A stretch of DNA of 63,306 nucleotides, counting the filler. It is 5 parts of 5 records of this genome, joined end to end, with 100 filler letters (N's around TTAATTAATTAA, not from the genome) between each part and the next. Parts side by side here need not be neighbours in the genome. Positions count along the whole stretch, not along the records: positions 18,908 to 32,453 come from DRR723986_4706; 4 more parts are not named here. One strand, given 5' to 3'. A program made the position numbers and the translations under genes. Numbering within the stretch: position 1 is the first letter of the stretch; each line of letters begins with the position of its first letter. Positions 1 through 63,306 of the stretch are shown piece after piece. The notes beneath the pieces were generated by a model. It was not told the DNA's origin. It saw nothing but the letters and a program-made list of their open reading frames with translations, and did not search any database.

Positions 1-30
1 GGATCTTCGCTGCGCTGCGTCCGGGATGAC
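1..30. repeat. Partial alphaproteobacterial REP-like palindromic element at contig start
   Basis: GGATCTTCGCTGCGCTGCGTCCGGGATGAC resembles the GTCATCCCGG...CCGGGATGAC dispersed repeats of Rhizobiales; intergenic and at an assembly break. Confidence 0.5.
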
Positions 31-92
31 GAAGGAGAGTGCGAGCGAGGCGTTTTGCAGGCACACCCATTTGCCCCTCGTTCAAATACAGC

Positions 93-851
93 TCACGTCA
101 GCAGCGGGCTCAACTCCGTCTGGATGTTCAGCAGGGCTGGGAGGAACTTTGTTTTTGCCGTTTCCGGCGCGGCGGATGTGCTGGCGTAACCGACATTGAG
201 CGCGGCAATCGTGTGGCCGTGGGAATTTTGAACCGGGACCGCGATGGAACACAGTCCGGGTTCGACTTCCTGATCGATCATCGCGAAGCCCTGGCTGCGG
301 ATACTGGCAAGTTCGGCCAGAATGGCGTCCACCCGGGTGAGAGTTTTTGGTGTCAGCGCAGTCAGGGTCATGGCCTCCAGCCGCGCCTTGGCCTCGTTCT
401 CCGGCAGAGCGGCCAGCATGACGCGGCCCATCGACGAGCAATGGGCCGGCAACCGCGAACCCGGCATCAGCGCAATCGACATGACCTTCGTTCGGGCGGC
501 GCGGGCCACATAGACGATCTCGTCGCCGTCAAGGATCGACACCGACGAGCTTTCGCCGATCTGCTCCGATAGGTGATCGAGCAGAGGCTGCACCACACGG
601 GGCAAGGGCATGGTGGCAAGGCAGGCGGTCCCCAGCCGCAGCACCTGCGGGGTCAGCGTGAAGAACTTGCCGTCCCAGTTGGCATATCCCAGGTGCGCCA
701 GTGTCAGCAGGCAGCGGCGGGAGGTTGCCCGGTCAAGGCCGGATGCATTCGCAACCTCGGAGGTCGACTGGCGAGGACTGTCTGCGGTGAAGGTTTCGAT
801 AACCTGCAAGCCCTTGGCCAGGCCCCCCATGATGTCCCGTTCCGCAATCAT
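93..851 (-). CDS. pcaR: IclR-family regulator, PcaR/PobR/PcaU subfamily
   Basis: N-terminal HTH (GLAKGLQVIE...GLDRATSRRCLLTL); IclR C-terminal motifs GSRLPAHCSSMGR and DQEVEPGLCSIAVP; divergent from pcaIJF; start placed at MIAERD. Confidence 0.88.
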   Translation of the reverse strand: MIAERDIMGGLAKGLQVIETFTADSPRQSTSEVANASGLDRATSRRCLLTLAHLGYANWDGKFFTLTPQVLRLGTACLATMPLPRVVQPLLDHLSEQIGESSSVSILDGDEIVYVARAARTKVMSIALMPGSRLPAHCSSMGRVMLAALPENEAKARLEAMTLTALTPKTLTRVDAILAELASIRSQGFAMIDQEVEPGLCSIAVPVQNSHGHTIAALNVGYASTSAAPETAKTKFLPALLNIQTELSPLLT

Positions 852-873
852 GTGATTTGTCTCATCTGATGTC

Positions 874-916
874 GATTTGTGCGATATGTAAACAAATGAA
901 GCATATCGCACAAATC
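874..916. promoter_or_regulatory. PcaR-type operator: perfect 15-bp inverted repeat
   Basis: GATTTGTGCGATATG (874-888) / CATATCGCACAAATC (902-916); 876-896 TTTGTGCGATATGTAAACAAA resembles the PcaR/PcaU TTTGTTCGATAATCGCACAAA box; lies between divergent pcaR and pcaI. Confidence 0.8.
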
Positions 917-1052
917 AGTTGGACGAAAGACACCTGCCGTCGCTATCTCCTTTGGCACTGCAAAGCCTGTTGGCGGGCTGGCCCAGAGTTCAGGAGACAG
1001 CCTGTCCTCTTGCAAGCGCCGGCCGCTTCAGGTGATGCGCGAGAAGGAGACA

Positions 1053-1787
1053 ATGATGGACAAGACGGTTTCCGACCTTGCCACCGCCGTGGCGGGGATC
1101 GAGGACGGCATGACGGTGATGATCGGCGGCTTCGGCGGCTCCGGATCTCCCATCGAGCTGATCCACGCGCTGATCGACCGCTATCGCGAGACGGGGCATC
1201 CGAAGGACCTCGTGGTCATCAACAACAATGCCGGCAACGGTCATGTGGGCCTGGCCGCGCTCATCGAGGCGGGCATGGTGCGCAAGCTGATCTGCTCCTT
1301 CCCGCGCTCTGCCGATCCGGTGGTCTTCACCGAGATGTACCTGGCAGGCGGCATCGAGCTGGAGCTGGTGCCCCAGGGCACGCTGGCGGAAAGGATCCGC
1401 GCGGGCGGTGCGGGTATTCCCGCCTTCTACACACCGTCTTCCTACGGAACGGATCTGGCAAAGGACAAGCCGGTCGCCGAATTCGACGGCCGGATGTATG
1501 TGCAGGAACGCTGGCTGAAGGCGGATGTTGCGCTGGTGAAAGCCGAAACAGCGGATACCTTTGGAAACCTGACCTATCGCATGGCAGCCCGTAACTTCAA
1601 TCCGCTGATGTGCATGGCTGCCGCGGAGGCCATCGTGCAGGCAAGCCGGATCGTCGAAGCGGGCGGGATCGATCCCGAGGTCGTCGTCACGCCGGGTATC
1701 TTCGTTCAAAAGGTCGTTGAGGTGGCCAATCCGCTGCAGGAAGAAGACCTCAACCGCGCCAATGCCGCCTATCCGCTGGAGGCCTGA
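1053..1787 (+). CDS. pcaI: 3-oxoadipate CoA-transferase subunit A
   Basis: DGMTVMIGGFG, NNNAGNG and LELVPQGTLAERIRAGGAGIPAFYT motifs; SD AAGGAG upstream. Confidence 0.92.
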   Translation: MMDKTVSDLATAVAGIEDGMTVMIGGFGGSGSPIELIHALIDRYRETGHPKDLVVINNNAGNGHVGLAALIEAGMVRKLICSFPRSADPVVFTEMYLAGGIELELVPQGTLAERIRAGGAGIPAFYTPSSYGTDLAKDKPVAEFDGRMYVQERWLKADVALVKAETADTFGNLTYRMAARNFNPLMCMAAAEAIVQASRIVEAGGIDPEVVVTPGIFVQKVVEVANPLQEEDLNRANAAYPLEA

Positions 1788-1788
1788 G

Positions 1789-2457
1789 ATGGAAAAGCTT
1801 TCAAACAACCAGATCGCCTGGCGTGCGGCACAGGATATTGCCGACGGCGCCTATGTGAACCTCGGCATCGGCTTCCCGGAAAAGGTCGCCCAGTTTCAGC
1901 CGGAGGGACGCGAGGCGATCTTTCACACCGAGAACGGACTTCTGGGTTTCGGCCAGGCCCCGGAGCCTGGTTCGGAGGACTGGGACCTGATCAATGCCGG
2001 CAAGAAAGCCGTCACGTTGAAGCCAGGCGCGGCCTTTTTCCACCATGCCGACAGCTTCGCGATGGTTCGCGGCGGTCATCTGGATGTGGCCATTCTGGGC
2101 GCTTATGAAATTGCCGAAAACGGCGACCTCGCCAACTGGTCGACCGGCCCCAAGGGTGTGCCTGCCGTCGGCGGGGCGATGGATCTCGTGCATGGTGCCA
2201 AGCGGGTTGCCGTTATCACCGACCACGTCACCAAGAACGGCCAGCCGAAACTGGTCAAGCGCTGTTCGCTGCCGCTCACCGGTGTCGGCTGCGTCACTCG
2301 TGTCTATACCAGCCTTGCGGTGATCGATATCGAGAACGGCCGCTTCGTGCTGCGTGAAAAACTGCCCGGCCTGTCGCTTGAAGATCTTCAGGCGGTGACC
2401 GGTGCTGAGCTTCTTGTTCCCGGCGCTGTCGCCGATCTTGTTGTTCCCGAGGTGTGA
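1789..2457 (+). CDS. pcaJ: 3-oxoadipate CoA-transferase subunit B
   Basis: YVNLGIGFP, catalytic HTENG, RGGHLDVAILGA and VGGAMDL motifs. Confidence 0.92.
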   Translation: MEKLSNNQIAWRAAQDIADGAYVNLGIGFPEKVAQFQPEGREAIFHTENGLLGFGQAPEPGSEDWDLINAGKKAVTLKPGAAFFHHADSFAMVRGGHLDVAILGAYEIAENGDLANWSTGPKGVPAVGGAMDLVHGAKRVAVITDHVTKNGQPKLVKRCSLPLTGVGCVTRVYTSLAVIDIENGRFVLREKLPGLSLEDLQAVTGAELLVPGAVADLVVPEV

Positions 2458-2458
2458 A

Positions 2459-3661
2459 ATGGCTGAAGCCTTTATCTGCGACTATATCCGTACGCCCATC
2501 GGCCGCTTCGGCGGGGCGCTGTCCTCCGTCCGCGCCGATGACCTTGGCGCCATTCCGCTGAAAGCGCTGATGGAGCGTAATCAGGACATGGACTGGGCGG
2601 CGGTTGAGGAAGTCTTTTTCGGCTGCGCCAACCAGGCTGGTGAAGACAACCGCAACGTGGCGCGCATGAGCCTGCTGCTTGCCGGGCTGCCGGAAACCGT
2701 GCCCGGCACCACGTTGAACCGCCTGTGCGGTTCGGGCATGGATGCGGTCATCAGCGCGGCTCGGGCCATCAAGGCGGGTGAAATGGAGCTGGCGATTGCC
2801 GGCGGCGTGGAGTCCATGTCCCGCGCTCCCTTCGTCATGCCCAAGGCGGAAACAGCGTTTTCACGCCAGAACGAGATTTTCGACACCACCATCGGCTGGC
2901 GTTTCGTCAACCCGCTGATGAAGAAGCAATACGGCATCGATTCCATGCCCGAAACCGGCGAGAATGTTGCCGAAGACTATGCCGTCTCCCGCGAGGATCA
3001 GGACGCCTTTGCCCTGCGCTCGCAAGAAAAGGCGGCGGCAGCACAGGAAAACGGACGTCTGGCACGGGAAATCACGCCGGTGACCATTCCCCAGCGCAAG
3101 GGCGATCCGATTGTCGTCGACAGGGACGAACATCCGCGCGCAACCTCGCTGGAAGCTCTGGCCAAACTGCGGGCACCCTTCCGCGAAGGCGGCAGCGTCA
3201 CCGCGGGCAACGCGTCCGGCGTCAATGACGGTGCGGCAGCCCTGATCGTTGCGTCCGAGGCAGCGGTCCGCAAGTACGGTCTGACGCCGATCGCCCGCAT
3301 TTCCGGCGGTGCGACGGCAGGTGTCGAACCGCGCATCATGGGCATCGGCCCGGCACCGGCAACCAAAAAGCTGTGCGAACGGCTTGGCATCAAGCCGACT
3401 GATTTCGATGTCGTCGAACTCAACGAAGCCTTCGCAAGCCAGGGCATTGCCGTCCTGCGCCAGCTCGGAATTGCCGAGGATGCACCCCACGTCAATCCGA
3501 ACGGCGGTGCCATCGCACTCGGGCACCCGCTCGGCATGTCGGGCGCACGTATTGCCGGCACGGCTGCTCTGGAGCTGCAGCAGCGCGGCGAAAAGCGCGC
3601 CCTTGCAACCATGTGCATCGGTGTCGGCCAGGGTATCGCGATCGCGCTTGAAAGCGTCTGA
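2459..3661 (+). CDS. pcaF: 3-oxoadipyl-CoA thiolase
   Basis: Thiolase motifs NRLCGSG, NEAFA, GGAIALGHPLG and MCIGVGQG; NQAGEDNRNVARM is typical of PcaF/PaaJ; coupled to pcaJ. Confidence 0.93.
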   Translation: MAEAFICDYIRTPIGRFGGALSSVRADDLGAIPLKALMERNQDMDWAAVEEVFFGCANQAGEDNRNVARMSLLLAGLPETVPGTTLNRLCGSGMDAVISAARAIKAGEMELAIAGGVESMSRAPFVMPKAETAFSRQNEIFDTTIGWRFVNPLMKKQYGIDSMPETGENVAEDYAVSREDQDAFALRSQEKAAAAQENGRLAREITPVTIPQRKGDPIVVDRDEHPRATSLEALAKLRAPFREGGSVTAGNASGVNDGAAALIVASEAAVRKYGLTPIARISGGATAGVEPRIMGIGPAPATKKLCERLGIKPTDFDVVELNEAFASQGIAVLRQLGIAEDAPHVNPNGGAIALGHPLGMSGARIAGTAALELQQRGEKRALATMCIGVGQGIAIALESV

Positions 3662-3727
3662 TCGTCGGTCGGCAATTGTCAGGTGGAACGGCCGGGCATC
3701 ACGCCTGGCCGTTTCGCTATCTGCTCC

Positions 3728-4108
3728 TCAGGGATTGAGGACGATCACCTTGGTCTGACCGCCATTGCAGGTGTAGCAGCAGTTGGAACAGCGATTGCGG
3801 TTCTTGTAGCCCACGCCCCAGTAGAGATTGTTGCGATTTCGCACCCAGGCGCCATAGCAGACCTTTTCGCCGCGCTGGCAGGATATGTTGATCGTCTTCG
3901 TCGAAAAGTCGTCGAGCACGTAGATCTTCTTGTTGCCCGGCCAGACGTGTCCACGGCGGGTATCGGAATAGAGTTCCACATCGACAATGTTCGGGTGTTT
4001 GCTTTCGAACCGCCAGTGCAGTGTTTCCGCTGATGCCGGCAAGGTAGCGGCGGCAAAATAAACAAATGAGAACGCCAACAAGACGGCGCTCAAAAGCCCC
4101 TTACGCAT
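3728..4108 (-). CDS. Small secreted cysteine-rich hypothetical protein
   Basis: Signal peptide MRKGLLSAVLLAFSF...ASA; six Cys in the mature part (CQRGEKVC, CSNCCYTC). Confidence 0.75.
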   Translation of the reverse strand: MRKGLLSAVLLAFSFVYFAAATLPASAETLHWRFESKHPNIVDVELYSDTRRGHVWPGNKKIYVLDDFSTKTINISCQRGEKVCYGAWVRNRNNLYWGVGYKNRNRCSNCCYTCNGGQTKVIVLNP

Positions 4109-4238
4109 AATACTTCCCCCAAAGTATCCCCATGAAAAGCTGCGCCGGACCATTGTGTTGAATGGTTATCCGGCAGCTCGCGCAAATAATGAGGCCTTTT
4201 TGAAGAAGATGGCAAGCAGGCGTTGCCAATTGCAGTGT

Positions 4239-5102
4239 TCAGACAGTGGTTTGCAGCCAGTCCCGAAAGGCGGCCACGGGGCGGGTCAAGGTGCGGGCGG
4301 GCGAGCGCACAAACCAGTATCCGGTCTCCAGTTCAACCAGTTTCCAGTCCGGCATGATCAGGTGCCCCGCCTCCAGTTCCTGGGAGACGAAGCGTCTGTC
4401 GATCACGATCGCGCCCATGCCTGCTATGGCAGCCTGGATCGCAAGATCCCGGCTCTGCAGCACGGTTCCCGATTTCGTGTCGGAATGGCTGAGCCCGGCC
4501 TCCTCCAGCCAGCGCACCCAGTCGCCACGCCGCGAGGCGCTGTGCAGAAGTCTGAGGTCGCTCAGAACGGATGTGTCGGTGGCATCCTTGCCACGCAGCA
4601 GACCGGGTGCCAGGGCCACCGCCAGGTGTTCCTTCCACAAGAGGTGGCTCTCGACACTTGGCCAGTTGCCGGTCCCCAGCCTTATGGCGCAATCGTAGTT
4701 TTCGCGATCGAGATCAACCATGCGAGTGGACGCGGACAACAGCAGTTCCACATCCGGCTGGCTCGCCTGGAAATCCGGCAAGCGGGGGATCAGCCAGCGG
4801 GTGGCAAAGGTCGAGACGGTGCTGATCCTCAGCTCCGTCCGGCCGCGCCGACGGAAGCTGTCGACAGCCTCTTCGATGCGGTCGAAGGCATCGCCCATGC
4901 TCAGGGCCAGGCGCTGTCCTTCTTCTGTCAGGGTGAGCCCGCGACCATCCCGGTTGACCAGCGTCGCACCAAGCTCGTTTTCCAGCTTGCGCATCAGGTG
5001 GGACAGCGCCGAAGGCGAAACCCCGAGCTTTTCGGCCGCAAGCGACGCACGCCCGTGGCGGGCCAGCAGGGAAAAGGCATGTAGCGCACGCAGGGACGCC
5101 AT
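4239..5102 (-). CDS. LysR-family regulator (GcvA-like)
   Basis: HTH AAEKLGVSPSALSHLMRKLE; FATRWLIPRLPDF and DCAIRLG motifs. Confidence 0.9.
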   Translation of the reverse strand: MASLRALHAFSLLARHGRASLAAEKLGVSPSALSHLMRKLENELGATLVNRDGRGLTLTEEGQRLALSMGDAFDRIEEAVDSFRRRGRTELRISTVSTFATRWLIPRLPDFQASQPDVELLLSASTRMVDLDRENYDCAIRLGTGNWPSVESHLLWKEHLAVALAPGLLRGKDATDTSVLSDLRLLHSASRRGDWVRWLEEAGLSHSDTKSGTVLQSRDLAIQAAIAGMGAIVIDRRFVSQELEAGHLIMPDWKLVELETGYWFVRSPARTLTRPVAAFRDWLQTTV

Positions 5103-5165
5103 GGTCGATCTCCGGAAAGTTGAATATTCTTCAATAATGAACCCCGGAGACCCTGTCGAGATCGG

Positions 5166-6068
5166 TCAGGCCTTTTCGGCGGAACTTTCCCTTTTCGGCC
5201 TGTTCACAAGGGTGACCAGTACAAAGGAAATGATCATCAGAAGCACCCATGCATTCAACTTTGCGATTGAAACCAGTGTCCATGCATCGGCCTGGTCCGG
5301 ATACTGCCAGGCGCGGGCGAAAGTGCCGATATTCTCAGCAATCCAGATGAACAGGGCGACCAGAAAAAAGCCCAGCACCAGCGGCATCTTGTGCCTGTAG
5401 CGGAACACCGAATAATGGACCCAGGTTCGTCCAAAGAGCAAAAACAAGAAGACGAAAAGGCCAAGCCGCAGGTCGATGATGAAATGGTGGCTGAAGAAGT
5501 TCACGTAGATCGCGAGCGCGAACAGCCATGTGGTCCACAACGGCGGATAACCGCTATAGGCGAAGTGGAAGATCCGGGAAACGCGGGCGAGATAGCTGCC
5601 GACGGAGGCATACATGAACCCGGTGAACAGGGGCACGTCACCGATGCGGAACAGGCTTTCCTCCGGATAGACCCAGGACCCGGCGGAGGTCTTGAAAATC
5701 TCCATGACCGTGCCGACCACATGAAAGATCAGGATGATCCTGGCTTCGTCCAGCGTTTCCAGACGCGTGGCCAGCATTGCGATCTGAAGACCGAGGGCCG
5801 CGAGAAACAGGAAGTCGTAGCGACTGAGCGCGGCGTCTTCCGGATAGACGAACCGCGTCAGAAGGATGATTGCGAGCAACAGGCCGCCGAAGATGCAGGC
5901 ATAGGCCTGCTTCAGGCCGAAGGCGAGAAACTCCGTCGCCGCCAGACCGAACAAGCCCTTGCCGAAGACCGGACGCAGCCTGTGCAGGAGGTGATTGATG
6001 AGCCTTTCCGTTCCGGAGCCTGGACGGGAGGGGGCTTGTAGAGGTTGGACGATCCCGGTGGGTAACAT
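5166..6068 (-). CDS. DUF817 (YoaT-like) membrane protein
   Basis: FGLKQAYACIFGG, FHVVGTVMEIFKT, VPLFTGFMYASVGSY and FIWIAENIGT motifs; multiple TM segments; start uncertain. Confidence 0.85.
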   Translation of the reverse strand: MLPTGIVQPLQAPSRPGSGTERLINHLLHRLRPVFGKGLFGLAATEFLAFGLKQAYACIFGGLLLAIILLTRFVYPEDAALSRYDFLFLAALGLQIAMLATRLETLDEARIILIFHVVGTVMEIFKTSAGSWVYPEESLFRIGDVPLFTGFMYASVGSYLARVSRIFHFAYSGYPPLWTTWLFALAIYVNFFSHHFIIDLRLGLFVFLFLLFGRTWVHYSVFRYRHKMPLVLGFFLVALFIWIAENIGTFARAWQYPDQADAWTLVSIAKLNAWVLLMIISFVLVTLVNRPKRESSAEKA

Positions 6069-6201
6069 GTAACGCCTCAGCTGAAGATACCGGCCGGTCC
6101 GCAAGCGGCCGGCAGGTCTTCTATGCATCTGGCGATGTGCAGGAACTGTGCAGTGCCTTCACAGTTTTCTGCAATATTGCGGGCTGACCTGCGGTCGGGC
6201 G

Positions 6202-6945
6202 CTAGCTGATGGCGCCAAGAACGGCCTTTAGAAACCCGGTCAGTTCATCGGTGACGAAATCCACATGCGGATAGGGTTCGCCTTCCATGTCCCAGGTTTC
6301 CTGGAACACGTCCCGCGTGCCGGTCGGCAGGATCAACGTCGTGCACATGCCAAGTGCATGCGGCACGCTCAGGTTCTTGGCCAGGTCCTCAAACATGGCA
6401 GCACGTGCCGGCGCGACGCCGGTATGTGCCAGGAAACGTTCGTAGGTGACCTTGTTGGGCTTGGGCACAAGATCCGCCGAGACGATGTCGAAGATATCCT
6501 CGAAATGATCCGCGATGCCGAGCGCAGCCGCCGTGCGTTCCGCATGTGGGCGGTCGCCGTTGGTGAAGATGAACTTCCGGCCCGGCAAGGCTTCGATCGC
6601 GGCTGCAAGGTCCGGATCGGGTTTCAGGGTCGAGTAGTCGATATCATGGACGAAACGCAGGTAGTCGTCCGGGTCGATGGCGTGGTTGGTCATCAGCCCG
6701 CGCAGGGTCGTGCCGAACTCGTGGTAGAGCTCCTTCTGATGCGCCATCGCCTCATCGGGCGGCAGGTTCAGGATCTTCTGCACATAGCGCGAGATCTGCT
6801 CGTTGATCTGCGGGAACAGGTCGCTCTCGTGAGGGTAGAGCGTATTGTCCAGATCGAAGACCCAGGCTTCGACGCCTTTGAAGATCCTCAGGTCGCGGCG
6901 ATGAGCCTGCGGGCCCTCGTGGGGCAGGGGGCGTTTTCCTGTCAC
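6202..6945 (-). CDS. HAD pyrimidine 5'-nucleotidase
   Basis: [17 protein letters not shown] and MFEDLAKNL motifs; usual position downstream of argB. Confidence 0.9.
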
Positions 6946-7829
6946 GGGCGGATCAACGTCCCTGCGCCGCCGTCGGTGAACAGTTCCAGCAGCACCGCGT
7001 GCGGTACCTTGCCGTTCAAGATGACAACGCCTTCAACGCCGCGGTCCAAAGCTTCGATACAGGTTTCGACCTTGGGGATCATGCCGCCGGAAATGGTGCC
7101 GTCGGCAATGAGCTCATGCGCCTTGGCAACGCTCAGCTGCTTGATCAGGTTGCCGTCCTTGTCCAGAACGCCGGGCACGTCCGTCAGGAACAGCAGCCGT
7201 TTGGCGTTGAGCGAGCCTGCAATGGCGCCGGCAGCGGTGTCGGCGTTGATGTTGTAGGTCTCGCCGTCTTCGCCCGGGGCGACCGGGGCGACAACCGGAA
7301 TGATGTCTTCCTTGAGCACCAGCTTCAAAACGGTCGGGTCGACCTTGTCCGGTTCGCCGACGAAGCCGAGATCGAGAACGCTTTCGATGTTGCTGTCCGG
7401 ATCAACCACGGTCCGGGTCAGCTTGCGTGCGGTCACCAGGTTGCCGTCCTTGCCGCACAGGCCGACTGCGCGGCCGCCTTCGGCATTGATCAGCTGGACG
7501 ATTTCCTTGTTGATCGAACCGGCAAGAACCATCTCGACCACTTCGACGGTGGCCCTGTCGGTCACGCGCAGACCGCCCTTGAACTCGCTGACGATGTTCA
7601 GCCGCTGCAGCATCTTGCCGATCTGCGGCCCGCCGCCATGAACCACCACCGGATTGACCCCGGACTGGCGCAGCAGCGTGATGTCGCGCGCAAAGGCCTG
7701 GCCGAGTTCCGGATCACCCATGGCATGGCCGCCGTATTTCACGACAACGGTCTTGTTGTCGTAGCGCTGCATGTAAGGCAGGGCATGGGCAATGATGTTG
7801 GCGCGTGTGGCGGTGTCAGGCGTGGTCAT
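6942..7829 (-). CDS. argB: Acetylglutamate kinase
   Basis: [26 protein letters not shown] and GGMIPKV motifs. Confidence 0.97.
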
Positions 7830-7927
7830 GGAACGGAAATACTCACCGTGGCTGGGAAAACGTCTCGCGAAAGTCCCCTGCTATAGCCGGTTTGAAGTGG
7901 CTTCACAATCGGCGCAGGAGTGACGGG

Positions 7928-8575
7928 TCACTGGGTGGCCAGAAGAAACAGCTCCGCCCGCAGTTCGTCGACACCGCGGTTCTTTTCCGAGGACGTGGCC
8001 AGAATCTCCGGATGGGCGGCGACCCGTTTGCGCAGGATTGCCTTCGTGTCCTCGATGAGGCGAACGAGTTGCGGCGGTTTGATCTTGTCGGCTTTGGTCA
8101 GCACGACCTGATAGACGACGGCTGCCTTGTCGAGCAGTTCCATCGCTTCGAGATCGTTCTTCTTGATGCCGTGACGGCTGTCGATCAGAAGGATCACGCG
8201 GCGCAGGTTCGGCCGACCGCGCAGATAGGAAAACACCAGCTGGGTCCAGGCTTCCACTAGTTCCTTGGGCGCCTGCGCATAGCCGTATCCCGGCATGTCG
8301 ACGATCGTCAGCGGCGTCTCGGGAGCAATGAAGAAGTTCAGCATCTGTGTCCGGCCCGGGGTTGCCGAAGTCCGGGCAAGGTCCTTGCGGCCGGTCAGCG
8401 CGTTGATCAGGCTGGACTTGCCGACGTTCGACCGCCCCGCAAAGGCGATCTCCGCTCCGGCCGCTTCCGGCAGGTTGGCCATGTCGGTAACGCTGGTGAG
8501 AAAATCCCACGGACGGCAGAACATCAGCCGGCCGGCTTCGAGGTCTTCATCGGAATATTTTTGTTCTTCGCTCAT
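7928..8575 (-). CDS. engB: Ribosome biogenesis GTPase YihA/EngB
   Basis: G1 [19 protein letters not shown] and TKADK motifs. Confidence 0.96.
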
Positions 8576-8711
8576 AAGCGCCTTCTACCCTGCCTGAAAG
8601 CAACCGTCACTAGTTTTGGCGTGCCGGTTCAAGCCTGCAACCCCGCAAGGCGCACCTACTTGAAAGGGACGCCTTGCAGGTCTTTTGGTCCGCACGGCCG
8701 GACCGTTCGGA

Positions 8712-9392
8712 TCAGGCGCTGTTTCGTTTGGCATCACACTCACCGCCCAACTCTGTCGCGATCGCCTCCAGGGCCTCGATATCCGCGCCGCGGATCGCAT
8801 CGAGGTTCCGGGAGATCGTCTCGGCCGGCCAATCCCACCAGGCGATTTCAAGCAGCCGTTCGATAGTGGCTTCATCAAACCGGAGTTTTACCACCCGGGC
8901 AGGATTGCCGACGACCACCGCATAGGGCGGGACGTCGGACGCGACCACCGCGTGCGCGCCGATGATTGCCCCGGAGCAGATGGTGACACCGGGCATCACC
9001 GTTGCATTGGTTCCGAACCAGACATCATGTCCGACAATGGTATCTCCCTTCAGGTGGTCGAAAATGGTCGCAGGGTCGAAGCCCTGTTCCCAACCGTTGT
9101 GGAAGATGTTGAAAGGGTAGGTCGAAAAACCCGTCATGGCATGGTTGGCACCACTCATGATGAACGTCGTTCCCTGCGCCAGCGCACAGAATTTTCCGAT
9201 CTTCAGCCGGTCGCCGACAAAGTCGAAGTGATAGCGCACATTGCGGCTTTCAAACTCCGCTGCGTGGTTTTCATCGTTGTAATAGGTGAAGTCGCCCACT
9301 TCGATGGTGGGGCGGGTGATCACGTTTTTCAGGTAAACCGTGTGCGGTTCGCCGTTGAAGGGATGGAGCGTATCGGGGGACGGGCCGTGCAT
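8712..9392 (-). CDS. Vat/CatB-family xenobiotic O-acetyltransferase (hexapeptide repeat)
   Basis: [39 protein letters not shown] and IAWWDW motifs; SD AGGAGG. Confidence 0.9.
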
Positions 9393-9396
9393 GGGG

Positions 9397-9521
9397 CCTC
9401 CTTAAAAGCAAGAAAACAAGGGAACCTGGAAAACGCGTGTTGGACGCGGTTGACCTGCCGGTGAGCGGCTTCGCCTTGCGGATCAGGTCTTGCTTTATCG
9501 GATCATTGGTCCAGGCACTCC
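9397..9521 (-). promoter_or_regulatory. Putative translational attenuator with 3-codon leader ORF (M-I-R-stop, 9495-9506)
   Basis: Minus strand: GGAG...ATGATCCGATAA. The arm TCCGATAAAGCAAGA can pair with TCTTGCTTTTAAGGA, which overlaps the acetyltransferase SD; internal stems GACCTG/CAGGTC and CGCGT/ACGCG. Confidence 0.5.
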
Positions 9522-9620
9522 AAACGGGATCGGTTGAAAGACGCGAGAGCCTCGCGTCAAGGTGCGGGATAAAAACACGAGGTTCCGGCGCCGGTCAAGG
9601 TGGAACCTTTTCGGGCTTGT

Positions 9621-10280
9621 CTATTTGTCCCTGCAGCCTTCCAGCCAGACGTCGCCATTGTCCAGCGGTGTGCAACTGCCGGCAACCAGGCGTTCGATCC
9701 GCGCAACTCGGTCTTCAAGTTTCGGATCGTCTTTTCCAAGATGGTATGTGGACGGGGCGATAAGGACCGCGACAAGGGAGAGAAATTCCCTCTCGGAAAG
9801 CTCTGCCGGAGCTTTCCCGTAAATGGCATTGCTTGCCCTGAAGAACCCGGTCATCCAACCGTCGGGCCCATGGCCCATTTCCAGGGTGTCGAGCCAGAGA
9901 GCCAGAATTTCCTGCTTGGTAAGCTCATGTTCCAGCCCGATTGCGTAACCAGTCTGCCGGATCTTGGCGATACCGGGCTGGAATGTTTCGAAACCGATGC
10001 GTTTGGCAAGTGATTGGGTAATTGTGGTGAGACCGCCTCCGGCGCTGGAAAGATCCACTCCGGAATGGTCCGCAAAGCCGGGATCCTCGACCTGCAGCAA
10101 TTTCGCAAGTTGCCTTGGCCCAAGATCGACACCGCCTCGGCCGCCGGCAATCAGCCTGTCCGCGCGCGCGGACAGGCGAAAGGCATCGGCTCGGGCATCG
10201 AGATAACCGGCAAATCCGTAAACAAAGGCGGCGGCAGTCAGAAGCAGGACGAGGGCGGAAAGGATTTTGAGCACGCGCAA
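9621..10280 (-). CDS. Monofunctional peptidoglycan transglycosylase-domain protein (GT51)
   Basis: N-terminal TM; motif 1 EDPGFADHSGVD, motif 2 GLTTITQSLAK, LTKQEILALWL; no transpeptidase domain. Confidence 0.82.
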   Translation of the reverse strand: MRVLKILSALVLLLTAAAFVYGFAGYLDARADAFRLSARADRLIAGGRGGVDLGPRQLAKLLQVEDPGFADHSGVDLSSAGGGLTTITQSLAKRIGFETFQPGIAKIRQTGYAIGLEHELTKQEILALWLDTLEMGHGPDGWMTGFFRASNAIYGKAPAELSEREFLSLVAVLIAPSTYHLGKDDPKLEDRVARIERLVAGSCTPLDNGDVWLEGCRDK

Positions 10281-10507
10281 GGGACACCTCCGGAAATATA
10301 TCTCGAACCGTGTCGGGCAAAGCGGGCACTGTCATGATGGAAACGAGGCGTAAAGACGGCGCCTGCCTGCGTTTTTCACATCGGGGGCCGTGGGGATGTC
10401 TGGCAGGTGACGACTCGAAAAGACCCGCTTGAGTGGGGTTCTTCGGGTCGGTCGAGAACCCCGTCGAAAGTGGACCGGACAGGTGGTGCCGGTTTCTGGA
10501 GTGGCGT

Positions 10508-11512
10508 TCAGGTGGGCATGCGAACCCGGGCGTCGACACGCCTTTCACCATAAGCCCTGTCCTGCGGCATTTGGACTGCCCTCGGGTCGTTGAACAGGAA
10601 TTCGGAGATTCTCGACATCAACCTGATGCGTGTGTGTCTGTTGCCTTCGTGAAATCCGATATCATTAAGCACTCTCACATAGGCTTGGAATGTCGGGTCC
10701 GGGGCGTTGTCCTGCGGTGGCTTGAAATAGAGCTCACCTTGTCCGAACGCAGGCTGATAGCCGAAAAACGCCAGGCCAAGCAGTTCGCGCGCCAGCACAC
10801 GCGGGTTCTGGAATGATGCTTTCCTGTTGGTTTGTCTGTCCGTGTACTGTCCGAAGGTCCAGAACATGCCGGCGTTCCGGTTCATGAACTCCTTCCAGTG
10901 GTTCTTTTGATAGTCCACGGTTCCCTTCACAAGGTGCTCTGCATTTCTCCGGTTGGTCACATGCGGCAGAATCTTCTGCAGTTTCGGGACCTCTTCATCC
11001 AGCAAATCCTCGCCGCACTGACGAAAAAGCCCGGCCTCAGCGGTTTCCAGCGTCAGACTGAAGGTCTTGTGGGCAGTGATCGCACCGATGATGAGTGCAT
11101 CGTTGAGAAGAGGCGTCCACTTCTTTTCACTCAGGATGGCGCCTCCTGTGACGGGCACGGAAGGGATGATATTCCTGTCCGCGTCCTTGTGCGTGCCCTT
11201 GCCTTCGTTGCGGGCTCTTTGTTCCGTCTGGACATGCTTCCTGGTTACGTCTTCCTGGATGCCGCTGGCAGCCGTCACACCGAAGTTTGCGATCAGGTTT
11301 TTGCACATCCGGATACCGGTGCCGCCAAGCAAGGTGTATGGCAATCGGTTATTTGCGGCAGCCCTGTAGAGATTGTAAGCAGCCTGGCAAAACTGGTCCA
11401 TTTTGTCCCGATCCTGCCAGTTGGACCAGCTTTGAACCCACGCGTTGTCGTCCCAGTATCGCTGCCAGTGAGGTTCAACCGCTGCTTTGAAGGCGTCGTA
11501 GTCTGCGTACAT
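10508..11512 (-). CDS. Hypothetical protein (334 aa, no recognised family)
   Basis: Long ORF with natural composition; SD GGAG upstream of MYADYDAF. Confidence 0.8.
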   Translation of the reverse strand: MYADYDAFKAAVEPHWQRYWDDNAWVQSWSNWQDRDKMDQFCQAAYNLYRAAANNRLPYTLLGGTGIRMCKNLIANFGVTAASGIQEDVTRKHVQTEQRARNEGKGTHKDADRNIIPSVPVTGGAILSEKKWTPLLNDALIIGAITAHKTFSLTLETAEAGLFRQCGEDLLDEEVPKLQKILPHVTNRRNAEHLVKGTVDYQKNHWKEFMNRNAGMFWTFGQYTDRQTNRKASFQNPRVLARELLGLAFFGYQPAFGQGELYFKPPQDNAPDPTFQAYVRVLNDIGFHEGNRHTRIRLMSRISEFLFNDPRAVQMPQDRAYGERRVDARVRMPT

Positions 11513-11918
11513 GTTTACGTTCTCCACGATGTGGCCATGCTTGCGGCCGCACAAAAGGGATCAGGCGCACGCTTTGTGTGCCGGTTTCTGTTTCAGGTGT
11601 TGGCTGGCTTTGCTGTGTCACCGGATATTGAGCAGGCGCTTTCGGCTGCGAGCACCCGGCCGCACAAGCTGTTGCGTCTCTGGCAGACAATTTGATGGAA
11701 GAGGGGTCAAATGGCCAGTGACGCCCGTCACTGCGCTCGCATGGGCCTTGAAGTGGCCAACGCTGGGTCCTGTCGAGAAATGGCGAACTCTTGCCGGTCA
11801 TTTCCATACCGAACATTCACTCGACAGGCGGAGCGGGACAAAGCCGGCAATGTCCTGCCGACGGAAGCCAGGGGGCGTCATAAGAACATCAAAAGGTTCG
11901 ATGACCGGCCTCTCAATG

Positions 11919-11948
11919 AATAAGCCCCGCCGGTTGGCGGGGCTTATT
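11919..11948. terminator. Intrinsic terminator downstream of yidC
   Basis: AATAAGCCCCGCC-GGTT-GGCGGGGCTTATT, perfect 13-bp stem. Confidence 0.85.
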
Positions 11949-11971
11949 GTTTTCAGGCAACTGCCAGAGGA

Positions 11972-13792
11972 CTAACTCTTGTCGTCGGGAGCTGGCTTCT
12001 TGCGTTTGAAGAGCGCCCCCAGATTGTCCCAGAGCTCCACCTTGGCTCCCTGACGGCGCATGATCACATACTGCTGCGTCACGGACAGGGTGTTGTTCCA
12101 TGCCCAGTAGATCACCAGACCGGCCGGGAAAGAGGCCAGCATGAAGGTGAAGATCACGGGCATCCAGGTGAAGATCATCTGCTGGGTCGGATCGGGCGGA
12201 GCCGGGTTCATCTTCATCTGGATGAACATGGTGATCCCCATGATCAGCGGCCAGACGCCCAGCATCAGCATCTGCGGCGGATCCCAGGGGATCAGGCCGA
12301 ACAGGTTGAAGATGGTGGTCGGGTCCGGTGCCGAAAGATCCTGGATCCAGCCGAAGAATGGTGCGTGGCGCATTTCGATGGTGACATACAGCACCTTGTA
12401 GAGTGCGAAGAACACCGGGATCTGTACCAGGATCGGTAGACAGCCGGCCAGCGGGTTGATCTTCTCTTTCTTGTAGAGCTCCATCAACGCCTGTTGCTGC
12501 TTCTGCCGGTCGTCGGAATATTTCTCCCGAATTTCCGTCATTTGCGGCTGCACGAGCTTCATCTTGCTCATGGAGACGTAGGACTTGTTGGCCAGCGGGA
12601 AGAAGATCAGCTTGACGATAACGGTGACGACCAGGATGGCGACACCGAAGTTGCCGAACAGGTGGAAGAACCAGTCGATCGCGAAGAACATCGGTTTGGT
12701 GAGGAAGTAGAACCAGCCCCAGTCGATGAGGAGTTCGAACCGTTCGATGCCGAGCGCTTCCTCGTAACCGTCGAGAACCTTGGTTTCCTTGGCGCCGGCA
12801 AACAGATACGAGCTGCTTTCGCCGGTCGAACCGCCTGCAATGGTCACACCGTTGCCGAGATAGTCGGCCTGAAAGACGTCGGTGGTGGCGGAGTGGCTGA
12901 AGCCCGGCTGGAATTCCTGACCCGGGGTCGGTATGAGCGTCGCGGCCCAGTACTTGTCGGTGATGCCGAGCCAGCCCTGGTCGACCTTGGCCGGCCGGAT
13001 GGAGCTTTCTTCCATCAGATCGTCGTAATCGACTTCCTTGAGGCCTTCCGCGCCGAAGACGCCGAGCAGACCTTCATGGAGAATGTAGATACCCTTGGTT
13101 TCCGGCATGCCCTTTCGAGCGATCAGGCCGTAGGGATAGAGCGTTACCGCGTCGGCGCCAGTGTTTTCGACCGCCTGATTGACGGTGAACATGTAGTTGT
13201 CGTCGACAGAGAAGGTGCGCTTGAAAGTGAGGCCCGCACCATTGTCCCAGGACAGTGTCACGGGTGTCGACGGGGTCAGCGTCGTCTCGCCGTCGATGGA
13301 CCAGATGGTATCCGGGCCGGGCAGGGCGATGTTCGAACCCGGATCGCCGACCCAGCCGTAATCAGCGTAGTAGGGCTTGGGGCTGCCGGACGGTGAGAAC
13401 AGCACGATGGTTGGGCTGCTCTTGTCGACGGTCTCGTGATAGTCCTTCAGCCGTATATCGTCGAGGCGGCCGCCTTTCAGATTGAGCGACCCTTCAAGGC
13501 TGGGCGTATCGATGGTCACGCGCTGGGAAGCGGCAAGCGCAGTATCCCGGTTGGCAAAGGCGGCCTGTTGCCCGGCCGCCGGTGCCGCGGTGTTGGCGCC
13601 CTGCGAACCGGTCGGTTGCGGTGCATCCGGGTTTGTTGTGCCGGTCGCGGCCTTTTGAGCGGCCTCCTGCTGGGCCTGAAGTTCGGCCTGCTGGCGTTCC
13701 AACTGAGGCGCGGCAACGAAATATTGCCAGCCGAGCAGAACAATCAGGGACAGAACGATCGCGAGAATCGTGTTGCGGTTTTCAGAAATCAA
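11972..13792 (-). CDS. yidC: Membrane protein insertase YidC
   Basis: [38 protein letters not shown] and [10 protein letters not shown] motifs; rpmH-rnpA-yidC synteny. Confidence 0.98.
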
Positions 13793-14199
13793 CTGGATTT
13801 ACCCCTGTTTCCTGCGCTGTTTCGATTGGGCTGCGAGCCCTGCCGGCGCGGTTTTCCCCGTCCGCGCGGCGTTTGCGGATCCAGCACCTGGCTCAGGCCA
13901 GACTTAAGGTCTGCAACGATTTTTTCAAAGGGAAGAGTGAGTGCGCTGTCGCGAGCGACAAGCACGAAATCCGCCTTTTGCGGGATATCTTCGGGCGCAA
14001 GTTCGGCCACGGCGGCTCGAAGCCTCCGCTTTATGCGGCTGCGCATAACCGAATTGCCGGTTTTCTTGGTAACCGTGTAGCCAACCCGCGACGCGTCGTC
14101 GCTGTCGCGGTTCAAGCCCTGAACGACAAAAGCGCGCCGGCCCAGCCGGCCGCCTTTGGCGACCGCCAGGAATTCGGAGCGCTTTTTCAAAGTGTCCAT
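13789..14199 (-). CDS. rnpA: Ribonuclease P protein component
   Basis: LKKRSEFL and [24 protein letters not shown]; start at MDTLKK. Confidence 0.95.
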
Positions 14200-14258
14200 A
14201 GCGGCGGATTGGTGTTGGCAGTCGCCGCCAACCCGGCGCACTGCGGGCTGGTCGCCGA

Positions 14259-14393
14259 TTAGGCGCTGAGGCTCTTGCGACCCTTCGCGCGGCGACGAGC
14301 AAGCACCTGACGGCCATTCTTGGTGGCCATACGTGCGCGGAAGCCGTGGCGACGCTTGCGGACAAGACGGCTCGGTTGATACGTACGCTTCAT
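14259..14393 (-). CDS. rpmH: 50S ribosomal protein L34 (missed by the ORF track)
   Basis: Manual translation [44 protein letters not shown]. Confidence 0.98.
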
Positions 14394-14718
14394 TGTTCTT
14401 CCCCGCGCGGCTAAGAGCGCGGCCCTTGTTCATTTTTTAAATTCTTTGGAGGAAGCACCCGAAGCGCCATGAAGAGCGCGGCTTTTCCAGCCTTGGGTCC
14501 GAATGCATGTCCCGGTCGAGCGCGCTTATAAGGGCCATGCCGCCTCAAGTCAACTTTGCACGCCTAAGATTCTGCGTTTTCCTTTCGATCACGCACAGGT
14601 GAACCTGAAACGGGCAAGCGTCACTTATCAGTGAAGCACAGTTCTTTTTACGAGGTTTAAGGTACATCTGCCTATCAGAACAAAAAAGCAGGGCGCCCCT
14701 GCGACAAGAAGCGAGCTG

Positions 14719-15540
14719 ATGGAAGAGTGGATGCTGGGTGACGAGGCCAACAGGATGACGCCGCCGAAGGACACGGGGCAGACCGGCGGAAAGACGCAGG
14801 AACGCACGGCAGCCGAAAGGCTCAGAAAGTGGCTTCCACTGGCGGTTCTCGCAGGCCTGATGGTGCTCGGATTCGCGCTTGGCCTGCACAAGCAGCTGAC
14901 CTTGTCGAACCTCATCATGCAGCGGCAGGACCTTGCCGGTTACGTCGAGCAGAACCTGGTGCTCGCCATTCTCGCCTATGTGGCCATCTATACCGTGGCG
15001 GTCGCCCTGTCGTTTCCCGGGGCATCCTTGCTGACCATCGCGGGCGGTTTTCTGTTTGGCTGGGTAATTGGCGGTTTCGCAACGGTTCTGGGCGCGACGA
15101 TCGGCGCCTGCGCCGTCTTTCTTGTTGCAAGATCCTCCTTCGGTGAGGTGCTCACCAATCAGGCCGGCCCCTTCCTTGCCCGTCTGGCCGAAGGGTTTCG
15201 CAAGGATGCGTTTCACTACCTCCTGTTCCTGCGGCTGACACCGGTATTCCCTTTCTGGCTGGTCAACATCGCCCCGGCAATCTTCAAGATGCCGTTGCCC
15301 TCCTACACGGTTGCCACTTTTGTCGGCATCATTCCAGGCACCTTTGCCTTCACCTTCATCGGTTCCGGCCTCGACAGTGTCATCGCGGCACAGGAAGCCG
15401 CCAACCCCGGCTGCGCGGCGTCCGGAACCTGCCAGATCGACGTTGCTGCCCTGGTAACACCACAGCTGCTGGCGGCGTTTTTTGCGCTCGGAATCGCCAG
15501 CCTCATTCCGGTGATCTTGAAAAAAGTCCGCAATCGTTAA
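14719..15540 (+). CDS. TVP38/TMEM64 (DedA/SNARE-associated) membrane protein
   Basis: SFPGASLLTIAGGFLFG, LFLRLTPVFPFWLVN and TFVGIIPG motifs. Confidence 0.9.
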   Translation: MEEWMLGDEANRMTPPKDTGQTGGKTQERTAAERLRKWLPLAVLAGLMVLGFALGLHKQLTLSNLIMQRQDLAGYVEQNLVLAILAYVAIYTVAVALSFPGASLLTIAGGFLFGWVIGGFATVLGATIGACAVFLVARSSFGEVLTNQAGPFLARLAEGFRKDAFHYLLFLRLTPVFPFWLVNIAPAIFKMPLPSYTVATFVGIIPGTFAFTFIGSGLDSVIAAQEAANPGCAASGTCQIDVAALVTPQLLAAFFALGIASLIPVILKKVRNR

Positions 15541-15576
15541 ACTTTCCGCCAGTTTCCTGCCGAATCGGAGCCCGTC

Positions 15577-17007
15577 ATGGCCAATTTGCTGACCCCGGAC
15601 ATTTGCGTGATTGGCGCAGGCTCTGCCGGCCTGTCCGTTGCCGCGGCCGCGGCGGCCTTTGGCGTCGAGGTGGTGCTGATTGAAAAGGGGCTCATGGGCG
15701 GCGATTGCCTCAACTACGGCTGTGTGCCCTCCAAGGCGCTTCTGGCCGCCGCCAGGGCCGCGCATACGCAGGAAGCTGCGAGCCGGTTCGGAGTGCATGG
15801 CGACAAGCCGAAAGTCGATTTTTCCGAAGCGAACGATCATGTCCGCAAGGTCATCGCCGCCATCGAGCCACATGATTCCCAGGAACGCTTCGAAGGCCTC
15901 GGCGTCACCGTCCTGCGCGAGCCGGCAAGGTTCACCGGATCCGATGAGGTGTTGGCCGGTGCAGTACGTATCAAGGCCCGGCGTTTTGTCATCGCAACGG
16001 GTTCCTCCGCTTTCGTTCCGCCTATTCCAGGCCTCCAGGACGTTCCCTATCTCACCAACGAAACCCTTTTCCAGTTGCGCGATCGACCGGAGCATCTGGC
16101 AATTATCGGCGGCGGGCCAATCGGTCTTGAAATGGCGCAGGCCCACCGGCGTCTCGGTTCGAAAGTCACCGTGTTCGAAGCCCAGAAGGCTCTTGGCAAG
16201 GACGATCCGGAACTGGCGGGGGTGGTGCTGGATACTCTGCGTGCCGAAGGCATCGACATTCTGGAACAGACGGCGGTCGAAAAGGTCGGGCGATCCGGTG
16301 CGGGGCTTGTGATCAGTGCGAAGGGGGCGGATGGAAAGTCGGTGACGGTGGAGGCCTCTCATCTGCTGGTGGCGACCGGCCGTGCGCCCAACGTCGACGG
16401 TCTCGGCCTGAAAGAAGCCGGCATCGATCATGACCGCAAAGGCATTGCGGTCGACAAGGGTTTGCGAACGAGCAACCGGCGCGTCTATGCCATTGGCGAC
16501 GTTGCCGGCGGTCTGCAGTTTACGCATGTCGCCGGCTATCAGGCTGGTCTTGCGATTCGCTCCATCCTGTTCCGGCTGCCGGTCTCCATGACCAGCGACA
16601 TTGTGCCGTGGGTTACCTACACATCGCCGGAACTTGGTCATGTCGGCCTGAGCGAAGCCGAGGCTCGCTCACGCTATGGCAACAAAATCAAGGTGCTGAC
16701 GGCGGACTATTCCGGCAATGACAGAGCGCAGGCAGAAGGCCTCACGAAGGGCCGCCTGAAGCTGATTGCCGGCCCGCGCGGCAGGCTGCTTGGCGCGGAT
16801 ATCGCAGGTGCCCAGGCCGGGGAGGTCATCAATCTTCTGTCGCTCGCCCTGTCGAAGAAGATGACCATGAAGGACCTTGCCGGGTTCATCGCGCCCTATC
16901 CGACACTGGGTGAACTCGTGCGCCGTGCGGCAATTTCTTACTATGCGGAAGCGCCCAAAAATGCTTGGCTGCGCAAAGCGATCGGTTTCCTGCGTCTGTT
17001 CGGGTGA
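15577..17007 (+). CDS. Pyridine nucleotide-disulfide oxidoreductase (Lpd/MerA-like)
   Basis: GAGSAG, redox GGDCLNYGCVPSK and GGGPIGLE motifs; C-terminal PYPTLGE. Confidence 0.9.
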   Translation: MANLLTPDICVIGAGSAGLSVAAAAAAFGVEVVLIEKGLMGGDCLNYGCVPSKALLAAARAAHTQEAASRFGVHGDKPKVDFSEANDHVRKVIAAIEPHDSQERFEGLGVTVLREPARFTGSDEVLAGAVRIKARRFVIATGSSAFVPPIPGLQDVPYLTNETLFQLRDRPEHLAIIGGGPIGLEMAQAHRRLGSKVTVFEAQKALGKDDPELAGVVLDTLRAEGIDILEQTAVEKVGRSGAGLVISAKGADGKSVTVEASHLLVATGRAPNVDGLGLKEAGIDHDRKGIAVDKGLRTSNRRVYAIGDVAGGLQFTHVAGYQAGLAIRSILFRLPVSMTSDIVPWVTYTSPELGHVGLSEAEARSRYGNKIKVLTADYSGNDRAQAEGLTKGRLKLIAGPRGRLLGADIAGAQAGEVINLLSLALSKKMTMKDLAGFIAPYPTLGELVRRAAISYYAEAPKNAWLRKAIGFLRLFG

Positions 17008-17089
17008 CCGCTGGTGCCGTCTGCTTTAGAGAAGCTGTGATACCATCGCTGATGCGGGGCCGGGGCCTTGGGATTTGGAAAGACGTGAC

Positions 17090-18562
17090 ATGAAACATGA
17101 GGGCGCGCCGCAAGGATCGGCTGTCCCGCAAGAACCCGCCGCCACGCCCGCTTCTCCCGGCGATGGCTTCGGGCATTATCGATTTGGCGGCCTGTCGGGC
17201 AAACTGCTGTTGATGACGGTGCTTTTCGTGATGCTCGCGGAAATCCTCATCTATGTGCCCTCGATCGCCAATTTTCGGAACACCTGGCTTACCGACCGGC
17301 TGACCACGGCAGGTGTCGCGGCCTCTGTGCTTGCGGAAACCAACACCATCGCCCCGCGTCTTCAGGAAGAATTGCTGCGCACGACCGGTGCGCTCGCGAT
17401 TTCCCTCGACGAAGGCTCGCGGCGCAGCCTGATCGCCATGAGCAATGTGCCGGGCGAGATGGACTTCGTTGTCGACATGGCCGAAGTCACCCCCTGGTCG
17501 GCCATCCTGCACAGTTTCGAGATCCTCACCTATCGCGGCGACGGCGCCATGCGCATCATCGGTGTCGGCCAGATGGGCCATACCGAGCATGTCGATGTGG
17601 TCCTGCCCGTACGCCTTCTGCAACAGGACATGCTGGCCTTCTCCGGCCGCATTCTTGCACTGTCGCTGGTGATCTCGATCATCACCGCCAGCCTTGTCTA
17701 CATCACCCTCAGGGCATTGTTCATCCGGCCGTTGCGCCGCCTGACGCGCTCCATGGAGCGGTTTGCCGAAAGCCCGGAAGACACCTCGCGTATCATGTCG
17801 ATTTCCGGCCGCCGCGACGAGCTCGGCGACGCCGAAATCCGTCTGGCAGGCATGGAGGAGGCTCTTTCAAGGGCGCTTCATCAAAAGCAGAGGCTTGCTG
17901 ACCTCGGTCTGGCTGTTTCCAAGATCAATCACGACCTCCGCAACCTGCTGGCCTCTGCGCAGCTGTTTCTGGAGCGCCTGGAGCATGTGCCGGACCCGAC
18001 GGTCAAGCGCCTTGCCCCCAAGATCCTGGCAACGCTCGACAGGGCGGTCGGTTACACGCAGGCGGTGATGTCCTACGGCAAGGCCCAGGAACGGGCACCG
18101 CAACGCCGTCTGTTGGCGCTGAAGCGTGTCGGTGACGACGTGGCGGACGTGCTGGGTCTCGTGGATCATGCCACGGTGCGTTTCGACAACAAGGTCCCGG
18201 TGGAAATCGAGATCGACGCCGATCCGGAACAGATCTTCCGTGTGATGCTCAATCTCGTCCGCAATGCCTTTCAGGCGCTGGAGGCGGAAAAGGACGAAAC
18301 GCTGGTCCGCCGGATCACCATCGAGGCCGAGCGTGAGGGCACTTGCGTCCGCGTCCGGGTTTCCGACACGGGGCCGGGCATTCCGGAGAATATCCGCAAG
18401 GCACTGTTCAGGGCTTTCCACAGCGGTTCGAAAAACGGCGGCGTCGGTCTCGGGCTGGCGATTGTCGCCGAATTGCTCAAGGCGCATGGCGGATCGGTGC
18501 GGCTGGAAGACAACCGGACCGGCACGTGTTTCTGTTTCGAGGTTCCCGACCGCAAGCCATGA
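17090..18562 (+). CDS. HAMP-domain sensor histidine kinase
   Basis: Two TMs, HAMP (RPLRRL...RDELG), H-box INHDLRN, N-box NLVRNA, DTGPG and GVGLGL. Confidence 0.92.
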   Translation: MKHEGAPQGSAVPQEPAATPASPGDGFGHYRFGGLSGKLLLMTVLFVMLAEILIYVPSIANFRNTWLTDRLTTAGVAASVLAETNTIAPRLQEELLRTTGALAISLDEGSRRSLIAMSNVPGEMDFVVDMAEVTPWSAILHSFEILTYRGDGAMRIIGVGQMGHTEHVDVVLPVRLLQQDMLAFSGRILALSLVISIITASLVYITLRALFIRPLRRLTRSMERFAESPEDTSRIMSISGRRDELGDAEIRLAGMEEALSRALHQKQRLADLGLAVSKINHDLRNLLASAQLFLERLEHVPDPTVKRLAPKILATLDRAVGYTQAVMSYGKAQERAPQRRLLALKRVGDDVADVLGLVDHATVRFDNKVPVEIEIDADPEQIFRVMLNLVRNAFQALEAEKDETLVRRITIEAEREGTCVRVRVSDTGPGIPENIRKALFRAFHSGSKNGGVGLGLAIVAELLKAHGGSVRLEDNRTGTCFCFEVPDRKP

Positions 18563-18777
18563 GCGGGAAGGGCGATCTTATTCACCGCTAAGTCTCGAGG
18601 AGTTCTGGGGCTTTCCGAACTGTGTGACAGTTCTTTGAAAAAAAGTTCAAAAAGGTTCTTGCAATCCCCATCGGACCGCAGTAGGTAAGCGCCCTGTCCG
18701 GGGCACACGACACGCCCCGCAGCGCCAAGACCGGTCATCGGCAGGTTCAACCGAGATGACAAGATCTTCGCAAATAC

Positions 18778-18807
18778 GCACCGGTAGCTCAGCTGGATAG
18801 AGCACCA
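18778..18807 (+). tRNA. tRNA-Arg (probably ACG), 5' fragment truncated by contig end
   Basis: GCACCGGTAGCTCAGCTGGATAGAGCACCA matches the acceptor and D arms of alphaproteobacterial tRNA-Arg; anticodon not visible. Confidence 0.85.
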
Positions 18808-18907
18808 NNNNNNNNNNNNNNNNNNNNNNNNNNNNNNNNNNNNNNNNNNNNTTAATTAATTAANNNNNNNNNNNNNNNNNNNNNNNNNNNNNNNNNNNNN
18901 NNNNNNN
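18808..18907. other. Artificial contig spacer
   Basis: 44 N + TTAATTAATTAA (stops in all frames) + 44 N. Confidence 0.99.
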
Positions 18908-19062
18908 CCGCGCCGCCGCTCTCGCCGAGTGGCGCGGCCTCTGCGCGGCAAAACGATCGGTTCCCCTGTCCTTGTAAAGACTGGTTCGAATTCATCTGGC
19001 AGCACCAAGCCGGGCGTTGTTTGAGTCATCTTCGCTGCTTCCGAATTGACCGCGACAGCCCC

Positions 19063-20355
19063 CTATGACGGGCCAGAGTGGAAATGAGCGCAGGCCTCCA
19101 TCGCGCAGGTAATTGCTTCTTCTGTATTGGCAATATCCGCCGAGCTATGCGCGAGTGAGCTATAGAATTTCATAGGAGCCTTCAGAATACCGTCACGCCG
19201 GAGAGACGCGTTGAAAACTCTTTGAAAATCGGAGTTGGCCCGCAGGGTATCGCGGTAGTCTTTTACCGGCCCGGCAGCAAACACGATATCAAATAGCACC
19301 GGGTCGCCAACGACCGTCGCGGTCAGGCCCGCGTTACTGGCTGTGCGCTCCAAAGACGTCATTAATTGGCGGCCTGTCTGTCGCAGCGCATCATATGCCC
19401 CATCCCGTTTCAGAATCTCCAGCGTCTTTAGACCTGCCGCTGCCGCGACAGGGTTACCGCTGAGGGTGCCGACCTGAAACGTGAATTTGTCTTGCCCTAC
19501 TTTTTCGAGATCGAAATGCGCCATCACGTCGGTGGTGCCCGCGATCGCGGCAAGCGGGAAACCTCCTCCGATCACTTTTCCCAATGTGCAAAGATCAGGG
19601 GTAACACCATAGAGTTCCTGCCCTCCGCCCAGTGCCAGCCTGAAGCCCGTAACAACCTCGTCAAAGATCAAGACAATCCCATGACGGGTCGTCTCCTCGC
19701 GCAGCGCTTCAAGAAACCCCGGGGCAGGTGGAATAAGGCGTTGAAGGGGTTCGACAATGACGCCTGCTAGTTGATCAGCATATTCTGCAATGATCTCGCG
19801 GGCGAAGGGAATGTCATTGAAGGGAGCCACAATCACGCCATCGCGCGTGGCCTGCGTGATACCTGCGGAATCCGGCACAGGTTGCGGGAAATTTGCGAGG
19901 TTCTGGGGGGCCATGCTCATCAAGGCTTCGCCCGACATGCCATGATACCCTCCTTCAAACTTCAGGATCAGATCGCGCCCGGTATGCGCGCGTGCAAGGC
20001 GCATGGCGTACATGTCGGCCTCTGATCCGGTTGAAACGTAACGCAGCTGATCTGCACAGGGCACCGCATCGCAAATGACCTCTGCCAGTTCGATACCCGC
20101 AGCGTTGGAGGTGAAGAAGGTCACGCCATCCGCCAGTTGGGCCTCCACCGCCTCCATGACCTCGGGATGGTTATGGCCCACCAGCATCGGGCCTGAACCG
20201 ATCAGAAAATCGACATATTCTTTGCCGTCTTCGTCCCAGACACGTGAGCCTCGCCCTCTTTTGAGCACGACGCTTGGATCGTAGTTTCCAAACCCTCCGG
20301 CGGGCAGCACCTTTTGCGCCCTTTCGCGCCACTGTTCCTGCTTTGACTGTGTCAT
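19063..20355 (-). CDS. Class III PLP aminotransferase (GSA-aminomutase-like)
   Basis: VWDEDGKEYVD, FEGGYHG, LIFDEVVTGFR, catalytic Lys in TLGKVIGGG, GTLSGNP. Confidence 0.9.
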   Translation of the reverse strand: MTQSKQEQWRERAQKVLPAGGFGNYDPSVVLKRGRGSRVWDEDGKEYVDFLIGSGPMLVGHNHPEVMEAVEAQLADGVTFFTSNAAGIELAEVICDAVPCADQLRYVSTGSEADMYAMRLARAHTGRDLILKFEGGYHGMSGEALMSMAPQNLANFPQPVPDSAGITQATRDGVIVAPFNDIPFAREIIAEYADQLAGVIVEPLQRLIPPAPGFLEALREETTRHGIVLIFDEVVTGFRLALGGGQELYGVTPDLCTLGKVIGGGFPLAAIAGTTDVMAHFDLEKVGQDKFTFQVGTLSGNPVAAAAGLKTLEILKRDGAYDALRQTGRQLMTSLERTASNAGLTATVVGDPVLFDIVFAAGPVKDYRDTLRANSDFQRVFNASLRRDGILKAPMKFYSSLAHSSADIANTEEAITCAMEACAHFHSGPS

Positions 20356-20436
20356 GGCGGCCCCTGTTTTTCAGTTTCTGGCGAAAGTTTCGGCTTGACC
20401 GGGGATGAAGATCAATAAAGAAAATCAGGTAGTTTG

Positions 20437-20450
20437 GTGAATTTTTCTCA
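20437..20450. promoter_or_regulatory. LysR/MetR-type box, copy 1
   Basis: GTGAATTTTTCTCA (T-N11-A, TGA-N7-TCA); exact reverse complement of 26524-26537. Confidence 0.7.
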
Positions 20451-20459
20451 GGTTAAGAT

Positions 20460-21380
20460 ATGTCCGAAGGCCCGTTTCTTGATTTGCGCCACCTCAAGAT
20501 GATCCGTGCCATCGCGGAACACGGGCGTGTCAGCGATGCGGCTGAGGCATTGGGTGTCACGTCTTCCGCCTTGTCCCATCGCATCAAAGAGGCTGAGCGG
20601 CGTCTTGATCTGGTGCTGTTCACCCGCATGCACAAACGGCTGCGCATGACCCCGGCGGCGGAATATCTTGCCGAAATGGCCGACAGAGTGCTGAGCGAAA
20701 TGGACCGCGCAGAACGCGATGTGCGGCGGATGGACCGCGGCGTGGAACACGTCGTGCGCATCGCTGTTGAGGCCTACAGTTCGTATCACTGGCTGCCGGG
20801 ATTCACCAAATATCTGCAAATCCATCTGCCCGGTATTGAGCTTCAGGTTATGGCAAGTGTCACCCGTGAACCAGTTCGCGCACTGACCAACCGGCACGCT
20901 GATATTGTGGTGACTTCTGGGGATCTGACGCCGATTGGCACGCACCGGATACCATTGTTTCGGGATGAGCTGATGTTCATCTTCCCGCCTTATCACCCGC
21001 TCGCAGGAAAGCCCTATGTCGAGGGGGGCGATATTGAAGGTGAGGACTTTATCACCTACACGCTGACGCCTGAACCTGACCGTGAATTTGCCCGCCTGTT
21101 TCGCCCCTCGGGCATGTATCCGCGCTGGACGGCGATGGTTGAGATGCCAGAAGCCATCGTTGAACTGGTTGCCGCTGGTCAGGGCAGCAGTGTGCTCGCA
21201 GGTTGGGCTGTTCGCCCGGCAATTAAGGCAGGTCGCATCGTTGGCGCACGCGTGGGCAAAGACGGAATTGAGGTGCCTTGGGGTGTGCTCATGCGTTCAG
21301 AGGATCAGGGCACGGGACCCATTCTGCAGGTTGCCGAGGCTCTGGCCCAATGGTCAGCGGACAATGGTGGATTTGGCTAG
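20460..21380 (+). CDS. LysR-family regulator (MetR-like)
   Basis: LDLRHLKMIRAI...SALSHRIKEAE HTH; RIAVEAYSSYHWLP resembles MetR RIAIECHSC. Confidence 0.9.
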   Translation: MSEGPFLDLRHLKMIRAIAEHGRVSDAAEALGVTSSALSHRIKEAERRLDLVLFTRMHKRLRMTPAAEYLAEMADRVLSEMDRAERDVRRMDRGVEHVVRIAVEAYSSYHWLPGFTKYLQIHLPGIELQVMASVTREPVRALTNRHADIVVTSGDLTPIGTHRIPLFRDELMFIFPPYHPLAGKPYVEGGDIEGEDFITYTLTPEPDREFARLFRPSGMYPRWTAMVEMPEAIVELVAAGQGSSVLAGWAVRPAIKAGRIVGARVGKDGIEVPWGVLMRSEDQGTGPILQVAEALAQWSADNGGFG

Positions 21381-23794
21381 GATCGCAATCTGTCGTTGTC
21401 AGGGTCATAGGCATGGTGCGCATGGCGCACTGCGGCGCGCATCTCTCCAAAGGCCTGAACGTGGCAATTGTCCCCCATCTCCAGCGTGTTGCGTTCCACA
21501 TATCCAAGAGCGAGCAGTTTCCCAGTGCGATAGCCCATTGAGATGGACGTTACATATCCGATAACCCGCCCCTCAAGGAGGATCGGGTCGGAGGGCAGCG
21601 GTTCCGGTCCCGGATCTCTGATTTCCAGCCCGACAAAGGCCCAGTTCGCTTCCTCCTTGGCTTGTTGCTCCAGCGCTATACGGCCAATGAAGTCCTTTTT
21701 GGACATATTCGCAAATTTGGACAGCCCGGCATCGAATAGCGTGTATTCGGTCCCAAAGTCCGCACCCCAGCCATGATAGCTCTTTTCAATCCGCATCGCG
21801 TTTAGTGCGTAAGAGCCGAAGTTGCAGATGCCATGTTCCGCGCCCGCTTTCCAAACTGCACGATAGAGCGTTTCCAGATCGGCGGAGGCCACATGCAATT
21901 CCCAACCCAATTCGCCAACATAGCTCACCCGCATTGCCGTGACAGGGACGCCCGCAAGGTCGATTTCGGCAACGCTCATCCAAGGCGCGCTGGCCGCACC
22001 GAGGTCAGCAGACGTCAGCGATTGCAACAGGTCACGGGATTTGGGGCCCATCACCAGTAACGCGCCGTCATGGGCGTAGCCCTTGGCCAAGGTCGCGTTG
22101 GCCCCTTCAAGCGCGGCTGATATCCAGTCAAAGTCACGATCAATGGCCATCGTCGGCCCGCAGAGCAGAAACTTGTCATCGGCCAGACGGGCAATGGTTG
22201 CTTCGGACCAGATATAACCCCGAGGAGTCAGCATATAGGAAAGGCGGACGCGCCCGACCGGCGGAAGCGTGCCGCAGATCAGATTGCTGAGCACCATACC
22301 AGCATCCGGCCCTTCAAGCGTAAACTTGGTAAACCCGCCGTGATCCATCACACCGACATGGTCGCGCACGGTTTCACATTCTGTCCGCACCGCGTCTTGC
22401 CACGGTTCATATCCGAAGCTTAGTGCATCCACATCGCTTGCCGGGCCAGGATTGAACCAGAACGCCCGCTCCCACCCGCCAATCTGGCCCATAACAGCGC
22501 CTTGCTGCGATAAATTCGCGTAGAGCGGGGTTTGGTTTACAGGCCGGCCAGAGGTCATGAGCCGGTGCGGATAGGCGATGGCGTATTGAAGGTCATAATG
22601 CTCAGACGCCCGCGCGGCGGCGTAGTCTTGCGTGGCCCACGCTCCAAAGCGGCGCGGATCCCACGCAGAAAGGTCCCATTCGGTTTCGCCAACCGTCAGC
22701 CACTCAGCCATGGCTTTGCCGATGGCAGCGGAATGAGTGATCCCGATCTGAACCCCAGTGGCATGATAGAAGTTCCGCACGCCACCCGCTGGCCCAACCA
22801 AGGGCAAGGCATCGGGAGCGTAGGGGATCGGGCCATTGACGAAGCGTTGCGCACCAGCCTCGGCAAGAAGCGGCACATGGGAGGCTGCGGCTTCGAATAC
22901 GGCCATCATCCCGTCGATGTCGTCTGCAAACAACTGGTGGTCAAAGTCCTGCGGGACGCCGTCTTGCCAGACCGGGCGGCCTTCATGTGCGTATGAACCG
23001 AGCAGAAGTGCGTTACGCTCTCGGCGCAGATAAAACCGAATGTCGGGGTCACGGATCAGGGGGAAGATGGAGGTGTCTTCCTCTAGCGCGGCCAGCGGAG
23101 CGGTCACCATGTATTGATGCTCCAGCGTGACAACAGGAACAAGAAGCCCTGCCAGCGCAGCTATTCTGGCCCCGTTTGATCCTGCCGCATTGATGACGGT
23201 GCCCGCGACAAGTGTGCCATTGGGAGTCTCGACGTCCCATTCGCCGGAAGAGCGTTGGCGCAATCCCGTCACGGGGGTGAACCGTCTGACCTCTGCCCCC
23301 ATCGCTCGGGCATGCTTTGCGAGGGCTTGGGTCAATTGGCTGGGGTCGATGTCGCCCTCATAGGGATCAAGGATACCGCCGAGAACCGTGTCGTCCGCTT
23401 TCCAATAGGGATGCATCTGCTCAATCTCGGGCGTTGCAAGCATCGCAAGGTCAAAACCAGCCGATCGAGACACCCCGCAGAGGTGCTGAAACAACTGCAT
23501 CCGTTCAGGCGTGTGGGCAGGCCAGATGGCCGAGGTGTGGCGATATGTGATCGGCGCGTCAGGGTCTTTTGCCAACTCTTTGTAGAGTTGCCAGGCGTAG
23601 TTGCCCGCCCGCATTCCGAGCCACGAATTGGCATAGGTCGGGATGTTGCCGGCCGCATGCCACGTGGATCCTGCGGTCAGCTCGTTCTTTTCCAACAGAA
23701 CGGTATTGGTGATACCCGCTTTGGCGAGATGATACAGGATCGACGCGCCAACTGCGCCTCCACCAATGACAACAACCTGCGCGTGGGTCGTCAT
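21377..23794 (-). CDS. Dimethylglycine/sarcosine-dehydrogenase-like FAD oxidoreductase with GcvT folate-binding domain
   Basis: GGGAVG, LTAGSTWHAAG (flavinylation His), NGPIPYAPD, GWER and RVSYVGELGWELH motifs. Confidence 0.92.
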   Translation of the reverse strand: MTTHAQVVVIGGGAVGASILYHLAKAGITNTVLLEKNELTAGSTWHAAGNIPTYANSWLGMRAGNYAWQLYKELAKDPDAPITYRHTSAIWPAHTPERMQLFQHLCGVSRSAGFDLAMLATPEIEQMHPYWKADDTVLGGILDPYEGDIDPSQLTQALAKHARAMGAEVRRFTPVTGLRQRSSGEWDVETPNGTLVAGTVINAAGSNGARIAALAGLLVPVVTLEHQYMVTAPLAALEEDTSIFPLIRDPDIRFYLRRERNALLLGSYAHEGRPVWQDGVPQDFDHQLFADDIDGMMAVFEAAASHVPLLAEAGAQRFVNGPIPYAPDALPLVGPAGGVRNFYHATGVQIGITHSAAIGKAMAEWLTVGETEWDLSAWDPRRFGAWATQDYAAARASEHYDLQYAIAYPHRLMTSGRPVNQTPLYANLSQQGAVMGQIGGWERAFWFNPGPASDVDALSFGYEPWQDAVRTECETVRDHVGVMDHGGFTKFTLEGPDAGMVLSNLICGTLPPVGRVRLSYMLTPRGYIWSEATIARLADDKFLLCGPTMAIDRDFDWISAALEGANATLAKGYAHDGALLVMGPKSRDLLQSLTSADLGAASAPWMSVAEIDLAGVPVTAMRVSYVGELGWELHVASADLETLYRAVWKAGAEHGICNFGSYALNAMRIEKSYHGWGADFGTEYTLFDAGLSKFANMSKKDFIGRIALEQQAKEEANWAFVGLEIRDPGPEPLPSDPILLEGRVIGYVTSISMGYRTGKLLALGYVERNTLEMGDNCHVQAFGEMRAAVRHAHHAYDPDNDRLRS

Positions 23795-24499
23795 TCAATA
23801 TGCCTCCAACAATGTGCCAAAGCCTTTGATCGGGTCCTTGATCCCAGCGGCGCGCAACGCCTGCCAATAGACGGCGGCATTGCAGGCTACGATGGGTTTG
23901 TGGTGCGCTGCCTCCAACTCGGCGATCAGGGCCACCACGGGCAAGGCGGTGCCGACTTGCAAGATGACGTCACAGTCGGAGGCGGCAATCTCGGCAAAGA
24001 CCGCGCGAATATCATCCAGGGGAGTTTCGCAAATCGCTGGCAGGGAGGGGGCATTGGTGCCTTTGATAGCGACCACCTCGAACCCTGCGTTTTCAGTGTT
24101 GGCTTGCACCACCGCGTCGACTTCTGCGCTGAAGGGCGTGACAATGCCAACGCGCTTGGCCTTCAAGACGCGCAAGCCCTCGTAGTCCGCCTGAGAGGCC
24201 CCAAGAACGGGCACCCCGATCTTCTGTGAAATCTCGGCACAGCGCGCGGCCAGCTTGTCCGGCCCACCGGGGCCTGCATCTGTGGTCAGGCCAACAGCAA
24301 TCACCAACGGCGCGCAGTCCATCAATTTGGCCGCTTCATCGGGCAGATCATCCGAGATCGCATCACCACCCAAGCGAAAGCGCTGCATCTGGTTTGTCAC
24401 GCCATTCGGGCGCAGCAGTTCCAGTTCGGGCTGCACGACGGTGTTCATCGCGGGCGTCATCACACCAATCACGGCACGGGGGGCGAGGGTGTCAGCCAT
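23795..24499 (-). CDS. Asp/Glu racemase / maleate isomerase / arylmalonate decarboxylase superfamily protein
   Basis: IGVMTPAMNTVVQPE, RVGIVTPF, KPIVACNAAVYWQALR and GFGTLL motifs. Confidence 0.85.
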   Translation of the reverse strand: MADTLAPRAVIGVMTPAMNTVVQPELELLRPNGVTNQMQRFRLGGDAISDDLPDEAAKLMDCAPLVIAVGLTTDAGPGGPDKLAARCAEISQKIGVPVLGASQADYEGLRVLKAKRVGIVTPFSAEVDAVVQANTENAGFEVVAIKGTNAPSLPAICETPLDDIRAVFAEIAASDCDVILQVGTALPVVALIAELEAAHHKPIVACNAAVYWQALRAAGIKDPIKGFGTLLEAY

Positions 24500-24950
24500 C
24501 CTTTTTCTCCTTCAGAAATGCGTTCAATCCGGCCATGCCGCCAATGTAGATTGCATCCCCAACAGTCTTTTCCATCTCCTTGGAAACGTCTGGGGCGCAG
24601 TCGAATTGACTCTCCCAAATGCCCAGGGTCTGACCGGAGTGCGTGATGGGAATGAAGCGATGGGTCGAGACATATCCAGTGACAGGCAACGCGCTGTCGA
24701 GGATATCATAGGTGTAGAAGTGCTCCGCATCGGAATGCGCCAACAAGGTTTCCCGAAACACCGAACCGTCCGCTATATCGAGCTTGCGGATCGTGCCAGT
24801 TGCGGTTGGAGACCCGTTTTCCAGTTTGGCCATCACAACGCCAGGGTTCCAATGCACCACCCCGTCAAAGGCACGCACGGCGGACCAGACCTTGGTGATG
24901 TCGGCGTCAATGATCATGCTTCGGTAAACGTGCATAGCAGCTCCTGTCAT
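24492..24950 (-). CDS. SRPBCC (polyketide cyclase/START-like) protein
   Basis: VWSAVRAFDGVVHWNP, GTIRKL, RETLLAHSD and YTYDI motifs. Confidence 0.88.
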   Translation of the reverse strand: MTGAAMHVYRSMIIDADITKVWSAVRAFDGVVHWNPGVVMAKLENGSPTATGTIRKLDIADGSVFRETLLAHSDAEHFYTYDILDSALPVTGYVSTHRFIPITHSGQTLGIWESQFDCAPDVSKEMEKTVGDAIYIGGMAGLNAFLKEKKDG

Positions 24951-26452
24951 GTCTTCAGACGGATGGGATAACGCCCGCGAATGCGCGCTTCTGCATCAAC
25001 ATTTAGATGCATGGGCGGCGACGCAGCGAGGATGTCTGCAACGCGACTGCGCGCCTGATCCCAGATTGACAGGCGGCCCGCGTCAATCCAGTCATTGACA
25101 CTCTGACGGTTGGCAAGCGCCGGGTAGTGGTAGTCAGATTTCATGCGCCTCAAGGTCTCGGCCTCGCCAAGATAATGACCGTCACGGGTGACCACACGTT
25201 CCACGGCGCCAAGATCAAGCGTAGCTGCGCTGACCTCAATTCCCCGGATCGAACGCAGGATCGCCCCGCACATGTCATCATCGATGACCATCGCCTCGGC
25301 GCTTGCCACCATGATGGATCCGAGCATCCCAACGGAAAGGTTGATCATATCCGCGCCGCCATGCCCGGCCAGCGCGACAGTATAGCCTTTCTCATACCCA
25401 GCCTGCGCATCAACCAGTTTGGAATCAGTCATGCCTGCCGACACAGTCGAGGGCAGCCCGATATGCGCCAAGATCTGCGCGGCGGCGGCGTTTGCAATCG
25501 CGGCTTCCCCACTGCCACCACTCATCGCGCCGGTGCGCAAGTCAGAGATGAAGGGCATCAGCGCGTAGATGCAGGACGCAGATCTTTGAATGCCATCAAC
25601 CACCATAAGTCCCGCAAGGCATTCCGCCAGCCCCTGCGCCAACGCGCCTGCCAAGGTGACAGGGCTGGTGGCACCTGCTTGTCCTGCCGAGCATATCTGC
25701 GGGATCATGCCTTCACGCACAGCTTTCTCCAGCATCAATATGCCCTCCGCCGCATAGGTGAGAGGCGGGACCACATGGACAATGACGGCCATGCAGAACG
25801 GTCTTTCGCGAAAAGCACCAGAATGACCAAGTGCGATGTCAAACATCTCGACAATCGGATCGATATGGTCCGCGTCGCAAAAGCTGATGCCGATGGGTTT
25901 GCTGGTCGCCTTGAGGCAAGCAAAGGCAGTGTTGATGTCCAGTTCAAACGGATCTGTCAGATCCCTGGCAACAACGGGTCGAACGCCATAGTGAATATTT
26001 GAAGACGCATCCAAAACGCGCATCAGGTCGTAAAGATCGCTCAGCTTACTGTCCCGGTAGGCCCCGGTTGCCGCATCAAGCATTTGAACGGCAGCGCCGC
26101 CTGTCCCGATATGCACGCGACGACCACCGATCTGCAAATCCCTGTCAGCCGTGAAGCCCGGCAAAGTGACGTGGCGTGGTGCGCGCTCCAATGCGCTCTG
26201 GATCATGTCTTTTGGAAAACACAGCCGCCCGTCTGCACGGTGCCAGGCACCCGCTTTCAGCGCACGTTCAGTTGCCATCGTCGGCAACCCCGCCATCCCC
26301 ACTGCCGAGAGGATATCAAACGCATGGGACACAATGGCTGTGACTTCAGACAGTGACAGCGGCCGCAAGTCCCCTCCGACGGGGACAACAGGTGGCGGAT
26401 TCAGGCCACTACCGTCTTCGGCCTCCCGTTGCTTTCGTATCCGTCTTGCCAT
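24947..26452 (-). CDS. Trimethylamine methyltransferase (MttB) family protein, non-pyrrolysine
   Basis: GTGGAAV, SAGQAGATSPVTLAGALAQ, PFISDLRTGAMSGGSGE and GMTDSKLVDAQAGYEK motifs; no in-frame amber codon. Confidence 0.92.
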   Translation of the reverse strand: MARRIRKQREAEDGSGLNPPPVVPVGGDLRPLSLSEVTAIVSHAFDILSAVGMAGLPTMATERALKAGAWHRADGRLCFPKDMIQSALERAPRHVTLPGFTADRDLQIGGRRVHIGTGGAAVQMLDAATGAYRDSKLSDLYDLMRVLDASSNIHYGVRPVVARDLTDPFELDINTAFACLKATSKPIGISFCDADHIDPIVEMFDIALGHSGAFRERPFCMAVIVHVVPPLTYAAEGILMLEKAVREGMIPQICSAGQAGATSPVTLAGALAQGLAECLAGLMVVDGIQRSASCIYALMPFISDLRTGAMSGGSGEAAIANAAAAQILAHIGLPSTVSAGMTDSKLVDAQAGYEKGYTVALAGHGGADMINLSVGMLGSIMVASAEAMVIDDDMCGAILRSIRGIEVSAATLDLGAVERVVTRDGHYLGEAETLRRMKSDYHYPALANRQSVNDWIDAGRLSIWDQARSRVADILAASPPMHLNVDAEARIRGRYPIRLKT

Positions 26453-26523
26453 TTTTGCACCTCTGGGGAGGTATTAGAACGCAAATCCATCATGTTGAGT
26501 ATTCAATAAAGCGGCAGGTATTG

Positions 26524-26537
26524 TGAGAAAAATTCAC
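26524..26537. promoter_or_regulatory. LysR/MetR-type box, copy 2 (upstream of mttB-like gene)
   Basis: TGAGAAAAATTCAC; both copies are flanked by TCAATAAAG and CAGGTA. Confidence 0.7.
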
Positions 26538-26565
26538 GCATAAGCATGTCAGAAGTCGGCCGAAC

Positions 26566-26850
26566 TGAGCTACTCCACCCCGAAATTCGGGCACTGGCGT
26601 AAGCTACAGTTTGCAATCTGCTGAACTTCGACGAGCAGGAGATCAGAGATGTCGAAACGCAGGCAGCACGCGCCCGAGATCAAGGCGAAGATCGTGCTGG
26701 CCACCCTGAAGGGCGAGGAAGCGACGGCTGAGGTGGTTCGGGGTACATCTGTTACCGGCAACGCATGCAAAGCATGTGTGACAGGCGACGATGATCCATC
26801 AATGGAAGCAGTTGTTGCTCGAAACCGCCTCCGGTGTGATCGATCCTTGT
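26566..26850 (+). mobile_element. IS3-family remnant (left end plus broken orfA)
   Basis: TGAGCTACTCCACCCCGAAATTCGGGCAC resembles an IS3 IRL; MSKRRQHAPEIKAKIVLATLKGEE, then MIHQWKQLLLETASGV in another frame; no orfB. Confidence 0.8.
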
Positions 26851-27014
26851 CCGGCCCCGCCGCATGCGCGGTGTGAAAACCGTTCAGTAGCGCTTGCTGC
26901 CAATATCTCGCGCCTGAAACGTCCTACCGGGTCAGCGCGGTGTCATCGGTCACGAGGGCTGCGACAAGGGCAAACAGGACGGCATTCCGCCCAGAAGCCT
27001 TTTCAGAACCGATA

Positions 27015-28064
27015 TCATGCGCGGCCTCCATGTGTTTCAATGATCTTCAGAACCTTCAGCAGGAAGTTGAATGGCCGTTTCGGTGCATCGGTCTGGTTGA
27101 AGGTGCCGGTCAGGAAGATGTCGTGATCCACCGCGTGGAAGGCAAATGAGCCGCTAGCGCCCGAATGCCCGATCAGTTCCGGCGAAGGTTGCCAGAGCGT
27201 CATCCAGCCGGGCAATCCGAACCGCATCAATCCGCCACCGTAGTGCAGCGGGAAGTTCAGCCGCTGCCATTGCCGGAGCGATGGCAAGTTCTCGGGGCGG
27301 AAGAGACGCCCCTGCATGAAAGCGCGCAGGAAGGTCATAAGATCACTCGTGTCGGACAGGATGCCGCCATCCGGCCCCATGCTGGACAGGATGCGCGAAA
27401 TGTGGAGTCTTCGGGTCTTGTGGTAGACGGGAAGGGTCCGCCCGTCGCCGTCACGGTTCGCATCAAAGAGCGCTGTCCGGGTCAGGCCCAATGGTGCGCA
27501 GATCCGCGCCTGTATAGCGTCACCATAGGGCATGTCCGTGACCGCTTCGATGATCGCGCCTAGAAGCTGGTAGTTGGTGTCCGAATAGGACGCCCGACCG
27601 CTGTCCGGAGCAGCTTGCGGGGCTCTGGTCCGAGTCCAGTCGAGCACTTGGCGCAGGTCGTAGGCATGATCCCTGCTGCGGATCACATCCCCAGCCACGC
27701 CGCCCTCGTAATAGTCGGCGAGGCCCGAGGTCTGGTACATGAGCTGGCGGATTGTCAGACGGGGGCCATGGTCGACGCCTCGCACCACATGCAGGCCCGA
27801 CAGGTCGATCCTGGGCAGGACGCCCTGAACCGTCTGATCGCTTCCCAGCCGCCCTTCGTCAAACAATTGCTGGATGATCGCAGCGGTAAACATCTTGGAA
27901 ATGCTGGCGATCGGAAACCTGCTGGCCGGGGTCGCTTCGCCTGCGCTGCCGCTGAAGTTGATCCGGCCATCCCCGGACTGGACACGCAGGAGTGCAGCCT
28001 GGGCCTTGCCTCTCGATTGCGCCATCTCGAGGTGCGACTGCAGGGCATCGTCGAGGCCGGTCAT
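27015..28064 (-). CDS. Serine hydrolase, beta-lactamase/PBP-like family
   Basis: SxxK in FPIASISKMF, YSDTNY, GHSG; start MTGLDD overlaps the upstream stop. Confidence 0.9.
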   Translation of the reverse strand: MTGLDDALQSHLEMAQSRGKAQAALLRVQSGDGRINFSGSAGEATPASRFPIASISKMFTAAIIQQLFDEGRLGSDQTVQGVLPRIDLSGLHVVRGVDHGPRLTIRQLMYQTSGLADYYEGGVAGDVIRSRDHAYDLRQVLDWTRTRAPQAAPDSGRASYSDTNYQLLGAIIEAVTDMPYGDAIQARICAPLGLTRTALFDANRDGDGRTLPVYHKTRRLHISRILSSMGPDGGILSDTSDLMTFLRAFMQGRLFRPENLPSLRQWQRLNFPLHYGGGLMRFGLPGWMTLWQPSPELIGHSGASGSFAFHAVDHDIFLTGTFNQTDAPKRPFNFLLKVLKIIETHGGRA

Positions 28065-28735
28065 GTCGCTGCTGCCTTCGCGTCGTTCCCGGTCATGAGC
28101 AGCGCCACGCCGACGCCTAGAAACCACCCGATGGCTCCAAGCCCGAAGACTGCTCCGGCGGCATCGCCGAGGGCCGGGACCAACGTGACCAGACCGCCAA
28201 GCCCTGTGAAAAGGCCGATCCAGGCGATCGGGCGTGGAAGCCTGCGCCCAATCAGCCCGGCCAGGCTGACGCATGAAATCCAGACGCCGCCCGCGATCTC
28301 GTTCCCGCCGCCGAGACCGAGTTCAACCGCGTGAAGCATGGCCCAGAGATTCGCTGCGGCTCCGGGGTCTTGCGGGTAGAGATGCACGGCGCGCTCGACG
28401 GCGACATTGGCGATCATGCCGGCACCGAGAACGAGCGCCGCCCAGATCAGGCCGAAGGCGCGCGTCACCGCTGCCCAGCCCGGCAGTTGCGCCAGGCGTT
28501 CCGCCAATGCGACCGCGAGAACGGTGAGCGCCAGTGCGTTCACGATGTAAATCGTCGTGTTCCAGGCGATCAACACGCCCGGTCGCGCGTCGATGAATGC
28601 GCCGACGGCGTCTGGGTCGATCTCGCCAGTTCCAAATCCCAAAGGGGCCAGTAGTGTGACCAGCAACGCAAAGCCGATCAGGTAGGTGGCCGCACAAGTC
28701 AGAGCGGCAAGGCCGCCGATACGGGTGAGGGTCAT
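28061..28735 (-). CDS. DUF4386-like membrane protein
   Basis: About six hydrophobic helices; GLGGGNEIAGGVW motif; start MTLTRIGG. Confidence 0.78.
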   Translation of the reverse strand: MTLTRIGGLAALTCAATYLIGFALLVTLLAPLGFGTGEIDPDAVGAFIDARPGVLIAWNTTIYIVNALALTVLAVALAERLAQLPGWAAVTRAFGLIWAALVLGAGMIANVAVERAVHLYPQDPGAAANLWAMLHAVELGLGGGNEIAGGVWISCVSLAGLIGRRLPRPIAWIGLFTGLGGLVTLVPALGDAAGAVFGLGAIGWFLGVGVALLMTGNDAKAAAT

Positions 28736-29619
28736 GCTTGATCTGCCATGGTTTTGGACGGCGATGATGCCGTCGGTTGCGCGCCCAGCCGCTTGAAGTG
28801 ATCTATGAGCTTGCGAGTGCCGAAGGGCGTCCCGACCATGTCCAGTCCAGCCGCTGTCAAAAAGAACAGCGCAGGGCCATGGATGCGGCGCGGGGTCAGG
28901 CGCGGCAGAAGCAGCAGCACGATGCGGCGGAGCCAATCGGGCAGGCGGGTGACCTTCTCTGGTTTGCCGACAGCAGCAAAGGCCGCCCTGGTCAGTTCGG
29001 ATTGGCTGAAAACGTCCGGCCCGCCCACGTCCAGCCAAGCACGCCTCTCGGCAATGGCATCGGCAGTGGCAGCAGCCAGATCGGCCCCGTGGATCGGGTT
29101 GATCTTGTGGGCACCGGACCCAAACAGCCACATGCGACCAAACCGAGCCGCCGACAGGAAATCGGCCATGTCCGAGAAGTAGCCTGAGGGCGCGATTACG
29201 GTCGAGGCGATATCGGCATCCTGCAAGGCGCTTACGAAGGCCGATTTTGCCGCCACCAGTGGCACATGACGCATCTTTCTGGCGTTTAGCACATGGATAT
29301 AGGCAAAGCGCCTAATCCCGGCGCGCTGTGCCTCAATCAGCAGGTTCAGGTTTGCCTGATAATCCACATCCCAATACCCCAGACCATCCGCCTGCCGGGT
29401 GATGCCAAGCGCGGAAACCAAAAGATCGGCACCCTCCATGACGCCTGCCAGCGTGTTCGGCTTGGTGGCTTCCGCCTCGATCAGTGTATCTGCCGCAAGG
29501 TCTTGCGCGGCTGAGGCATCGCGCACCAGCGCCACAACCCGCCAGCCGCGGCGGCGGTACTCGGAACAAAGATGGCGACCGAGATAACCCGTGGCGCCTG
29601 CGATGAAGACGGTTTGCAT
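28732..29619 (-). CDS. Atypical SDR / NAD(P)H-binding oxidoreductase
   Basis: IAGATGYLG, SALGITRQ, VDYQANLNLL and NPIHGADLA motifs. Confidence 0.9.
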   Translation of the reverse strand: MQTVFIAGATGYLGRHLCSEYRRRGWRVVALVRDASAAQDLAADTLIEAEATKPNTLAGVMEGADLLVSALGITRQADGLGYWDVDYQANLNLLIEAQRAGIRRFAYIHVLNARKMRHVPLVAAKSAFVSALQDADIASTVIAPSGYFSDMADFLSAARFGRMWLFGSGAHKINPIHGADLAAATADAIAERRAWLDVGGPDVFSQSELTRAAFAAVGKPEKVTRLPDWLRRIVLLLLPRLTPRRIHGPALFFLTAAGLDMVGTPFGTRKLIDHFKRLGAQPTASSPSKTMADQA

Positions 29620-29752
29620 GAAGTATCCTTTCTGATGGACGGTCTAAAGAAATGCAGTTTTGAAGACGGCAAGTCGCACGCCATGTACGAATTCATGAAC
29701 ATTGGCCTTCATTCCGGGCCGCCTTTCCGAACGAGATTTGCAAAACAGGCTG

Positions 29753-29947
29753 TCAGAGCTTTCGGCCAAGCGCGGTGCGGACAGTCCGCTCTTCTTCCAG
29801 AACCGGAAGGCCAACATCCCGCCTGAGCCGCGTAGATGTCGGCTGCGATGACGAGATTCCGCGTGTGCGCCATGCACCCGCCAGCAGATCTGCAAGAGAA
29901 TAGATACCCGCCAGACGGGCACGGCGACGATAAGAGACTTGTGCCAT
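29753..29947 (-). CDS. Small basic protein (64 aa) with DUF1127-like LRRDVGL motif
   Basis: SD AAGGAAAGGA before MAQVSYRRRAR...; lies inside a co-oriented cluster. Confidence 0.5.
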   Translation of the reverse strand: MAQVSYRRRARLAGIYSLADLLAGAWRTRGISSSQPTSTRLRRDVGLPVLEEERTVRTALGRKL

Positions 29948-29981
29948 GGAGAATTCCTTTCCTTTGGCGATTGAATGGTAG

Positions 29982-30344
29982 TCAGCCGACCACGCGATGG
30001 CCACGGCCGCGCAGGCATTGGGTAACGATGGCTTCTCGCCGCTCAGTCGCGTTGACAGCACCCGCCGCGCCGCCCGCCACAGCGCCCACGATGGCTCCGG
30101 CCAGGGCGTCTCCATCGTCGTCAACCTCACCCAAAACGGCACCGGCACCAGCACCAAGAGCAGCTGCGCCCATGGTTTCCCGATCGAACTGCCGCTGATT
30201 GCGGGCAAGGTTCTGGCAGGCGGCGAGATCGCTTTGGAACGTCGCGGTGGGCGCACCATCGAGGATCGGTGTGTAGTTGGCGCCGCTGTTGGCACAGGCC
30301 GTCAGCAGGACTGGAAGAATGGCGGTGAGATAGATCGGTTTCAT
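29982..30344 (-). CDS. Glycine-zipper lipoprotein
   Basis: Lipobox LLTAC; DLAACQNLA, Gly/Ala zipper and C-terminal CLRGRGH. Confidence 0.88.
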   Translation of the reverse strand: MKPIYLTAILPVLLTACANSGANYTPILDGAPTATFQSDLAACQNLARNQRQFDRETMGAAALGAGAGAVLGEVDDDGDALAGAIVGAVAGGAAGAVNATERREAIVTQCLRGRGHRVVG

Positions 30345-30439
30345 TGGTTTTTCCTTGGGTTCCGAGAACAGGACTAAAGGCGCGCAAACACGAGGCGTGC
30401 GGCGTGAAGGATGTGTTTGGGATAGGCGTCAGGCGTCGG

Positions 30440-31483
30440 TCAGTCGGGACCGTCACGGATAAGGGCGGCGTATGCATCCGATCCGCGAAACCTGTCGCGG
30501 TAATCGGAGGCTGAGACTCCCAGATGCCGTTGGAATGCGCGCCGCATACGTTCTGCGTTTTGAAAACCTGTCTGTATGGCAATCTGTTCGACACCGCTTG
30601 ACGTAGCCTCAAGCGCGACCCGTGCCGACTGCACGCGTGCTGTTTCGACATAGGATGCGGGCGTAAGCTGCGTCTCGTCCTTGAACCGACGTGCGAATGT
30701 CCGCTCTGACATGCCAGCGCGGGCAGCCAATGCCGTGACGGTCAGCGGATCGCCGGGATTGGCAAGGATGTATTCCAGGGTCGCATTAATGGCCGGATCT
30801 TCCGCGCGTTGCGCCACCAGATGGGCGCTGAATTGCGACTGGCCGCCGGGGCGCATCATGTACATCACATTGTAGCGCGCGACCTGAAGCGCGATGTCGT
30901 GGCCCCAGTCCATCTCGACCAACGCAAGCGCCAAGTCCATTCCGGCGGTAACGCCGGCCGAGGTCCAGATGCTTCCGTCCCGCACGAAGATCGCATCCCG
31001 GTCCACCGTCACGCCAGGATAGCGTTGCTCCAGTATCGGGCACCACCACCAATGCGTGCTGGCGCGTTTACCTTCCAATAACCCGGCCTCGGCGAGGATC
31101 ATGGCCCCGGTGCAAATCGAAACGATCCTCCGTGATCTGGGCGCCGCCCGGCTGACGAAATCCATCAAGCCTGCATCCTCGAGCGCCGCCATCGTTCCAT
31201 GACCGCCGCTGACAATCAGAGTATCGATCAGGTCGGTATCTTCGACGGCTTCGGCAAAGGACCGATGCGCGGTCAGGCTCAATCCCGACGTCGTTGATAC
31301 CGGCCCGGCATTTGCAGCGACGACCGTCACAGCATAAGGATCCGGCCCTTCGGGCAGGAAGAACTTGGTCCCGGTCAAGATCTCGAGCGGCCCGACAACA
31401 TCGAGTATATGGGCATCCGGGTAGGTGACCATGACCACGCTGCGGCTTCGCTGCTTTGACAGATATGTTGGTTTGTGTGCCAT
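30440..31483 (-). CDS. GlxA-family regulator (DJ-1/PfpI + AraC HTH)
   Basis: LDVVGP, SICTGA, TSAGVTAGMDLAL, RPGGQSQFS and AraC MSERTFARRF. Confidence 0.93.
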   Translation of the reverse strand: MAHKPTYLSKQRSRSVVMVTYPDAHILDVVGPLEILTGTKFFLPEGPDPYAVTVVAANAGPVSTTSGLSLTAHRSFAEAVEDTDLIDTLIVSGGHGTMAALEDAGLMDFVSRAAPRSRRIVSICTGAMILAEAGLLEGKRASTHWWWCPILEQRYPGVTVDRDAIFVRDGSIWTSAGVTAGMDLALALVEMDWGHDIALQVARYNVMYMMRPGGQSQFSAHLVAQRAEDPAINATLEYILANPGDPLTVTALAARAGMSERTFARRFKDETQLTPASYVETARVQSARVALEATSSGVEQIAIQTGFQNAERMRRAFQRHLGVSASDYRDRFRGSDAYAALIRDGPD

Positions 31484-31640
31484 ATTCTGACACTAGGCCA
31501 ATCTGGACAGTGACCGTTAGGACAAAGACCCCTCGGTTTCTGCCAGACGACGGGAAATCTGGAAGATTGAAAATCCCTCGCTCGATGCACGCTCTCGAAT
31601 CCTCTATCGAAGAGAAATATCGTATATGTTTTCAATGTCT

Positions 31641-31656
31641 TGGTGCCTGGAGAGGG
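31641..31656 (-). mobile_element. Candidate att site: isolated tRNA-Leu-like 3' end
   Basis: Minus strand CCCTCTCCAGGCACCA (T-stem/acceptor + CCA) with no tRNA 5' part. Confidence 0.45.
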
Positions 31657-32053
31657 TTCGACGTCAGTCCTGTCCTACCGCCATTTTCCCATTGCAAACC
31701 CGAGGCAAAGCCCCCGTCTGGGCCTTTTTTCTTTTTGTTTCAAAGGGGACTAGCACCTGCATCGTTCAATCAGCGTAAGGCGTCCACTACTGGTTCGCTT
31801 TGATGAAAGCGTTCGCGATTGCAGCGTGTTTCCGCAGGAGCTTCGTGGTCGAAACTTGGCTGGTGCGTACAAAACTCATTCAAGTCAGATTGTGAAAGAG
31901 GAAACGCCGTATCGTGAATATGGATGCAGCAACTAACGCAATCTCAACCTGATCGCCGCAACACCACGAACCCAGCCGGGCCAAGATACCGGCTTACGAT
32001 AGACTGCTCGCGGCGAGGCGCAATCGTCAAACTACCCCAAGGGCAGTGGCCCC

Positions 32054-32270
32054 ATGGTCGAGGGCGACGCCCGCCTGCCGATGCAAGTCACCGACACCGG
32101 GGTTCTGGTGGACCAACCGCCGGCGCCCCCCCCTTTCCGCGCGCATCCTGAGGGCGTGCGATGCGCCGGCACCTGCCACGGACCCCGTTTCGGCACGGCG
32201 CGAGGGCTGCGCGACCCTACTGGAAAATGCCTTTTTCCGGGTCGAGATCGGTCCGCATGGCATGGTAGGC
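32054..32270 (+). pseudogene. Possible fragment of a GH38 alpha-mannosidase-like gene
   Basis: RLPMQVTDTGVLVDQP, frameshift at a C run, then LSARILR...TLLENAFFRVEIGPHG, which resembles the GH38 LEN..lrv.i...G motif. Confidence 0.3.
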
Positions 32271-32453
32271 TCGAGACTTCGATCGCCAGGTCGCGGAATT
32301 GCAAGTTCGAATCGCCGTACTGAACGGCTACACCGCTCTTGGCATACCCGTCACTGTGGCCGTAGAGTAAATCCGTCCGGGGAAAGGGGAAGCCCGGCCC
32401 TCAGCCGATTTGTGCAACAAAGCCGGGTGGCGGCTGGAGATCAGATCAACTGC

Positions 32454-32553
32454 NNNNNNNNNNNNNNNNNNNNNNNNNNNNNNNNNNNNNNNNNNNNTTA
32501 ATTAATTAANNNNNNNNNNNNNNNNNNNNNNNNNNNNNNNNNNNNNNNNNNNN
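32454..32553. other. Artificial contig spacer
   Basis: 44 N + TTAATTAATTAA + 44 N. Confidence 0.99.
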
Positions 32554-32587
32554 AGGCGTGCGCCTTCGACCACTCGGCCACCTGTCC
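32554..32587 (-). tRNA. tRNA-Ser (probably GGA), 5' fragment truncated by contig end
   Basis: Minus strand GGACAGGTGGCCGAGTGGTCGAAGGCGCACGCCT; cut just before the anticodon. Confidence 0.85.
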
Positions 32588-32643
32588 ACTGCGGCGTTAT
32601 TTGAAGTATCCTGCACCGGTTTGCAAGAGGCTTTTTTGTACTT

Positions 32644-33366
32644 TTATGCATCTAGATGAAGGTAAATGCGGCGGTTCACTTTTCCCTTTTTTTCGACCTT
32701 GCCCAAACGGATTTTCCCGATCTCTCCGGTGCGAGTCACATGGGTGCCCCCACAGGGTTGCAGGTCAACCTGCGCGTCGCCTTCGCCGATGCGGATCAAG
32801 CGAATACGCCCAGCCCCGCGAGGTGGCGATACCGACATGGTTTTGACCAAGCCGGGGTTGGCTGCCAGCTCCTCGTCTGTGATAGAATCTTCGAGAACCG
32901 GCAGATCCTGGTCGATCAGAGACTGCAATCGCGACTGTAACGCAGCTTTATCCTCTGGGGCATCGGGCATATTGAAATCCAACCGCCCTTTTTCAGCACC
33001 TATGGATCCACCAGAAACAGGCAAAGGGATCACAACAGACAATAGATGCAAAGCGGTGTGCACCCGCATATGGCCGTATCGTTTTTCCCAGTCCAACTCC
33101 ATCGAGACTTCTGTTCCGACCGGCGGCAGGCTCTGCCCCTCGGTCGGAATCAAAGCGATCGCACCGCCTTCGATCTTGATTGCTGTGACAACGCCCATTT
33201 CACCACTGCCCCAGCGCAGCGAACCGCTGTCGCCTGGCTGGCCGCCGCTGGTGGCGTAATACAAGCTTTTATCCAAAATCACTCCGCCGTCAGACGTATG
33301 CGCAAGCACAGTCGCCACACCTGTTTTTTGATAGGCATCTTGAAGGAATAACGGCTCAGTGTTCAT
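32644..33366 (-). CDS. alaX: Alanyl-tRNA editing protein (AlaX-M)
   Basis: YATSGGQPGD; Zn motifs HTALH and CGGTH. Confidence 0.93.
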   Translation of the reverse strand: MNTEPLFLQDAYQKTGVATVLAHTSDGGVILDKSLYYATSGGQPGDSGSLRWGSGEMGVVTAIKIEGGAIALIPTEGQSLPPVGTEVSMELDWEKRYGHMRVHTALHLLSVVIPLPVSGGSIGAEKGRLDFNMPDAPEDKAALQSRLQSLIDQDLPVLEDSITDEELAANPGLVKTMSVSPPRGAGRIRLIRIGEGDAQVDLQPCGGTHVTRTGEIGKIRLGKVEKKGKVNRRIYLHLDA

Positions 33367-35761
33367 CTGGGGTCTCCGCGCTCATATCTGCTTCGGTCAT
33401 CTCAATTGGATCACTGGCTTGATTTGGCACTTTACCTTTGCCTGCAACACCTTTGGTCGACAAAGCTTCGGGGTTACGCAACCAAATATCCCGCTGCGCA
33501 AACGGAATCTCCAAACCAGCTTCGGTGAACCGTTTGGCAATTTCATGGTTCATGTCTGATTTAACAGACAGAACCCAATTCACATCCCGCAAGATGGCGC
33601 GAATTTCGAAATCCAAAGAATCCGCTCCAAAGCCCTGAAACACCACGCTGGGGGACGGGTTCGCAAGAACCATGGGGTGGGAATTGGCAACTTCGCCGAG
33701 GATTTTCTCAACCAGCCGCGTGTCTGTACCATACGCCACACCGACCGGAACGATCACACGACCAACCGTGTTGCCACGGGTGTAGTTCACCACCGATCCG
33801 CTGATCAAATCCGAATTCGGGATAATGACATCTGTTCTGTCAAACGTCTCAATCCGCGTTGCACGGACAGAAATATCACGCACATAACCCATACGACCTC
33901 CAACATCGATCCAATCCCCTTTGGAAATAGGACGTTCGACAAGAAGAATTATCCCTGAAACGAAGTTCGAAACGATGGTTTGCAACCCAAAACCGATACC
34001 AACGGAAAGCGCCCCGGCGACAATGGCAAGCGAGGACAAATCCAGCCCCGCGCCGGTGACCGCCACCAAGGCCGCAAGAAATATACCAACATAGCCAGTG
34101 CCAGCGACAATAGCATTTTGCCCGCCGGGATCGATGTTTGTTTTTGGCAGCAAAGAGTTCCGCAACCCCCCCTGCAACAAGCGTGTCAGTGTATATCCAA
34201 CCATGAACAGAACAGCGAAAGTCAAAAAAATTGTTGGAGATATTCTGGTGCCGCCAATCTGAAACCCCTCGAGCAACTTGGTCCAAAGCTCAGTCATCAC
34301 CTCAACTCTGGCGCCCCACAAAAGCGCCAAGATTGGGAAAGATACCAGCGCCAACGCAAACCCGATCAAAACTGTGAACAACGAGTCGCGCGCAGTGTCC
34401 CCGCTGCGAGAAATCCAGACATATAGATTAACCAGAAACCGCTGCAAAATGATCATGATAGCAATCAGAGCCAATGATGTTACCGCAGGGTAAATCAACG
34501 CCTCGGCGCCGTGAATGTATCCCGCAGCGGCCAGAATAGGCGCGATGAGGCCCAGCAAATAAAGCGCGCGGCGTATGAGGTCGATCAGACGGGAAAACCC
34601 TTGAAGGCTACGATCACCCCCGCCTGTGAGCGCATCTTGTCCGGCATCAGTTGACCGCAAGCGCTGCATCCGCTGCAAAATAAGCGCCGTCATACACACG
34701 ACGGGAAAGCTGATCACTGCCCGTGTTGCTTCGGTAATATTTTCGACGGCTCCAAGCAATTGCACCAAACCATGGAAAATAAGCATCATCGACAGCAGGT
34801 CGATCAATAGGCGCAATTCAGAAATACGCATCGACGCCAGAAGTTTCAGTTCTTCTTGGCGGCGCAGCAGGAATATTTGTCGTCCAATCCAGTTAAAGAT
34901 CAGAAAAATTGCGGCCCAAACCGGAATCCCGTCCAAGATGAGCTGCCCGCGCAGCCCCAAAAAGCCTGCAAGCGACGCAGCCTTGACCAACAGCATTGTC
35001 CCAAAATAAGGCAGCGCAATACGTGTCAGCGAAACGACAAAGCTCCATACTCCGGTTCCTGCCCCCCCAAAACTGCGCAGATAGTCACCAAAACGTTCGG
35101 ACCACTGACGCCCTCGGAAAATCAACACGAGTCCTGCAAACAGCAGGCCCAAGATCATAGGCAATTGATCTTTGATTTTTTGACGTACAACGTCAGAGCC
35201 AAGGTTGGTCACGGTTTCATTGACTAAACCTGAAAAGGCTCGATCAAGGCTTGTCCAAGCATCCGGCCAATATGTTGGGTTCAACGGTGATGGCCCCCGG
35301 GACAAAAGCTTCTCAGCTTCTCGTTCCCGAATGATGCGATCCACCTCAGTGATCAGCCCATTGGCACGGCTATACGCTTCTTCTGACACAATGCGCGGAA
35401 CTCTCAAAACATCCAGCTGCTCGGTCAGGATTTTTCGTAGGTTAGCAATGTCTGAAGGCTCTTCACCCGTTTCGGGCTTAGGGCCAAGCGAGTCTAATTG
35501 TGACTCGAGCGTATGAATACGCTCTGAATTTTTAGTGCGCACAACCGCAAAAATCTCGCGGTATTCTGAAATTTCACTGCGTAGCTTTCCAAACGCGGCG
35601 CTCGAGGCCTTGGAATTGTCAACGGCCTCTTCCGCGCGCGCCGCGGTTTTCAACCAAGCTTTATAATAGTCACGGCTGGTTTCAGATAGCTGGGCCTCGG
35701 CCATTCCGGTCAGGCCCAGCATCAATACGGCAACCGCCGCGATGAGTATGCGGCGTGTCAA
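33356..35761 (-). CDS. Large mechanosensitive channel (DUF3772 + MscS)
   Basis: Signal peptide, coiled coil, many TMs; GALSVGIGFGLQTIVSNFVSGIILL and IPFAQRDI; TTG start chosen by SD GAGG. Confidence 0.9.
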   Translation of the reverse strand: MTRRILIAAVAVLMLGLTGMAEAQLSETSRDYYKAWLKTAARAEEAVDNSKASSAAFGKLRSEISEYREIFAVVRTKNSERIHTLESQLDSLGPKPETGEEPSDIANLRKILTEQLDVLRVPRIVSEEAYSRANGLITEVDRIIREREAEKLLSRGPSPLNPTYWPDAWTSLDRAFSGLVNETVTNLGSDVVRQKIKDQLPMILGLLFAGLVLIFRGRQWSERFGDYLRSFGGAGTGVWSFVVSLTRIALPYFGTMLLVKAASLAGFLGLRGQLILDGIPVWAAIFLIFNWIGRQIFLLRRQEELKLLASMRISELRLLIDLLSMMLIFHGLVQLLGAVENITEATRAVISFPVVCMTALILQRMQRLRSTDAGQDALTGGGDRSLQGFSRLIDLIRRALYLLGLIAPILAAAGYIHGAEALIYPAVTSLALIAIMIILQRFLVNLYVWISRSGDTARDSLFTVLIGFALALVSFPILALLWGARVEVMTELWTKLLEGFQIGGTRISPTIFLTFAVLFMVGYTLTRLLQGGLRNSLLPKTNIDPGGQNAIVAGTGYVGIFLAALVAVTGAGLDLSSLAIVAGALSVGIGFGLQTIVSNFVSGIILLVERPISKGDWIDVGGRMGYVRDISVRATRIETFDRTDVIIPNSDLISGSVVNYTRGNTVGRVIVPVGVAYGTDTRLVEKILGEVANSHPMVLANPSPSVVFQGFGADSLDFEIRAILRDVNWVLSVKSDMNHEIAKRFTEAGLEIPFAQRDIWLRNPEALSTKGVAGKGKVPNQASDPIEMTEADMSAETPDEH

Positions 35762-35768
35762 AGTCACC

Positions 35769-36803
35769 TCAAACGTCCTCGAATACACCGGGAATGCTAG
35801 ATGGCGCTTTGGTCATCCAGTCGGGAACCGGCAGTTCTTTTTCACGAAGGAAATCGGGGTTGAACAACTTGGACTGATATCGTGTACCGTAGTCACACAA
35901 GACGGTCACAATTGTGTGGCCCGGACCTAAGTCTTTGGCCAAATGGACCGCCCCAGCGATATTGATCGCCGAAGACCCCCCCAAGACCAATCCTTCTTCG
36001 TGTAACAGATCGAAAACATAAGGCAGCGCCTCAGCATCGGGTATCTGATAGGAAAAATCTGGCTTGAACCCTTCGAGGTTCTTAGTGATGCGCACTTGAC
36101 CGATGCCTTCGGCGATCGAGCCGCCTTCCATCGCCAGTTCCCCTGTGGTGTAGTAACTGAACAGCCCTGCTCCCATAGGATCCGCAAGCCCGATTTTGAC
36201 GCCTTTAGGCTGCAGAACATCAGCGATTCCGGCCAAGGTTCCGCCCGAACCAACAGCACAAACAAATCCATCTACATTGCCGTCGGTCTGATCCCAGATT
36301 TCTGGACCAGTGGTTTCGATATGTGCCTGACGGTTCGCAACGTTGTCGAATTGGTTCGCCCAAATCGCGCCGTTGGGTTCCGTTTTGTTTAGCTCATGCG
36401 CCAACCGCTCGGAATACCGGACAAAGTTGTTCGGATTGCGATAGGGAGCCGCAGGAACCTGCACCAACTGCGCGCCAGCCAGCCGCAGCATATCCTTTTT
36501 CTCTTCGGATTGCGTTTCAGGGATCACAATCACAGTCTTGAACCCCATCGAGGCCCCGACAAGCGCCAAACCAATTCCAGTGTTCCCAGCAGTTCCCTCG
36601 ACGATCGTACCGCCCGGTTTCAATTCACCGCGCGCAATCGCATCTCGAATGATATACAAAGCGGCCCGGTCTTTGACCGACTGACCCGGGTTCAGGAACT
36701 CGGCCTTCCCAAGGATCTCGCATCCGGTTTCTTCGCTGACCCGACGAAGCCGGATCAAAGGTGTCTTTCCGACTGCATCTGCCAGATCGCTCGCAATGCG
36801 CAT
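35769..36803 (-). CDS. cysK: Cysteine synthase A
   Basis: KAEFLNPGQSVKDR, EGTAGNTGIG and GSGGT motifs. Confidence 0.95.
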   Translation of the reverse strand: MRIASDLADAVGKTPLIRLRRVSEETGCEILGKAEFLNPGQSVKDRAALYIIRDAIARGELKPGGTIVEGTAGNTGIGLALVGASMGFKTVIVIPETQSEEKKDMLRLAGAQLVQVPAAPYRNPNNFVRYSERLAHELNKTEPNGAIWANQFDNVANRQAHIETTGPEIWDQTDGNVDGFVCAVGSGGTLAGIADVLQPKGVKIGLADPMGAGLFSYYTTGELAMEGGSIAEGIGQVRITKNLEGFKPDFSYQIPDAEALPYVFDLLHEEGLVLGGSSAINIAGAVHLAKDLGPGHTIVTVLCDYGTRYQSKLFNPDFLREKELPVPDWMTKAPSSIPGVFEDV

Positions 36804-36886
36804 GATGACCTCACTTTTGATATTCGTTGTTCAGGTGTACCCCTGCTCCGATGCGACCTCAAGCTGAGATAGATCGAGGTAAGTTG

Positions 36887-38017
36887 TCAAATTGCGCCTC
36901 GCAAGCGTGACCGATGCCGATTCAACCATTGGGCCGCCGCCAACAGGTGCAAACTTTTGATCTGTTGGGCATCGGCCATCGCCATAAGCGCATCAAAAGT
37001 AATGATCTGGCTGCGAATATCTTCGCCTTCAGTGTCGATCCCTGCCCCACTCACCGTTTTGCTAATATCAGCCAATCCGACGAACAGATGACAAAACTCC
37101 CCCGAAGAACCAGCGCTGGAATACACCTGCCCCACCTCCTCTAAGCCAGAGAGATGCAGATGCGCCTCTTCAAGAGTCTCCCGCATAGCAGTTTCTTCTG
37201 GCGTCTCCCCCGGATCAACCAATCCTGCCACCGTCTCCCAAATCCAAGGGGCCGGATCCCCAGCGATAAAGGCGGGTGCCCGAAACTGTTGGATCAAAAG
37301 CACCGTATCGCGCACAGGGTCATAGGGAAGCACGACAACAGATCGCCCGACCAACAACGCACTGCGGTTGACAACCGGGCTCAGCTTCCCATCAAATTGG
37401 CGAAACTGAAGGTCCACTTCATCCATCGCAAAGAAATCCAGGTGGGATCTCTTGTGCTCGTGTAAGACAACATCTTTGCTCACGTCCCATTCAGGGTCTT
37501 TGGGACCCGCCTCTGCCGCAATCCGCGCCGCGGCCCGAATACGGATAGAAGGAAACCGTTTGGCAATCTCTTCGGCTGACTTTTGACCAAAATGGCTCAT
37601 GACTTCTTGAGCGGCGACCAACGACATCGCCCCCCATTTGTCTATCCAATTCTGCAGCGACCAGAGCTCACCCGCGTCCCACAATCCGGGAGCCGGGAAA
37701 AACACATCTCCTGCGGTGGTTTCACCTGTGTGGGTCACAAAATTACGCGGGCTCAGATCATAATCAAACCCGCCTTCGTAATAGACCAAGCGTGCAATAT
37801 CATCTGCACTCAGTCCACACACCAAAACTCCTTGAGCCTTAGCGTTTAGCATCGTCTGGATCATCGGGAAGGCCTGATCCACGACCGCGTGCACCGCATG
37901 GTCTGGCAGATGCGCCTCGACCATATCTATTTCGGAAGCCCCCCGACCCAAAACAATTTCAAGCAACGGCGTATACCGCAACGAACCATAAAAAAAGAGA
38001 TTAGTCACAAGACCCAC
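36887..38017 (-). CDS. trgB: Gamma-glutamylcyclotransferase-like + NUDIX fusion (TrgB-like)
   Basis: N-terminal FFYGSL; Nudix box AGLVDPGETPEETAMRETLEEA; trgA-trgB-cysK order as in Rhodobacter. Confidence 0.8.
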   Translation of the reverse strand: MGLVTNLFFYGSLRYTPLLEIVLGRGASEIDMVEAHLPDHAVHAVVDQAFPMIQTMLNAKAQGVLVCGLSADDIARLVYYEGGFDYDLSPRNFVTHTGETTAGDVFFPAPGLWDAGELWSLQNWIDKWGAMSLVAAQEVMSHFGQKSAEEIAKRFPSIRIRAAARIAAEAGPKDPEWDVSKDVVLHEHKRSHLDFFAMDEVDLQFRQFDGKLSPVVNRSALLVGRSVVVLPYDPVRDTVLLIQQFRAPAFIAGDPAPWIWETVAGLVDPGETPEETAMRETLEEAHLHLSGLEEVGQVYSSAGSSGEFCHLFVGLADISKTVSGAGIDTEGEDIRSQIITFDALMAMADAQQIKSLHLLAAAQWLNRHRSRLRGAI

Positions 38018-38052
38018 TCACCTAGTTCTAATTTTCGAAATTTACGTGTGTA

Positions 38053-38493
38053 TCAGCGCCATTGACGCCAAGCAAACTCAGTCGCCAAGCCAGCCAATAC
38101 ACTGCCAACCAAAACAGTAGCAATAATGTTTGGGACAAAAATCGTCGTTCCATATTCAAATCCGATTTCAAAAATCGAGAGCAACGCTTCGAACGGACCA
38201 TCATACCGGTTTTTCATGGCACGGCGCACCATTTCATAGGTCCCCTGCACAAAAAGCCCCCAAAAAATCAGCGCTGCCCCGCCGGTCAGGCCGTTGTTTA
38301 TGGCCTCTGTAATTCCGCGGCCGGCGCGCTTGCCCATCACTATCCAACCACACAGGATCCCAAGGACGATGTTCACCCACGTGAAATACCCAAAATCCAT
38401 TCCCTCGGGCATCAGAGGGATCACCATGCCAGACACAAGAAAGGCAATCAGCGCGAGGCTGATGGCGGCAACAAGACGAGCGGCTGTGGGCAT
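38053..38493 (-). CDS. trgA: TrgA-family membrane protein
   Basis: MPTAARLVAA, GWIVMGKRAGRG and RYDGPFEA motifs; synteny. Confidence 0.85.
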   Translation of the reverse strand: MPTAARLVAAISLALIAFLVSGMVIPLMPEGMDFGYFTWVNIVLGILCGWIVMGKRAGRGITEAINNGLTGGAALIFWGLFVQGTYEMVRRAMKNRYDGPFEALLSIFEIGFEYGTTIFVPNIIATVLVGSVLAGLATEFAWRQWR

Positions 38494-38509
38494 TTTGAGT
38501 GGTCCTGAC

Positions 38510-39718
38510 TTATTCGGGTCTTACGATTGTAATCTGTGTCACATCGCAGTTCCCGGTGTCAAAGGCTGCGCCACAGGATGTCAGGTAGAAATTCCAGAGA
38601 CGACGAAACCGATCATCAAACCCCAGTTTGGCGATTTGGTCCCATTTGCCATTAAAGGTATCGTGCCAGCGTCTTAGCGTTTGATCATAGCTCTGCCCAA
38701 ATTCTCGGGACCGAACAATCCGCAAACCAGCTTGTTCGATCTGCCCCTTCAAAACCTTAGGCGAAGGCAACATTCCCCCGGGAAAGATGTATTTTTGGAT
38801 GAAATCAACACCGTTTTTGTAAACATCCCATCGCCGGTCCGCGACCGTGATGATCTGCAGCGTTGCTTGTGCTCCGGGCTTTAACCGTTTGCTGACCGTG
38901 TCAAAATAAATCGGCCAGTACTTTTGCCCAACCGCTTCGAACATTTCAATCGAAGCGATACCGTCGTATTGCCCCGTTTCATCACGGTAGTCCTGCATCT
39001 TAAAGGATACGAGATCTGAAAGCCCTGCCTTATCAATTCGTTGTCGCGCAAAGTTAAACTGCTCCTGGCTAATTGTAAGACCAGTCACCTGCAGTCCGCG
39101 TTCCTTGGCCGCGTACTCGGCAAATCCCCCCCAACCACAGCCAATCTCCAAAATATGATCCCCGGGCTTTACACCCATCTCATTGACTAGGCTTTCATAT
39201 TTCGCAATCTGCGCCTTTTCCAAGCTTTCCTGACCTGTTTCAAAAATGGCGCTTGAATAGGTCATCGTATCATCCAGCCACAGGCCGTAGAATTCGTTTC
39301 CCAAATCGTAATGATGCGAAATGTTCTTTTTCGCTTGTTCTTTGTGATTGCGCTGCAGCCAGAACCGCATCCGTTCATAGGCCCGAACCAAGCCCATGCC
39401 CGGGAAACTATCATAGACCGTGTCCGTCCCCAGATGCATCAGGTCCATAAATGCCCTTAGATCTGGCGTGGTCCACCATTCTTCTAGGTAAGCATCCGAA
39501 AAACCAAGGTCGCCTTCGCGCACCAACCGAGTGAACAAATCAGGATGGTGGACTTTGATCATTGCGACGGGGCCGGGTTCCGTGCCTTGCACACCAAAAA
39601 CCCGCCCATCTGGCAGTTCAATTTCCAGCTCACCATACTGCAAGGTTTGCAGCATCTGCATGACATGGGCGAAATACCTTGGCAGGTTTTCCTGCCCTTC
39701 CGTTGACGTCAGGATCAT
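38510..39718 (-). CDS. Cyclopropane-fatty-acyl-phospholipid synthase family SAM methyltransferase
   Basis: NISHHYDLGNEFY, MTYSSA, LEIGCGWG, SIEMFEAVG and FIQKYIFPGG motifs. Confidence 0.92.
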   Translation of the reverse strand: MILTSTEGQENLPRYFAHVMQMLQTLQYGELEIELPDGRVFGVQGTEPGPVAMIKVHHPDLFTRLVREGDLGFSDAYLEEWWTTPDLRAFMDLMHLGTDTVYDSFPGMGLVRAYERMRFWLQRNHKEQAKKNISHHYDLGNEFYGLWLDDTMTYSSAIFETGQESLEKAQIAKYESLVNEMGVKPGDHILEIGCGWGGFAEYAAKERGLQVTGLTISQEQFNFARQRIDKAGLSDLVSFKMQDYRDETGQYDGIASIEMFEAVGQKYWPIYFDTVSKRLKPGAQATLQIITVADRRWDVYKNGVDFIQKYIFPGGMLPSPKVLKGQIEQAGLRIVRSREFGQSYDQTLRRWHDTFNGKWDQIAKLGFDDRFRRLWNFYLTSCGAAFDTGNCDVTQITIVRPE

Positions 39719-39859
39719 CCGCTTCCCCTTTCAGGTTCACAATAAAGCTAGGACTAGATCCTCTTTCTGGCAAGTTTTGTGTGATTATGGGCAGTTTTCC
39801 GCTATTTTCCGGCAATTTAGGACAGGCCCACTTCAGAAGAGGTGGGCCGGCCTGTCCTC

Positions 39860-41083
39860 TTAAAGCACCTTATCCAAGGCAGCGATCAACTTATCAATCT
39901 CGGCTTTTGAAGTATAGTGCGTAAAGCTTAGGCGCAGAACGCCCTGAGCCGGGTCAACCCCCATGGATTGCAAGGCACGAACCGCGTAGAAATCACCACC
40001 GCCGGCCATGATGCCCTGTTCCGCAAGCTGAGCAGCCACAGGCTCTGCCGCTTGGTTCAGCGCCAAGGAGACTGTTGGGGCGCGTTTTTCGGCCTCATCA
40101 GGCCCTAACAACCGTACCGAGTTTCGATCCTTGACCGCATCCAGCAAAGGCTGAAGCAATTCAACCTCATGCGCGCGCATCAAATCATGAACAAACTCTG
40201 CCCGACGTGTGAGATCCCCCTCTGGTGCACCATGATGGGTCGCTAACAGTTCAACATAGTCGGCCATACCTGCGCTGGCTGCAATCTGCGCATGATCCGG
40301 TCCTGCAGGCGTAAACCGCTTGTACAGAGAATCTGCATTAAAAAAGTGTCCCTGATTGGGCAACAACTCCCCCAGAGTACGCCGGATCACCATACATCCC
40401 TGATGTGGACCATAGGTTTTATAAGCCGAGAACAGATAAATATCAGGCCCCAGATCACTTACATTCGCAAATCCATGTGGCGCATAGGATACCCCATCCA
40501 CACACACGAATGCCCCTGCAGCATGTGCAATTGCGGTAATTTCGGTAACGGGGTTAATTTCACCCACAACGTTGGAACAGTGAGGAAAGCAAACAAGACG
40601 GACAGTTTCGTCTAACAAGCCCTCTAAATCGTCGGGATTGAGGTGTCCGGTTTTGGGATCAATCTGCCATTCGCGAATTTCGATCCCTTCATCTGCCAAC
40701 CGGCGCCACGGTCCCGTGTTCGCCTCGTGATCCTGATTGGTCACGATGATCGCATCCCCGGGCTTCATCCACTGCCGGAACGCCTGCGCCAGAACATAGG
40801 TATTCTGAGTGGTTGACGGGCCAAAGCTGAGTTCATCAGTTTCGACCCCCAAAATGGCCGCCATGCGCGTGCGAGATTCGTCCATCTCGGCCCCGGCCAG
40901 GCGGCTTGCCTCGTAAGGGGCATAGGGTTGAACCTTACGTTGCGTATAATACCGCATTAGCCGATCAATCACCGGCTTACAGGTATACGACCCGCCTGCG
41001 TTTTCAAAGAAGGCCTGCCCTTGCAAGGACGGCTCGGAGAACGCCGGGAACTGCGCCCGGACAAAATCTAAATCCAGTGTCAT
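39860..41083 (-). CDS. Class V PLP enzyme (cysteine-desulfurase-like, lacking the SufS catalytic Cys)
   Basis: FVRAQFPAF, ENAGGS, DHEAN, DGVSYAPH and FSAYKTYGPH; GGGDFYA sits where SufS has the G-H-x-C motif. Confidence 0.85.
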   Translation of the reverse strand: MTLDLDFVRAQFPAFSEPSLQGQAFFENAGGSYTCKPVIDRLMRYYTQRKVQPYAPYEASRLAGAEMDESRTRMAAILGVETDELSFGPSTTQNTYVLAQAFRQWMKPGDAIIVTNQDHEANTGPWRRLADEGIEIREWQIDPKTGHLNPDDLEGLLDETVRLVCFPHCSNVVGEINPVTEITAIAHAAGAFVCVDGVSYAPHGFANVSDLGPDIYLFSAYKTYGPHQGCMVIRRTLGELLPNQGHFFNADSLYKRFTPAGPDHAQIAASAGMADYVELLATHHGAPEGDLTRRAEFVHDLMRAHEVELLQPLLDAVKDRNSVRLLGPDEAEKRAPTVSLALNQAAEPVAAQLAEQGIMAGGGDFYAVRALQSMGVDPAQGVLRLSFTHYTSKAEIDKLIAALDKVL

Positions 41084-41231
41084 GGGCACAGTCTTTGCTC
41101 CGTTTCATGCCATCGTCAAGCAGCGTTAAAGCTGGATCCAACGTATTGTGACTCGGGCCATAACTTGGGTGTGTTGAATTTTCACAAGGCTAGGCCGGGA
41201 TGCCAAGTAGCAAATCCCGACCTGCATAATG

Positions 41232-41669
41232 CTAGAAGCTCAATCTTGCATCTGCCTCCAACAAGGCGCTGGCCATTTCACCCGGCTCTGCAACACCGAC
41301 ACCATCCAGCAAAACATCGGCCTTTGCCACCTTGCCAGGAAGGTACAAAGCACAAACATCTACTTTGGCCCCCGGCTGTTTCATTATGCCCATCATCAGC
41401 TTTTGTGGGCTAATATCCATCGGCGGTTGCCCAGCAGTGGCGCTATCAGGGGCCGCTTTTAGCGCGATGTCTCCGGCCGGACCACAAAGCAACACATGCG
41501 GTTCCACGCCCTGCTTGGCCGCCTGCATGGTCAAAACCATCGCCATCAATTGTGTCTGCGGCTCGGCGGCAGTGACAACCGTGACCAGTGATTTTGACTC
41601 ATCTGACAAGGCAGCAGACGCAAAAAGGCTGCCTGCAACGGCGGTCATCGCCAACAATCGTTTCATCAC
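41232..41669 (-). CDS. Secreted DsrE/TusD-like protein
   Basis: Signal peptide; QTQLMAMVL, LLCGPAG and VDVCALYLP motifs. Confidence 0.7.
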   Translation of the reverse strand: MMKRLLAMTAVAGSLFASAALSDESKSLVTVVTAAEPQTQLMAMVLTMQAAKQGVEPHVLLCGPAGDIALKAAPDSATAGQPPMDISPQKLMMGIMKQPGAKVDVCALYLPGKVAKADVLLDGVGVAEPGEMASALLEADARLSF

Positions 41670-41766
41670 TCATGTTCCTTTCGAACGGATTTCAAATAGG
41701 CTGCCTCAAATTCATCCATCTGAGATACAGCTTTGATCGTCCTATTCGGATCTGACTGAGCGTGAT

Positions 41767-41780
41767 TTGATCTAGATCAC
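41767..41780. promoter_or_regulatory. FNR/FixK/DNR-like box
   Basis: TTGATCTAGATCAC vs consensus TTGAT-N4-ATCAA (one mismatch); about 100 nt upstream of the DsrE-like gene. Confidence 0.55.
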
Positions 41781-41809
41781 AAATATTCCAAAATCAGCAT
41801 GTAACCTAC

Positions 41810-41843
41810 AATGAATGCGCGAGATTTCTCTCACGCATTCATT
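41810..41843. terminator. Hairpin terminator downstream of acuI
   Basis: AATGAATGCG...CGCATTCATT inverted repeat. Confidence 0.7.
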
Positions 41844-41859
41844 CGCTATGTCACTGCGC

Positions 41860-42858
41860 TCAAGCGTTTACATCAACAACAACGCGCCCTTTAACCTGCC
41901 CTTGTAGAATGTCAGCCCCCAACTGTGGGAGGTCGCTCAAAGTTGCAGGGTGAACCATCGCCTCCAACTTATCCATCGGCAGATCTGTAGCAATCCGCTG
42001 CCACGCCCGCAGCCGATTGTCGAAGGGTTGCATAACGCTGTCGATCCCCAACAAATTCACACCGCGCAACAGGAACGGAATCACCGTCGCAGGCAAACCA
42101 GCACCACCCGCTAGACCAACCGACGCAACCGATGCCCCGTATTTCATCTGCCCAAGAACACGTGCCAACATTGGGCCACCGACCGCATCAATACACCCGG
42201 ACCAGGTTTCGCTTTCCAACGGTCGCTTGACGGTTTCATTCAACTCTTCGCGTGCAACAATCGACGTTGCGCCCAGTGATTTCAAATAGTCCCCAGTTTC
42301 AGGCCGCCCGGTAACACCAGCAACTTCATACCCCAGATGCGCCAAGATCGCGGTGGCAACCGAACCAACGCCGCCAGCTGCACCCGTCACCAACACGGGA
42401 CCATGCCCGGGCTGCAAGCCATGATCCTCGAGCGCCATGACCGAGAGCATCGCTGTAAATCCAGCGGTTCCAACGGCCATTGCCTGCCGCGCATCGAGCC
42501 CCTCTGGCAGAGGAACCAACCAATCCGCACGCACGTTGGCCTTTTGAGAGTAACCGCCCCAGTGCGCCTCACCCACACGCCATCCGGTCAGAACAACCTT
42601 GTCGCCGGGTTTATAGCGATCATCCTTGGAAGCCTCGACCGTACCTGCGAAATCAATACCCGGAATATGCGGGTATTTGCGAACCAGCCCGCCACCGTTC
42701 CCGCTCAGGCACAACCCATCTTTGTAGTTCACAGTTGAATAGTGGACCGCAACTGTCACTTCACCTTCCGGCAGATCCTCTAACCCGATCTGCTTTATCG
42801 AAGCGTTTGCTTTTCCACTGTCTTCGTCTTTGTCCATCACCAAAGCATTGAACATCAT
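41860..42858 (-). CDS. acuI: Acrylyl-CoA reductase AcuI (YhdH/MDR family)
   Basis: YSTVNYKDGL, PGIDFAG, AVGTAGFTAML and PFLLRGVNLLGIDSV; immediately downstream of dmdA. Confidence 0.93.
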   Translation of the reverse strand: MMFNALVMDKDEDSGKANASIKQIGLEDLPEGEVTVAVHYSTVNYKDGLCLSGNGGGLVRKYPHIPGIDFAGTVEASKDDRYKPGDKVVLTGWRVGEAHWGGYSQKANVRADWLVPLPEGLDARQAMAVGTAGFTAMLSVMALEDHGLQPGHGPVLVTGAAGGVGSVATAILAHLGYEVAGVTGRPETGDYLKSLGATSIVAREELNETVKRPLESETWSGCIDAVGGPMLARVLGQMKYGASVASVGLAGGAGLPATVIPFLLRGVNLLGIDSVMQPFDNRLRAWQRIATDLPMDKLEAMVHPATLSDLPQLGADILQGQVKGRVVVDVNA

Positions 42859-42939
42859 ACTCTCCTTTTCTTACAAGGCATTGGGCCCATAAGTTAATCA
42901 AATTTTGCAAATCCACTAACATCTAATGGATCCGTCATT

Positions 42940-44034
42940 TCATCGCCAAAAACGATCCTGAACTTCGGCCCAACGCATGCCCTGTTCCGTTTCGATTTCA
43001 ACCCGCGTACCTGGATCCCAATACGCGCGATCCACCATGCCGATCGCTACGTTCACCCCAAACTCGGGGGAGTAAACCGCAGATGCGACTTGGCCGACCT
43101 GCTGTCCCGTGGCCAACAAAGGCCAAGACCCTGTACAGGCCCCGATTTCACCTTCGATAACCAATGGTCGGATCTGCCGTTTCGGTCCGTTCTCTGCCTG
43201 CTCTGTCAAAGCTTGCTTGCCAATGAAATCATCTGGAGAATTACAGAACTTACCCAAGCCACATTCATACGGCGTATTGTCTCGGCGCATGTCAGATCCA
43301 AAGCTGAGCAGCCCGCTTTCGATCCGCTCGATATTGTTTGGGCACCCCGCGCGTACATTCAAATCTTCGCCTGCTGCAAAAAGAGCATCCCACAGCGGCA
43401 TACCATATTCACTGCCCTCAACGTAGATTTCAAAGCCACCCTGCTTTGACCACCCCGAACGCGCCACCACAAATTCCTGCCCCTGAAACGGAAGACGTTT
43501 ATATCGGAAAAATTTAATTTCACGCACGATTTCTCCGAACACCCGTGCCATCAGGTCGTCCGCCTTTGGCCCCTGAACCGCCAAAGGGGAAACATCTGGT
43601 TCGTCAATTTCAACATTCAACCCGCACCCAACTGCAATGCCAAGCGCATACTGCCAAAGATCTCCGTCTGCGACCGACAGCCAATAGTGATCGTCGGCCA
43701 GTTTGATCGACACGGGATCATTTAACATGCCGCCTGCTTGATCCACAGCGGGAACGTAATAACATTGATCCCCTGCCATTTTGTCCATGTCACGCGGGCT
43801 GATGAGCTTCATCAACTTCAGCGCATCTGGTCCCTTGATTTGCACCTGACGCTCACAGGATACATCCCAAACCTGAACGTGCTGCTTCAAATGCGCCGCA
43901 TCCTCTGCAACCCCGTTGAAAAAGGTCGGTAACAACATGTGATTGTACACAGTGTACCCCTGAACACCGGCGGCTTCGACGCCCGGCGAAAACGGGGTCT
44001 TGCGTACGCGACGTGATGGAAAAATTACGGCCAT
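42940..44034 (-). CDS. dmdA: Dimethylsulfoniopropionate demethylase
   Basis: MAVIFPSRRVRKTPFS...YTVYNHMLLPT, VQVWDVSCERQV and RSGWSKQGGFEIY; dmdA-acuI synteny; SD GAGGAG. Confidence 0.95.
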   Translation of the reverse strand: MAVIFPSRRVRKTPFSPGVEAAGVQGYTVYNHMLLPTFFNGVAEDAAHLKQHVQVWDVSCERQVQIKGPDALKLMKLISPRDMDKMAGDQCYYVPAVDQAGGMLNDPVSIKLADDHYWLSVADGDLWQYALGIAVGCGLNVEIDEPDVSPLAVQGPKADDLMARVFGEIVREIKFFRYKRLPFQGQEFVVARSGWSKQGGFEIYVEGSEYGMPLWDALFAAGEDLNVRAGCPNNIERIESGLLSFGSDMRRDNTPYECGLGKFCNSPDDFIGKQALTEQAENGPKRQIRPLVIEGEIGACTGSWPLLATGQQVGQVASAVYSPEFGVNVAIGMVDRAYWDPGTRVEIETEQGMRWAEVQDRFWR

Positions 44035-44234
44035 TTTCGTATCTCCTCTCGGATCAAACCTGCACGCACGATCAGGCGCACAGAAAGAAAACATTTTAAC
44101 CCTTTGAAAAAAGATCTTTTCAGAGGGGTCTCACCTTTGCATCCTCGGCCTTAAGACCGCCTTGTCTGAAAGACACCACAATAGATTTTGTGGGGTAACC
44201 TAGTTAGACAGATCGCGACTCAAGTCTTTGGGTG

Positions 44235-44269
44235 AAAATGTCAGACTTTTAATTGTCTGACAATTAAAA
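44235..44269. promoter_or_regulatory. Tandem FadR/GntR operator palindromes
   Basis: TTTTAATTGTC-T-GACAATTAAAA (44247-44269, 11-bp arms) overlapping AAAATGTCAGACTTTT (44235-44250). Confidence 0.8.
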
Positions 44270-44283
44270 AGGGCTGCGACCAG

Positions 44284-45030
44284 ATGAAAATTGACCCGAA
44301 TAGTCCGACCGACCTGTCCGCACAGATTGCGCAAGCCATCCGGGATGCGATCATTGCAGGGGAACTCATCGTAGATGAGCGCCTTCCTTCTGAGGCAGAG
44401 CTAAGCGAACAATTCCAAGTGTCGCGGTCCACTGTTCGCGAAGCTTTGAAGCGGCTTGCGGCGCAATCTTTGATCCGAACACAGCGTGGCGCCACCGGTG
44501 GGGCGTTTGTCAATCGGCTCAGTTTCGAAGATGCCTATTCACAGCAAATCACCACATCGACACTGTTGCTCAGTATGAATGCGGTCAGCTTTGACACCGC
44601 ATGCGAAGCCCGGTTTGCGCTAGAACGCGCCTGTGCACCCTTGTCCGCTCAGCGGCGTACCCCTGACCAACTGGCCACGATGCGTGCCGAAATTTTTAGG
44701 CAAGGCCAACCGGGTCTGACTGATGAGGCATTTTGCGCATCAGATGTTGCGTTTCATCGGGCGCTTGTTGATGGGGCTGGAAATCCGATCCTGTCATATC
44801 AATTGGCCGGCGCAGTCGAAGCGATGCAGCCCCTTATGAATATGATCACCTTTACCGCGCGATCACGCGAAGAGATCGTCACACTGCACACACGCATCAC
44901 GGACGCCATCCAAAGCCACAATGCCCCAGATGCAGACGCGGCTTTGGCAGAACTGATGACATATACGATTTCGCTAAAAGACAATGTCATGGCCGCGCGT
45001 CTCAACAAGTCAGAACCAGCACAGAGTTGA
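44284..45030 (+). CDS. dmdR: FadR/GntR-family regulator divergent from dmdA (DmdR-like)
   Basis: wHTH RLPSEAELSEQFQVSRSTVREAL; FCD motif DVAFHRAL; position as in Roseobacter dmdR-dmdA-acuI. Confidence 0.85.
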   Translation: MKIDPNSPTDLSAQIAQAIRDAIIAGELIVDERLPSEAELSEQFQVSRSTVREALKRLAAQSLIRTQRGATGGAFVNRLSFEDAYSQQITTSTLLLSMNAVSFDTACEARFALERACAPLSAQRRTPDQLATMRAEIFRQGQPGLTDEAFCASDVAFHRALVDGAGNPILSYQLAGAVEAMQPLMNMITFTARSREEIVTLHTRITDAIQSHNAPDADAALAELMTYTISLKDNVMAARLNKSEPAQS

Positions 45031-45084
45031 TCTTGCATCTGTCAGGCAAACAAGATTTGTCGGCGTTTAGATCAAGAAGAGGAC

Positions 45085-45747
45085 ATGACTTTGCGCGCGA
45101 CAGACCACCTTTGCCAGCTTGCTGCGGCAGACTGGACAGCAGCAACAACCCACCCATTTACCGCAGAGCTGGCTAACGGCACTCTGCCCCTGGATAAAAT
45201 GCGCTGGTATCTTGCTCAGGATTATCAATTCATCGACGGATTTGTGCGCCTGTTAGCCAGCGCCATCGCACAAGCGCCCAGCTTGGCGGATTCAGTTCCG
45301 GCGGCTCAATTTCTTGCGGTGATCACGGGGCCTGAGAACACCTATTTCCTGCGTTCATTTGATGCTTTGGATATGGACGACGACGCACGCAACGCACCCG
45401 CGGCACCCGCCACCCAAGAGTTTCAAAAACTGATGGCGGATGCTGCTGCCTCGGGCCGTTACGAGCTCATGTTGGCAGTGCTTGTAGTGGCGGAATGGAC
45501 TTATCTCAGCTGGGCCACACCCGTAAATCCCCCACGCGATGGCCTGCCGTTTTGGTTTTCTGAGTGGGTCACCCTTCACGCTGGCGAAGGATTCGAGGGC
45601 GTGGTCGAATACTTGCGCTCCCAACTAGATCAGGTCTGGCCCACCCTGTCGGCCCCCGCGCAAAAAGAGGTTGAGACGCTGTTCACACACGCCGTCGCGC
45701 TAGAACGCGCGTTTTTCGATGCTTCTTACGCAGCTTCACCCCAATAA
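45085..45747 (+). CDS. TenA/THI-4 family protein
   Basis: HPFTAELANGTL, YLAQDYQF, EWTYLSWA and LERAFFD motifs. Confidence 0.88.
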   Translation: MTLRATDHLCQLAAADWTAATTHPFTAELANGTLPLDKMRWYLAQDYQFIDGFVRLLASAIAQAPSLADSVPAAQFLAVITGPENTYFLRSFDALDMDDDARNAPAAPATQEFQKLMADAAASGRYELMLAVLVVAEWTYLSWATPVNPPRDGLPFWFSEWVTLHAGEGFEGVVEYLRSQLDQVWPTLSAPAQKEVETLFTHAVALERAFFDASYAASPQ

Positions 45748-45809
45748 AAATATTTAAAACCGGGGCCTGCAACCCTTTGCATCCCTCGTGTCACTCACCT
45801 ATATAGAGA

Positions 45810-45874
45810 ATGTCCTTCGGGACTATGGACATAAATGCGCTCGTAATAAACGGATCGGACCCGGGGGCGGTACC
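45810..45874 (+). ncRNA. ssrA: Two-piece (permuted) tmRNA, acceptor piece, truncated
   Basis: ATGTCC...GGACAT hairpin, then GCGCTCGTAATAAACGGATCGGACCCGGGGGCGGTACC, typical of Rhodobacteraceae ssrA; TTGCAT...TATATA promoter upstream. Confidence 0.8.
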
Positions 45875-45974
45875 NNNNNNNNNNNNNNNNNNNNNNNNNN
45901 NNNNNNNNNNNNNNNNNNTTAATTAATTAANNNNNNNNNNNNNNNNNNNNNNNNNNNNNNNNNNNNNNNNNNNN
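45875..45974. other. Artificial contig spacer
   Basis: 44 N + TTAATTAATTAA + 44 N. Confidence 0.99.
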
Positions 45975-46193
45975 TCTGGCTTTGCCTCCACAGTTCGACT
46001 AGCGAAGTCAAGTCCAGCAATGTGGTCACCTATTTTCACTGAGAACAAAGACAATATCTTATCTGCACTGGATGGATACATCTCCAATTTGAGCGCTTTC
46101 CGCGAAAAAATTGCCGCAAGCGACGGGCAAGGACTGTCTAATGATATGACTGAAATCAATAAAATTGGAGATATTCTGGATCTGGAGAAGTAA
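45975..46193 (+). CDS. tyrA: Prephenate dehydrogenase, C-terminal fragment
   Basis: Manual translation SGFASTVRLAKSSPAMWSPIFTENKDNIL...DLEK*. Confidence 0.88.
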   Translation, partial: SGFASTVRLAKSSPAMWSPIFTENKDNILSALDGYISNLSAFREKIAASDGQGLSNDMTEINKIGDILDLEK

Positions 46194-46234
46194 ATCGATT
46201 TCGGGGTTCCGATGTATGATTTCGGATTTTAATC

Positions 46235-46269
46235 AACGCCATTTGAAAGTTCAAGTGGCGTTTTTTTTT
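46235..46269 (+). terminator. Intrinsic terminator
   Basis: AACGCCATTTGAA..TTCAAGTGGCGTT followed by a T run. Confidence 0.85.
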
Positions 46270-46381
46270 AACTATGAGTACGCTGAGTTTTTCCTGGAGG
46301 GTGCAAGAAAGTTGATCACCGGACTATTATAATAACCATTCCAAATTCAGTAATTTGAACTCCATAAAACGACCCAATCCT

Positions 46382-47353
46382 ATGAAATCCTTTTTCACGC
46401 TAGCATTTCTCCTTATTGCTGTAACAGCATTTTCTCAGTCCAAAGATCACTGGACAACTATAGAAACAGAAAACTTCCCCCTTCCAAGACATGAAAATTC
46501 CTTTGTAGAGAACAATGGTAAATTTTATCTTTTAGGCGGACGTGGGATAAAACCTATTGAAGAATACGATCCCAAAACCAACATGTGGAAGACAATGGCA
46601 ATGGCTCCTATGGAATTCCATCATTTTCAAGCCATCTCATTCAAAAATGAAATTTACGTGATTGGAGCCTTAACAGGTGGGTATCCTCACGAAACGCCAT
46701 TGACCCATTTTCTGATTTTCAATCCAAAAACAAATGAATGGCGACAGGGAGCTGAAATTCCTGAAGATAGAAGAAGGGGCTCAGTTGGAGTAACAGTTCG
46801 TGGTGATAAAATCTACCTGGTATGCGGCATCGTCGATGGACATTATGCCGACTTTGTTCCGTGGTTTGACGAGTATGATGCCAAAACAGGCCAATGGACA
46901 GTTCTTCCGGATGCACCAAGACCCAGAGATCATTTTGGGGCTGTATTGGTAGAGGATAAAATCTATGCAGCTGGCGGGAGAACTTCTCACGCTGAAATTG
47001 GAAAAGTGCTGGATTTGGTAATACCCGAGGTTGATTTCTTTGATTTCAAAACTAATTCCTGGAATACAGTGGAGGCAGGTTTGCCTACCCCAAGAGGAGG
47101 CACTTCATCCATTGGAAATGGAAAATATTTACTGGTGATGAATGGTGAAAGTACAGTGCAAGAATCCTCTCATGCAGAGGTTGAAGTTCTCGATACTCGA
47201 ACTGGCGAATGGTCAAGCCTTCCTGATTTGAATCGAGGGCGACATGGCACTGGAGTGATCTACTACAAAGGCAAGCTCTATGTGGCAGCTGGAAGTGCCA
47301 AACGAGGTGGAGGCCCAGAGCTGAACACCATGGAAGCACTGGACTGGAAATAG
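46382..47353 (+). CDS. Secreted kelch-repeat beta-propeller protein
   Basis: Signal peptide; six GG/G...Y/F-D/N...W kelch blades (PRHE, PRDH, PRGG, GRHG). Confidence 0.9.
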   Translation: MKSFFTLAFLLIAVTAFSQSKDHWTTIETENFPLPRHENSFVENNGKFYLLGGRGIKPIEEYDPKTNMWKTMAMAPMEFHHFQAISFKNEIYVIGALTGGYPHETPLTHFLIFNPKTNEWRQGAEIPEDRRRGSVGVTVRGDKIYLVCGIVDGHYADFVPWFDEYDAKTGQWTVLPDAPRPRDHFGAVLVEDKIYAAGGRTSHAEIGKVLDLVIPEVDFFDFKTNSWNTVEAGLPTPRGGTSSIGNGKYLLVMNGESTVQESSHAEVEVLDTRTGEWSSLPDLNRGRHGTGVIYYKGKLYVAAGSAKRGGGPELNTMEALDWK

Positions 47354-47519
47354 GAATCTCTTATTTCGGAATTTTTAATTAGGAAGTTGGCAACGTTGAA
47401 AATGATAAGTGAAGATTGAGTTTTGAATTCCCATTCCCTTAATTTCCCTTAATTGACACTTTGATTTATAAAACTGGCTTCCATTTTGAATACATGTAGT
47501 CGTAACTAACCAAACTGAT

Positions 47520-48221
47520 ATGAAAAATTACTTAACCATACTATTCGCCTTACTCTTAGCCGTTCCAGTTTTTGCGCAAGACGATATGACTATTCCTTTG
47601 ATCGAAGTGGAAGGGTTTAGCGAAAAAAAGATCGCACCTGACGAAGCGACTTTCCAAATTAATCTGGAAGAAAAAGCAATGAAAGTTACCGATGCCGTTG
47701 CAGTGATCAATAAGAAAACGCAATTACTCGCTGACGCCTTGAAAAAAGCTAAAATCAAGGATTATAAATTAATTGCAGACAATTATTCTGTAGATGTGAA
47801 TCGAATCTATCGAAGTGGTGTACAACGGGATTCAGGCTATGTAGCACGTCAAGCTTTACGGGTGGTGACTAACAGCAAAAATGAAGATTTGCAGAAAATT
47901 GTAGAGTCTATCCAAGGAGCTGGAGACATGAGCTTTAATCTTCATTTTCAGATCTCAGAAGCTACTCAAAAGTCTCTAGAAGACGAATTGCTTGCTGCTG
48001 CATTGAGAAATGCAGAAAGCCGTGCACAACTCATCGCCCAGACATTGGGAATCAAATCCATCCGAGTACACAGAGTCTCATTGGATTCTCACCCAATTCC
48101 TGTGGCCTATGCTAAAATGGAAATGATGCGAACCAATGCAGATGGAGCTCCCGCACCTCCATTGTTAAATCCTGATGAGCAAAGTCTTCAAAAGAGAGTA
48201 TATGTGAAATATACTTACTAA
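47520..48221 (+). CDS. SIMPL (DUF541/YggE) domain protein
   Basis: Signal peptide; IEVEG...IAPDEA and ALRNAESRAQLIAQTLG motifs. Confidence 0.88.
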   Translation: MKNYLTILFALLLAVPVFAQDDMTIPLIEVEGFSEKKIAPDEATFQINLEEKAMKVTDAVAVINKKTQLLADALKKAKIKDYKLIADNYSVDVNRIYRSGVQRDSGYVARQALRVVTNSKNEDLQKIVESIQGAGDMSFNLHFQISEATQKSLEDELLAAALRNAESRAQLIAQTLGIKSIRVHRVSLDSHPIPVAYAKMEMMRTNADGAPAPPLLNPDEQSLQKRVYVKYTY

Positions 48222-48225
48222 ATTT

Positions 48226-48247
48226 AAATCCGCGAAAGCGGATTTTT
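48226..48247 (+). terminator. Intrinsic terminator
   Basis: AAATCCGC-GAAA-GCGGATTTTT. Confidence 0.85.
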
Positions 48248-48297
48248 ACGTTACTTTTTGGGTCTTCGAACTCTACCAACTTTAAAATTTTTATAAG

Positions 48298-48879
48298 ATG
48301 AATCTTTCAGCAATTGTTAATAGACCTAGAGCACATGCTACTATAGAAGCAAAATGTCAAGAAATAGGCTTTGATAAACCTTCCGATATTTATATAGGAA
48401 CACTACTGAAATCACTAGTAGCGAGCAAACCTTGCGGAAATTTTCTTGAACTTGGGACTGGAATTGGGCTTTCGCTTTCTTGGATGACCGATGGTATGGA
48501 CGATTGTGGAAATATCATATCCATAGACACTGATCCGCAACTCACAGAAATAGTGAGCCATTTTTTCATGCTAGATCCAAGAGTAGATATCCTATGTCAA
48601 GACGGCTCTGATTGGATCAATAACTATTCAGGAGATAAATTTGATTTGATTTTTGCTGATGCATGGCCAGGAAAATTCAGCGATTTGGACAAGGTGCTGG
48701 AATTGGTGAAAATAGGTGGCATCTACATTATCGATGATATGAATGAGCAACCAAACTGGCCTGATGGCCATGCCCAAAAAGTAAAAAAGCTAGTATCAAC
48801 TCTAGAAGCACGAGAAGATTTTTGTATGACCAAAATGGACTGGTCTACGGGGATTATTTTGATGACAAAATTGAAATAA
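48298..48879 (+). CDS. Class I SAM-dependent O-methyltransferase
   Basis: LELGTGIG, FDLIFADAWPGK and GGIYIIDD motifs. Confidence 0.88.
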   Translation: MNLSAIVNRPRAHATIEAKCQEIGFDKPSDIYIGTLLKSLVASKPCGNFLELGTGIGLSLSWMTDGMDDCGNIISIDTDPQLTEIVSHFFMLDPRVDILCQDGSDWINNYSGDKFDLIFADAWPGKFSDLDKVLELVKIGGIYIIDDMNEQPNWPDGHAQKVKKLVSTLEAREDFCMTKMDWSTGIILMTKLK

Positions 48880-49102
48880 GCCTCATTCATTGCTCAAGAG
48901 CAAATACCACTTTTACAAAACATCTTAATATTACTTTCCTTATTCTTAAAATCTGGATTCTTGCATTTGCGCAAGCATAAACTATCACATGAGAACCTTT
49001 GGTGATTAGGGAAAATGTGGAGGGGATTCGTTAAAGCTTTGCGTGAAAAACGGGCGTTACTAGTTACTTACGTGAATGCGATATGGTGCGCTTTCTAGTA
49101 TA

Positions 49103-49669
49103 TTACAAAGCGATTAAGTAAATAAAAAACGTGATCACTCCTATCGCCAAACCAATGATAAAAACAGTGTAGGCATGCGCCAGAAGCTTATATTTTCTAT
49201 TTAAAACCTTTCCTTGATAGTATAAGGAAATAGCCATCTGCTCTTGAACTTGTTTTTTGGATGGTAAGATTTCGTCCAGTTCTGTGAGGTATTCCTGAAG
49301 GGTAAAGTTGGAACTAACTCCAAAAAACATCATGCTGGACTTCACTTCCTCTTCATTATTTTTTCTCTTACCCAGAAATTTGGGTCTAGCTGCCTGCACC
49401 GCCAAGATAGTAGACACCAAGCAAGTAGTAATCAAAACCATAATTGGTATCAAAGTAACTGTCCTTTCGTAATCAAATTGATGGGATAGCGTACCGTAGC
49501 CTATAATCGCAACTACTGAGGAAATCACCAGCGCATTGATGCTGATTACAATATTGGCTTTATTGTCTGCGATCTGAAGCAGGTTACAATTATTCATGAA
49601 AGTCACACGGAAAAAAGTCTGAGTTGCTCTTTCTGTTTTATCTTTTTTAGGCTCCAAAATTTCTTCCAT
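49103..49669 (-). CDS. Pycsar-effector-family (DUF5706/PycTM-like) membrane protein, stand-alone
   Basis: TFFRV...LQIADNKANIVISINALVIS, TM2 ending A.RP, MFFG, LNRKYKLL..AY + TM3; start MEEILE. Confidence 0.8.
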   Translation of the reverse strand: MEEILEPKKDKTERATQTFFRVTFMNNCNLLQIADNKANIVISINALVISSVVAIIGYGTLSHQFDYERTVTLIPIMVLITTCLVSTILAVQAARPKFLGKRKNNEEEVKSSMMFFGVSSNFTLQEYLTELDEILPSKKQVQEQMAISLYYQGKVLNRKYKLLAHAYTVFIIGLAIGVITFFIYLIAL

Positions 49670-49840
49670 TTCAATAAAATTGTTCGTCCTGAATTTACAA
49701 AATAATTTACCGATCCGAGGTAAGTCTTTGAAAGAGTTCAAATTAGCCATTTCCTCTCAAATTCATAACAAAAAGGAAATCATTGATTACTTATCGGAAA
49801 TGGAAAAAGTCCCTATACTTATCCTTCAAATCAATAAGTA

Positions 49841-52369
49841 ATGAACGATTCAAGAAGAGAATTTTTAAAGAAAGCTGCCTTGGTAACAGGCGGAGCAAGT
49901 ATATGGAGCTCGATGCCTATGGCTGTGCAACGCGCAATGGCTATTCAAGCAGCGCCGGGAACAACTTTTTACGATGCCGAACACGTGGTGATGCTGATGC
50001 AAGAAAACAGGTCTTTTGATCACTGCTTTGGCACCATGAAAGGTGTGCGCGGATTCAATGACCCCCGAGCTATTTCTCTTCCTGACCAAAACCCAGTCTG
50101 GCTTCAGCCTGATAAAGAAGGAAATCGCTTTGCGCCTTTTCGCTTTGACATCAAAGACACAAATGCAACCTGGATGGGCGGCACTCCTCACTCTTGGGAA
50201 AATCAAGTGGATGCCAGAAATGACGGGAAATACAACAATTGGATAGAGGCTAAAAGACCTGGTAAAAAACATTATAATATCCCACTGACAATGGGATTCT
50301 ATAGTCGTGAAGATTTGCCTTTCTATTATGCACTTGCAGATGCTTTCACAGTCTGTGATCAGCACTTTTGCGCAGCTCTAACTGGAACTACCACGAATAG
50401 GAGCTATTTCTGGACAGGAAAAACACACGGAGAAGATGGGGAAAAAGCAAAAGTGCGAAATGGGGAATTGACCTATGGGAAAGAAGGGAATTGGAAGACA
50501 TTCCCTGAGCGATTGGAGGAAAATGACATCTCTTGGAAGGTCTACCAAAATGAATTAAGTATCACCACAGAATTGGAAGGTGAAGACGAGTCACTTCTGG
50601 CGAATTTCACAGACAACAACTTAGAGTGGTTTTCACAGTTCAATACAGGTTTTCATCCCGCACATTACCTCTTTCTCCAGGCAAGAGAAAAGGCCCTTCC
50701 TGCCGAAATCGCAGCACTCAAGGTAAAACTGGCAAGTAACCCAACCAATCTCGAGGAGCTTCAAAAAGAATTGAAAGAAAAGGAAGATGGCTTGGCTTAC
50801 CTGAATATCTACTTGAAAAAGTGGAATGCTACTGAGTTTGAAAAACTCTCAGAGCGCTCTAAAAACCTGCATAAAAAGGCCTTTCAGACAAATACTGGCG
50901 ACCCTGATTATCATAAAACGGAAAAACTTTCTTACCAAGAAAATGGAGAAGATCGCGAGACGCTAATCCCAAAAGGAGATATTTTGCATCAATTCCGAAA
51001 AGACGTAAAAGAAGGAACACTTCCTACTGTCTCTTGGATGGTCGCTCCGCAAAAATTCTCTGATCACCCTAGCGCGCCATGGTATGGCGCTTGGTATGCT
51101 TCGGAAATCATGAACATACTCACCGAGGATCCTGAGGTATGGAAAAAGACGATCTTCATCATCAATTACGATGAGAATGACGGGTATTTCGATCACATCC
51201 CTCCTTTTGTCCCACCAAATCCACATTCTCCTAATGGGAAAATGTCCGAAGGACTTTCCAGCATTGGAGAATACGTGACAGCCGAGGAAGAAATCCGCGA
51301 CGGATTCAAACCTGAAAACGCGAGAACCAGCCCAGTTGGGCTTGGATATAGAGTACCGTTAATCATCGCATCCCCTTGGTCTCGCGGTGGCTGGGTCAAC
51401 TCAGAAGTTTGCGACATCACTTCAACCCTACAGTTTCTGGAAACTTTCCTCTCGAAAAAGACAGGAAAAAAGATAGAAGAGACGAATATCAGCTCTTGGA
51501 GAAGAACAGTAAGCGGAGATTTGACTTCGGCTTTCCGACCTTACAATGGGGAGAAGATAAAACATGCTGATCCTATAGACCAAGAAGAGTTCGTGAAGCA
51601 GATCTACAATGCGAAATTCAAGAACATTCCCACCAACTTTAAAAAGCTAACTCCAGAGGAGGCTAAGAAAGAAGCTCATAACCAAGCGAATTCTACTGTT
51701 TTCGCGGCACAGGAACCAGGCACCAAGCCTTCCAATGGCTTGAAGTACGATTTACATGCGGATGGAAAAGTTAGCAAAGACGGCAAGAAATTCATCATCA
51801 CATTTACTGCATCCCAAGAGGTGTTTGGTGATAAGGCATTAGGTTCGGCTTTCAACGTCTATGCACCTGGCAACTATTGGAATCAGGAGACGAAAGCGTT
51901 TGAGCCGGTGAAAACTTGGGCATTTGCCGTGAAGTCTGGGGATAGCATTAGCTACGAGTGGCCAGTTTCCGAATTCGAAAATGGCCTATATCACCTTCGT
52001 GTCTATGGGCCAAATGGTTTCTACAGGGAATTCAAAGGCTCAAATCCTTCGCAGAAAGTAGAATTGAGCGCTAAACCAGTTTTCAAAAACAATAAAGCTA
52101 CCGAAGAGCTAGAACTGACAATTAAAAACACTTCGGCTTCCAGTCTAACACTATTTGTAAAGGACGAGATTTACCTAAAGCTCACGAAGGAAATTAAGCT
52201 GCCTGCTGGTGAGAAAACTAGTCTCAAAGTCGATACAAAAAAGCACAAAGGATGGTATCAGATCACCCTTGCGGATAAAGAAAATAAGGATCTGAAATTT
52301 ACCTACGCCGGAAGGTTGGAAACCGGAAAAGACAGCATTTCAGATCCTCAAATGGGAAAAGTGGTTTAA
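49841..52369 (+). CDS. Phosphocholine-specific phospholipase C (PlcN/PlcH family), Tat-exported
   Basis: Twin-Arg SRREFLK; HVVMLMQENRSFDH, NYDENDGYFDH and GLGYRVP; C-terminal DUF756-like YHLRVYGPNGFYREF. Confidence 0.93.
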   Translation: MNDSRREFLKKAALVTGGASIWSSMPMAVQRAMAIQAAPGTTFYDAEHVVMLMQENRSFDHCFGTMKGVRGFNDPRAISLPDQNPVWLQPDKEGNRFAPFRFDIKDTNATWMGGTPHSWENQVDARNDGKYNNWIEAKRPGKKHYNIPLTMGFYSREDLPFYYALADAFTVCDQHFCAALTGTTTNRSYFWTGKTHGEDGEKAKVRNGELTYGKEGNWKTFPERLEENDISWKVYQNELSITTELEGEDESLLANFTDNNLEWFSQFNTGFHPAHYLFLQAREKALPAEIAALKVKLASNPTNLEELQKELKEKEDGLAYLNIYLKKWNATEFEKLSERSKNLHKKAFQTNTGDPDYHKTEKLSYQENGEDRETLIPKGDILHQFRKDVKEGTLPTVSWMVAPQKFSDHPSAPWYGAWYASEIMNILTEDPEVWKKTIFIINYDENDGYFDHIPPFVPPNPHSPNGKMSEGLSSIGEYVTAEEEIRDGFKPENARTSPVGLGYRVPLIIASPWSRGGWVNSEVCDITSTLQFLETFLSKKTGKKIEETNISSWRRTVSGDLTSAFRPYNGEKIKHADPIDQEEFVKQIYNAKFKNIPTNFKKLTPEEAKKEAHNQANSTVFAAQEPGTKPSNGLKYDLHADGKVSKDGKKFIITFTASQEVFGDKALGSAFNVYAPGNYWNQETKAFEPVKTWAFAVKSGDSISYEWPVSEFENGLYHLRVYGPNGFYREFKGSNPSQKVELSAKPVFKNNKATEELELTIKNTSASSLTLFVKDEIYLKLTKEIKLPAGEKTSLKVDTKKHKGWYQITLADKENKDLKFTYAGRLETGKDSISDPQMGKVV

Positions 52370-52537
52370 AGTTGGTGGTGGAGTATACTCTTAGCTACAC
52401 TGCCCTAGTAGCATAAAGATGATCACAAATACCAAGATGGTTCCTAGGCAACCTCCGCCTAGTTTGTAAGCTCCGTAGCCTGCGATTAGTCCTTTGAAAA
52501 GATTGTTCATGAAGGGGAAAGTTTAGTAGTTAAAATG

Positions 52538-52581
52538 ATTGCTATGGCAACAATTCACAAGTTGTGCCATAGCAATTTTTT
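52538..52581. terminator. Hairpin terminator
   Basis: ATTGCTATGGCA...TGCCATAGCAAT followed by a T run. Confidence 0.75.
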
Positions 52582-52738
52582 GTTTCAAAACATCTATACA
52601 ACCTTCCCTACTATGCCAATCATGCACTTCCTGATAGCTTTCCGTTTTTTCTTTGGGTAAGATATTCCCGTTTTGAGACAAGAGCCATTTCCCGAATTGG
52701 GAAAATGAAAAATTTCTTGAATGGACTCTGTTAATACA

Positions 52739-52950
52739 GATCGTGCCGTTGGCAATCTTGGGTGACTTTCACTTATTCTTTCCCCAAAATTCGCTTCGCT
52801 GTATTCGGGGCTACTACAGATTGTACCGTTAGCACAAAAAAATACGTTGATAATGCCGCTTGTCAAAGGCAAGGCCGTAAAAGCCCAGAATACAATTCTG
52901 GGTTAAAGAAATGAAACCAATGATACTGCTAGAGTGCCAACGGCACGATC
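52739..52950. repeat. Inverted REP pair (REPIN-like)
   Basis: GATCGTGCCGTTGGCA (52739-52754) / TGCCAACGGCACGATC (52935-52950); each unit is a GTGCC-N3-GGCA hairpin; internal CCCAGAAT-ACA-ATTCTGGG. Confidence 0.65.
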
Positions 52951-52964
52951 AGTAATCAAAGCTA

Positions 52965-55151
52965 TTAAAACACTAACAATCCTTGCTCTCTCAGGATTTC
53001 CCAGACTTCGGATTCCAGCATTTCTTCAAAGTCTCCAAATTGAGATTCATAGCTATCCCGGATTGGCTTTAGAGTATTTAGCTTTTGGTTATAACCCACT
53101 GTATTTAGAAGTTCAGTAACCCAGATCCCCAAATCCAGCGGAAGCTCCATGGCGAAGTCTTCTTTTTTCCCTGAAAAAATCAACTCCGACAACTCATCCT
53201 CTTCGAAAACCTGCAGCTCAGGCTGTGCTCCTATCCAAAGAATTCGGTTTCGATCCTTATATTCTGGAGCTGGCTCGTTATTGATCTCTTGAGCTATGTA
53301 GTTTTTTGGAATCGTAGTTTTTGGCACCTTGGCATCAAACCAATCTTGAAGCGGCACATCGAAGCAGACTCCATGCATGTAATTGAAAAGTGATTTGCGT
53401 AACCCCTCGCTGAAAATCTCATGATCAGCTCCCGTAGGATCATCATGAGGCAAATCATTATTTGCAAAAGTACCTTCCACAGGCATGAGATTAACTGCTC
53501 CAAAAGACTTCGGATCCAGCCCAACCGGGCTATGTGCAGTCATTGCAAATCGATGCCAGAAACCGGATTGGATCACTCCAGCCTGAATCAACTGCCTCAC
53601 CATTTCTAGGGAATCAATTGTTTCCTGTGCCGTCTGGGTAGGAAAACCATACATCAAATACGCATGAACCATGATTCCTGCTTGCGTAAAATGGCTGGTC
53701 ACCTGGGCGACTTGAGATACTGTCACCCCCTTTTTGATCATCTCCAGCAAGCGATCAGAGGCAACTTCCAAACCGCCCGAAACCGCAATACAACCAGAAG
53801 CTCTCAGAAGTCGGCAGAGGTCAGCGGTAAAACTACTTTCGAAACGGATATTCGTCCACCAAACCACAGAGAGTTCTCTGCGAAGAATCTCAATTGCCAG
53901 ATCCCGCATCAACGCAGGTGGTGCTGCCTCATCCACAAAATGAAACCCATTTTCGCCAGTTTGTGCGATAATCTCCTCGATGCGATCGCATAAAATCGAT
54001 GCAGTGATCGGTTCATACCTCCCGATGTAATCCAGCGACACGTCGCAAAAGGTGCATTTTCCCCAGTAGCAGCCATGCGCCAGTGTCATCTTATTCCAAC
54101 GACCATCCGACCATAGTCTATGCATTGGGTTTGCCACTTCAATCACAGAGAGGTAATCCCGAATCAGTAAATCGCTGTAATCAGGCGTGCCCACTTCTCG
54201 CTGGGCCACATCTTTTACTGCGTGATTATTACAAAAAGTCACTTGACCGTCAACTCGGGTAAAGGTTCGCTTCAGCTCAGAAACCGATATCTTCCCATCC
54301 AAATGATCGAGTAACAGCTGAATTGGAGCTTCTCCATCATCAAGTACAATAAAGTCTATGTAGTCAAAAACCCGAGGTTCTTTGAGTGAACGCAATTCTG
54401 TATTTGGGTATCCTCCTCCCATCCAAAGTACCAAGTTTGGATGATGCTTTTTCAGGTACTGCCCGCATTTGAAAGCCCCGTAAAGATTTCCTGGGAAAGG
54501 CACTGAAAAGGCAACAGAAGTAGGTTGGAACTGCTGAATCTTTTGCTCCAGTAAATCACAAAGCAACTTATCGATCAAACCGGAAGACTGATTCAGTGCT
54601 TCCTGCATCTCATCAAAAGAATTGGCTGACATGCCCAATCGCTCAGCATATCGGCTAAAGCCGAAATGAGGGTCTATCTGCTCAGAGATCAAATCACCGA
54701 TATCTTCCAGATAAAGTGTCGCGAAATACCGGGCTTTATCCCGAATCCCAAGTGTACCAAAAGCCCATTCCAGATCATCCAACTGTTCAAATCGACTTGC
54801 TTCAGGTAAGTAATCTCCTTCAGCTATTCTATAAGCCAGCGTAGGATTTCTATCCTGTAGAAAAGCAATTACAGGATCTATCGCTTGCAGGTAATTTGCT
54901 TTCAATCGCACAATACGTGCAGCATTGTCCGACAAATCTGCCTGATTAGCTTCAATCTCTGCAAAAATCTTGGTTAACCCTGCCTTGGAAAATAGCTGCA
55001 AAATCACCTCTATTCCTAAATCCACCTGATTGGATGCCACTCCGATTTGATTCATATAGCCTTTCAGATAAGCCGTAGCCGGATAAGGTGTATTTAGCTG
55101 GGTAAAAGGCGGGGTGATGAATAGAACTTTTGAAGCCAAGGGAATAGTCAA
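52965..55151 (-). CDS. B12-binding domain radical SAM protein
   Basis: PPFTQLNTPYPATAYL, GGGYPNT, CxxxCxxC (CYWGKCTFC), FVDEA and GLEVAS motifs. Confidence 0.92.
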   Translation of the reverse strand: MTIPLASKVLFITPPFTQLNTPYPATAYLKGYMNQIGVASNQVDLGIEVILQLFSKAGLTKIFAEIEANQADLSDNAARIVRLKANYLQAIDPVIAFLQDRNPTLAYRIAEGDYLPEASRFEQLDDLEWAFGTLGIRDKARYFATLYLEDIGDLISEQIDPHFGFSRYAERLGMSANSFDEMQEALNQSSGLIDKLLCDLLEQKIQQFQPTSVAFSVPFPGNLYGAFKCGQYLKKHHPNLVLWMGGGYPNTELRSLKEPRVFDYIDFIVLDDGEAPIQLLLDHLDGKISVSELKRTFTRVDGQVTFCNNHAVKDVAQREVGTPDYSDLLIRDYLSVIEVANPMHRLWSDGRWNKMTLAHGCYWGKCTFCDVSLDYIGRYEPITASILCDRIEEIIAQTGENGFHFVDEAAPPALMRDLAIEILRRELSVVWWTNIRFESSFTADLCRLLRASGCIAVSGGLEVASDRLLEMIKKGVTVSQVAQVTSHFTQAGIMVHAYLMYGFPTQTAQETIDSLEMVRQLIQAGVIQSGFWHRFAMTAHSPVGLDPKSFGAVNLMPVEGTFANNDLPHDDPTGADHEIFSEGLRKSLFNYMHGVCFDVPLQDWFDAKVPKTTIPKNYIAQEINNEPAPEYKDRNRILWIGAQPELQVFEEDELSELIFSGKKEDFAMELPLDLGIWVTELLNTVGYNQKLNTLKPIRDSYESQFGDFEEMLESEVWEILREQGLLVF

Positions 55152-55205
55152 TGATTTGTGCGTGCAAGTTCGGAAGAATAGTATGAAATCTAAAGTATGA
55201 AGTTT

Positions 55206-55378
55206 GAAGGCTGAAAGGTGGGAAAGTGGAAAGGTTGAAAGGTTGAAAGGTGGGTGGTCGAAGGGTTAAAGGGTTTTCTATATCTAATTTCTAATGTCTT
55301 GTGTCTATCGTCTTGATTCTCGATTCTTGGCTCTTGGCTCTTGATACTTGATACTTGGTACTTTGTACTTTGTACTTG
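55206..55378. repeat. Degenerate 8-mer (GAAAGGTT) and 7-mer (TCTTGAT/TACTTGA) tandem arrays
   Basis: gaaaggttgaaaggttgaaagg...; tcttggctcttggctcttgatacttgatacttggtactttgtactttgtacttg. Confidence 0.85.
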
Positions 55379-55462
55379 AAAGCGTCTAAAGAATTACACG
55401 AGTGAATTTATTTACTTCATGCAAATCAGTAAATTACACTACAACCCATAACACCAATAACA

Positions 55463-56350
55463 ATGAAGGAATTAAAAAAAGAAGACATAGACCAAGGAGT
55501 ATTTGATCTATACGATGCATACGCACACAACAAACTTGAGCGAAGACAATTCATAGAAAAACTATCCGCTTATGCCGTCGGTGGTGTAACAGTCGCCGCG
55601 CTTATGAGTGCGATGATGCCAAACTATGAAGACACCCATACCATCAAATCAGATGATCCTCGCTTGGAATCAAACTACATCACTTACGATTCTCCAAAAG
55701 GAGGAGGCAAGATCAAAGGATTGCTTTCGACTCCTGCCGGAATGAAAGGTAAAGCACCTGGAGTGGTAGTGGTCCATGAGAACCGAGGTCTGAATCCGTA
55801 CATAGAAGACGTGGGAAGAAGAACTGCTGTAGCGGGTTTTATCTCTTTGGCTCCTGATGCGCTCACCCCACTGGGAGGATATCCGGGCAATGACGATGAA
55901 GGACGTGCGATGCAAAGCAAAAGAAATCGGGATGAAATGCTGGAGGACTTTATCGCTGCTTATGAGTATTTGAAAGCGCACCCTGACTGCAATGGCAAGA
56001 TCGGCGTGGTAGGATTTTGCTTCGGAGGCTGGATCTCCAATATGATGGCCGTTCGCATCCCAACTCTGGATGCCTCTGTTCCTTTTTATGGAGGTCAACC
56101 ATCTGCAGAAGAAGCCGCAAAAATCAAAGCTCCTCTAATGCTACAATTTGCAGGACTGGACGAGCGGGTAAATGCCGGCTGGCCAGCGTATGAAAAAGCA
56201 CTGAATGAAAATAATGTGGAAAATCAAGCTTTCATCTATCCAGATGTAAACCACGGATTCCACAATAACACCACGCCTCGCTACGATGAAGCGGCTGCGA
56301 CATTGGCTTGGGAAAGGACGATTGGTTTTTTTAAGGAGAAACTTGGGTAA
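55463..56350 (+). CDS. Dienelactone hydrolase family protein (YghX-like)
   Basis: [10 protein letters not shown], nucleophile GFCFGG, DER and HGFHN motifs. Confidence 0.92.
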
Positions 56351-56372
56351 GGAAATCTAATAGATATTAAAT

Positions 56373-56400
56373 AAGAGTGCTGAAAGGCGCTCTTTTTTTT
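56373..56400 (+). terminator. Intrinsic terminator
   Basis: AAGAGTGCT-GAAA-GGCGCTCTT followed by a T run. Confidence 0.85.
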
Positions 56401-56423
56401 GTTTAATCAAGAACAAAATTGTT

Positions 56424-56766
56424 CAATCCTTCAGGATTGCCGGAATATGGTAATAGGCGAGTATCCACGGGTTGCACCCGCGGTTATTGAAAAGTTGGAC
56501 CACTCCGTGGTCATGCTTGTGATATTAGAACTAAAAGCATGACCCCGAAGGAGGTCAAACCATTAATAACCATGGGTGCAACCCATGGTAAAAGAGTAAC
56601 CGCTCTTTGCGTGGACCGCGCCTTCCATTAGATGAGTTAGTAACTACACTTTAAATTTTTCTAGAATCTGTTTTTCAACTCCATTGCAAAGTGGTCTGTG
56701 GGGACCCAGACCACGGCGGGAGAGGTTCAACAAACAGCCCAATCGCTCCGCCGTTGTTCGTGTCAT
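56424..56766. repeat. REP/REPIN-like palindrome cluster
   Basis: CCACGGGTTGCACCCGCGG (56465-56483) ... CCATGGGTGCAACCCATGG (56570-56588) in inverted arrangement with inner GACC..GGTC hairpins; also CAATCC-TTCA-GGATTG and GTGGTCTG..CAGACCAC. Confidence 0.7.
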
Positions 56767-56866
56767 NNNNNNNNNNNNNNNNNNNNNNNNNNNNNNNNNN
56801 NNNNNNNNNNTTAATTAATTAANNNNNNNNNNNNNNNNNNNNNNNNNNNNNNNNNNNNNNNNNNNN
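56767..56866. other. Artificial contig spacer
   Basis: 44 N + TTAATTAATTAA + 44 N. Confidence 0.99.
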
Positions 56867-56867
56867 T

Positions 56868-57464
56868 ACGGCGCTCGACGCGCTGGCCGGCGGCGGTGGT
56901 TCGGGTGATCCGGTGGACGCAGAGCCCGGGCTTCTCGATGGCGTCACCGATATCGTAGCCGGTGGTGGCGATCTGCTCCACTCCGCTTTGGACGAGGACG
57001 CGGAGGCTGGCGATTTCGTCGATACGCTGATCGGCTCTGGCGGGGGAGAGGATATCCTCGCCGGTCTCGTCGGGGAGGAGGATGTCTTCGGCATCGATGT
57101 GCCTTCGGATCCGGTGGGGTATGTGGACGATCTGGCCGCCGGTCTTGGCGGGCTTGCGGACATGGGTGGCTCTCTGATCGAGCAGGGATTGCTGGGCGAC
57201 GGCGCCGTGCCGGACGATGAGATCGACAGCCTGCTCAACCAGATCCTCGGCAGTTCTGTCGACGGGGACGTTCCCAACACCGGGCCGGGTATTTTCGACC
57301 TGCTGATCTCCGAAGACGCCGAGCCCGCCGGGGATGCGCTGGCAGAACCGTCCGATGCCGGTCTGCTTGGTGGCTCCGCGATCGACGATGCCCTGTCCTC
57401 GCTGTTCCAGAGCTCCGGCGGTTTGCTGGGTGGCTTCGGCGCACCGGACGACGAAAACGCTTAA
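56868..57464 (+). CDS. C-terminal fragment of a very acidic Gly/Asp/Leu-rich protein (probable T1SS substrate)
   Basis: Frame open from the contig start (TALDALAGGGGSGDPVDAEPGLLDG...); no Lys or Arg in the visible part; upstream of the T1SS operon. Confidence 0.7.
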   Translation, partial: TALDALAGGGGSGDPVDAEPGLLDGVTDIVAGGGDLLHSALDEDAEAGDFVDTLIGSGGGEDILAGLVGEEDVFGIDVPSDPVGYVDDLAAGLGGLADMGGSLIEQGLLGDGAVPDDEIDSLLNQILGSSVDGDVPNTGPGIFDLLISEDAEPAGDALAEPSDAGLLGGSAIDDALSSLFQSSGGLLGGFGAPDDENA

Positions 57465-57682
57465 AGTTTTCCGGCTCTTCGGTTGACGCAGCGCCATGCA
57501 AGCAATATGCAACTTCTTGATGTATGTTTTAACTCGAACGTGCATCATGTCCAAAGGTTGGGATGTGTCGCGGTGGGGTGCGTGCCGCGTCCTGATTGGT
57601 TGTCTTCTGGTACTGGTGGCTTGTTTTTAGCAAGTTTTGGGCCTCGCTGACGTGAAGGTCCCGATTTTCAGGGAGTGGCCAA

Positions 57683-58480
57683 ATGCCGATAGAGCTGTCC
57701 GTGCGGGGTGCCGGGCTAGATCAATCGCAATCTATGGTTGTCCAGTCCGGGATTGCATTGACGCGCGCGGCAGATGTGGCCGTTGCTGGCTCCGACGTGG
57801 TCGGGCACGAAAAGCTTGGTCGCGATCTGTCGGTCCGATTGGCGGACGGCCGTAGCCTGACTATCGGCGATTTCTTCGTGATCGACCCTGACGGCGACTT
57901 CAGCCGGCTTCTGGACCACCGGGGTGAGCCGGTGGTGACGGGGCTGGCGGCCCCGGAACCCTCACTTGCAGACATGGGACCGGATCTGGCGGCGCAATCC
58001 GCCATGGATGGCGGGGTCGACGCGATCCGCGATCCCGCGGGCGAGGGCGCCAACAGCGAAGAAGAAACGCTCTTCGGTGGCGGCTCTACCATGCTCAGCG
58101 CGGGGGCGGGGCTTGCTGCGGGCTATGGCTCCATGAGCCTGATCTCGGGCGAAGAGGACGGCGATGGCGGCGATGAGCCCGCTACGCCCCTGCCAAGCGC
58201 CGTTCAGGCCGACACCGACGCGCAGGCGCTCCAACAGGAGATCGACGACCTGCTGGGCGTGCCCGATGACGCCCTTTCCATCGCCCTCGCGGAAGAGCTT
58301 GCCCATGCCGTTCAGGGTGAGGGCGACCCCGGCGCCGCCGATCATCCCGACGCGCCCCCGGCCCACCCCGAGACGGCCGCCGAAGACACACCCCTTCTGC
58401 TCGATGCCACCCAAATCTCCGATGCGGTGCCGCCGGCACCGGATCTGCTAATGCCCCTGACTGTCGAAGGTGAACCATGA
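57683..58480 (+). CDS. Stand-alone BapA/Bap prefix-like (retention-domain-like) protein with acidic tail
   Basis: VVGHEKLGRDLSVRLADGRSLTIGDFF matches the BapA_N pattern (G.DL.i.l.dG..i.i..FF); hydrophobic GAGLAAG segment; ATGA overlap with tolC. Confidence 0.65.
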   Translation: MPIELSVRGAGLDQSQSMVVQSGIALTRAADVAVAGSDVVGHEKLGRDLSVRLADGRSLTIGDFFVIDPDGDFSRLLDHRGEPVVTGLAAPEPSLADMGPDLAAQSAMDGGVDAIRDPAGEGANSEEETLFGGGSTMLSAGAGLAAGYGSMSLISGEEDGDGGDEPATPLPSAVQADTDAQALQQEIDDLLGVPDDALSIALAEELAHAVQGEGDPGAADHPDAPPAHPETAAEDTPLLLDATQISDAVPPAPDLLMPLTVEGEP

Positions 58481-59763
58481 CGAATAGCCCCAGCAAACCG
58501 AACGCGCGCGCCCTGATCGTGCGATGCGTTCGGCTGGCCACGGCTACCGCCCTTTCCGTTGGAATTCTGACGGCGCCCGCGCTGGCGCAGATGTCGCTGA
58601 AGGACGCGGCGCGCCTTGCCACCGAACTCGACCCGAATGTCACGGCGTTGCGCCAGCAGGTCGCCAGTCGGACGCTGGGCATCAAGCAGGCGCGCGACGG
58701 CTATTACCCCTCCGTCAGCCTGTCCAGCGACACCAGCACCACCGACGCCAATGGCCCCGGTATCTCGTTGACGGTCTCACAGGTGCTCTATGACTGGGGT
58801 CTGATCCGAAGCGAGATCAGGGCCGCGACGCAGGCCCGCGTTCAGGCGGTGTCGGATCTGAAGATGTCGGTGGAGGATCTGACGCTTCTCGTCTCGGAGA
58901 CCTTCCTCGACGTGGAGATCGCCGAGCGGAAAATCGCCCTGACGCGGGACTACATGCGCTTTGCCGACCGCCTCTCGACACAGGCCGAGGGCCGGGCCCG
59001 CGCGGGACTTGGGGACAACGGCGAGGTCGCCCGTGCCCGTCTGGAGGTTGCCCGCGCGCAGGATCAACTGAACAGCCTGACCGCGGATCGGGACATGAGC
59101 CTGTCCCAGATCGCCTTCCTGACGGGGCGCCAGATCACGCGCGTGCTGCCGCCCCCCAATCTGGACTATGCGCGGCGCTACGGCGACGCGGCCAAGATCC
59201 AGTCCGCCGTGCGGATCGCGCCGGATTACATCGCCGGGCGCGCCCGGGCCGCCGAGGCCTATGCCAACGTCGACCGGGCCAAGGCCGCGCGCCTGCCGTC
59301 GATCCAGTTGCAGGCACAGGGCCGGACGGACCTGAATGGCGGGCGGACGAGCACGGCGCTGGGGTTGTCAGCCGGGGTCGACCTGAACGCGGGCGGCCTT
59401 GGCGGGCGGGCCATTCAGGTGGCGCGGTCGGATGCGGCAGCCGCCGATTCCTCGTTGCGCGGGATCGAGCGGCAGATGACGAACACCGCCCGGACGGCCC
59501 TGCGCCACATCGCGACGCTGCGAACGGCGGAACAGTCGCGGGTGGCTCAGCTGGAACAGGCCACGCGCGTCCTTGCGAATTACGAGGATCAGTTCGTGGC
59601 CGGCCAGCGCGAGTTGATCGACGTCCTGACCACCGGGCGCGATCTTTACGACGCGCGGATCGATCAGGTCGACACATACGACGAGCGGAAGCGGACAGAG
59701 TATCAGGCCGCGCGCGATCTGGGTGTGCTTGGAACCCTGATCCTCGCCTCGAGCGGGTCATGA
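58477..59763 (+). CDS. TolC-family T1SS outer membrane protein (LapE-like)
   Basis: Signal peptide; ARDGYYPSVSL, QVLYDWG, AARLPSIQL and QFVAGQRELIDVL motifs. Confidence 0.9.
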   Translation: MTNSPSKPNARALIVRCVRLATATALSVGILTAPALAQMSLKDAARLATELDPNVTALRQQVASRTLGIKQARDGYYPSVSLSSDTSTTDANGPGISLTVSQVLYDWGLIRSEIRAATQARVQAVSDLKMSVEDLTLLVSETFLDVEIAERKIALTRDYMRFADRLSTQAEGRARAGLGDNGEVARARLEVARAQDQLNSLTADRDMSLSQIAFLTGRQITRVLPPPNLDYARRYGDAAKIQSAVRIAPDYIAGRARAAEAYANVDRAKAARLPSIQLQAQGRTDLNGGRTSTALGLSAGVDLNAGGLGGRAIQVARSDAAAADSSLRGIERQMTNTARTALRHIATLRTAEQSRVAQLEQATRVLANYEDQFVAGQRELIDVLTTGRDLYDARIDQVDTYDERKRTEYQAARDLGVLGTLILASSGS

Positions 59764-59794
59764 GCAGCATGGAATTGCGCGGGAACATTCGATC

Positions 59795-61930
59795 ATGACC
59801 GTCCATCCGCACTTCGACCCCTTCCTCGACGGTCTGATCGAACTCTGCCGGGTGCAGGGCATCAGCACCTCGGCGGCCCGGTTGACCGACGGTCTGGGAT
59901 GGTCCCCCGAAACGCCGATGTCGGCCGAACTGGCGCCGCTGGCCCTGCGGCGCATCAACATGAGCTGCCGCATCACCTCTGCGCCGCTGCGCTCCTTTCC
60001 GGATCACAGCCTGCCGGTGCTGCTGTTCCTCAAGGATGGCCGGACCGCCGTTCTGGAGAAATGGGCCGAAGAGGATGCGCAGATCATCCTGCCGGAATCC
60101 TCCGGCGGTCGCCTGTTCTGGAGCCGGCAGGAACTGGCAGAGAAGCACGACGGGCGCATCCTCGTCTCCAAGCCCATCGACATCGTGTCGGACCGCCTCG
60201 ACGAGCCGAAGCCGGGGCGCACGCATTGGCTGCGGGGGCCGGTTCTCGGGAACTGGTGGATCTACCGGGACGTCGTCTTTGCCTCTTTCGCGGCCAATCT
60301 GCTGGCCATCGCCACTGCGCTCTTCTCCATGCAGGTCTACGACCGCGTGGTGCCGACCAATGCCTTCGACACGCTCTGGATCCTTGCCAGTGGCGTCGGG
60401 CTGGCCATCCTGCTGGAACTGATCCTGAGGACGACCCGCGCCTCGCTGGTCGATGTGTCGGGCCGCGATCTCGACCTCCAGCTGTCGTCGAAACTGTTCG
60501 ACAAGGTCGCGAACATGCGGCTGGCGCACAAACCGGCCTCCACCGGGGTCTTTGCCAATCAGGTCAGGGACTTCGCCACGGTGCGGGAGTTCTTCACCTC
60601 CGGCACCGTCACCGCCGTGTGCGACATTCCCTTCGTGGCGATCTTCCTTGCGGTGATCTGGTTCATCGGCGGGCCGGTGGCCATCGTCACCCTTATCGGC
60701 GTCGTCATGACCATCGTTCCGGGCATGATGATGCAGGGGCGTCTGGCGCGTGCCTCGCGCGAGAATGCCCGCGAGGCCGCCGCCCTGAACGGCCTGCTGC
60801 TGGAAACCATCTCGAACCTCGAGACGGTGAAGGCCGCCCGCGCCGAGGGACGGCTGCAACGCTCCTACGCGCAGCTCTCTGCCGCCATGGCCAATACGGC
60901 CGTCAAGACGCGCAATCTGACCACGACCATGACGCAGCTCGTCAGCGGCGTGCAGAAGGTCACCTACGCCGGGGTCATCATCGCTGGCGTCTACCTCATC
61001 AGCGCGGGCAGCCTGACGGTGGGCAGCCTGATCGCCTGCACCATCCTGTCCAGCCGCACCCTGACGCCGATGGGGCAGGTGGCGGGGCTTCTGGCGCGCT
61101 GGCAACAGGTCCGCGCGGCGATGGAGGGGCTCGATCGGATCATGGACCTGCCGCAGGAACGCCCGGCCGACCGGCACTTCGTGCGCGCCTCGGACCTGCG
61201 CGGAGAGTTCCGGCTTGAAAACGTGGTCTTCCGCCACGATCCCGCCGCCCCGCCGGTGGTCAATATCAGCGCCCTGCACATCAAGGCCGGAGAGCGGATC
61301 GCCCTGCTTGGGGGCAATGGCGCGGGCAAGTCCAGCTTCATGCGGCTGATCGCCGGTCTGGTCGATCCGCAGGACGGCACCGTTCTTCTGGACGACCTGT
61401 CGCTCAGCCAGATCGACCCGATCGACCGGCGCCGCCAGATCGGCTACCTGCCGCAATCCGTGGCCCTGTTCCAGGGCACGCTGCGGGACAACCTGCTGCT
61501 GGATCACGGGCTGCACACGGATGAGCAGTTGCTGCAGGCGTTGGACGCCGTGGGGCTGGGCAGCTTCGTGCGCCGCCATGTGCGGGGGCTCGACCTCGTC
61601 ATCCACGGCAACGGCAACGTCTCGGGTGGCCAGCGTCAGGCCATCGGGCTGGCGCGCATCCTGTTGCAGGACCCGAAGATCGTCCTGCTGGACGAGCCCA
61701 CCGCCGCCTTCGACCACATCACGGAAAAGCAGGTCATCACCCACCTGAACACATGGCTCGAAGGGCGCACGGCCATAATTTCGACCCACAAGCGTGAACT
61801 TCTGTCTCTGACGCAGCGCACGCTGGTGCTGAAGGAGGGCAAGATCGCGCGGGACGGCGATCTCCTCCAGATCCTCAACACGGCGCGCGCGAACAAGGCG
61901 CAAACGGCACAGGTCAAGGCGGTGACATGA
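59795..61930 (+). CDS. T1SS permease/ATPase (LapB/LssB-like, C39-like N-domain)
   Basis: MQVYDRVVP; Walker A GGNGAGKS; signature VSGGQRQ; Walker B LLDEPT. Confidence 0.95.
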   Translation: MTVHPHFDPFLDGLIELCRVQGISTSAARLTDGLGWSPETPMSAELAPLALRRINMSCRITSAPLRSFPDHSLPVLLFLKDGRTAVLEKWAEEDAQIILPESSGGRLFWSRQELAEKHDGRILVSKPIDIVSDRLDEPKPGRTHWLRGPVLGNWWIYRDVVFASFAANLLAIATALFSMQVYDRVVPTNAFDTLWILASGVGLAILLELILRTTRASLVDVSGRDLDLQLSSKLFDKVANMRLAHKPASTGVFANQVRDFATVREFFTSGTVTAVCDIPFVAIFLAVIWFIGGPVAIVTLIGVVMTIVPGMMMQGRLARASRENAREAAALNGLLLETISNLETVKAARAEGRLQRSYAQLSAAMANTAVKTRNLTTTMTQLVSGVQKVTYAGVIIAGVYLISAGSLTVGSLIACTILSSRTLTPMGQVAGLLARWQQVRAAMEGLDRIMDLPQERPADRHFVRASDLRGEFRLENVVFRHDPAAPPVVNISALHIKAGERIALLGGNGAGKSSFMRLIAGLVDPQDGTVLLDDLSLSQIDPIDRRRQIGYLPQSVALFQGTLRDNLLLDHGLHTDEQLLQALDAVGLGSFVRRHVRGLDLVIHGNGNVSGGQRQAIGLARILLQDPKIVLLDEPTAAFDHITEKQVITHLNTWLEGRTAIISTHKRELLSLTQRTLVLKEGKIARDGDLLQILNTARANKAQTAQVKAVT

Positions 61931-63099
61931 GCAGCCCGGAGCTCTTCGATCCCAGCCATGTGGATGGCAGCTACCGCCAGCAGACGCTGCGCCGGTCGCG
62001 CATGACCATCTACCTCGTCGTCCTGTCGCTGCTCGCCGCCATCGCATGGGCGGCGGTGGCGCAGGTGAACGAGGTGACGCGGGGCGACGGCAAGGTCATT
62101 CCCGCCCGGCGGATGCAGACGATCCAGAGCCTCGAAGGCGGCATCCTCGCCGAGCTTCAGGTGGCCGAGGGCGACATCGTCGAGGCCGGACAGGTCCTCG
62201 CGCGGCTGGATGCCACGCGCTCGCGGTCGGCCTTCATGGCCGCCGAAAGCCAGATCACCGCGCTTACGGCCGAGGTCGCGCGGCTGGAGGCCGAGGTGCT
62301 GGAGCAGCCCAAGCTGGACTTCGGCCCGACCCCGAACGAGGCCGAGCAGACCGAACTGCGGCTGTTCAAGGCCCGCCGCACCAAGCTTGAGGCGTCGCTG
62401 GCGGCGCTGGAAAGCGAACGGGCCGCCATTCAGGAACAGATCGCCATCACCGGCCCACTTGCGGCCAGCGGCTCCGTCAGCCGGATCAACCTGCTGCAAC
62501 TGGAACAGAAGAAGGCGGAACTGGACGGCAAGATCGGCGACACGCGCAATGCCTATGTGCAGGACGCCTACAAGGATCTCGCGCAGCGCCGGTCGCGCCT
62601 CAGCGCGCTGTCCGAAGAGGCGGTGCAGAAGCAGGACGAATTGCAACGGACCGCCATCCGCTCCCCGGTGGCGGGGCGGGTGAACAACATCGCCATCACC
62701 ACGCTGGGCGGGGTGGTGCAGCCGGGCGAGCCGATCATGGAGATCACGCCCATCGACGACCAGCTGGTGATCGAGACCAAGGTCCTGCCCCGCGACGTCG
62801 CCTTCATCGCGCCGGGCATGCCGGCCAGCGTCAAGATCACGGCCTATGATTTCGCCACCTACGGCGACCTGCGCGGCACGGTCATGCAGATCTCCGAGGA
62901 CACGGTCGAGGAAGAGACGCGGCAGGGTCCGCAGAATTTCTACCGGGTCATGGTCGTCACCGAAAGCAACTACCTCGAACAGGTGGGCGCGCGTTACGCC
63001 ATCCGCCCGGGCATGGTGGCGCAGGTCGATATCGAAAGCGGCAACCGCTCGGTGCTGAGTTATCTCACCCGGCCGCTGCTCAACGCCCGCCTCCGCTGA
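61927..63099 (+). CDS. HlyD-family T1SS membrane fusion protein
   Basis: GKVIP..MQTIQSLEGG, IRSPVAGRV, VKITAYDF..YG, IRPGM and SVLSYLTRP motifs. Confidence 0.95.
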   Translation: MSSPELFDPSHVDGSYRQQTLRRSRMTIYLVVLSLLAAIAWAAVAQVNEVTRGDGKVIPARRMQTIQSLEGGILAELQVAEGDIVEAGQVLARLDATRSRSAFMAAESQITALTAEVARLEAEVLEQPKLDFGPTPNEAEQTELRLFKARRTKLEASLAALESERAAIQEQIAITGPLAASGSVSRINLLQLEQKKAELDGKIGDTRNAYVQDAYKDLAQRRSRLSALSEEAVQKQDELQRTAIRSPVAGRVNNIAITTLGGVVQPGEPIMEITPIDDQLVIETKVLPRDVAFIAPGMPASVKITAYDFATYGDLRGTVMQISEDTVEEETRQGPQNFYRVMVVTESNYLEQVGARYAIRPGMVAQVDIESGNRSVLSYLTRPLLNARLR

Positions 63100-63142
63100 G
63101 GACTGCCCCTCTCCGATCTCCCCAGAAGTCGAAGGAATATCC

Positions 63143-63306
63143 GTGCCGCGCGTTTGCCACGCCCCCCGTTCCCGAGAGGCTCTGCTTGCTCTCGCCCTGA
63201 TCCTCTTGTCCGCCCCGGTCTCTGCCCGTGTGTTCGAAACGGTCGAGGTGCGCGGCGCCGAGTTCATCCCCGAAGAAGACATCCGCATGACCTGCGGCGC
63301 CATGCC
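63143..63306 (+). CDS. N-terminal fragment of an exported POTRA-domain (Omp85/BamA/TamA-like) protein
   Basis: SD GAAGGA, GTG start; signal peptide ...LLALALILLSAPVSA, then RVFETVEVRGAEFIPEEDIR resembles POTRA beta1-G-helix1; truncated by the window end. Confidence 0.55.
   Translation, partial: MPRVCHAPRSREALLALALILLSAPVSARVFETVEVRGAEFIPEEDIRMTCGAM

Follow-up and report, generated by a model that had tools for sequence, protein, structure and literature searches.

Gene Organization of the Locus

The cluster lies within a 63,306-nucleotide stretch of DNA (the window), in which contigs are concatenated via N44-TTAATTAATTAA-N44 spacers, and its own contig comprises positions 18908-32453 only. 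Counted along the window, the genes and regulatory features are as follows.

19063-20355, minus strand: class-III aminotransferase of the glutamate-1-semialdehyde-aminomutase/beta-transaminase branch, divergent from lysR (Aminotran_3, 207 bits)
20437-20450, plus strand: second copy of the LysR box (same 14-mer), 10 nt before the lysR start and 82 nt 5' of the aminotransferase start
20460-21380, plus strand: LysR-type regulator (HTH_1 and LysR_substrate)
21377-23794, minus strand: dimethylglycine dehydrogenase (DMGDH)-like flavoprotein carrying a folate domain; closes the operon (DAO, FAO_M, GCV_T and GCV_T_C)
23795-24499, minus strand: Amdase-fold protein, with the arylmalonate-decarboxylase/maleate-isomerase fold but without catalytic cysteines (PF17645, Amdase, 51 bits)
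24492-24950, minus strand: SRPBCC small protein with a ligand-binding fold (Polyketide_cyc2, 65 bits)
24947-26452, minus strand: MttB-superfamily methyltransferase from a divergent clade, "group B"; opens the operon (PF06253, MTTB, 320 bits)
26473-26510, minus strand: promoter-like block, TTTATTGAAT ... TCTAAT, between the LysR box and the ribosome-binding site (upstream-region alignment)
26524-26537, minus strand: LysR box (T-N11-A), TGAA-N5-YTCA, beginning 85 nt 5' of the mttB start codon (14-mer identical to that at 20437-20450)

All six ORFs that the sequence-only reading had placed here are present, each with a Pfam match, and their coordinates confirm the gene junctions it had described. 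The MttB-family and SRPBCC genes overlap by 4 nt, the SRPBCC and Amdase-like genes overlap by 8 nt and the Amdase-like and DMGDH genes abut. The lysR gene is convergent with the DMGDH gene, with a 4-nt overlap, and divergent from the aminotransferase gene, with 104 nt between the two.

Conservation of the Gene Set

The genes of the cluster co-occur elsewhere, in an arrangement that recurs far above chance. All four operon genes are found in 40 of the 46 genome loci with enough flanking sequence, and a DMGDH gene lies 3' of the MttB gene in every genome locus with room for it (46/46). The metagenome set, which consists of 79 loci and was seeded on the Amdase-like gene, gave the same result in nearly every locus where there was room: the SRPBCC gene is upstream of the Amdase-like gene in 64/65, and the MttB and DMGDH genes are its neighbours in 37/37 and 50/50, respectively. 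The MttB-SRPBCC-Amdase-like-DMGDH linkage is obligate, yet the SRPBCC/Amdase-like pair is a dispensable accessory, as it is missing from six loci, one of which is a close ortholog at 80% identity. The more than 130 loci come from Rhodobacterales, other Alphaproteobacteria, Gammaproteobacteria and Actinomycetota, and within the genus the distribution of the module is patchy (12 of 70 genomes). No conserved transporter was found among the immediate neighbours of the related loci; BtuF/FecCD/ABC transporter genes directly follow the DMGDH gene in one locus. The literature searched yielded no published pathway matching this gene set, in agreement with the sequence-only reading, which had not recognized the combination as a described pathway.

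The LysR Regulator and Its Binding Sites

The regulator belongs to the LysR family, with HTH_1 and LysR_substrate domains and T-N11-A sites at the controlled promoter, while the label "MetR-like" given to it previously has to be dropped (NF011950, 118 bits, below the cut-off of 382). Of 52 genome loci, 26 have the box approximately 84 nt 5' of mttB (the background frequency is 0.11 per kb), and it lies 8-10 nt before lysR in 21 of the 24 lysR-bearing genome loci, with one more at 73 nt (22/24). The lysR gene and the mttB-upstream box are both present in 23 genome loci and both absent from 17, with three discordant cases (23/1/2/17), and the metagenome loci include seven with both, five with neither and none that are discordant. 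A box is also found within approximately 110 nt 5' of the omega-transaminase gene in 17/17 loci, in 15 of which this gene heads the operon. Because the box co-varies with the presence of lysR, the idea of a single regulon holds, the same box standing both ahead of the operon that mttB heads and between lysR and the aminotransferase gene. The promoter-like block is kept in the aligned upstream regions of approximately 30 loci; we infer that it represents putative -35/-10 elements, and a simple sigma-70 scan did not call it.

The MttB-Family Protein and Its Proposed Corrinoid Partner

PF06253 matches the first protein of the operon over its full length (residues 8-491, with a cut-off of 25 bits), which places it in the MttB superfamily. 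It was rejected as the pyrrolysine trimethylamine methyltransferase MttB, as the ORF is uninterrupted under table 11 and TIGR02369 scores 290, below 525. The best solved relative is MtgB (9yce/2qne), with an E value of 2e-46 over residues 47-492. Y97, R312, H348 and F356 of MtgB align with G119, T336, L372 and I380, which are near-invariant across the 52 other rows of the orthogroup (58-86% identical), apart from one deviating row each for T336, L372 and I380. With none of the four glycine-betaine-binding residues kept, identity as the glycine betaine:corrinoid methyltransferase MtgB was also rejected. In a quick tree, the orthogroup is on a single branch (SH-aLRT 100) and group B is deeply split from group A, four paralogs of which retain the Arg and His in the same genome; the genomes of five relatives each encode 8-14 PF06253 paralogs. 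The signature TGGAAV, together with Thr, Leu and Ile at positions that bind the substrate in MtgB, marks the whole clade, which current annotation merges into "trimethylamine methyltransferase." Arg158 is conserved in group B and is a candidate for carboxylate binding.

No corrinoid gene was found among 126 immediate neighbours of the related loci or on the 13.5 kb of the cluster's own contig. The previous statement that the cluster has no cognate corrinoid protein or transporter stands, within the scope of this contig, but what it describes need be no anomaly, as an MtgC-like gene followed by a DUF1638 gene is found elsewhere in the genome in 5/5 relatives. Each of the five relatives has one MtgC-like gene, with B12-binding_2 and B12-binding domains and a DxHxxG motif, and the MtgC-DUF1638 pair matches SPO2160/SPO2162 of Ruegeria pomeroyi. 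In R. pomeroyi, MtgC and MtgD are reported to be encoded in trans and to serve MttB-family proteins (PMC12478193). The cluster without a corrinoid protein can be explained by MtgC and DUF1638 being encoded elsewhere, as in MtgBCD of R. pomeroyi, and MtgC and MtgD are assumed to be present in the cluster's own organism.

The Flavoprotein and the Accessory Proteins

The flavoprotein shows the features of the dimethylglycine dehydrogenase family, namely DAO, FAO_M, GCV_T and GCV_T_C domains and a covalent-FAD histidine. It aligns with human DMGDH (5l46) over its full length (545 bits), and His46 in its STWHAAG motif aligns with the covalent-FAD histidine of the human enzyme; the FAD linkage site of DMGDH is His91 (PMC5082570). 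None of the NCBIfam equivalogs is passed by the flavoprotein. A related genome encodes 12 DMGDH paralogs, another of which is nearer human DMGDH (582 vs. 545 bits).

The solved relatives of the SRPBCC protein (7tmu, 2le1 and 3cnw) are all uncharacterised. The AF2 model of the Amdase-fold protein (pLDDT 91.9) has the fold of the Asp/Glu racemase-arylmalonate decarboxylase-maleate isomerase superfamily, as Foldseek matched it to 4fq7, 2xed and 3dg9 with TM scores of 0.80-0.86 and E values of 3e-14 to 1e-13. The catalytic cysteines of these enzymes follow the third strand of each half, with Cys/Cys in isomerases and racemases and Gly74/Cys188 in the decarboxylase. By HMMER alignment and model strands, the corresponding positions are G70/L71 and V182/G183, of which L71 and G183 are invariant among 36 sequences. 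Consequently, the sequence-only description of this protein as a racemase/isomerase is right for the fold but not for the catalysis, with both catalytic Cys positions invariantly non-Cys. Thr72/Thr73 are kept, Phe123 is found in place of Tyr126 and the invariant Cys62, Cys157 and Cys206 sit elsewhere; a catalytic residue may have been relocated to another site. Against the EutA model, the protein reaches 62 bits, short of the required 318. The accessory pair has a mean column identity of 86%, and the SRPBCC and cysteine-less Amdase-fold proteins most likely serve to bind a ligand and not as a canonical racemase.

Aminotransferases and Other Partner Enzymes

The closest PDB matches of the aminotransferase are glutamate-1-semialdehyde (GSA) aminomutases (E = 8e-89) and beta-transaminases (E = 1e-51), and HemL (glutamate-1-semialdehyde 2,1-aminomutase) was rejected as its identity (NF000818, 378 < 398; TIGR00713, 345 < 527). 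The gene for this class-III aminotransferase adjoins lysR in 16 of 42 genome loci. Over 134 loci, the partners include omega-transaminase (18), 3-hydroxyisobutyrate dehydrogenase (HIBADH; 25) and class-V aminotransferase (4). The transaminase of locus L042 passes PRK06105 (553 > 517). For the HIBADH of L031, the score exceeds the equivalog cut-off of TIGR01692 (309 > 291.6), and these 309 bits as HIBADH compare with 135 bits as sulfolactaldehyde reductase. In a locus of Acidimicrobiaceae, two aminotransferase genes precede those of MttB, DMGDH and HIBADH, all on one strand. The transamination step suggested before is therefore upheld: non-orthologous aminotransferases have been recruited across lineages, and one heads the operon in 17 loci.

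Proposed Pathway

We propose, with a probability of approximately 0.6, that the cluster serves the catabolism of a methylated ammonium compound distinct from glycine betaine and is activated by its LysR regulator. In these marine bacteria, the gene set probably strips methyl groups from a betaine-like nitrogen compound and then removes its amino group. Judging from its family and the R. pomeroyi system, the MttB-family protein would transfer one N-methyl group to the cobalamin of the trans-encoded MtgC, and MtgD would pass it onward to tetrahydrofolate. The DMGDH-type flavoprotein, as its family suggests, would oxidatively remove one or more further methyl groups, transferring them to tetrahydrofolate, and leave a primary amine, which, by comparative genomics, an aminotransferase would turn into an oxo-acid or aldehyde. 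This enzyme would be the GSA-aminomutase/beta-transaminase-like protein here, under the same LysR box, and elsewhere the omega-transaminase whose gene heads the operon; an enzyme of the 3-hydroxyisobutyrate dehydrogenase type would, in many lineages, take the transamination product in a later step. No evidence was found for the N-methyl heterocycle and ring processing put forward earlier, and the published homarine operon has other genes.

The omega-transaminase, HIBADH and aminotransferase partners point to a beta- or omega-amino-acid skeleton. Beta-alanine betaine is the nitrogen analogue of DMSP, and this compound or a 2-substituted relative is our best single guess at the substrate, a possible but tentative one. 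As the acid-binding Arg is a Thr in the MttB-family protein, a carboxylated betaine would need another binding mode. More speculatively still, the module might supply the bacterial pathway so far lacking for beta-alanine betaine or for one of its 2-substituted relatives (the DGTA betaine-lipid head group, for example), operating via a previously unrecognised MttB clade that binds its substrate without the canonical Arg/His, assisted by the cysteine-less Amdase-fold and SRPBCC proteins and ending in malonate-semialdehyde-type chemistry via omega-transaminase and HIBADH. Beta-alanine betaine does not account for the sulfatase genes found within or next to the operon (11 loci), the 5-oxoprolinase genes (seven loci) or a TauE gene (one locus).

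The cluster might instead simply be another glycine-betaine route, with the MttB homologue acting as an MtgB to give dimethylglycine and the flavoprotein as the usual dimethylglycine dehydrogenase, as its full-length match to human DMGDH and retained flavinylation histidine would suggest; genes for the later demethylation steps of glycine betaine are indeed described as often near mtgBCD in marine bacteria (PMC12478193). This is very unlikely, however, given that 0/4 glycine-betaine-binding residues are kept, that a paralog nearer human DMGDH is encoded in the same genome, that the module is so patchy within the genus (12/70) and that no step after glycine betaine calls for the recurring aminotransferase and HIBADH partners. 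R. pomeroyi, moreover, grows on glycine betaine yet is absent from the best 120 matches, all of which are at least 65% identical. It also appears improbable that the group-B enzyme works independently of corrinoids, for instance by handing the methyl group straight to tetrahydrofolate or some other acceptor while the SRPBCC and Amdase-fold proteins act as its specific helpers: MtgC-DUF1638 is present in 5/5 genomes tested, a BtuF-type transporter is found at one locus, and the accessory pair is missing from six loci, including the close ortholog. Fused forms naming another partner were not found, although this is weak evidence. In favour of corrinoid independence are the lack of corrinoid genes among the 126 neighbours, the wide separation of group B from group A, the loss of residues common to characterised corrinoid-dependent enzymes and the strong conservation of the accessory pair.

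The same pathway logic could also apply to a substrate with a sulfate ester or sulfonate, choline-O-sulfate-like or taurine-betaine-like, rather than a carboxylated betaine. The sulfatase, which is in or beside the operon in the 11 loci mentioned, is translationally coupled to DMGDH in L009 and lies between DMGDH and lysR in L013, with a second type in L025, while the TauE sulfite exporter follows DMGDH in L024; the missing carboxylate-binding Arg/His of MtgB fits such a substrate as well. We nonetheless regard it as unlikely, since the sulfatase falls short of both the choline-sulfatase (131 < 433) and the arylsulfatase cut-off and is missing from most loci, this window included. The dehydrogenase partner, furthermore, scores as HIBADH rather than sulfolactaldehyde reductase, and the Amdase-fold protein retains the Thr pair of the carboxylate (oxyanion) hole.

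Comparison with Known Systems

Methylated nitrogen osmolytes figure prominently in the exchange of compounds between marine bacteria and phytoplankton or invertebrate hosts, and demethylating them couples nitrogen and one-carbon flow to vitamin B12. According to the 2025 R. pomeroyi work, one substrate module has been assigned, that for glycine betaine, and up to seven pfam06253 paralogs per genome are without an assigned substrate (PMC12478193). The cluster is a well-delimited and widespread candidate for one of these paralogs. It brings a defined regulator, an operator site and downstream enzymes.

Among the closest counterparts is MtgBCD(E) of R. pomeroyi (Mausz et al., 2025, PMC12478193), described there as a pfam06253 substrate module in an aerobic roseobacter with MtgC and MtgD encoded elsewhere; the MtgC-DUF1638 pair is likewise found in relatives bearing the cluster. 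In contrast to that system, the MttB-family protein of the cluster is in a separate clade without the glycine-betaine residues, and the cluster adds a flavoprotein of its own, a pair of accessory proteins, a LysR regulator dedicated to it and an aminotransferase, with a putative link to MtgC. MtgB of Desulfitobacterium hafniense and MtcB, MtpB, MtyB and MthB of Eubacterium limosum share the same TIM-barrel superfamily, and R312 is given as conserved across all of these characterised quaternary-amine methyltransferases in PMC13080624, whereas the four MtgB residues are replaced by G, T, L and I in the cluster's protein. Those enzymes, as that source presents them, are from anaerobes and have cognate corrinoid genes adjoining. 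The human (5l46), rat (4pab) and Arthrobacter (1pj5) dimethylglycine dehydrogenases/oxidases share the four-domain architecture, covalent-flavin histidine and folate domain with the flavoprotein, which differs in being one of 12 paralogs in a related genome and not the nearest to the human enzyme. Arylmalonate decarboxylase, maleate cis-trans isomerase and EutA of ectoine utilisation have the fold and the oxyanion-hole Thr/Ser pair in common with the Amdase-fold protein, which has no Cys at either position, has Phe for Tyr126 of the decarboxylase and fails the EutA model. The homABCDER homarine operon (Ferrer-Gonzalez et al., 2026, PMC13236597) was found recently and resembles the cluster in belonging to a roseobacter, acting on an N-methylated metabolite of marine origin and carrying a regulator of its own, but its families, flavin-binding HomA with its partner HomB, peptidase HomC and aldehyde dehydrogenase HomD, are all missing from the cluster, and identity with this operon was rejected.

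Gene content and make-up of the window

The six open reading frames named in the sequence-only reading were all confirmed in place, each with a clear match to a family profile:

24947-26452, minus strand, MttB superfamily (320 bits)
24492-24950, minus strand, SRPBCC/Polyketide_cyc2
23795-24499, minus strand, arylmalonate-decarboxylase family (Amdase-like)
21377-23794, minus strand, dimethylglycine-dehydrogenase (DMGDH)-type flavoprotein with four domains
20460-21380, plus strand, LysR regulator
19063-20355, minus strand, class-III aminotransferase

The first four, which form the operon of the module, overlap by 4 and 8 nt or abut, while lysR is convergent with the flavoprotein gene (4-nt overlap) and divergent from the aminotransferase gene, with 104 nt between them. 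The window consists of five contigs joined by N44-TTAATTAATTAA-N44 spacers, i.e., six-frame stop linkers (18808-18907, 32454-32553, 45875-45974 and 56767-56866), and the five segments differ widely in G+C content (in order, 60.3, 59.5, 53.0, 42.3 and 66.3%). The window appears to derive from a draft bin that contains mixed or foreign contigs. Because the window is a chain of contigs, the histidine kinase at its left and everything beyond 32.4 kb have no physical linkage to the cluster, which lies on the segment 18908-32453. Sequences near-identical to the window, from DNA or RNA, occur in the contigs of four runs from several studies and carry no information on transcript start, end, strand or level.

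Other genes on the contig of the cluster and on the 42% G+C contig (45975-56766) include the following:

27015-28274, minus strand, beta-lactamase-fold protein
28732-29619, minus strand, NmrA/SDR-like protein
30440-31483, minus strand, AraC-type regulator with a DJ-1/PfpI domain
46355-47353, 42% G+C contig, Kelch-repeat protein
49103-49750, 42% G+C contig, PycTM, a Pycsar effector-type membrane protein
49841-52369, 42% G+C contig, phospholipase C
52965-55151, 42% G+C contig, large radical-SAM protein

The AraC-type regulator has the architecture known from GbdR/CdhR, which regulate the catabolism of betaine and carnitine. Beside the module at other loci, none of the three genes at 27015-31483 is conserved. 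The 42% G+C contig also encodes a SIMPL/DUF541 protein, a small O-methyltransferase and a dienelactone hydrolase, and no cyclase gene adjoins the PycTM gene on it. The first contig ends (18780-18807) in a putative 5' half of a tRNA gene with a GGTAGCTCAGCTGGATAGAGCA-type D-arm.

Conservation and distribution of the module

Searching species-representative genomes with the MttB protein yielded 64 loci, 56 of which have an ortholog of at least 55% identity and 46 of these at least 3.7 kb of downstream sequence. A flavoprotein gene is found downstream of MttB in all 46. The order MttB-SRPBCC-Amdase-like-DMGDH is found in 40, and in the other six (L009, L043, L045, L046, L049 and L051) DMGDH follows MttB directly. 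In an independent scan of metagenome contigs seeded with the Amdase-like protein (79 loci), the neighbors at loci with room for them were upstream SRPBCC (64/65) and MttB (37/37) and downstream DMGDH (50/50), so the Amdase-like gene was never met outside the module context. Of the six genes for which the sequence-only reading proposed a neighborhood-conservation check, these four co-occur elsewhere, in genomes and metagenomes alike.

By record titles, the carriers are Rhodobacterales (Ruegeria, Roseovarius, Tateyamaria, Sulfitobacter, Amylibacter and others), other Alphaproteobacteria (Pelagibius, Kiloniellaceae, Rhodospirillales and Hyphomicrobiales), Gammaproteobacteria (Granulosicoccaceae and Oceanospirillaceae) and Actinomycetota (Acidimicrobiaceae). 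An Amdase-like ortholog is present in just 12 of the 70 genomes from the genus of Ruegeria halocynthiae, and the flanks of the module vary even among close relatives. The module is accessory and probably mobile. Between the mttB promoter and the beta-lactamase-fold gene lies a short plus-strand ORF (26649-26760), for which a Pfam search returned no match and whose first ~30 residues may resemble the N-terminus of IS3-family OrfA transposases. A second contig, in run X11, has only window positions 26637-26669 in common and then differs on both sides, like a repeat end. These features hint at a mobile-element scar beside the module in this region.

A predicted shared LysR operator

Two exact copies of GTGAATTTTTCTCA are found in the window, one 72-85 nt upstream of the mttB start codon and the other between lysR and the aminotransferase gene, 10 nt from the start of the former and 82 nt from that of the latter. 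Alignment of upstream regions revealed that its conserved core is a classical LysR T-N11-A dyad, TGAA-N5-YTCA, followed by a conserved TTTATTGAAT...TCTAAT block and then the ribosome-binding site. A scan with the box pattern, for which the background is 0.11 matches per kb, placed the box ~84 nt upstream of mttB in 26 of 52 genome loci and 8-10 nt before lysR in 21 of 24, with one more at 73 nt (L042). Box and lysR co-vary: both are present in 23 genome loci and neither in 17, while lysR alone is found in one and the box alone in two. The lysR-only exception is again L042, where the box precedes an extra first gene. Metagenome loci of the same arrangement contain both (seven) or neither (five), with no discordant case. 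In a second arrangement, lysR is divergent from an omega-transaminase gene that is the first gene of the operon, and the box lies 74-87 nt upstream of the transaminase gene in 15 of 15 loci; the two further omega-transaminase loci, L045 and L090, have it 47 and 102 nt upstream, respectively, for a total of 17/17.

This comparative evidence strongly suggests that one LysR protein controls both the operon and the aminotransferase gene. With a shared box at both promoters and box-lysR co-variation across loci, the earlier description of the cluster as a regulon is upheld; the label "MetR-like" for its regulator is not (118 bits vs. a cut-off of 382). A simple scan of 18950-27100 for sigma-70 promoters and terminators was uninformative, as matches were fewer than in shuffled sequences.

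The MttB homologue and its predicted corrinoid partner

Residues Y97, R312, H348 and F356 of the glycine betaine:corrinoid methyltransferase MtgB were identified from a glycine-betaine-bound structure and mutagenesis, and R312, according to the same account, is likewise conserved in the enzymes for carnitine, proline betaine, butyrobetaine and phosphocholine (PMC13080624). In a HMMER alignment to the MtgB structure, the window's protein has G119, T336, L372 and I380 at these positions, and the same residues recur in the 52 other rows of the orthogroup, apart from single exceptions at three of the positions. As judged from this alignment, replacement of the binding residues indicates that the window's MttB homologue is not an MtgB. 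Four high-scoring MttB paralogs of R. halocynthiae (group A) keep the Arg and His. Both are lacking in group B, to which the module protein and three more paralogs belong and whose shared motifs include TGGAAV and an Arg at position 158. In a quick maximum-likelihood tree with SH-aLRT values only, the window's protein and 53 locus-derived proteins, 54 orthogroup rows in all, form one branch (support 100), and groups A and B are split (support 100). No fused form was found among the long MttB proteins examined (878-2505 aa), which is weak evidence.

DMGDH paralogs repeatedly adjoin group-B genes, and another class-III aminotransferase gene does so once; group-B MttB with DMGDH, and at times an aminotransferase, therefore looks like a reusable cassette. 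In R. halocynthiae (L069:1-8296, G001:C3), a paralogous cluster on one strand encodes a 268-aa protein without Pfam or NCBIfam match, a group-B MttB (44% identical), a class-III aminotransferase (30%) and two DMGDH paralogs, in that order. It appears to be another methylamine cassette, distinct from the module but built to the same plan.

The sequence-only reading had remarked that the cluster contains no corrinoid protein. This absence is not an anomaly. As described for R. pomeroyi by Mausz et al. (PMC12478193), MttB-family proteins pass methyl groups to the corrinoid protein MtgC (SPO2160), whose gene lies away from the MttB-family genes and precedes a DUF1638 gene, and MtgD passes the methyl group onward to tetrahydrofolate; paralogs of the pfam06253 family, as many as seven in a genome, are ascribed unknown substrates there. 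Five module-carrying genomes, with 8-14 PF06253 matches each, all possess one MtgC-like gene followed by DUF1638 (72-88% identical among them). Together with the R. pomeroyi precedent, this indicates that a corrinoid-less cluster is the norm in such organisms, and we infer that the window's MttB homologue uses MtgC. The MtgC of an Acidimicrobiaceae MAG (L075, G004:C129) is 72% identical to a Ruegeria MtgC (L072), and three MttB paralogs lie within ~55 kb on its contig; this points to bin contamination or else to the lateral transfer of an entire methylamine island. In one MAG (L020:15135-17828), genes for a BtuF-like binding protein, a FecCD permease and an ABC ATPase directly follow the flavoprotein gene on the same strand and may form an importer of cobalamin (or of a siderophore) that accompanies the module.

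The Amdase-like protein and SRPBCC

The predicted structure of the 234-aa Amdase-like protein is confident (pLDDT 91.9) and resembles maleate isomerases and arylmalonate decarboxylase (TM 0.80-0.86), in agreement with the fold implied by the earlier annotation as a racemase/isomerase. The catalytic part of that annotation is not borne out: the catalytic-cysteine sites, after the third strand of each half, are occupied by G70/L71 and V182/G183, with L71 and G183 invariant among 36 sequences. With non-Cys residues at both positions, a canonical two-base racemase/isomerase, or a decarboxylase, is not supported. The decarboxylase Tyr126 is replaced by Phe123, and the oxyanion-hole pair Thr72-Thr73 is kept. 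A carboxylate-binding role is plausible, and unorthodox catalysis involving the invariant Cys62, Cys157 and Cys206 is conceivable. The Amdase-like protein is the most conserved of the four (mean column identity 86% vs. 76% for MttB); its ESM Atlas matches are only generic "maleate isomerase/decarboxylase family" clusters, and the solved relatives of SRPBCC are all uncharacterized. The pair is absent from six loci, one with an 80%-identical MttB, and is treated here as accessory.

Downstream enzymes and the candidate substrate

The flavoprotein, in which the flavinylation histidine is retained, matches human DMGDH with 545 bits. R. halocynthiae has 12 paralogs of it, the module's own included, and another of them is nearer to human DMGDH (582 bits). 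In this single Ruegeria genome (G001), the 12 full-length DMGDH-family genes are accompanied by eight MttB-family genes. On its contig C4, 3 kb separate two DMGDH paralogs, one of them the closest to human DMGDH, and these two are probably the true downstream enzymes of glycine betaine.

Among 134 loci, 55 from genomes and 79 from metagenomes and many of them truncated, omega-transaminase is found in 18 (directly upstream of MttB in 15), 3-hydroxyisobutyrate dehydrogenase in 25, sulfatase in 11, PxpA of 5-oxoprolinase in seven and a class-V aminotransferase-fold protein in four. The omega-transaminase of L042 passes PRK06105 (553 > 517), and the 3-hydroxyisobutyrate dehydrogenase of L031 passes the TIGR01692 equivalog cut-off (309 > 291.6). 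The window's aminotransferase falls in the GSA-aminomutase branch, and the solved relatives next nearest to it are beta-transaminases; thus, at least two unrelated aminotransferases have been recruited to the same operon or box. The recurrent dehydrogenase is specific for acids of the 3-hydroxy/3-oxo-propanoate type, and in an Acidimicrobiaceae locus its gene is on the same strand as two aminotransferase genes, MttB and DMGDH.

In the predicted pathway, cobalamin-type methyl transfer would be followed by folate-linked oxidative demethylation and then by transamination. The recruitment of unrelated aminotransferases and the recurrent dehydrogenase argue that the demethylated product may be a beta- or omega-amino acid, which would be transaminated to a semialdehyde. 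We infer that beta-alanine betaine, which isotope labelling reported in PMC9321204 indicates is produced in natural marine communities, may be the best-fitting substrate; a literature search found no paper on its demethylation. Beta-alanine betaine does not account for the sulfatase and 5-oxoprolinase genes or for a TauE exporter, so a sulfated or sulfonated substrate is a less likely alternative. The published hom genes differ from those of the module, and homarine or trigonelline is therefore rejected as a substrate by that route.

Comparison with known systems

The main value of these results is that cultured strains now allow a direct test of which substrate the module serves. In agreement with the sequence-only reading, literature searches found no description of the gene set. 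The published homarine operon differs from the module in gene make-up, and Mausz et al. explicitly foresee, in the account cited (PMC12478193), other substrates for pfam06253 paralogs. The overall logic of cobalamin-type transfer, folate-linked demethylation and transamination is familiar. What is new in the module is a distinct MttB clade without the canonical binding residues, its obligate partnership with one DMGDH paralog, a cysteine-less Amdase-fold/SRPBCC pair and, as predicted by comparison of loci, a dedicated LysR operator with a consistent set of downstream enzymes.
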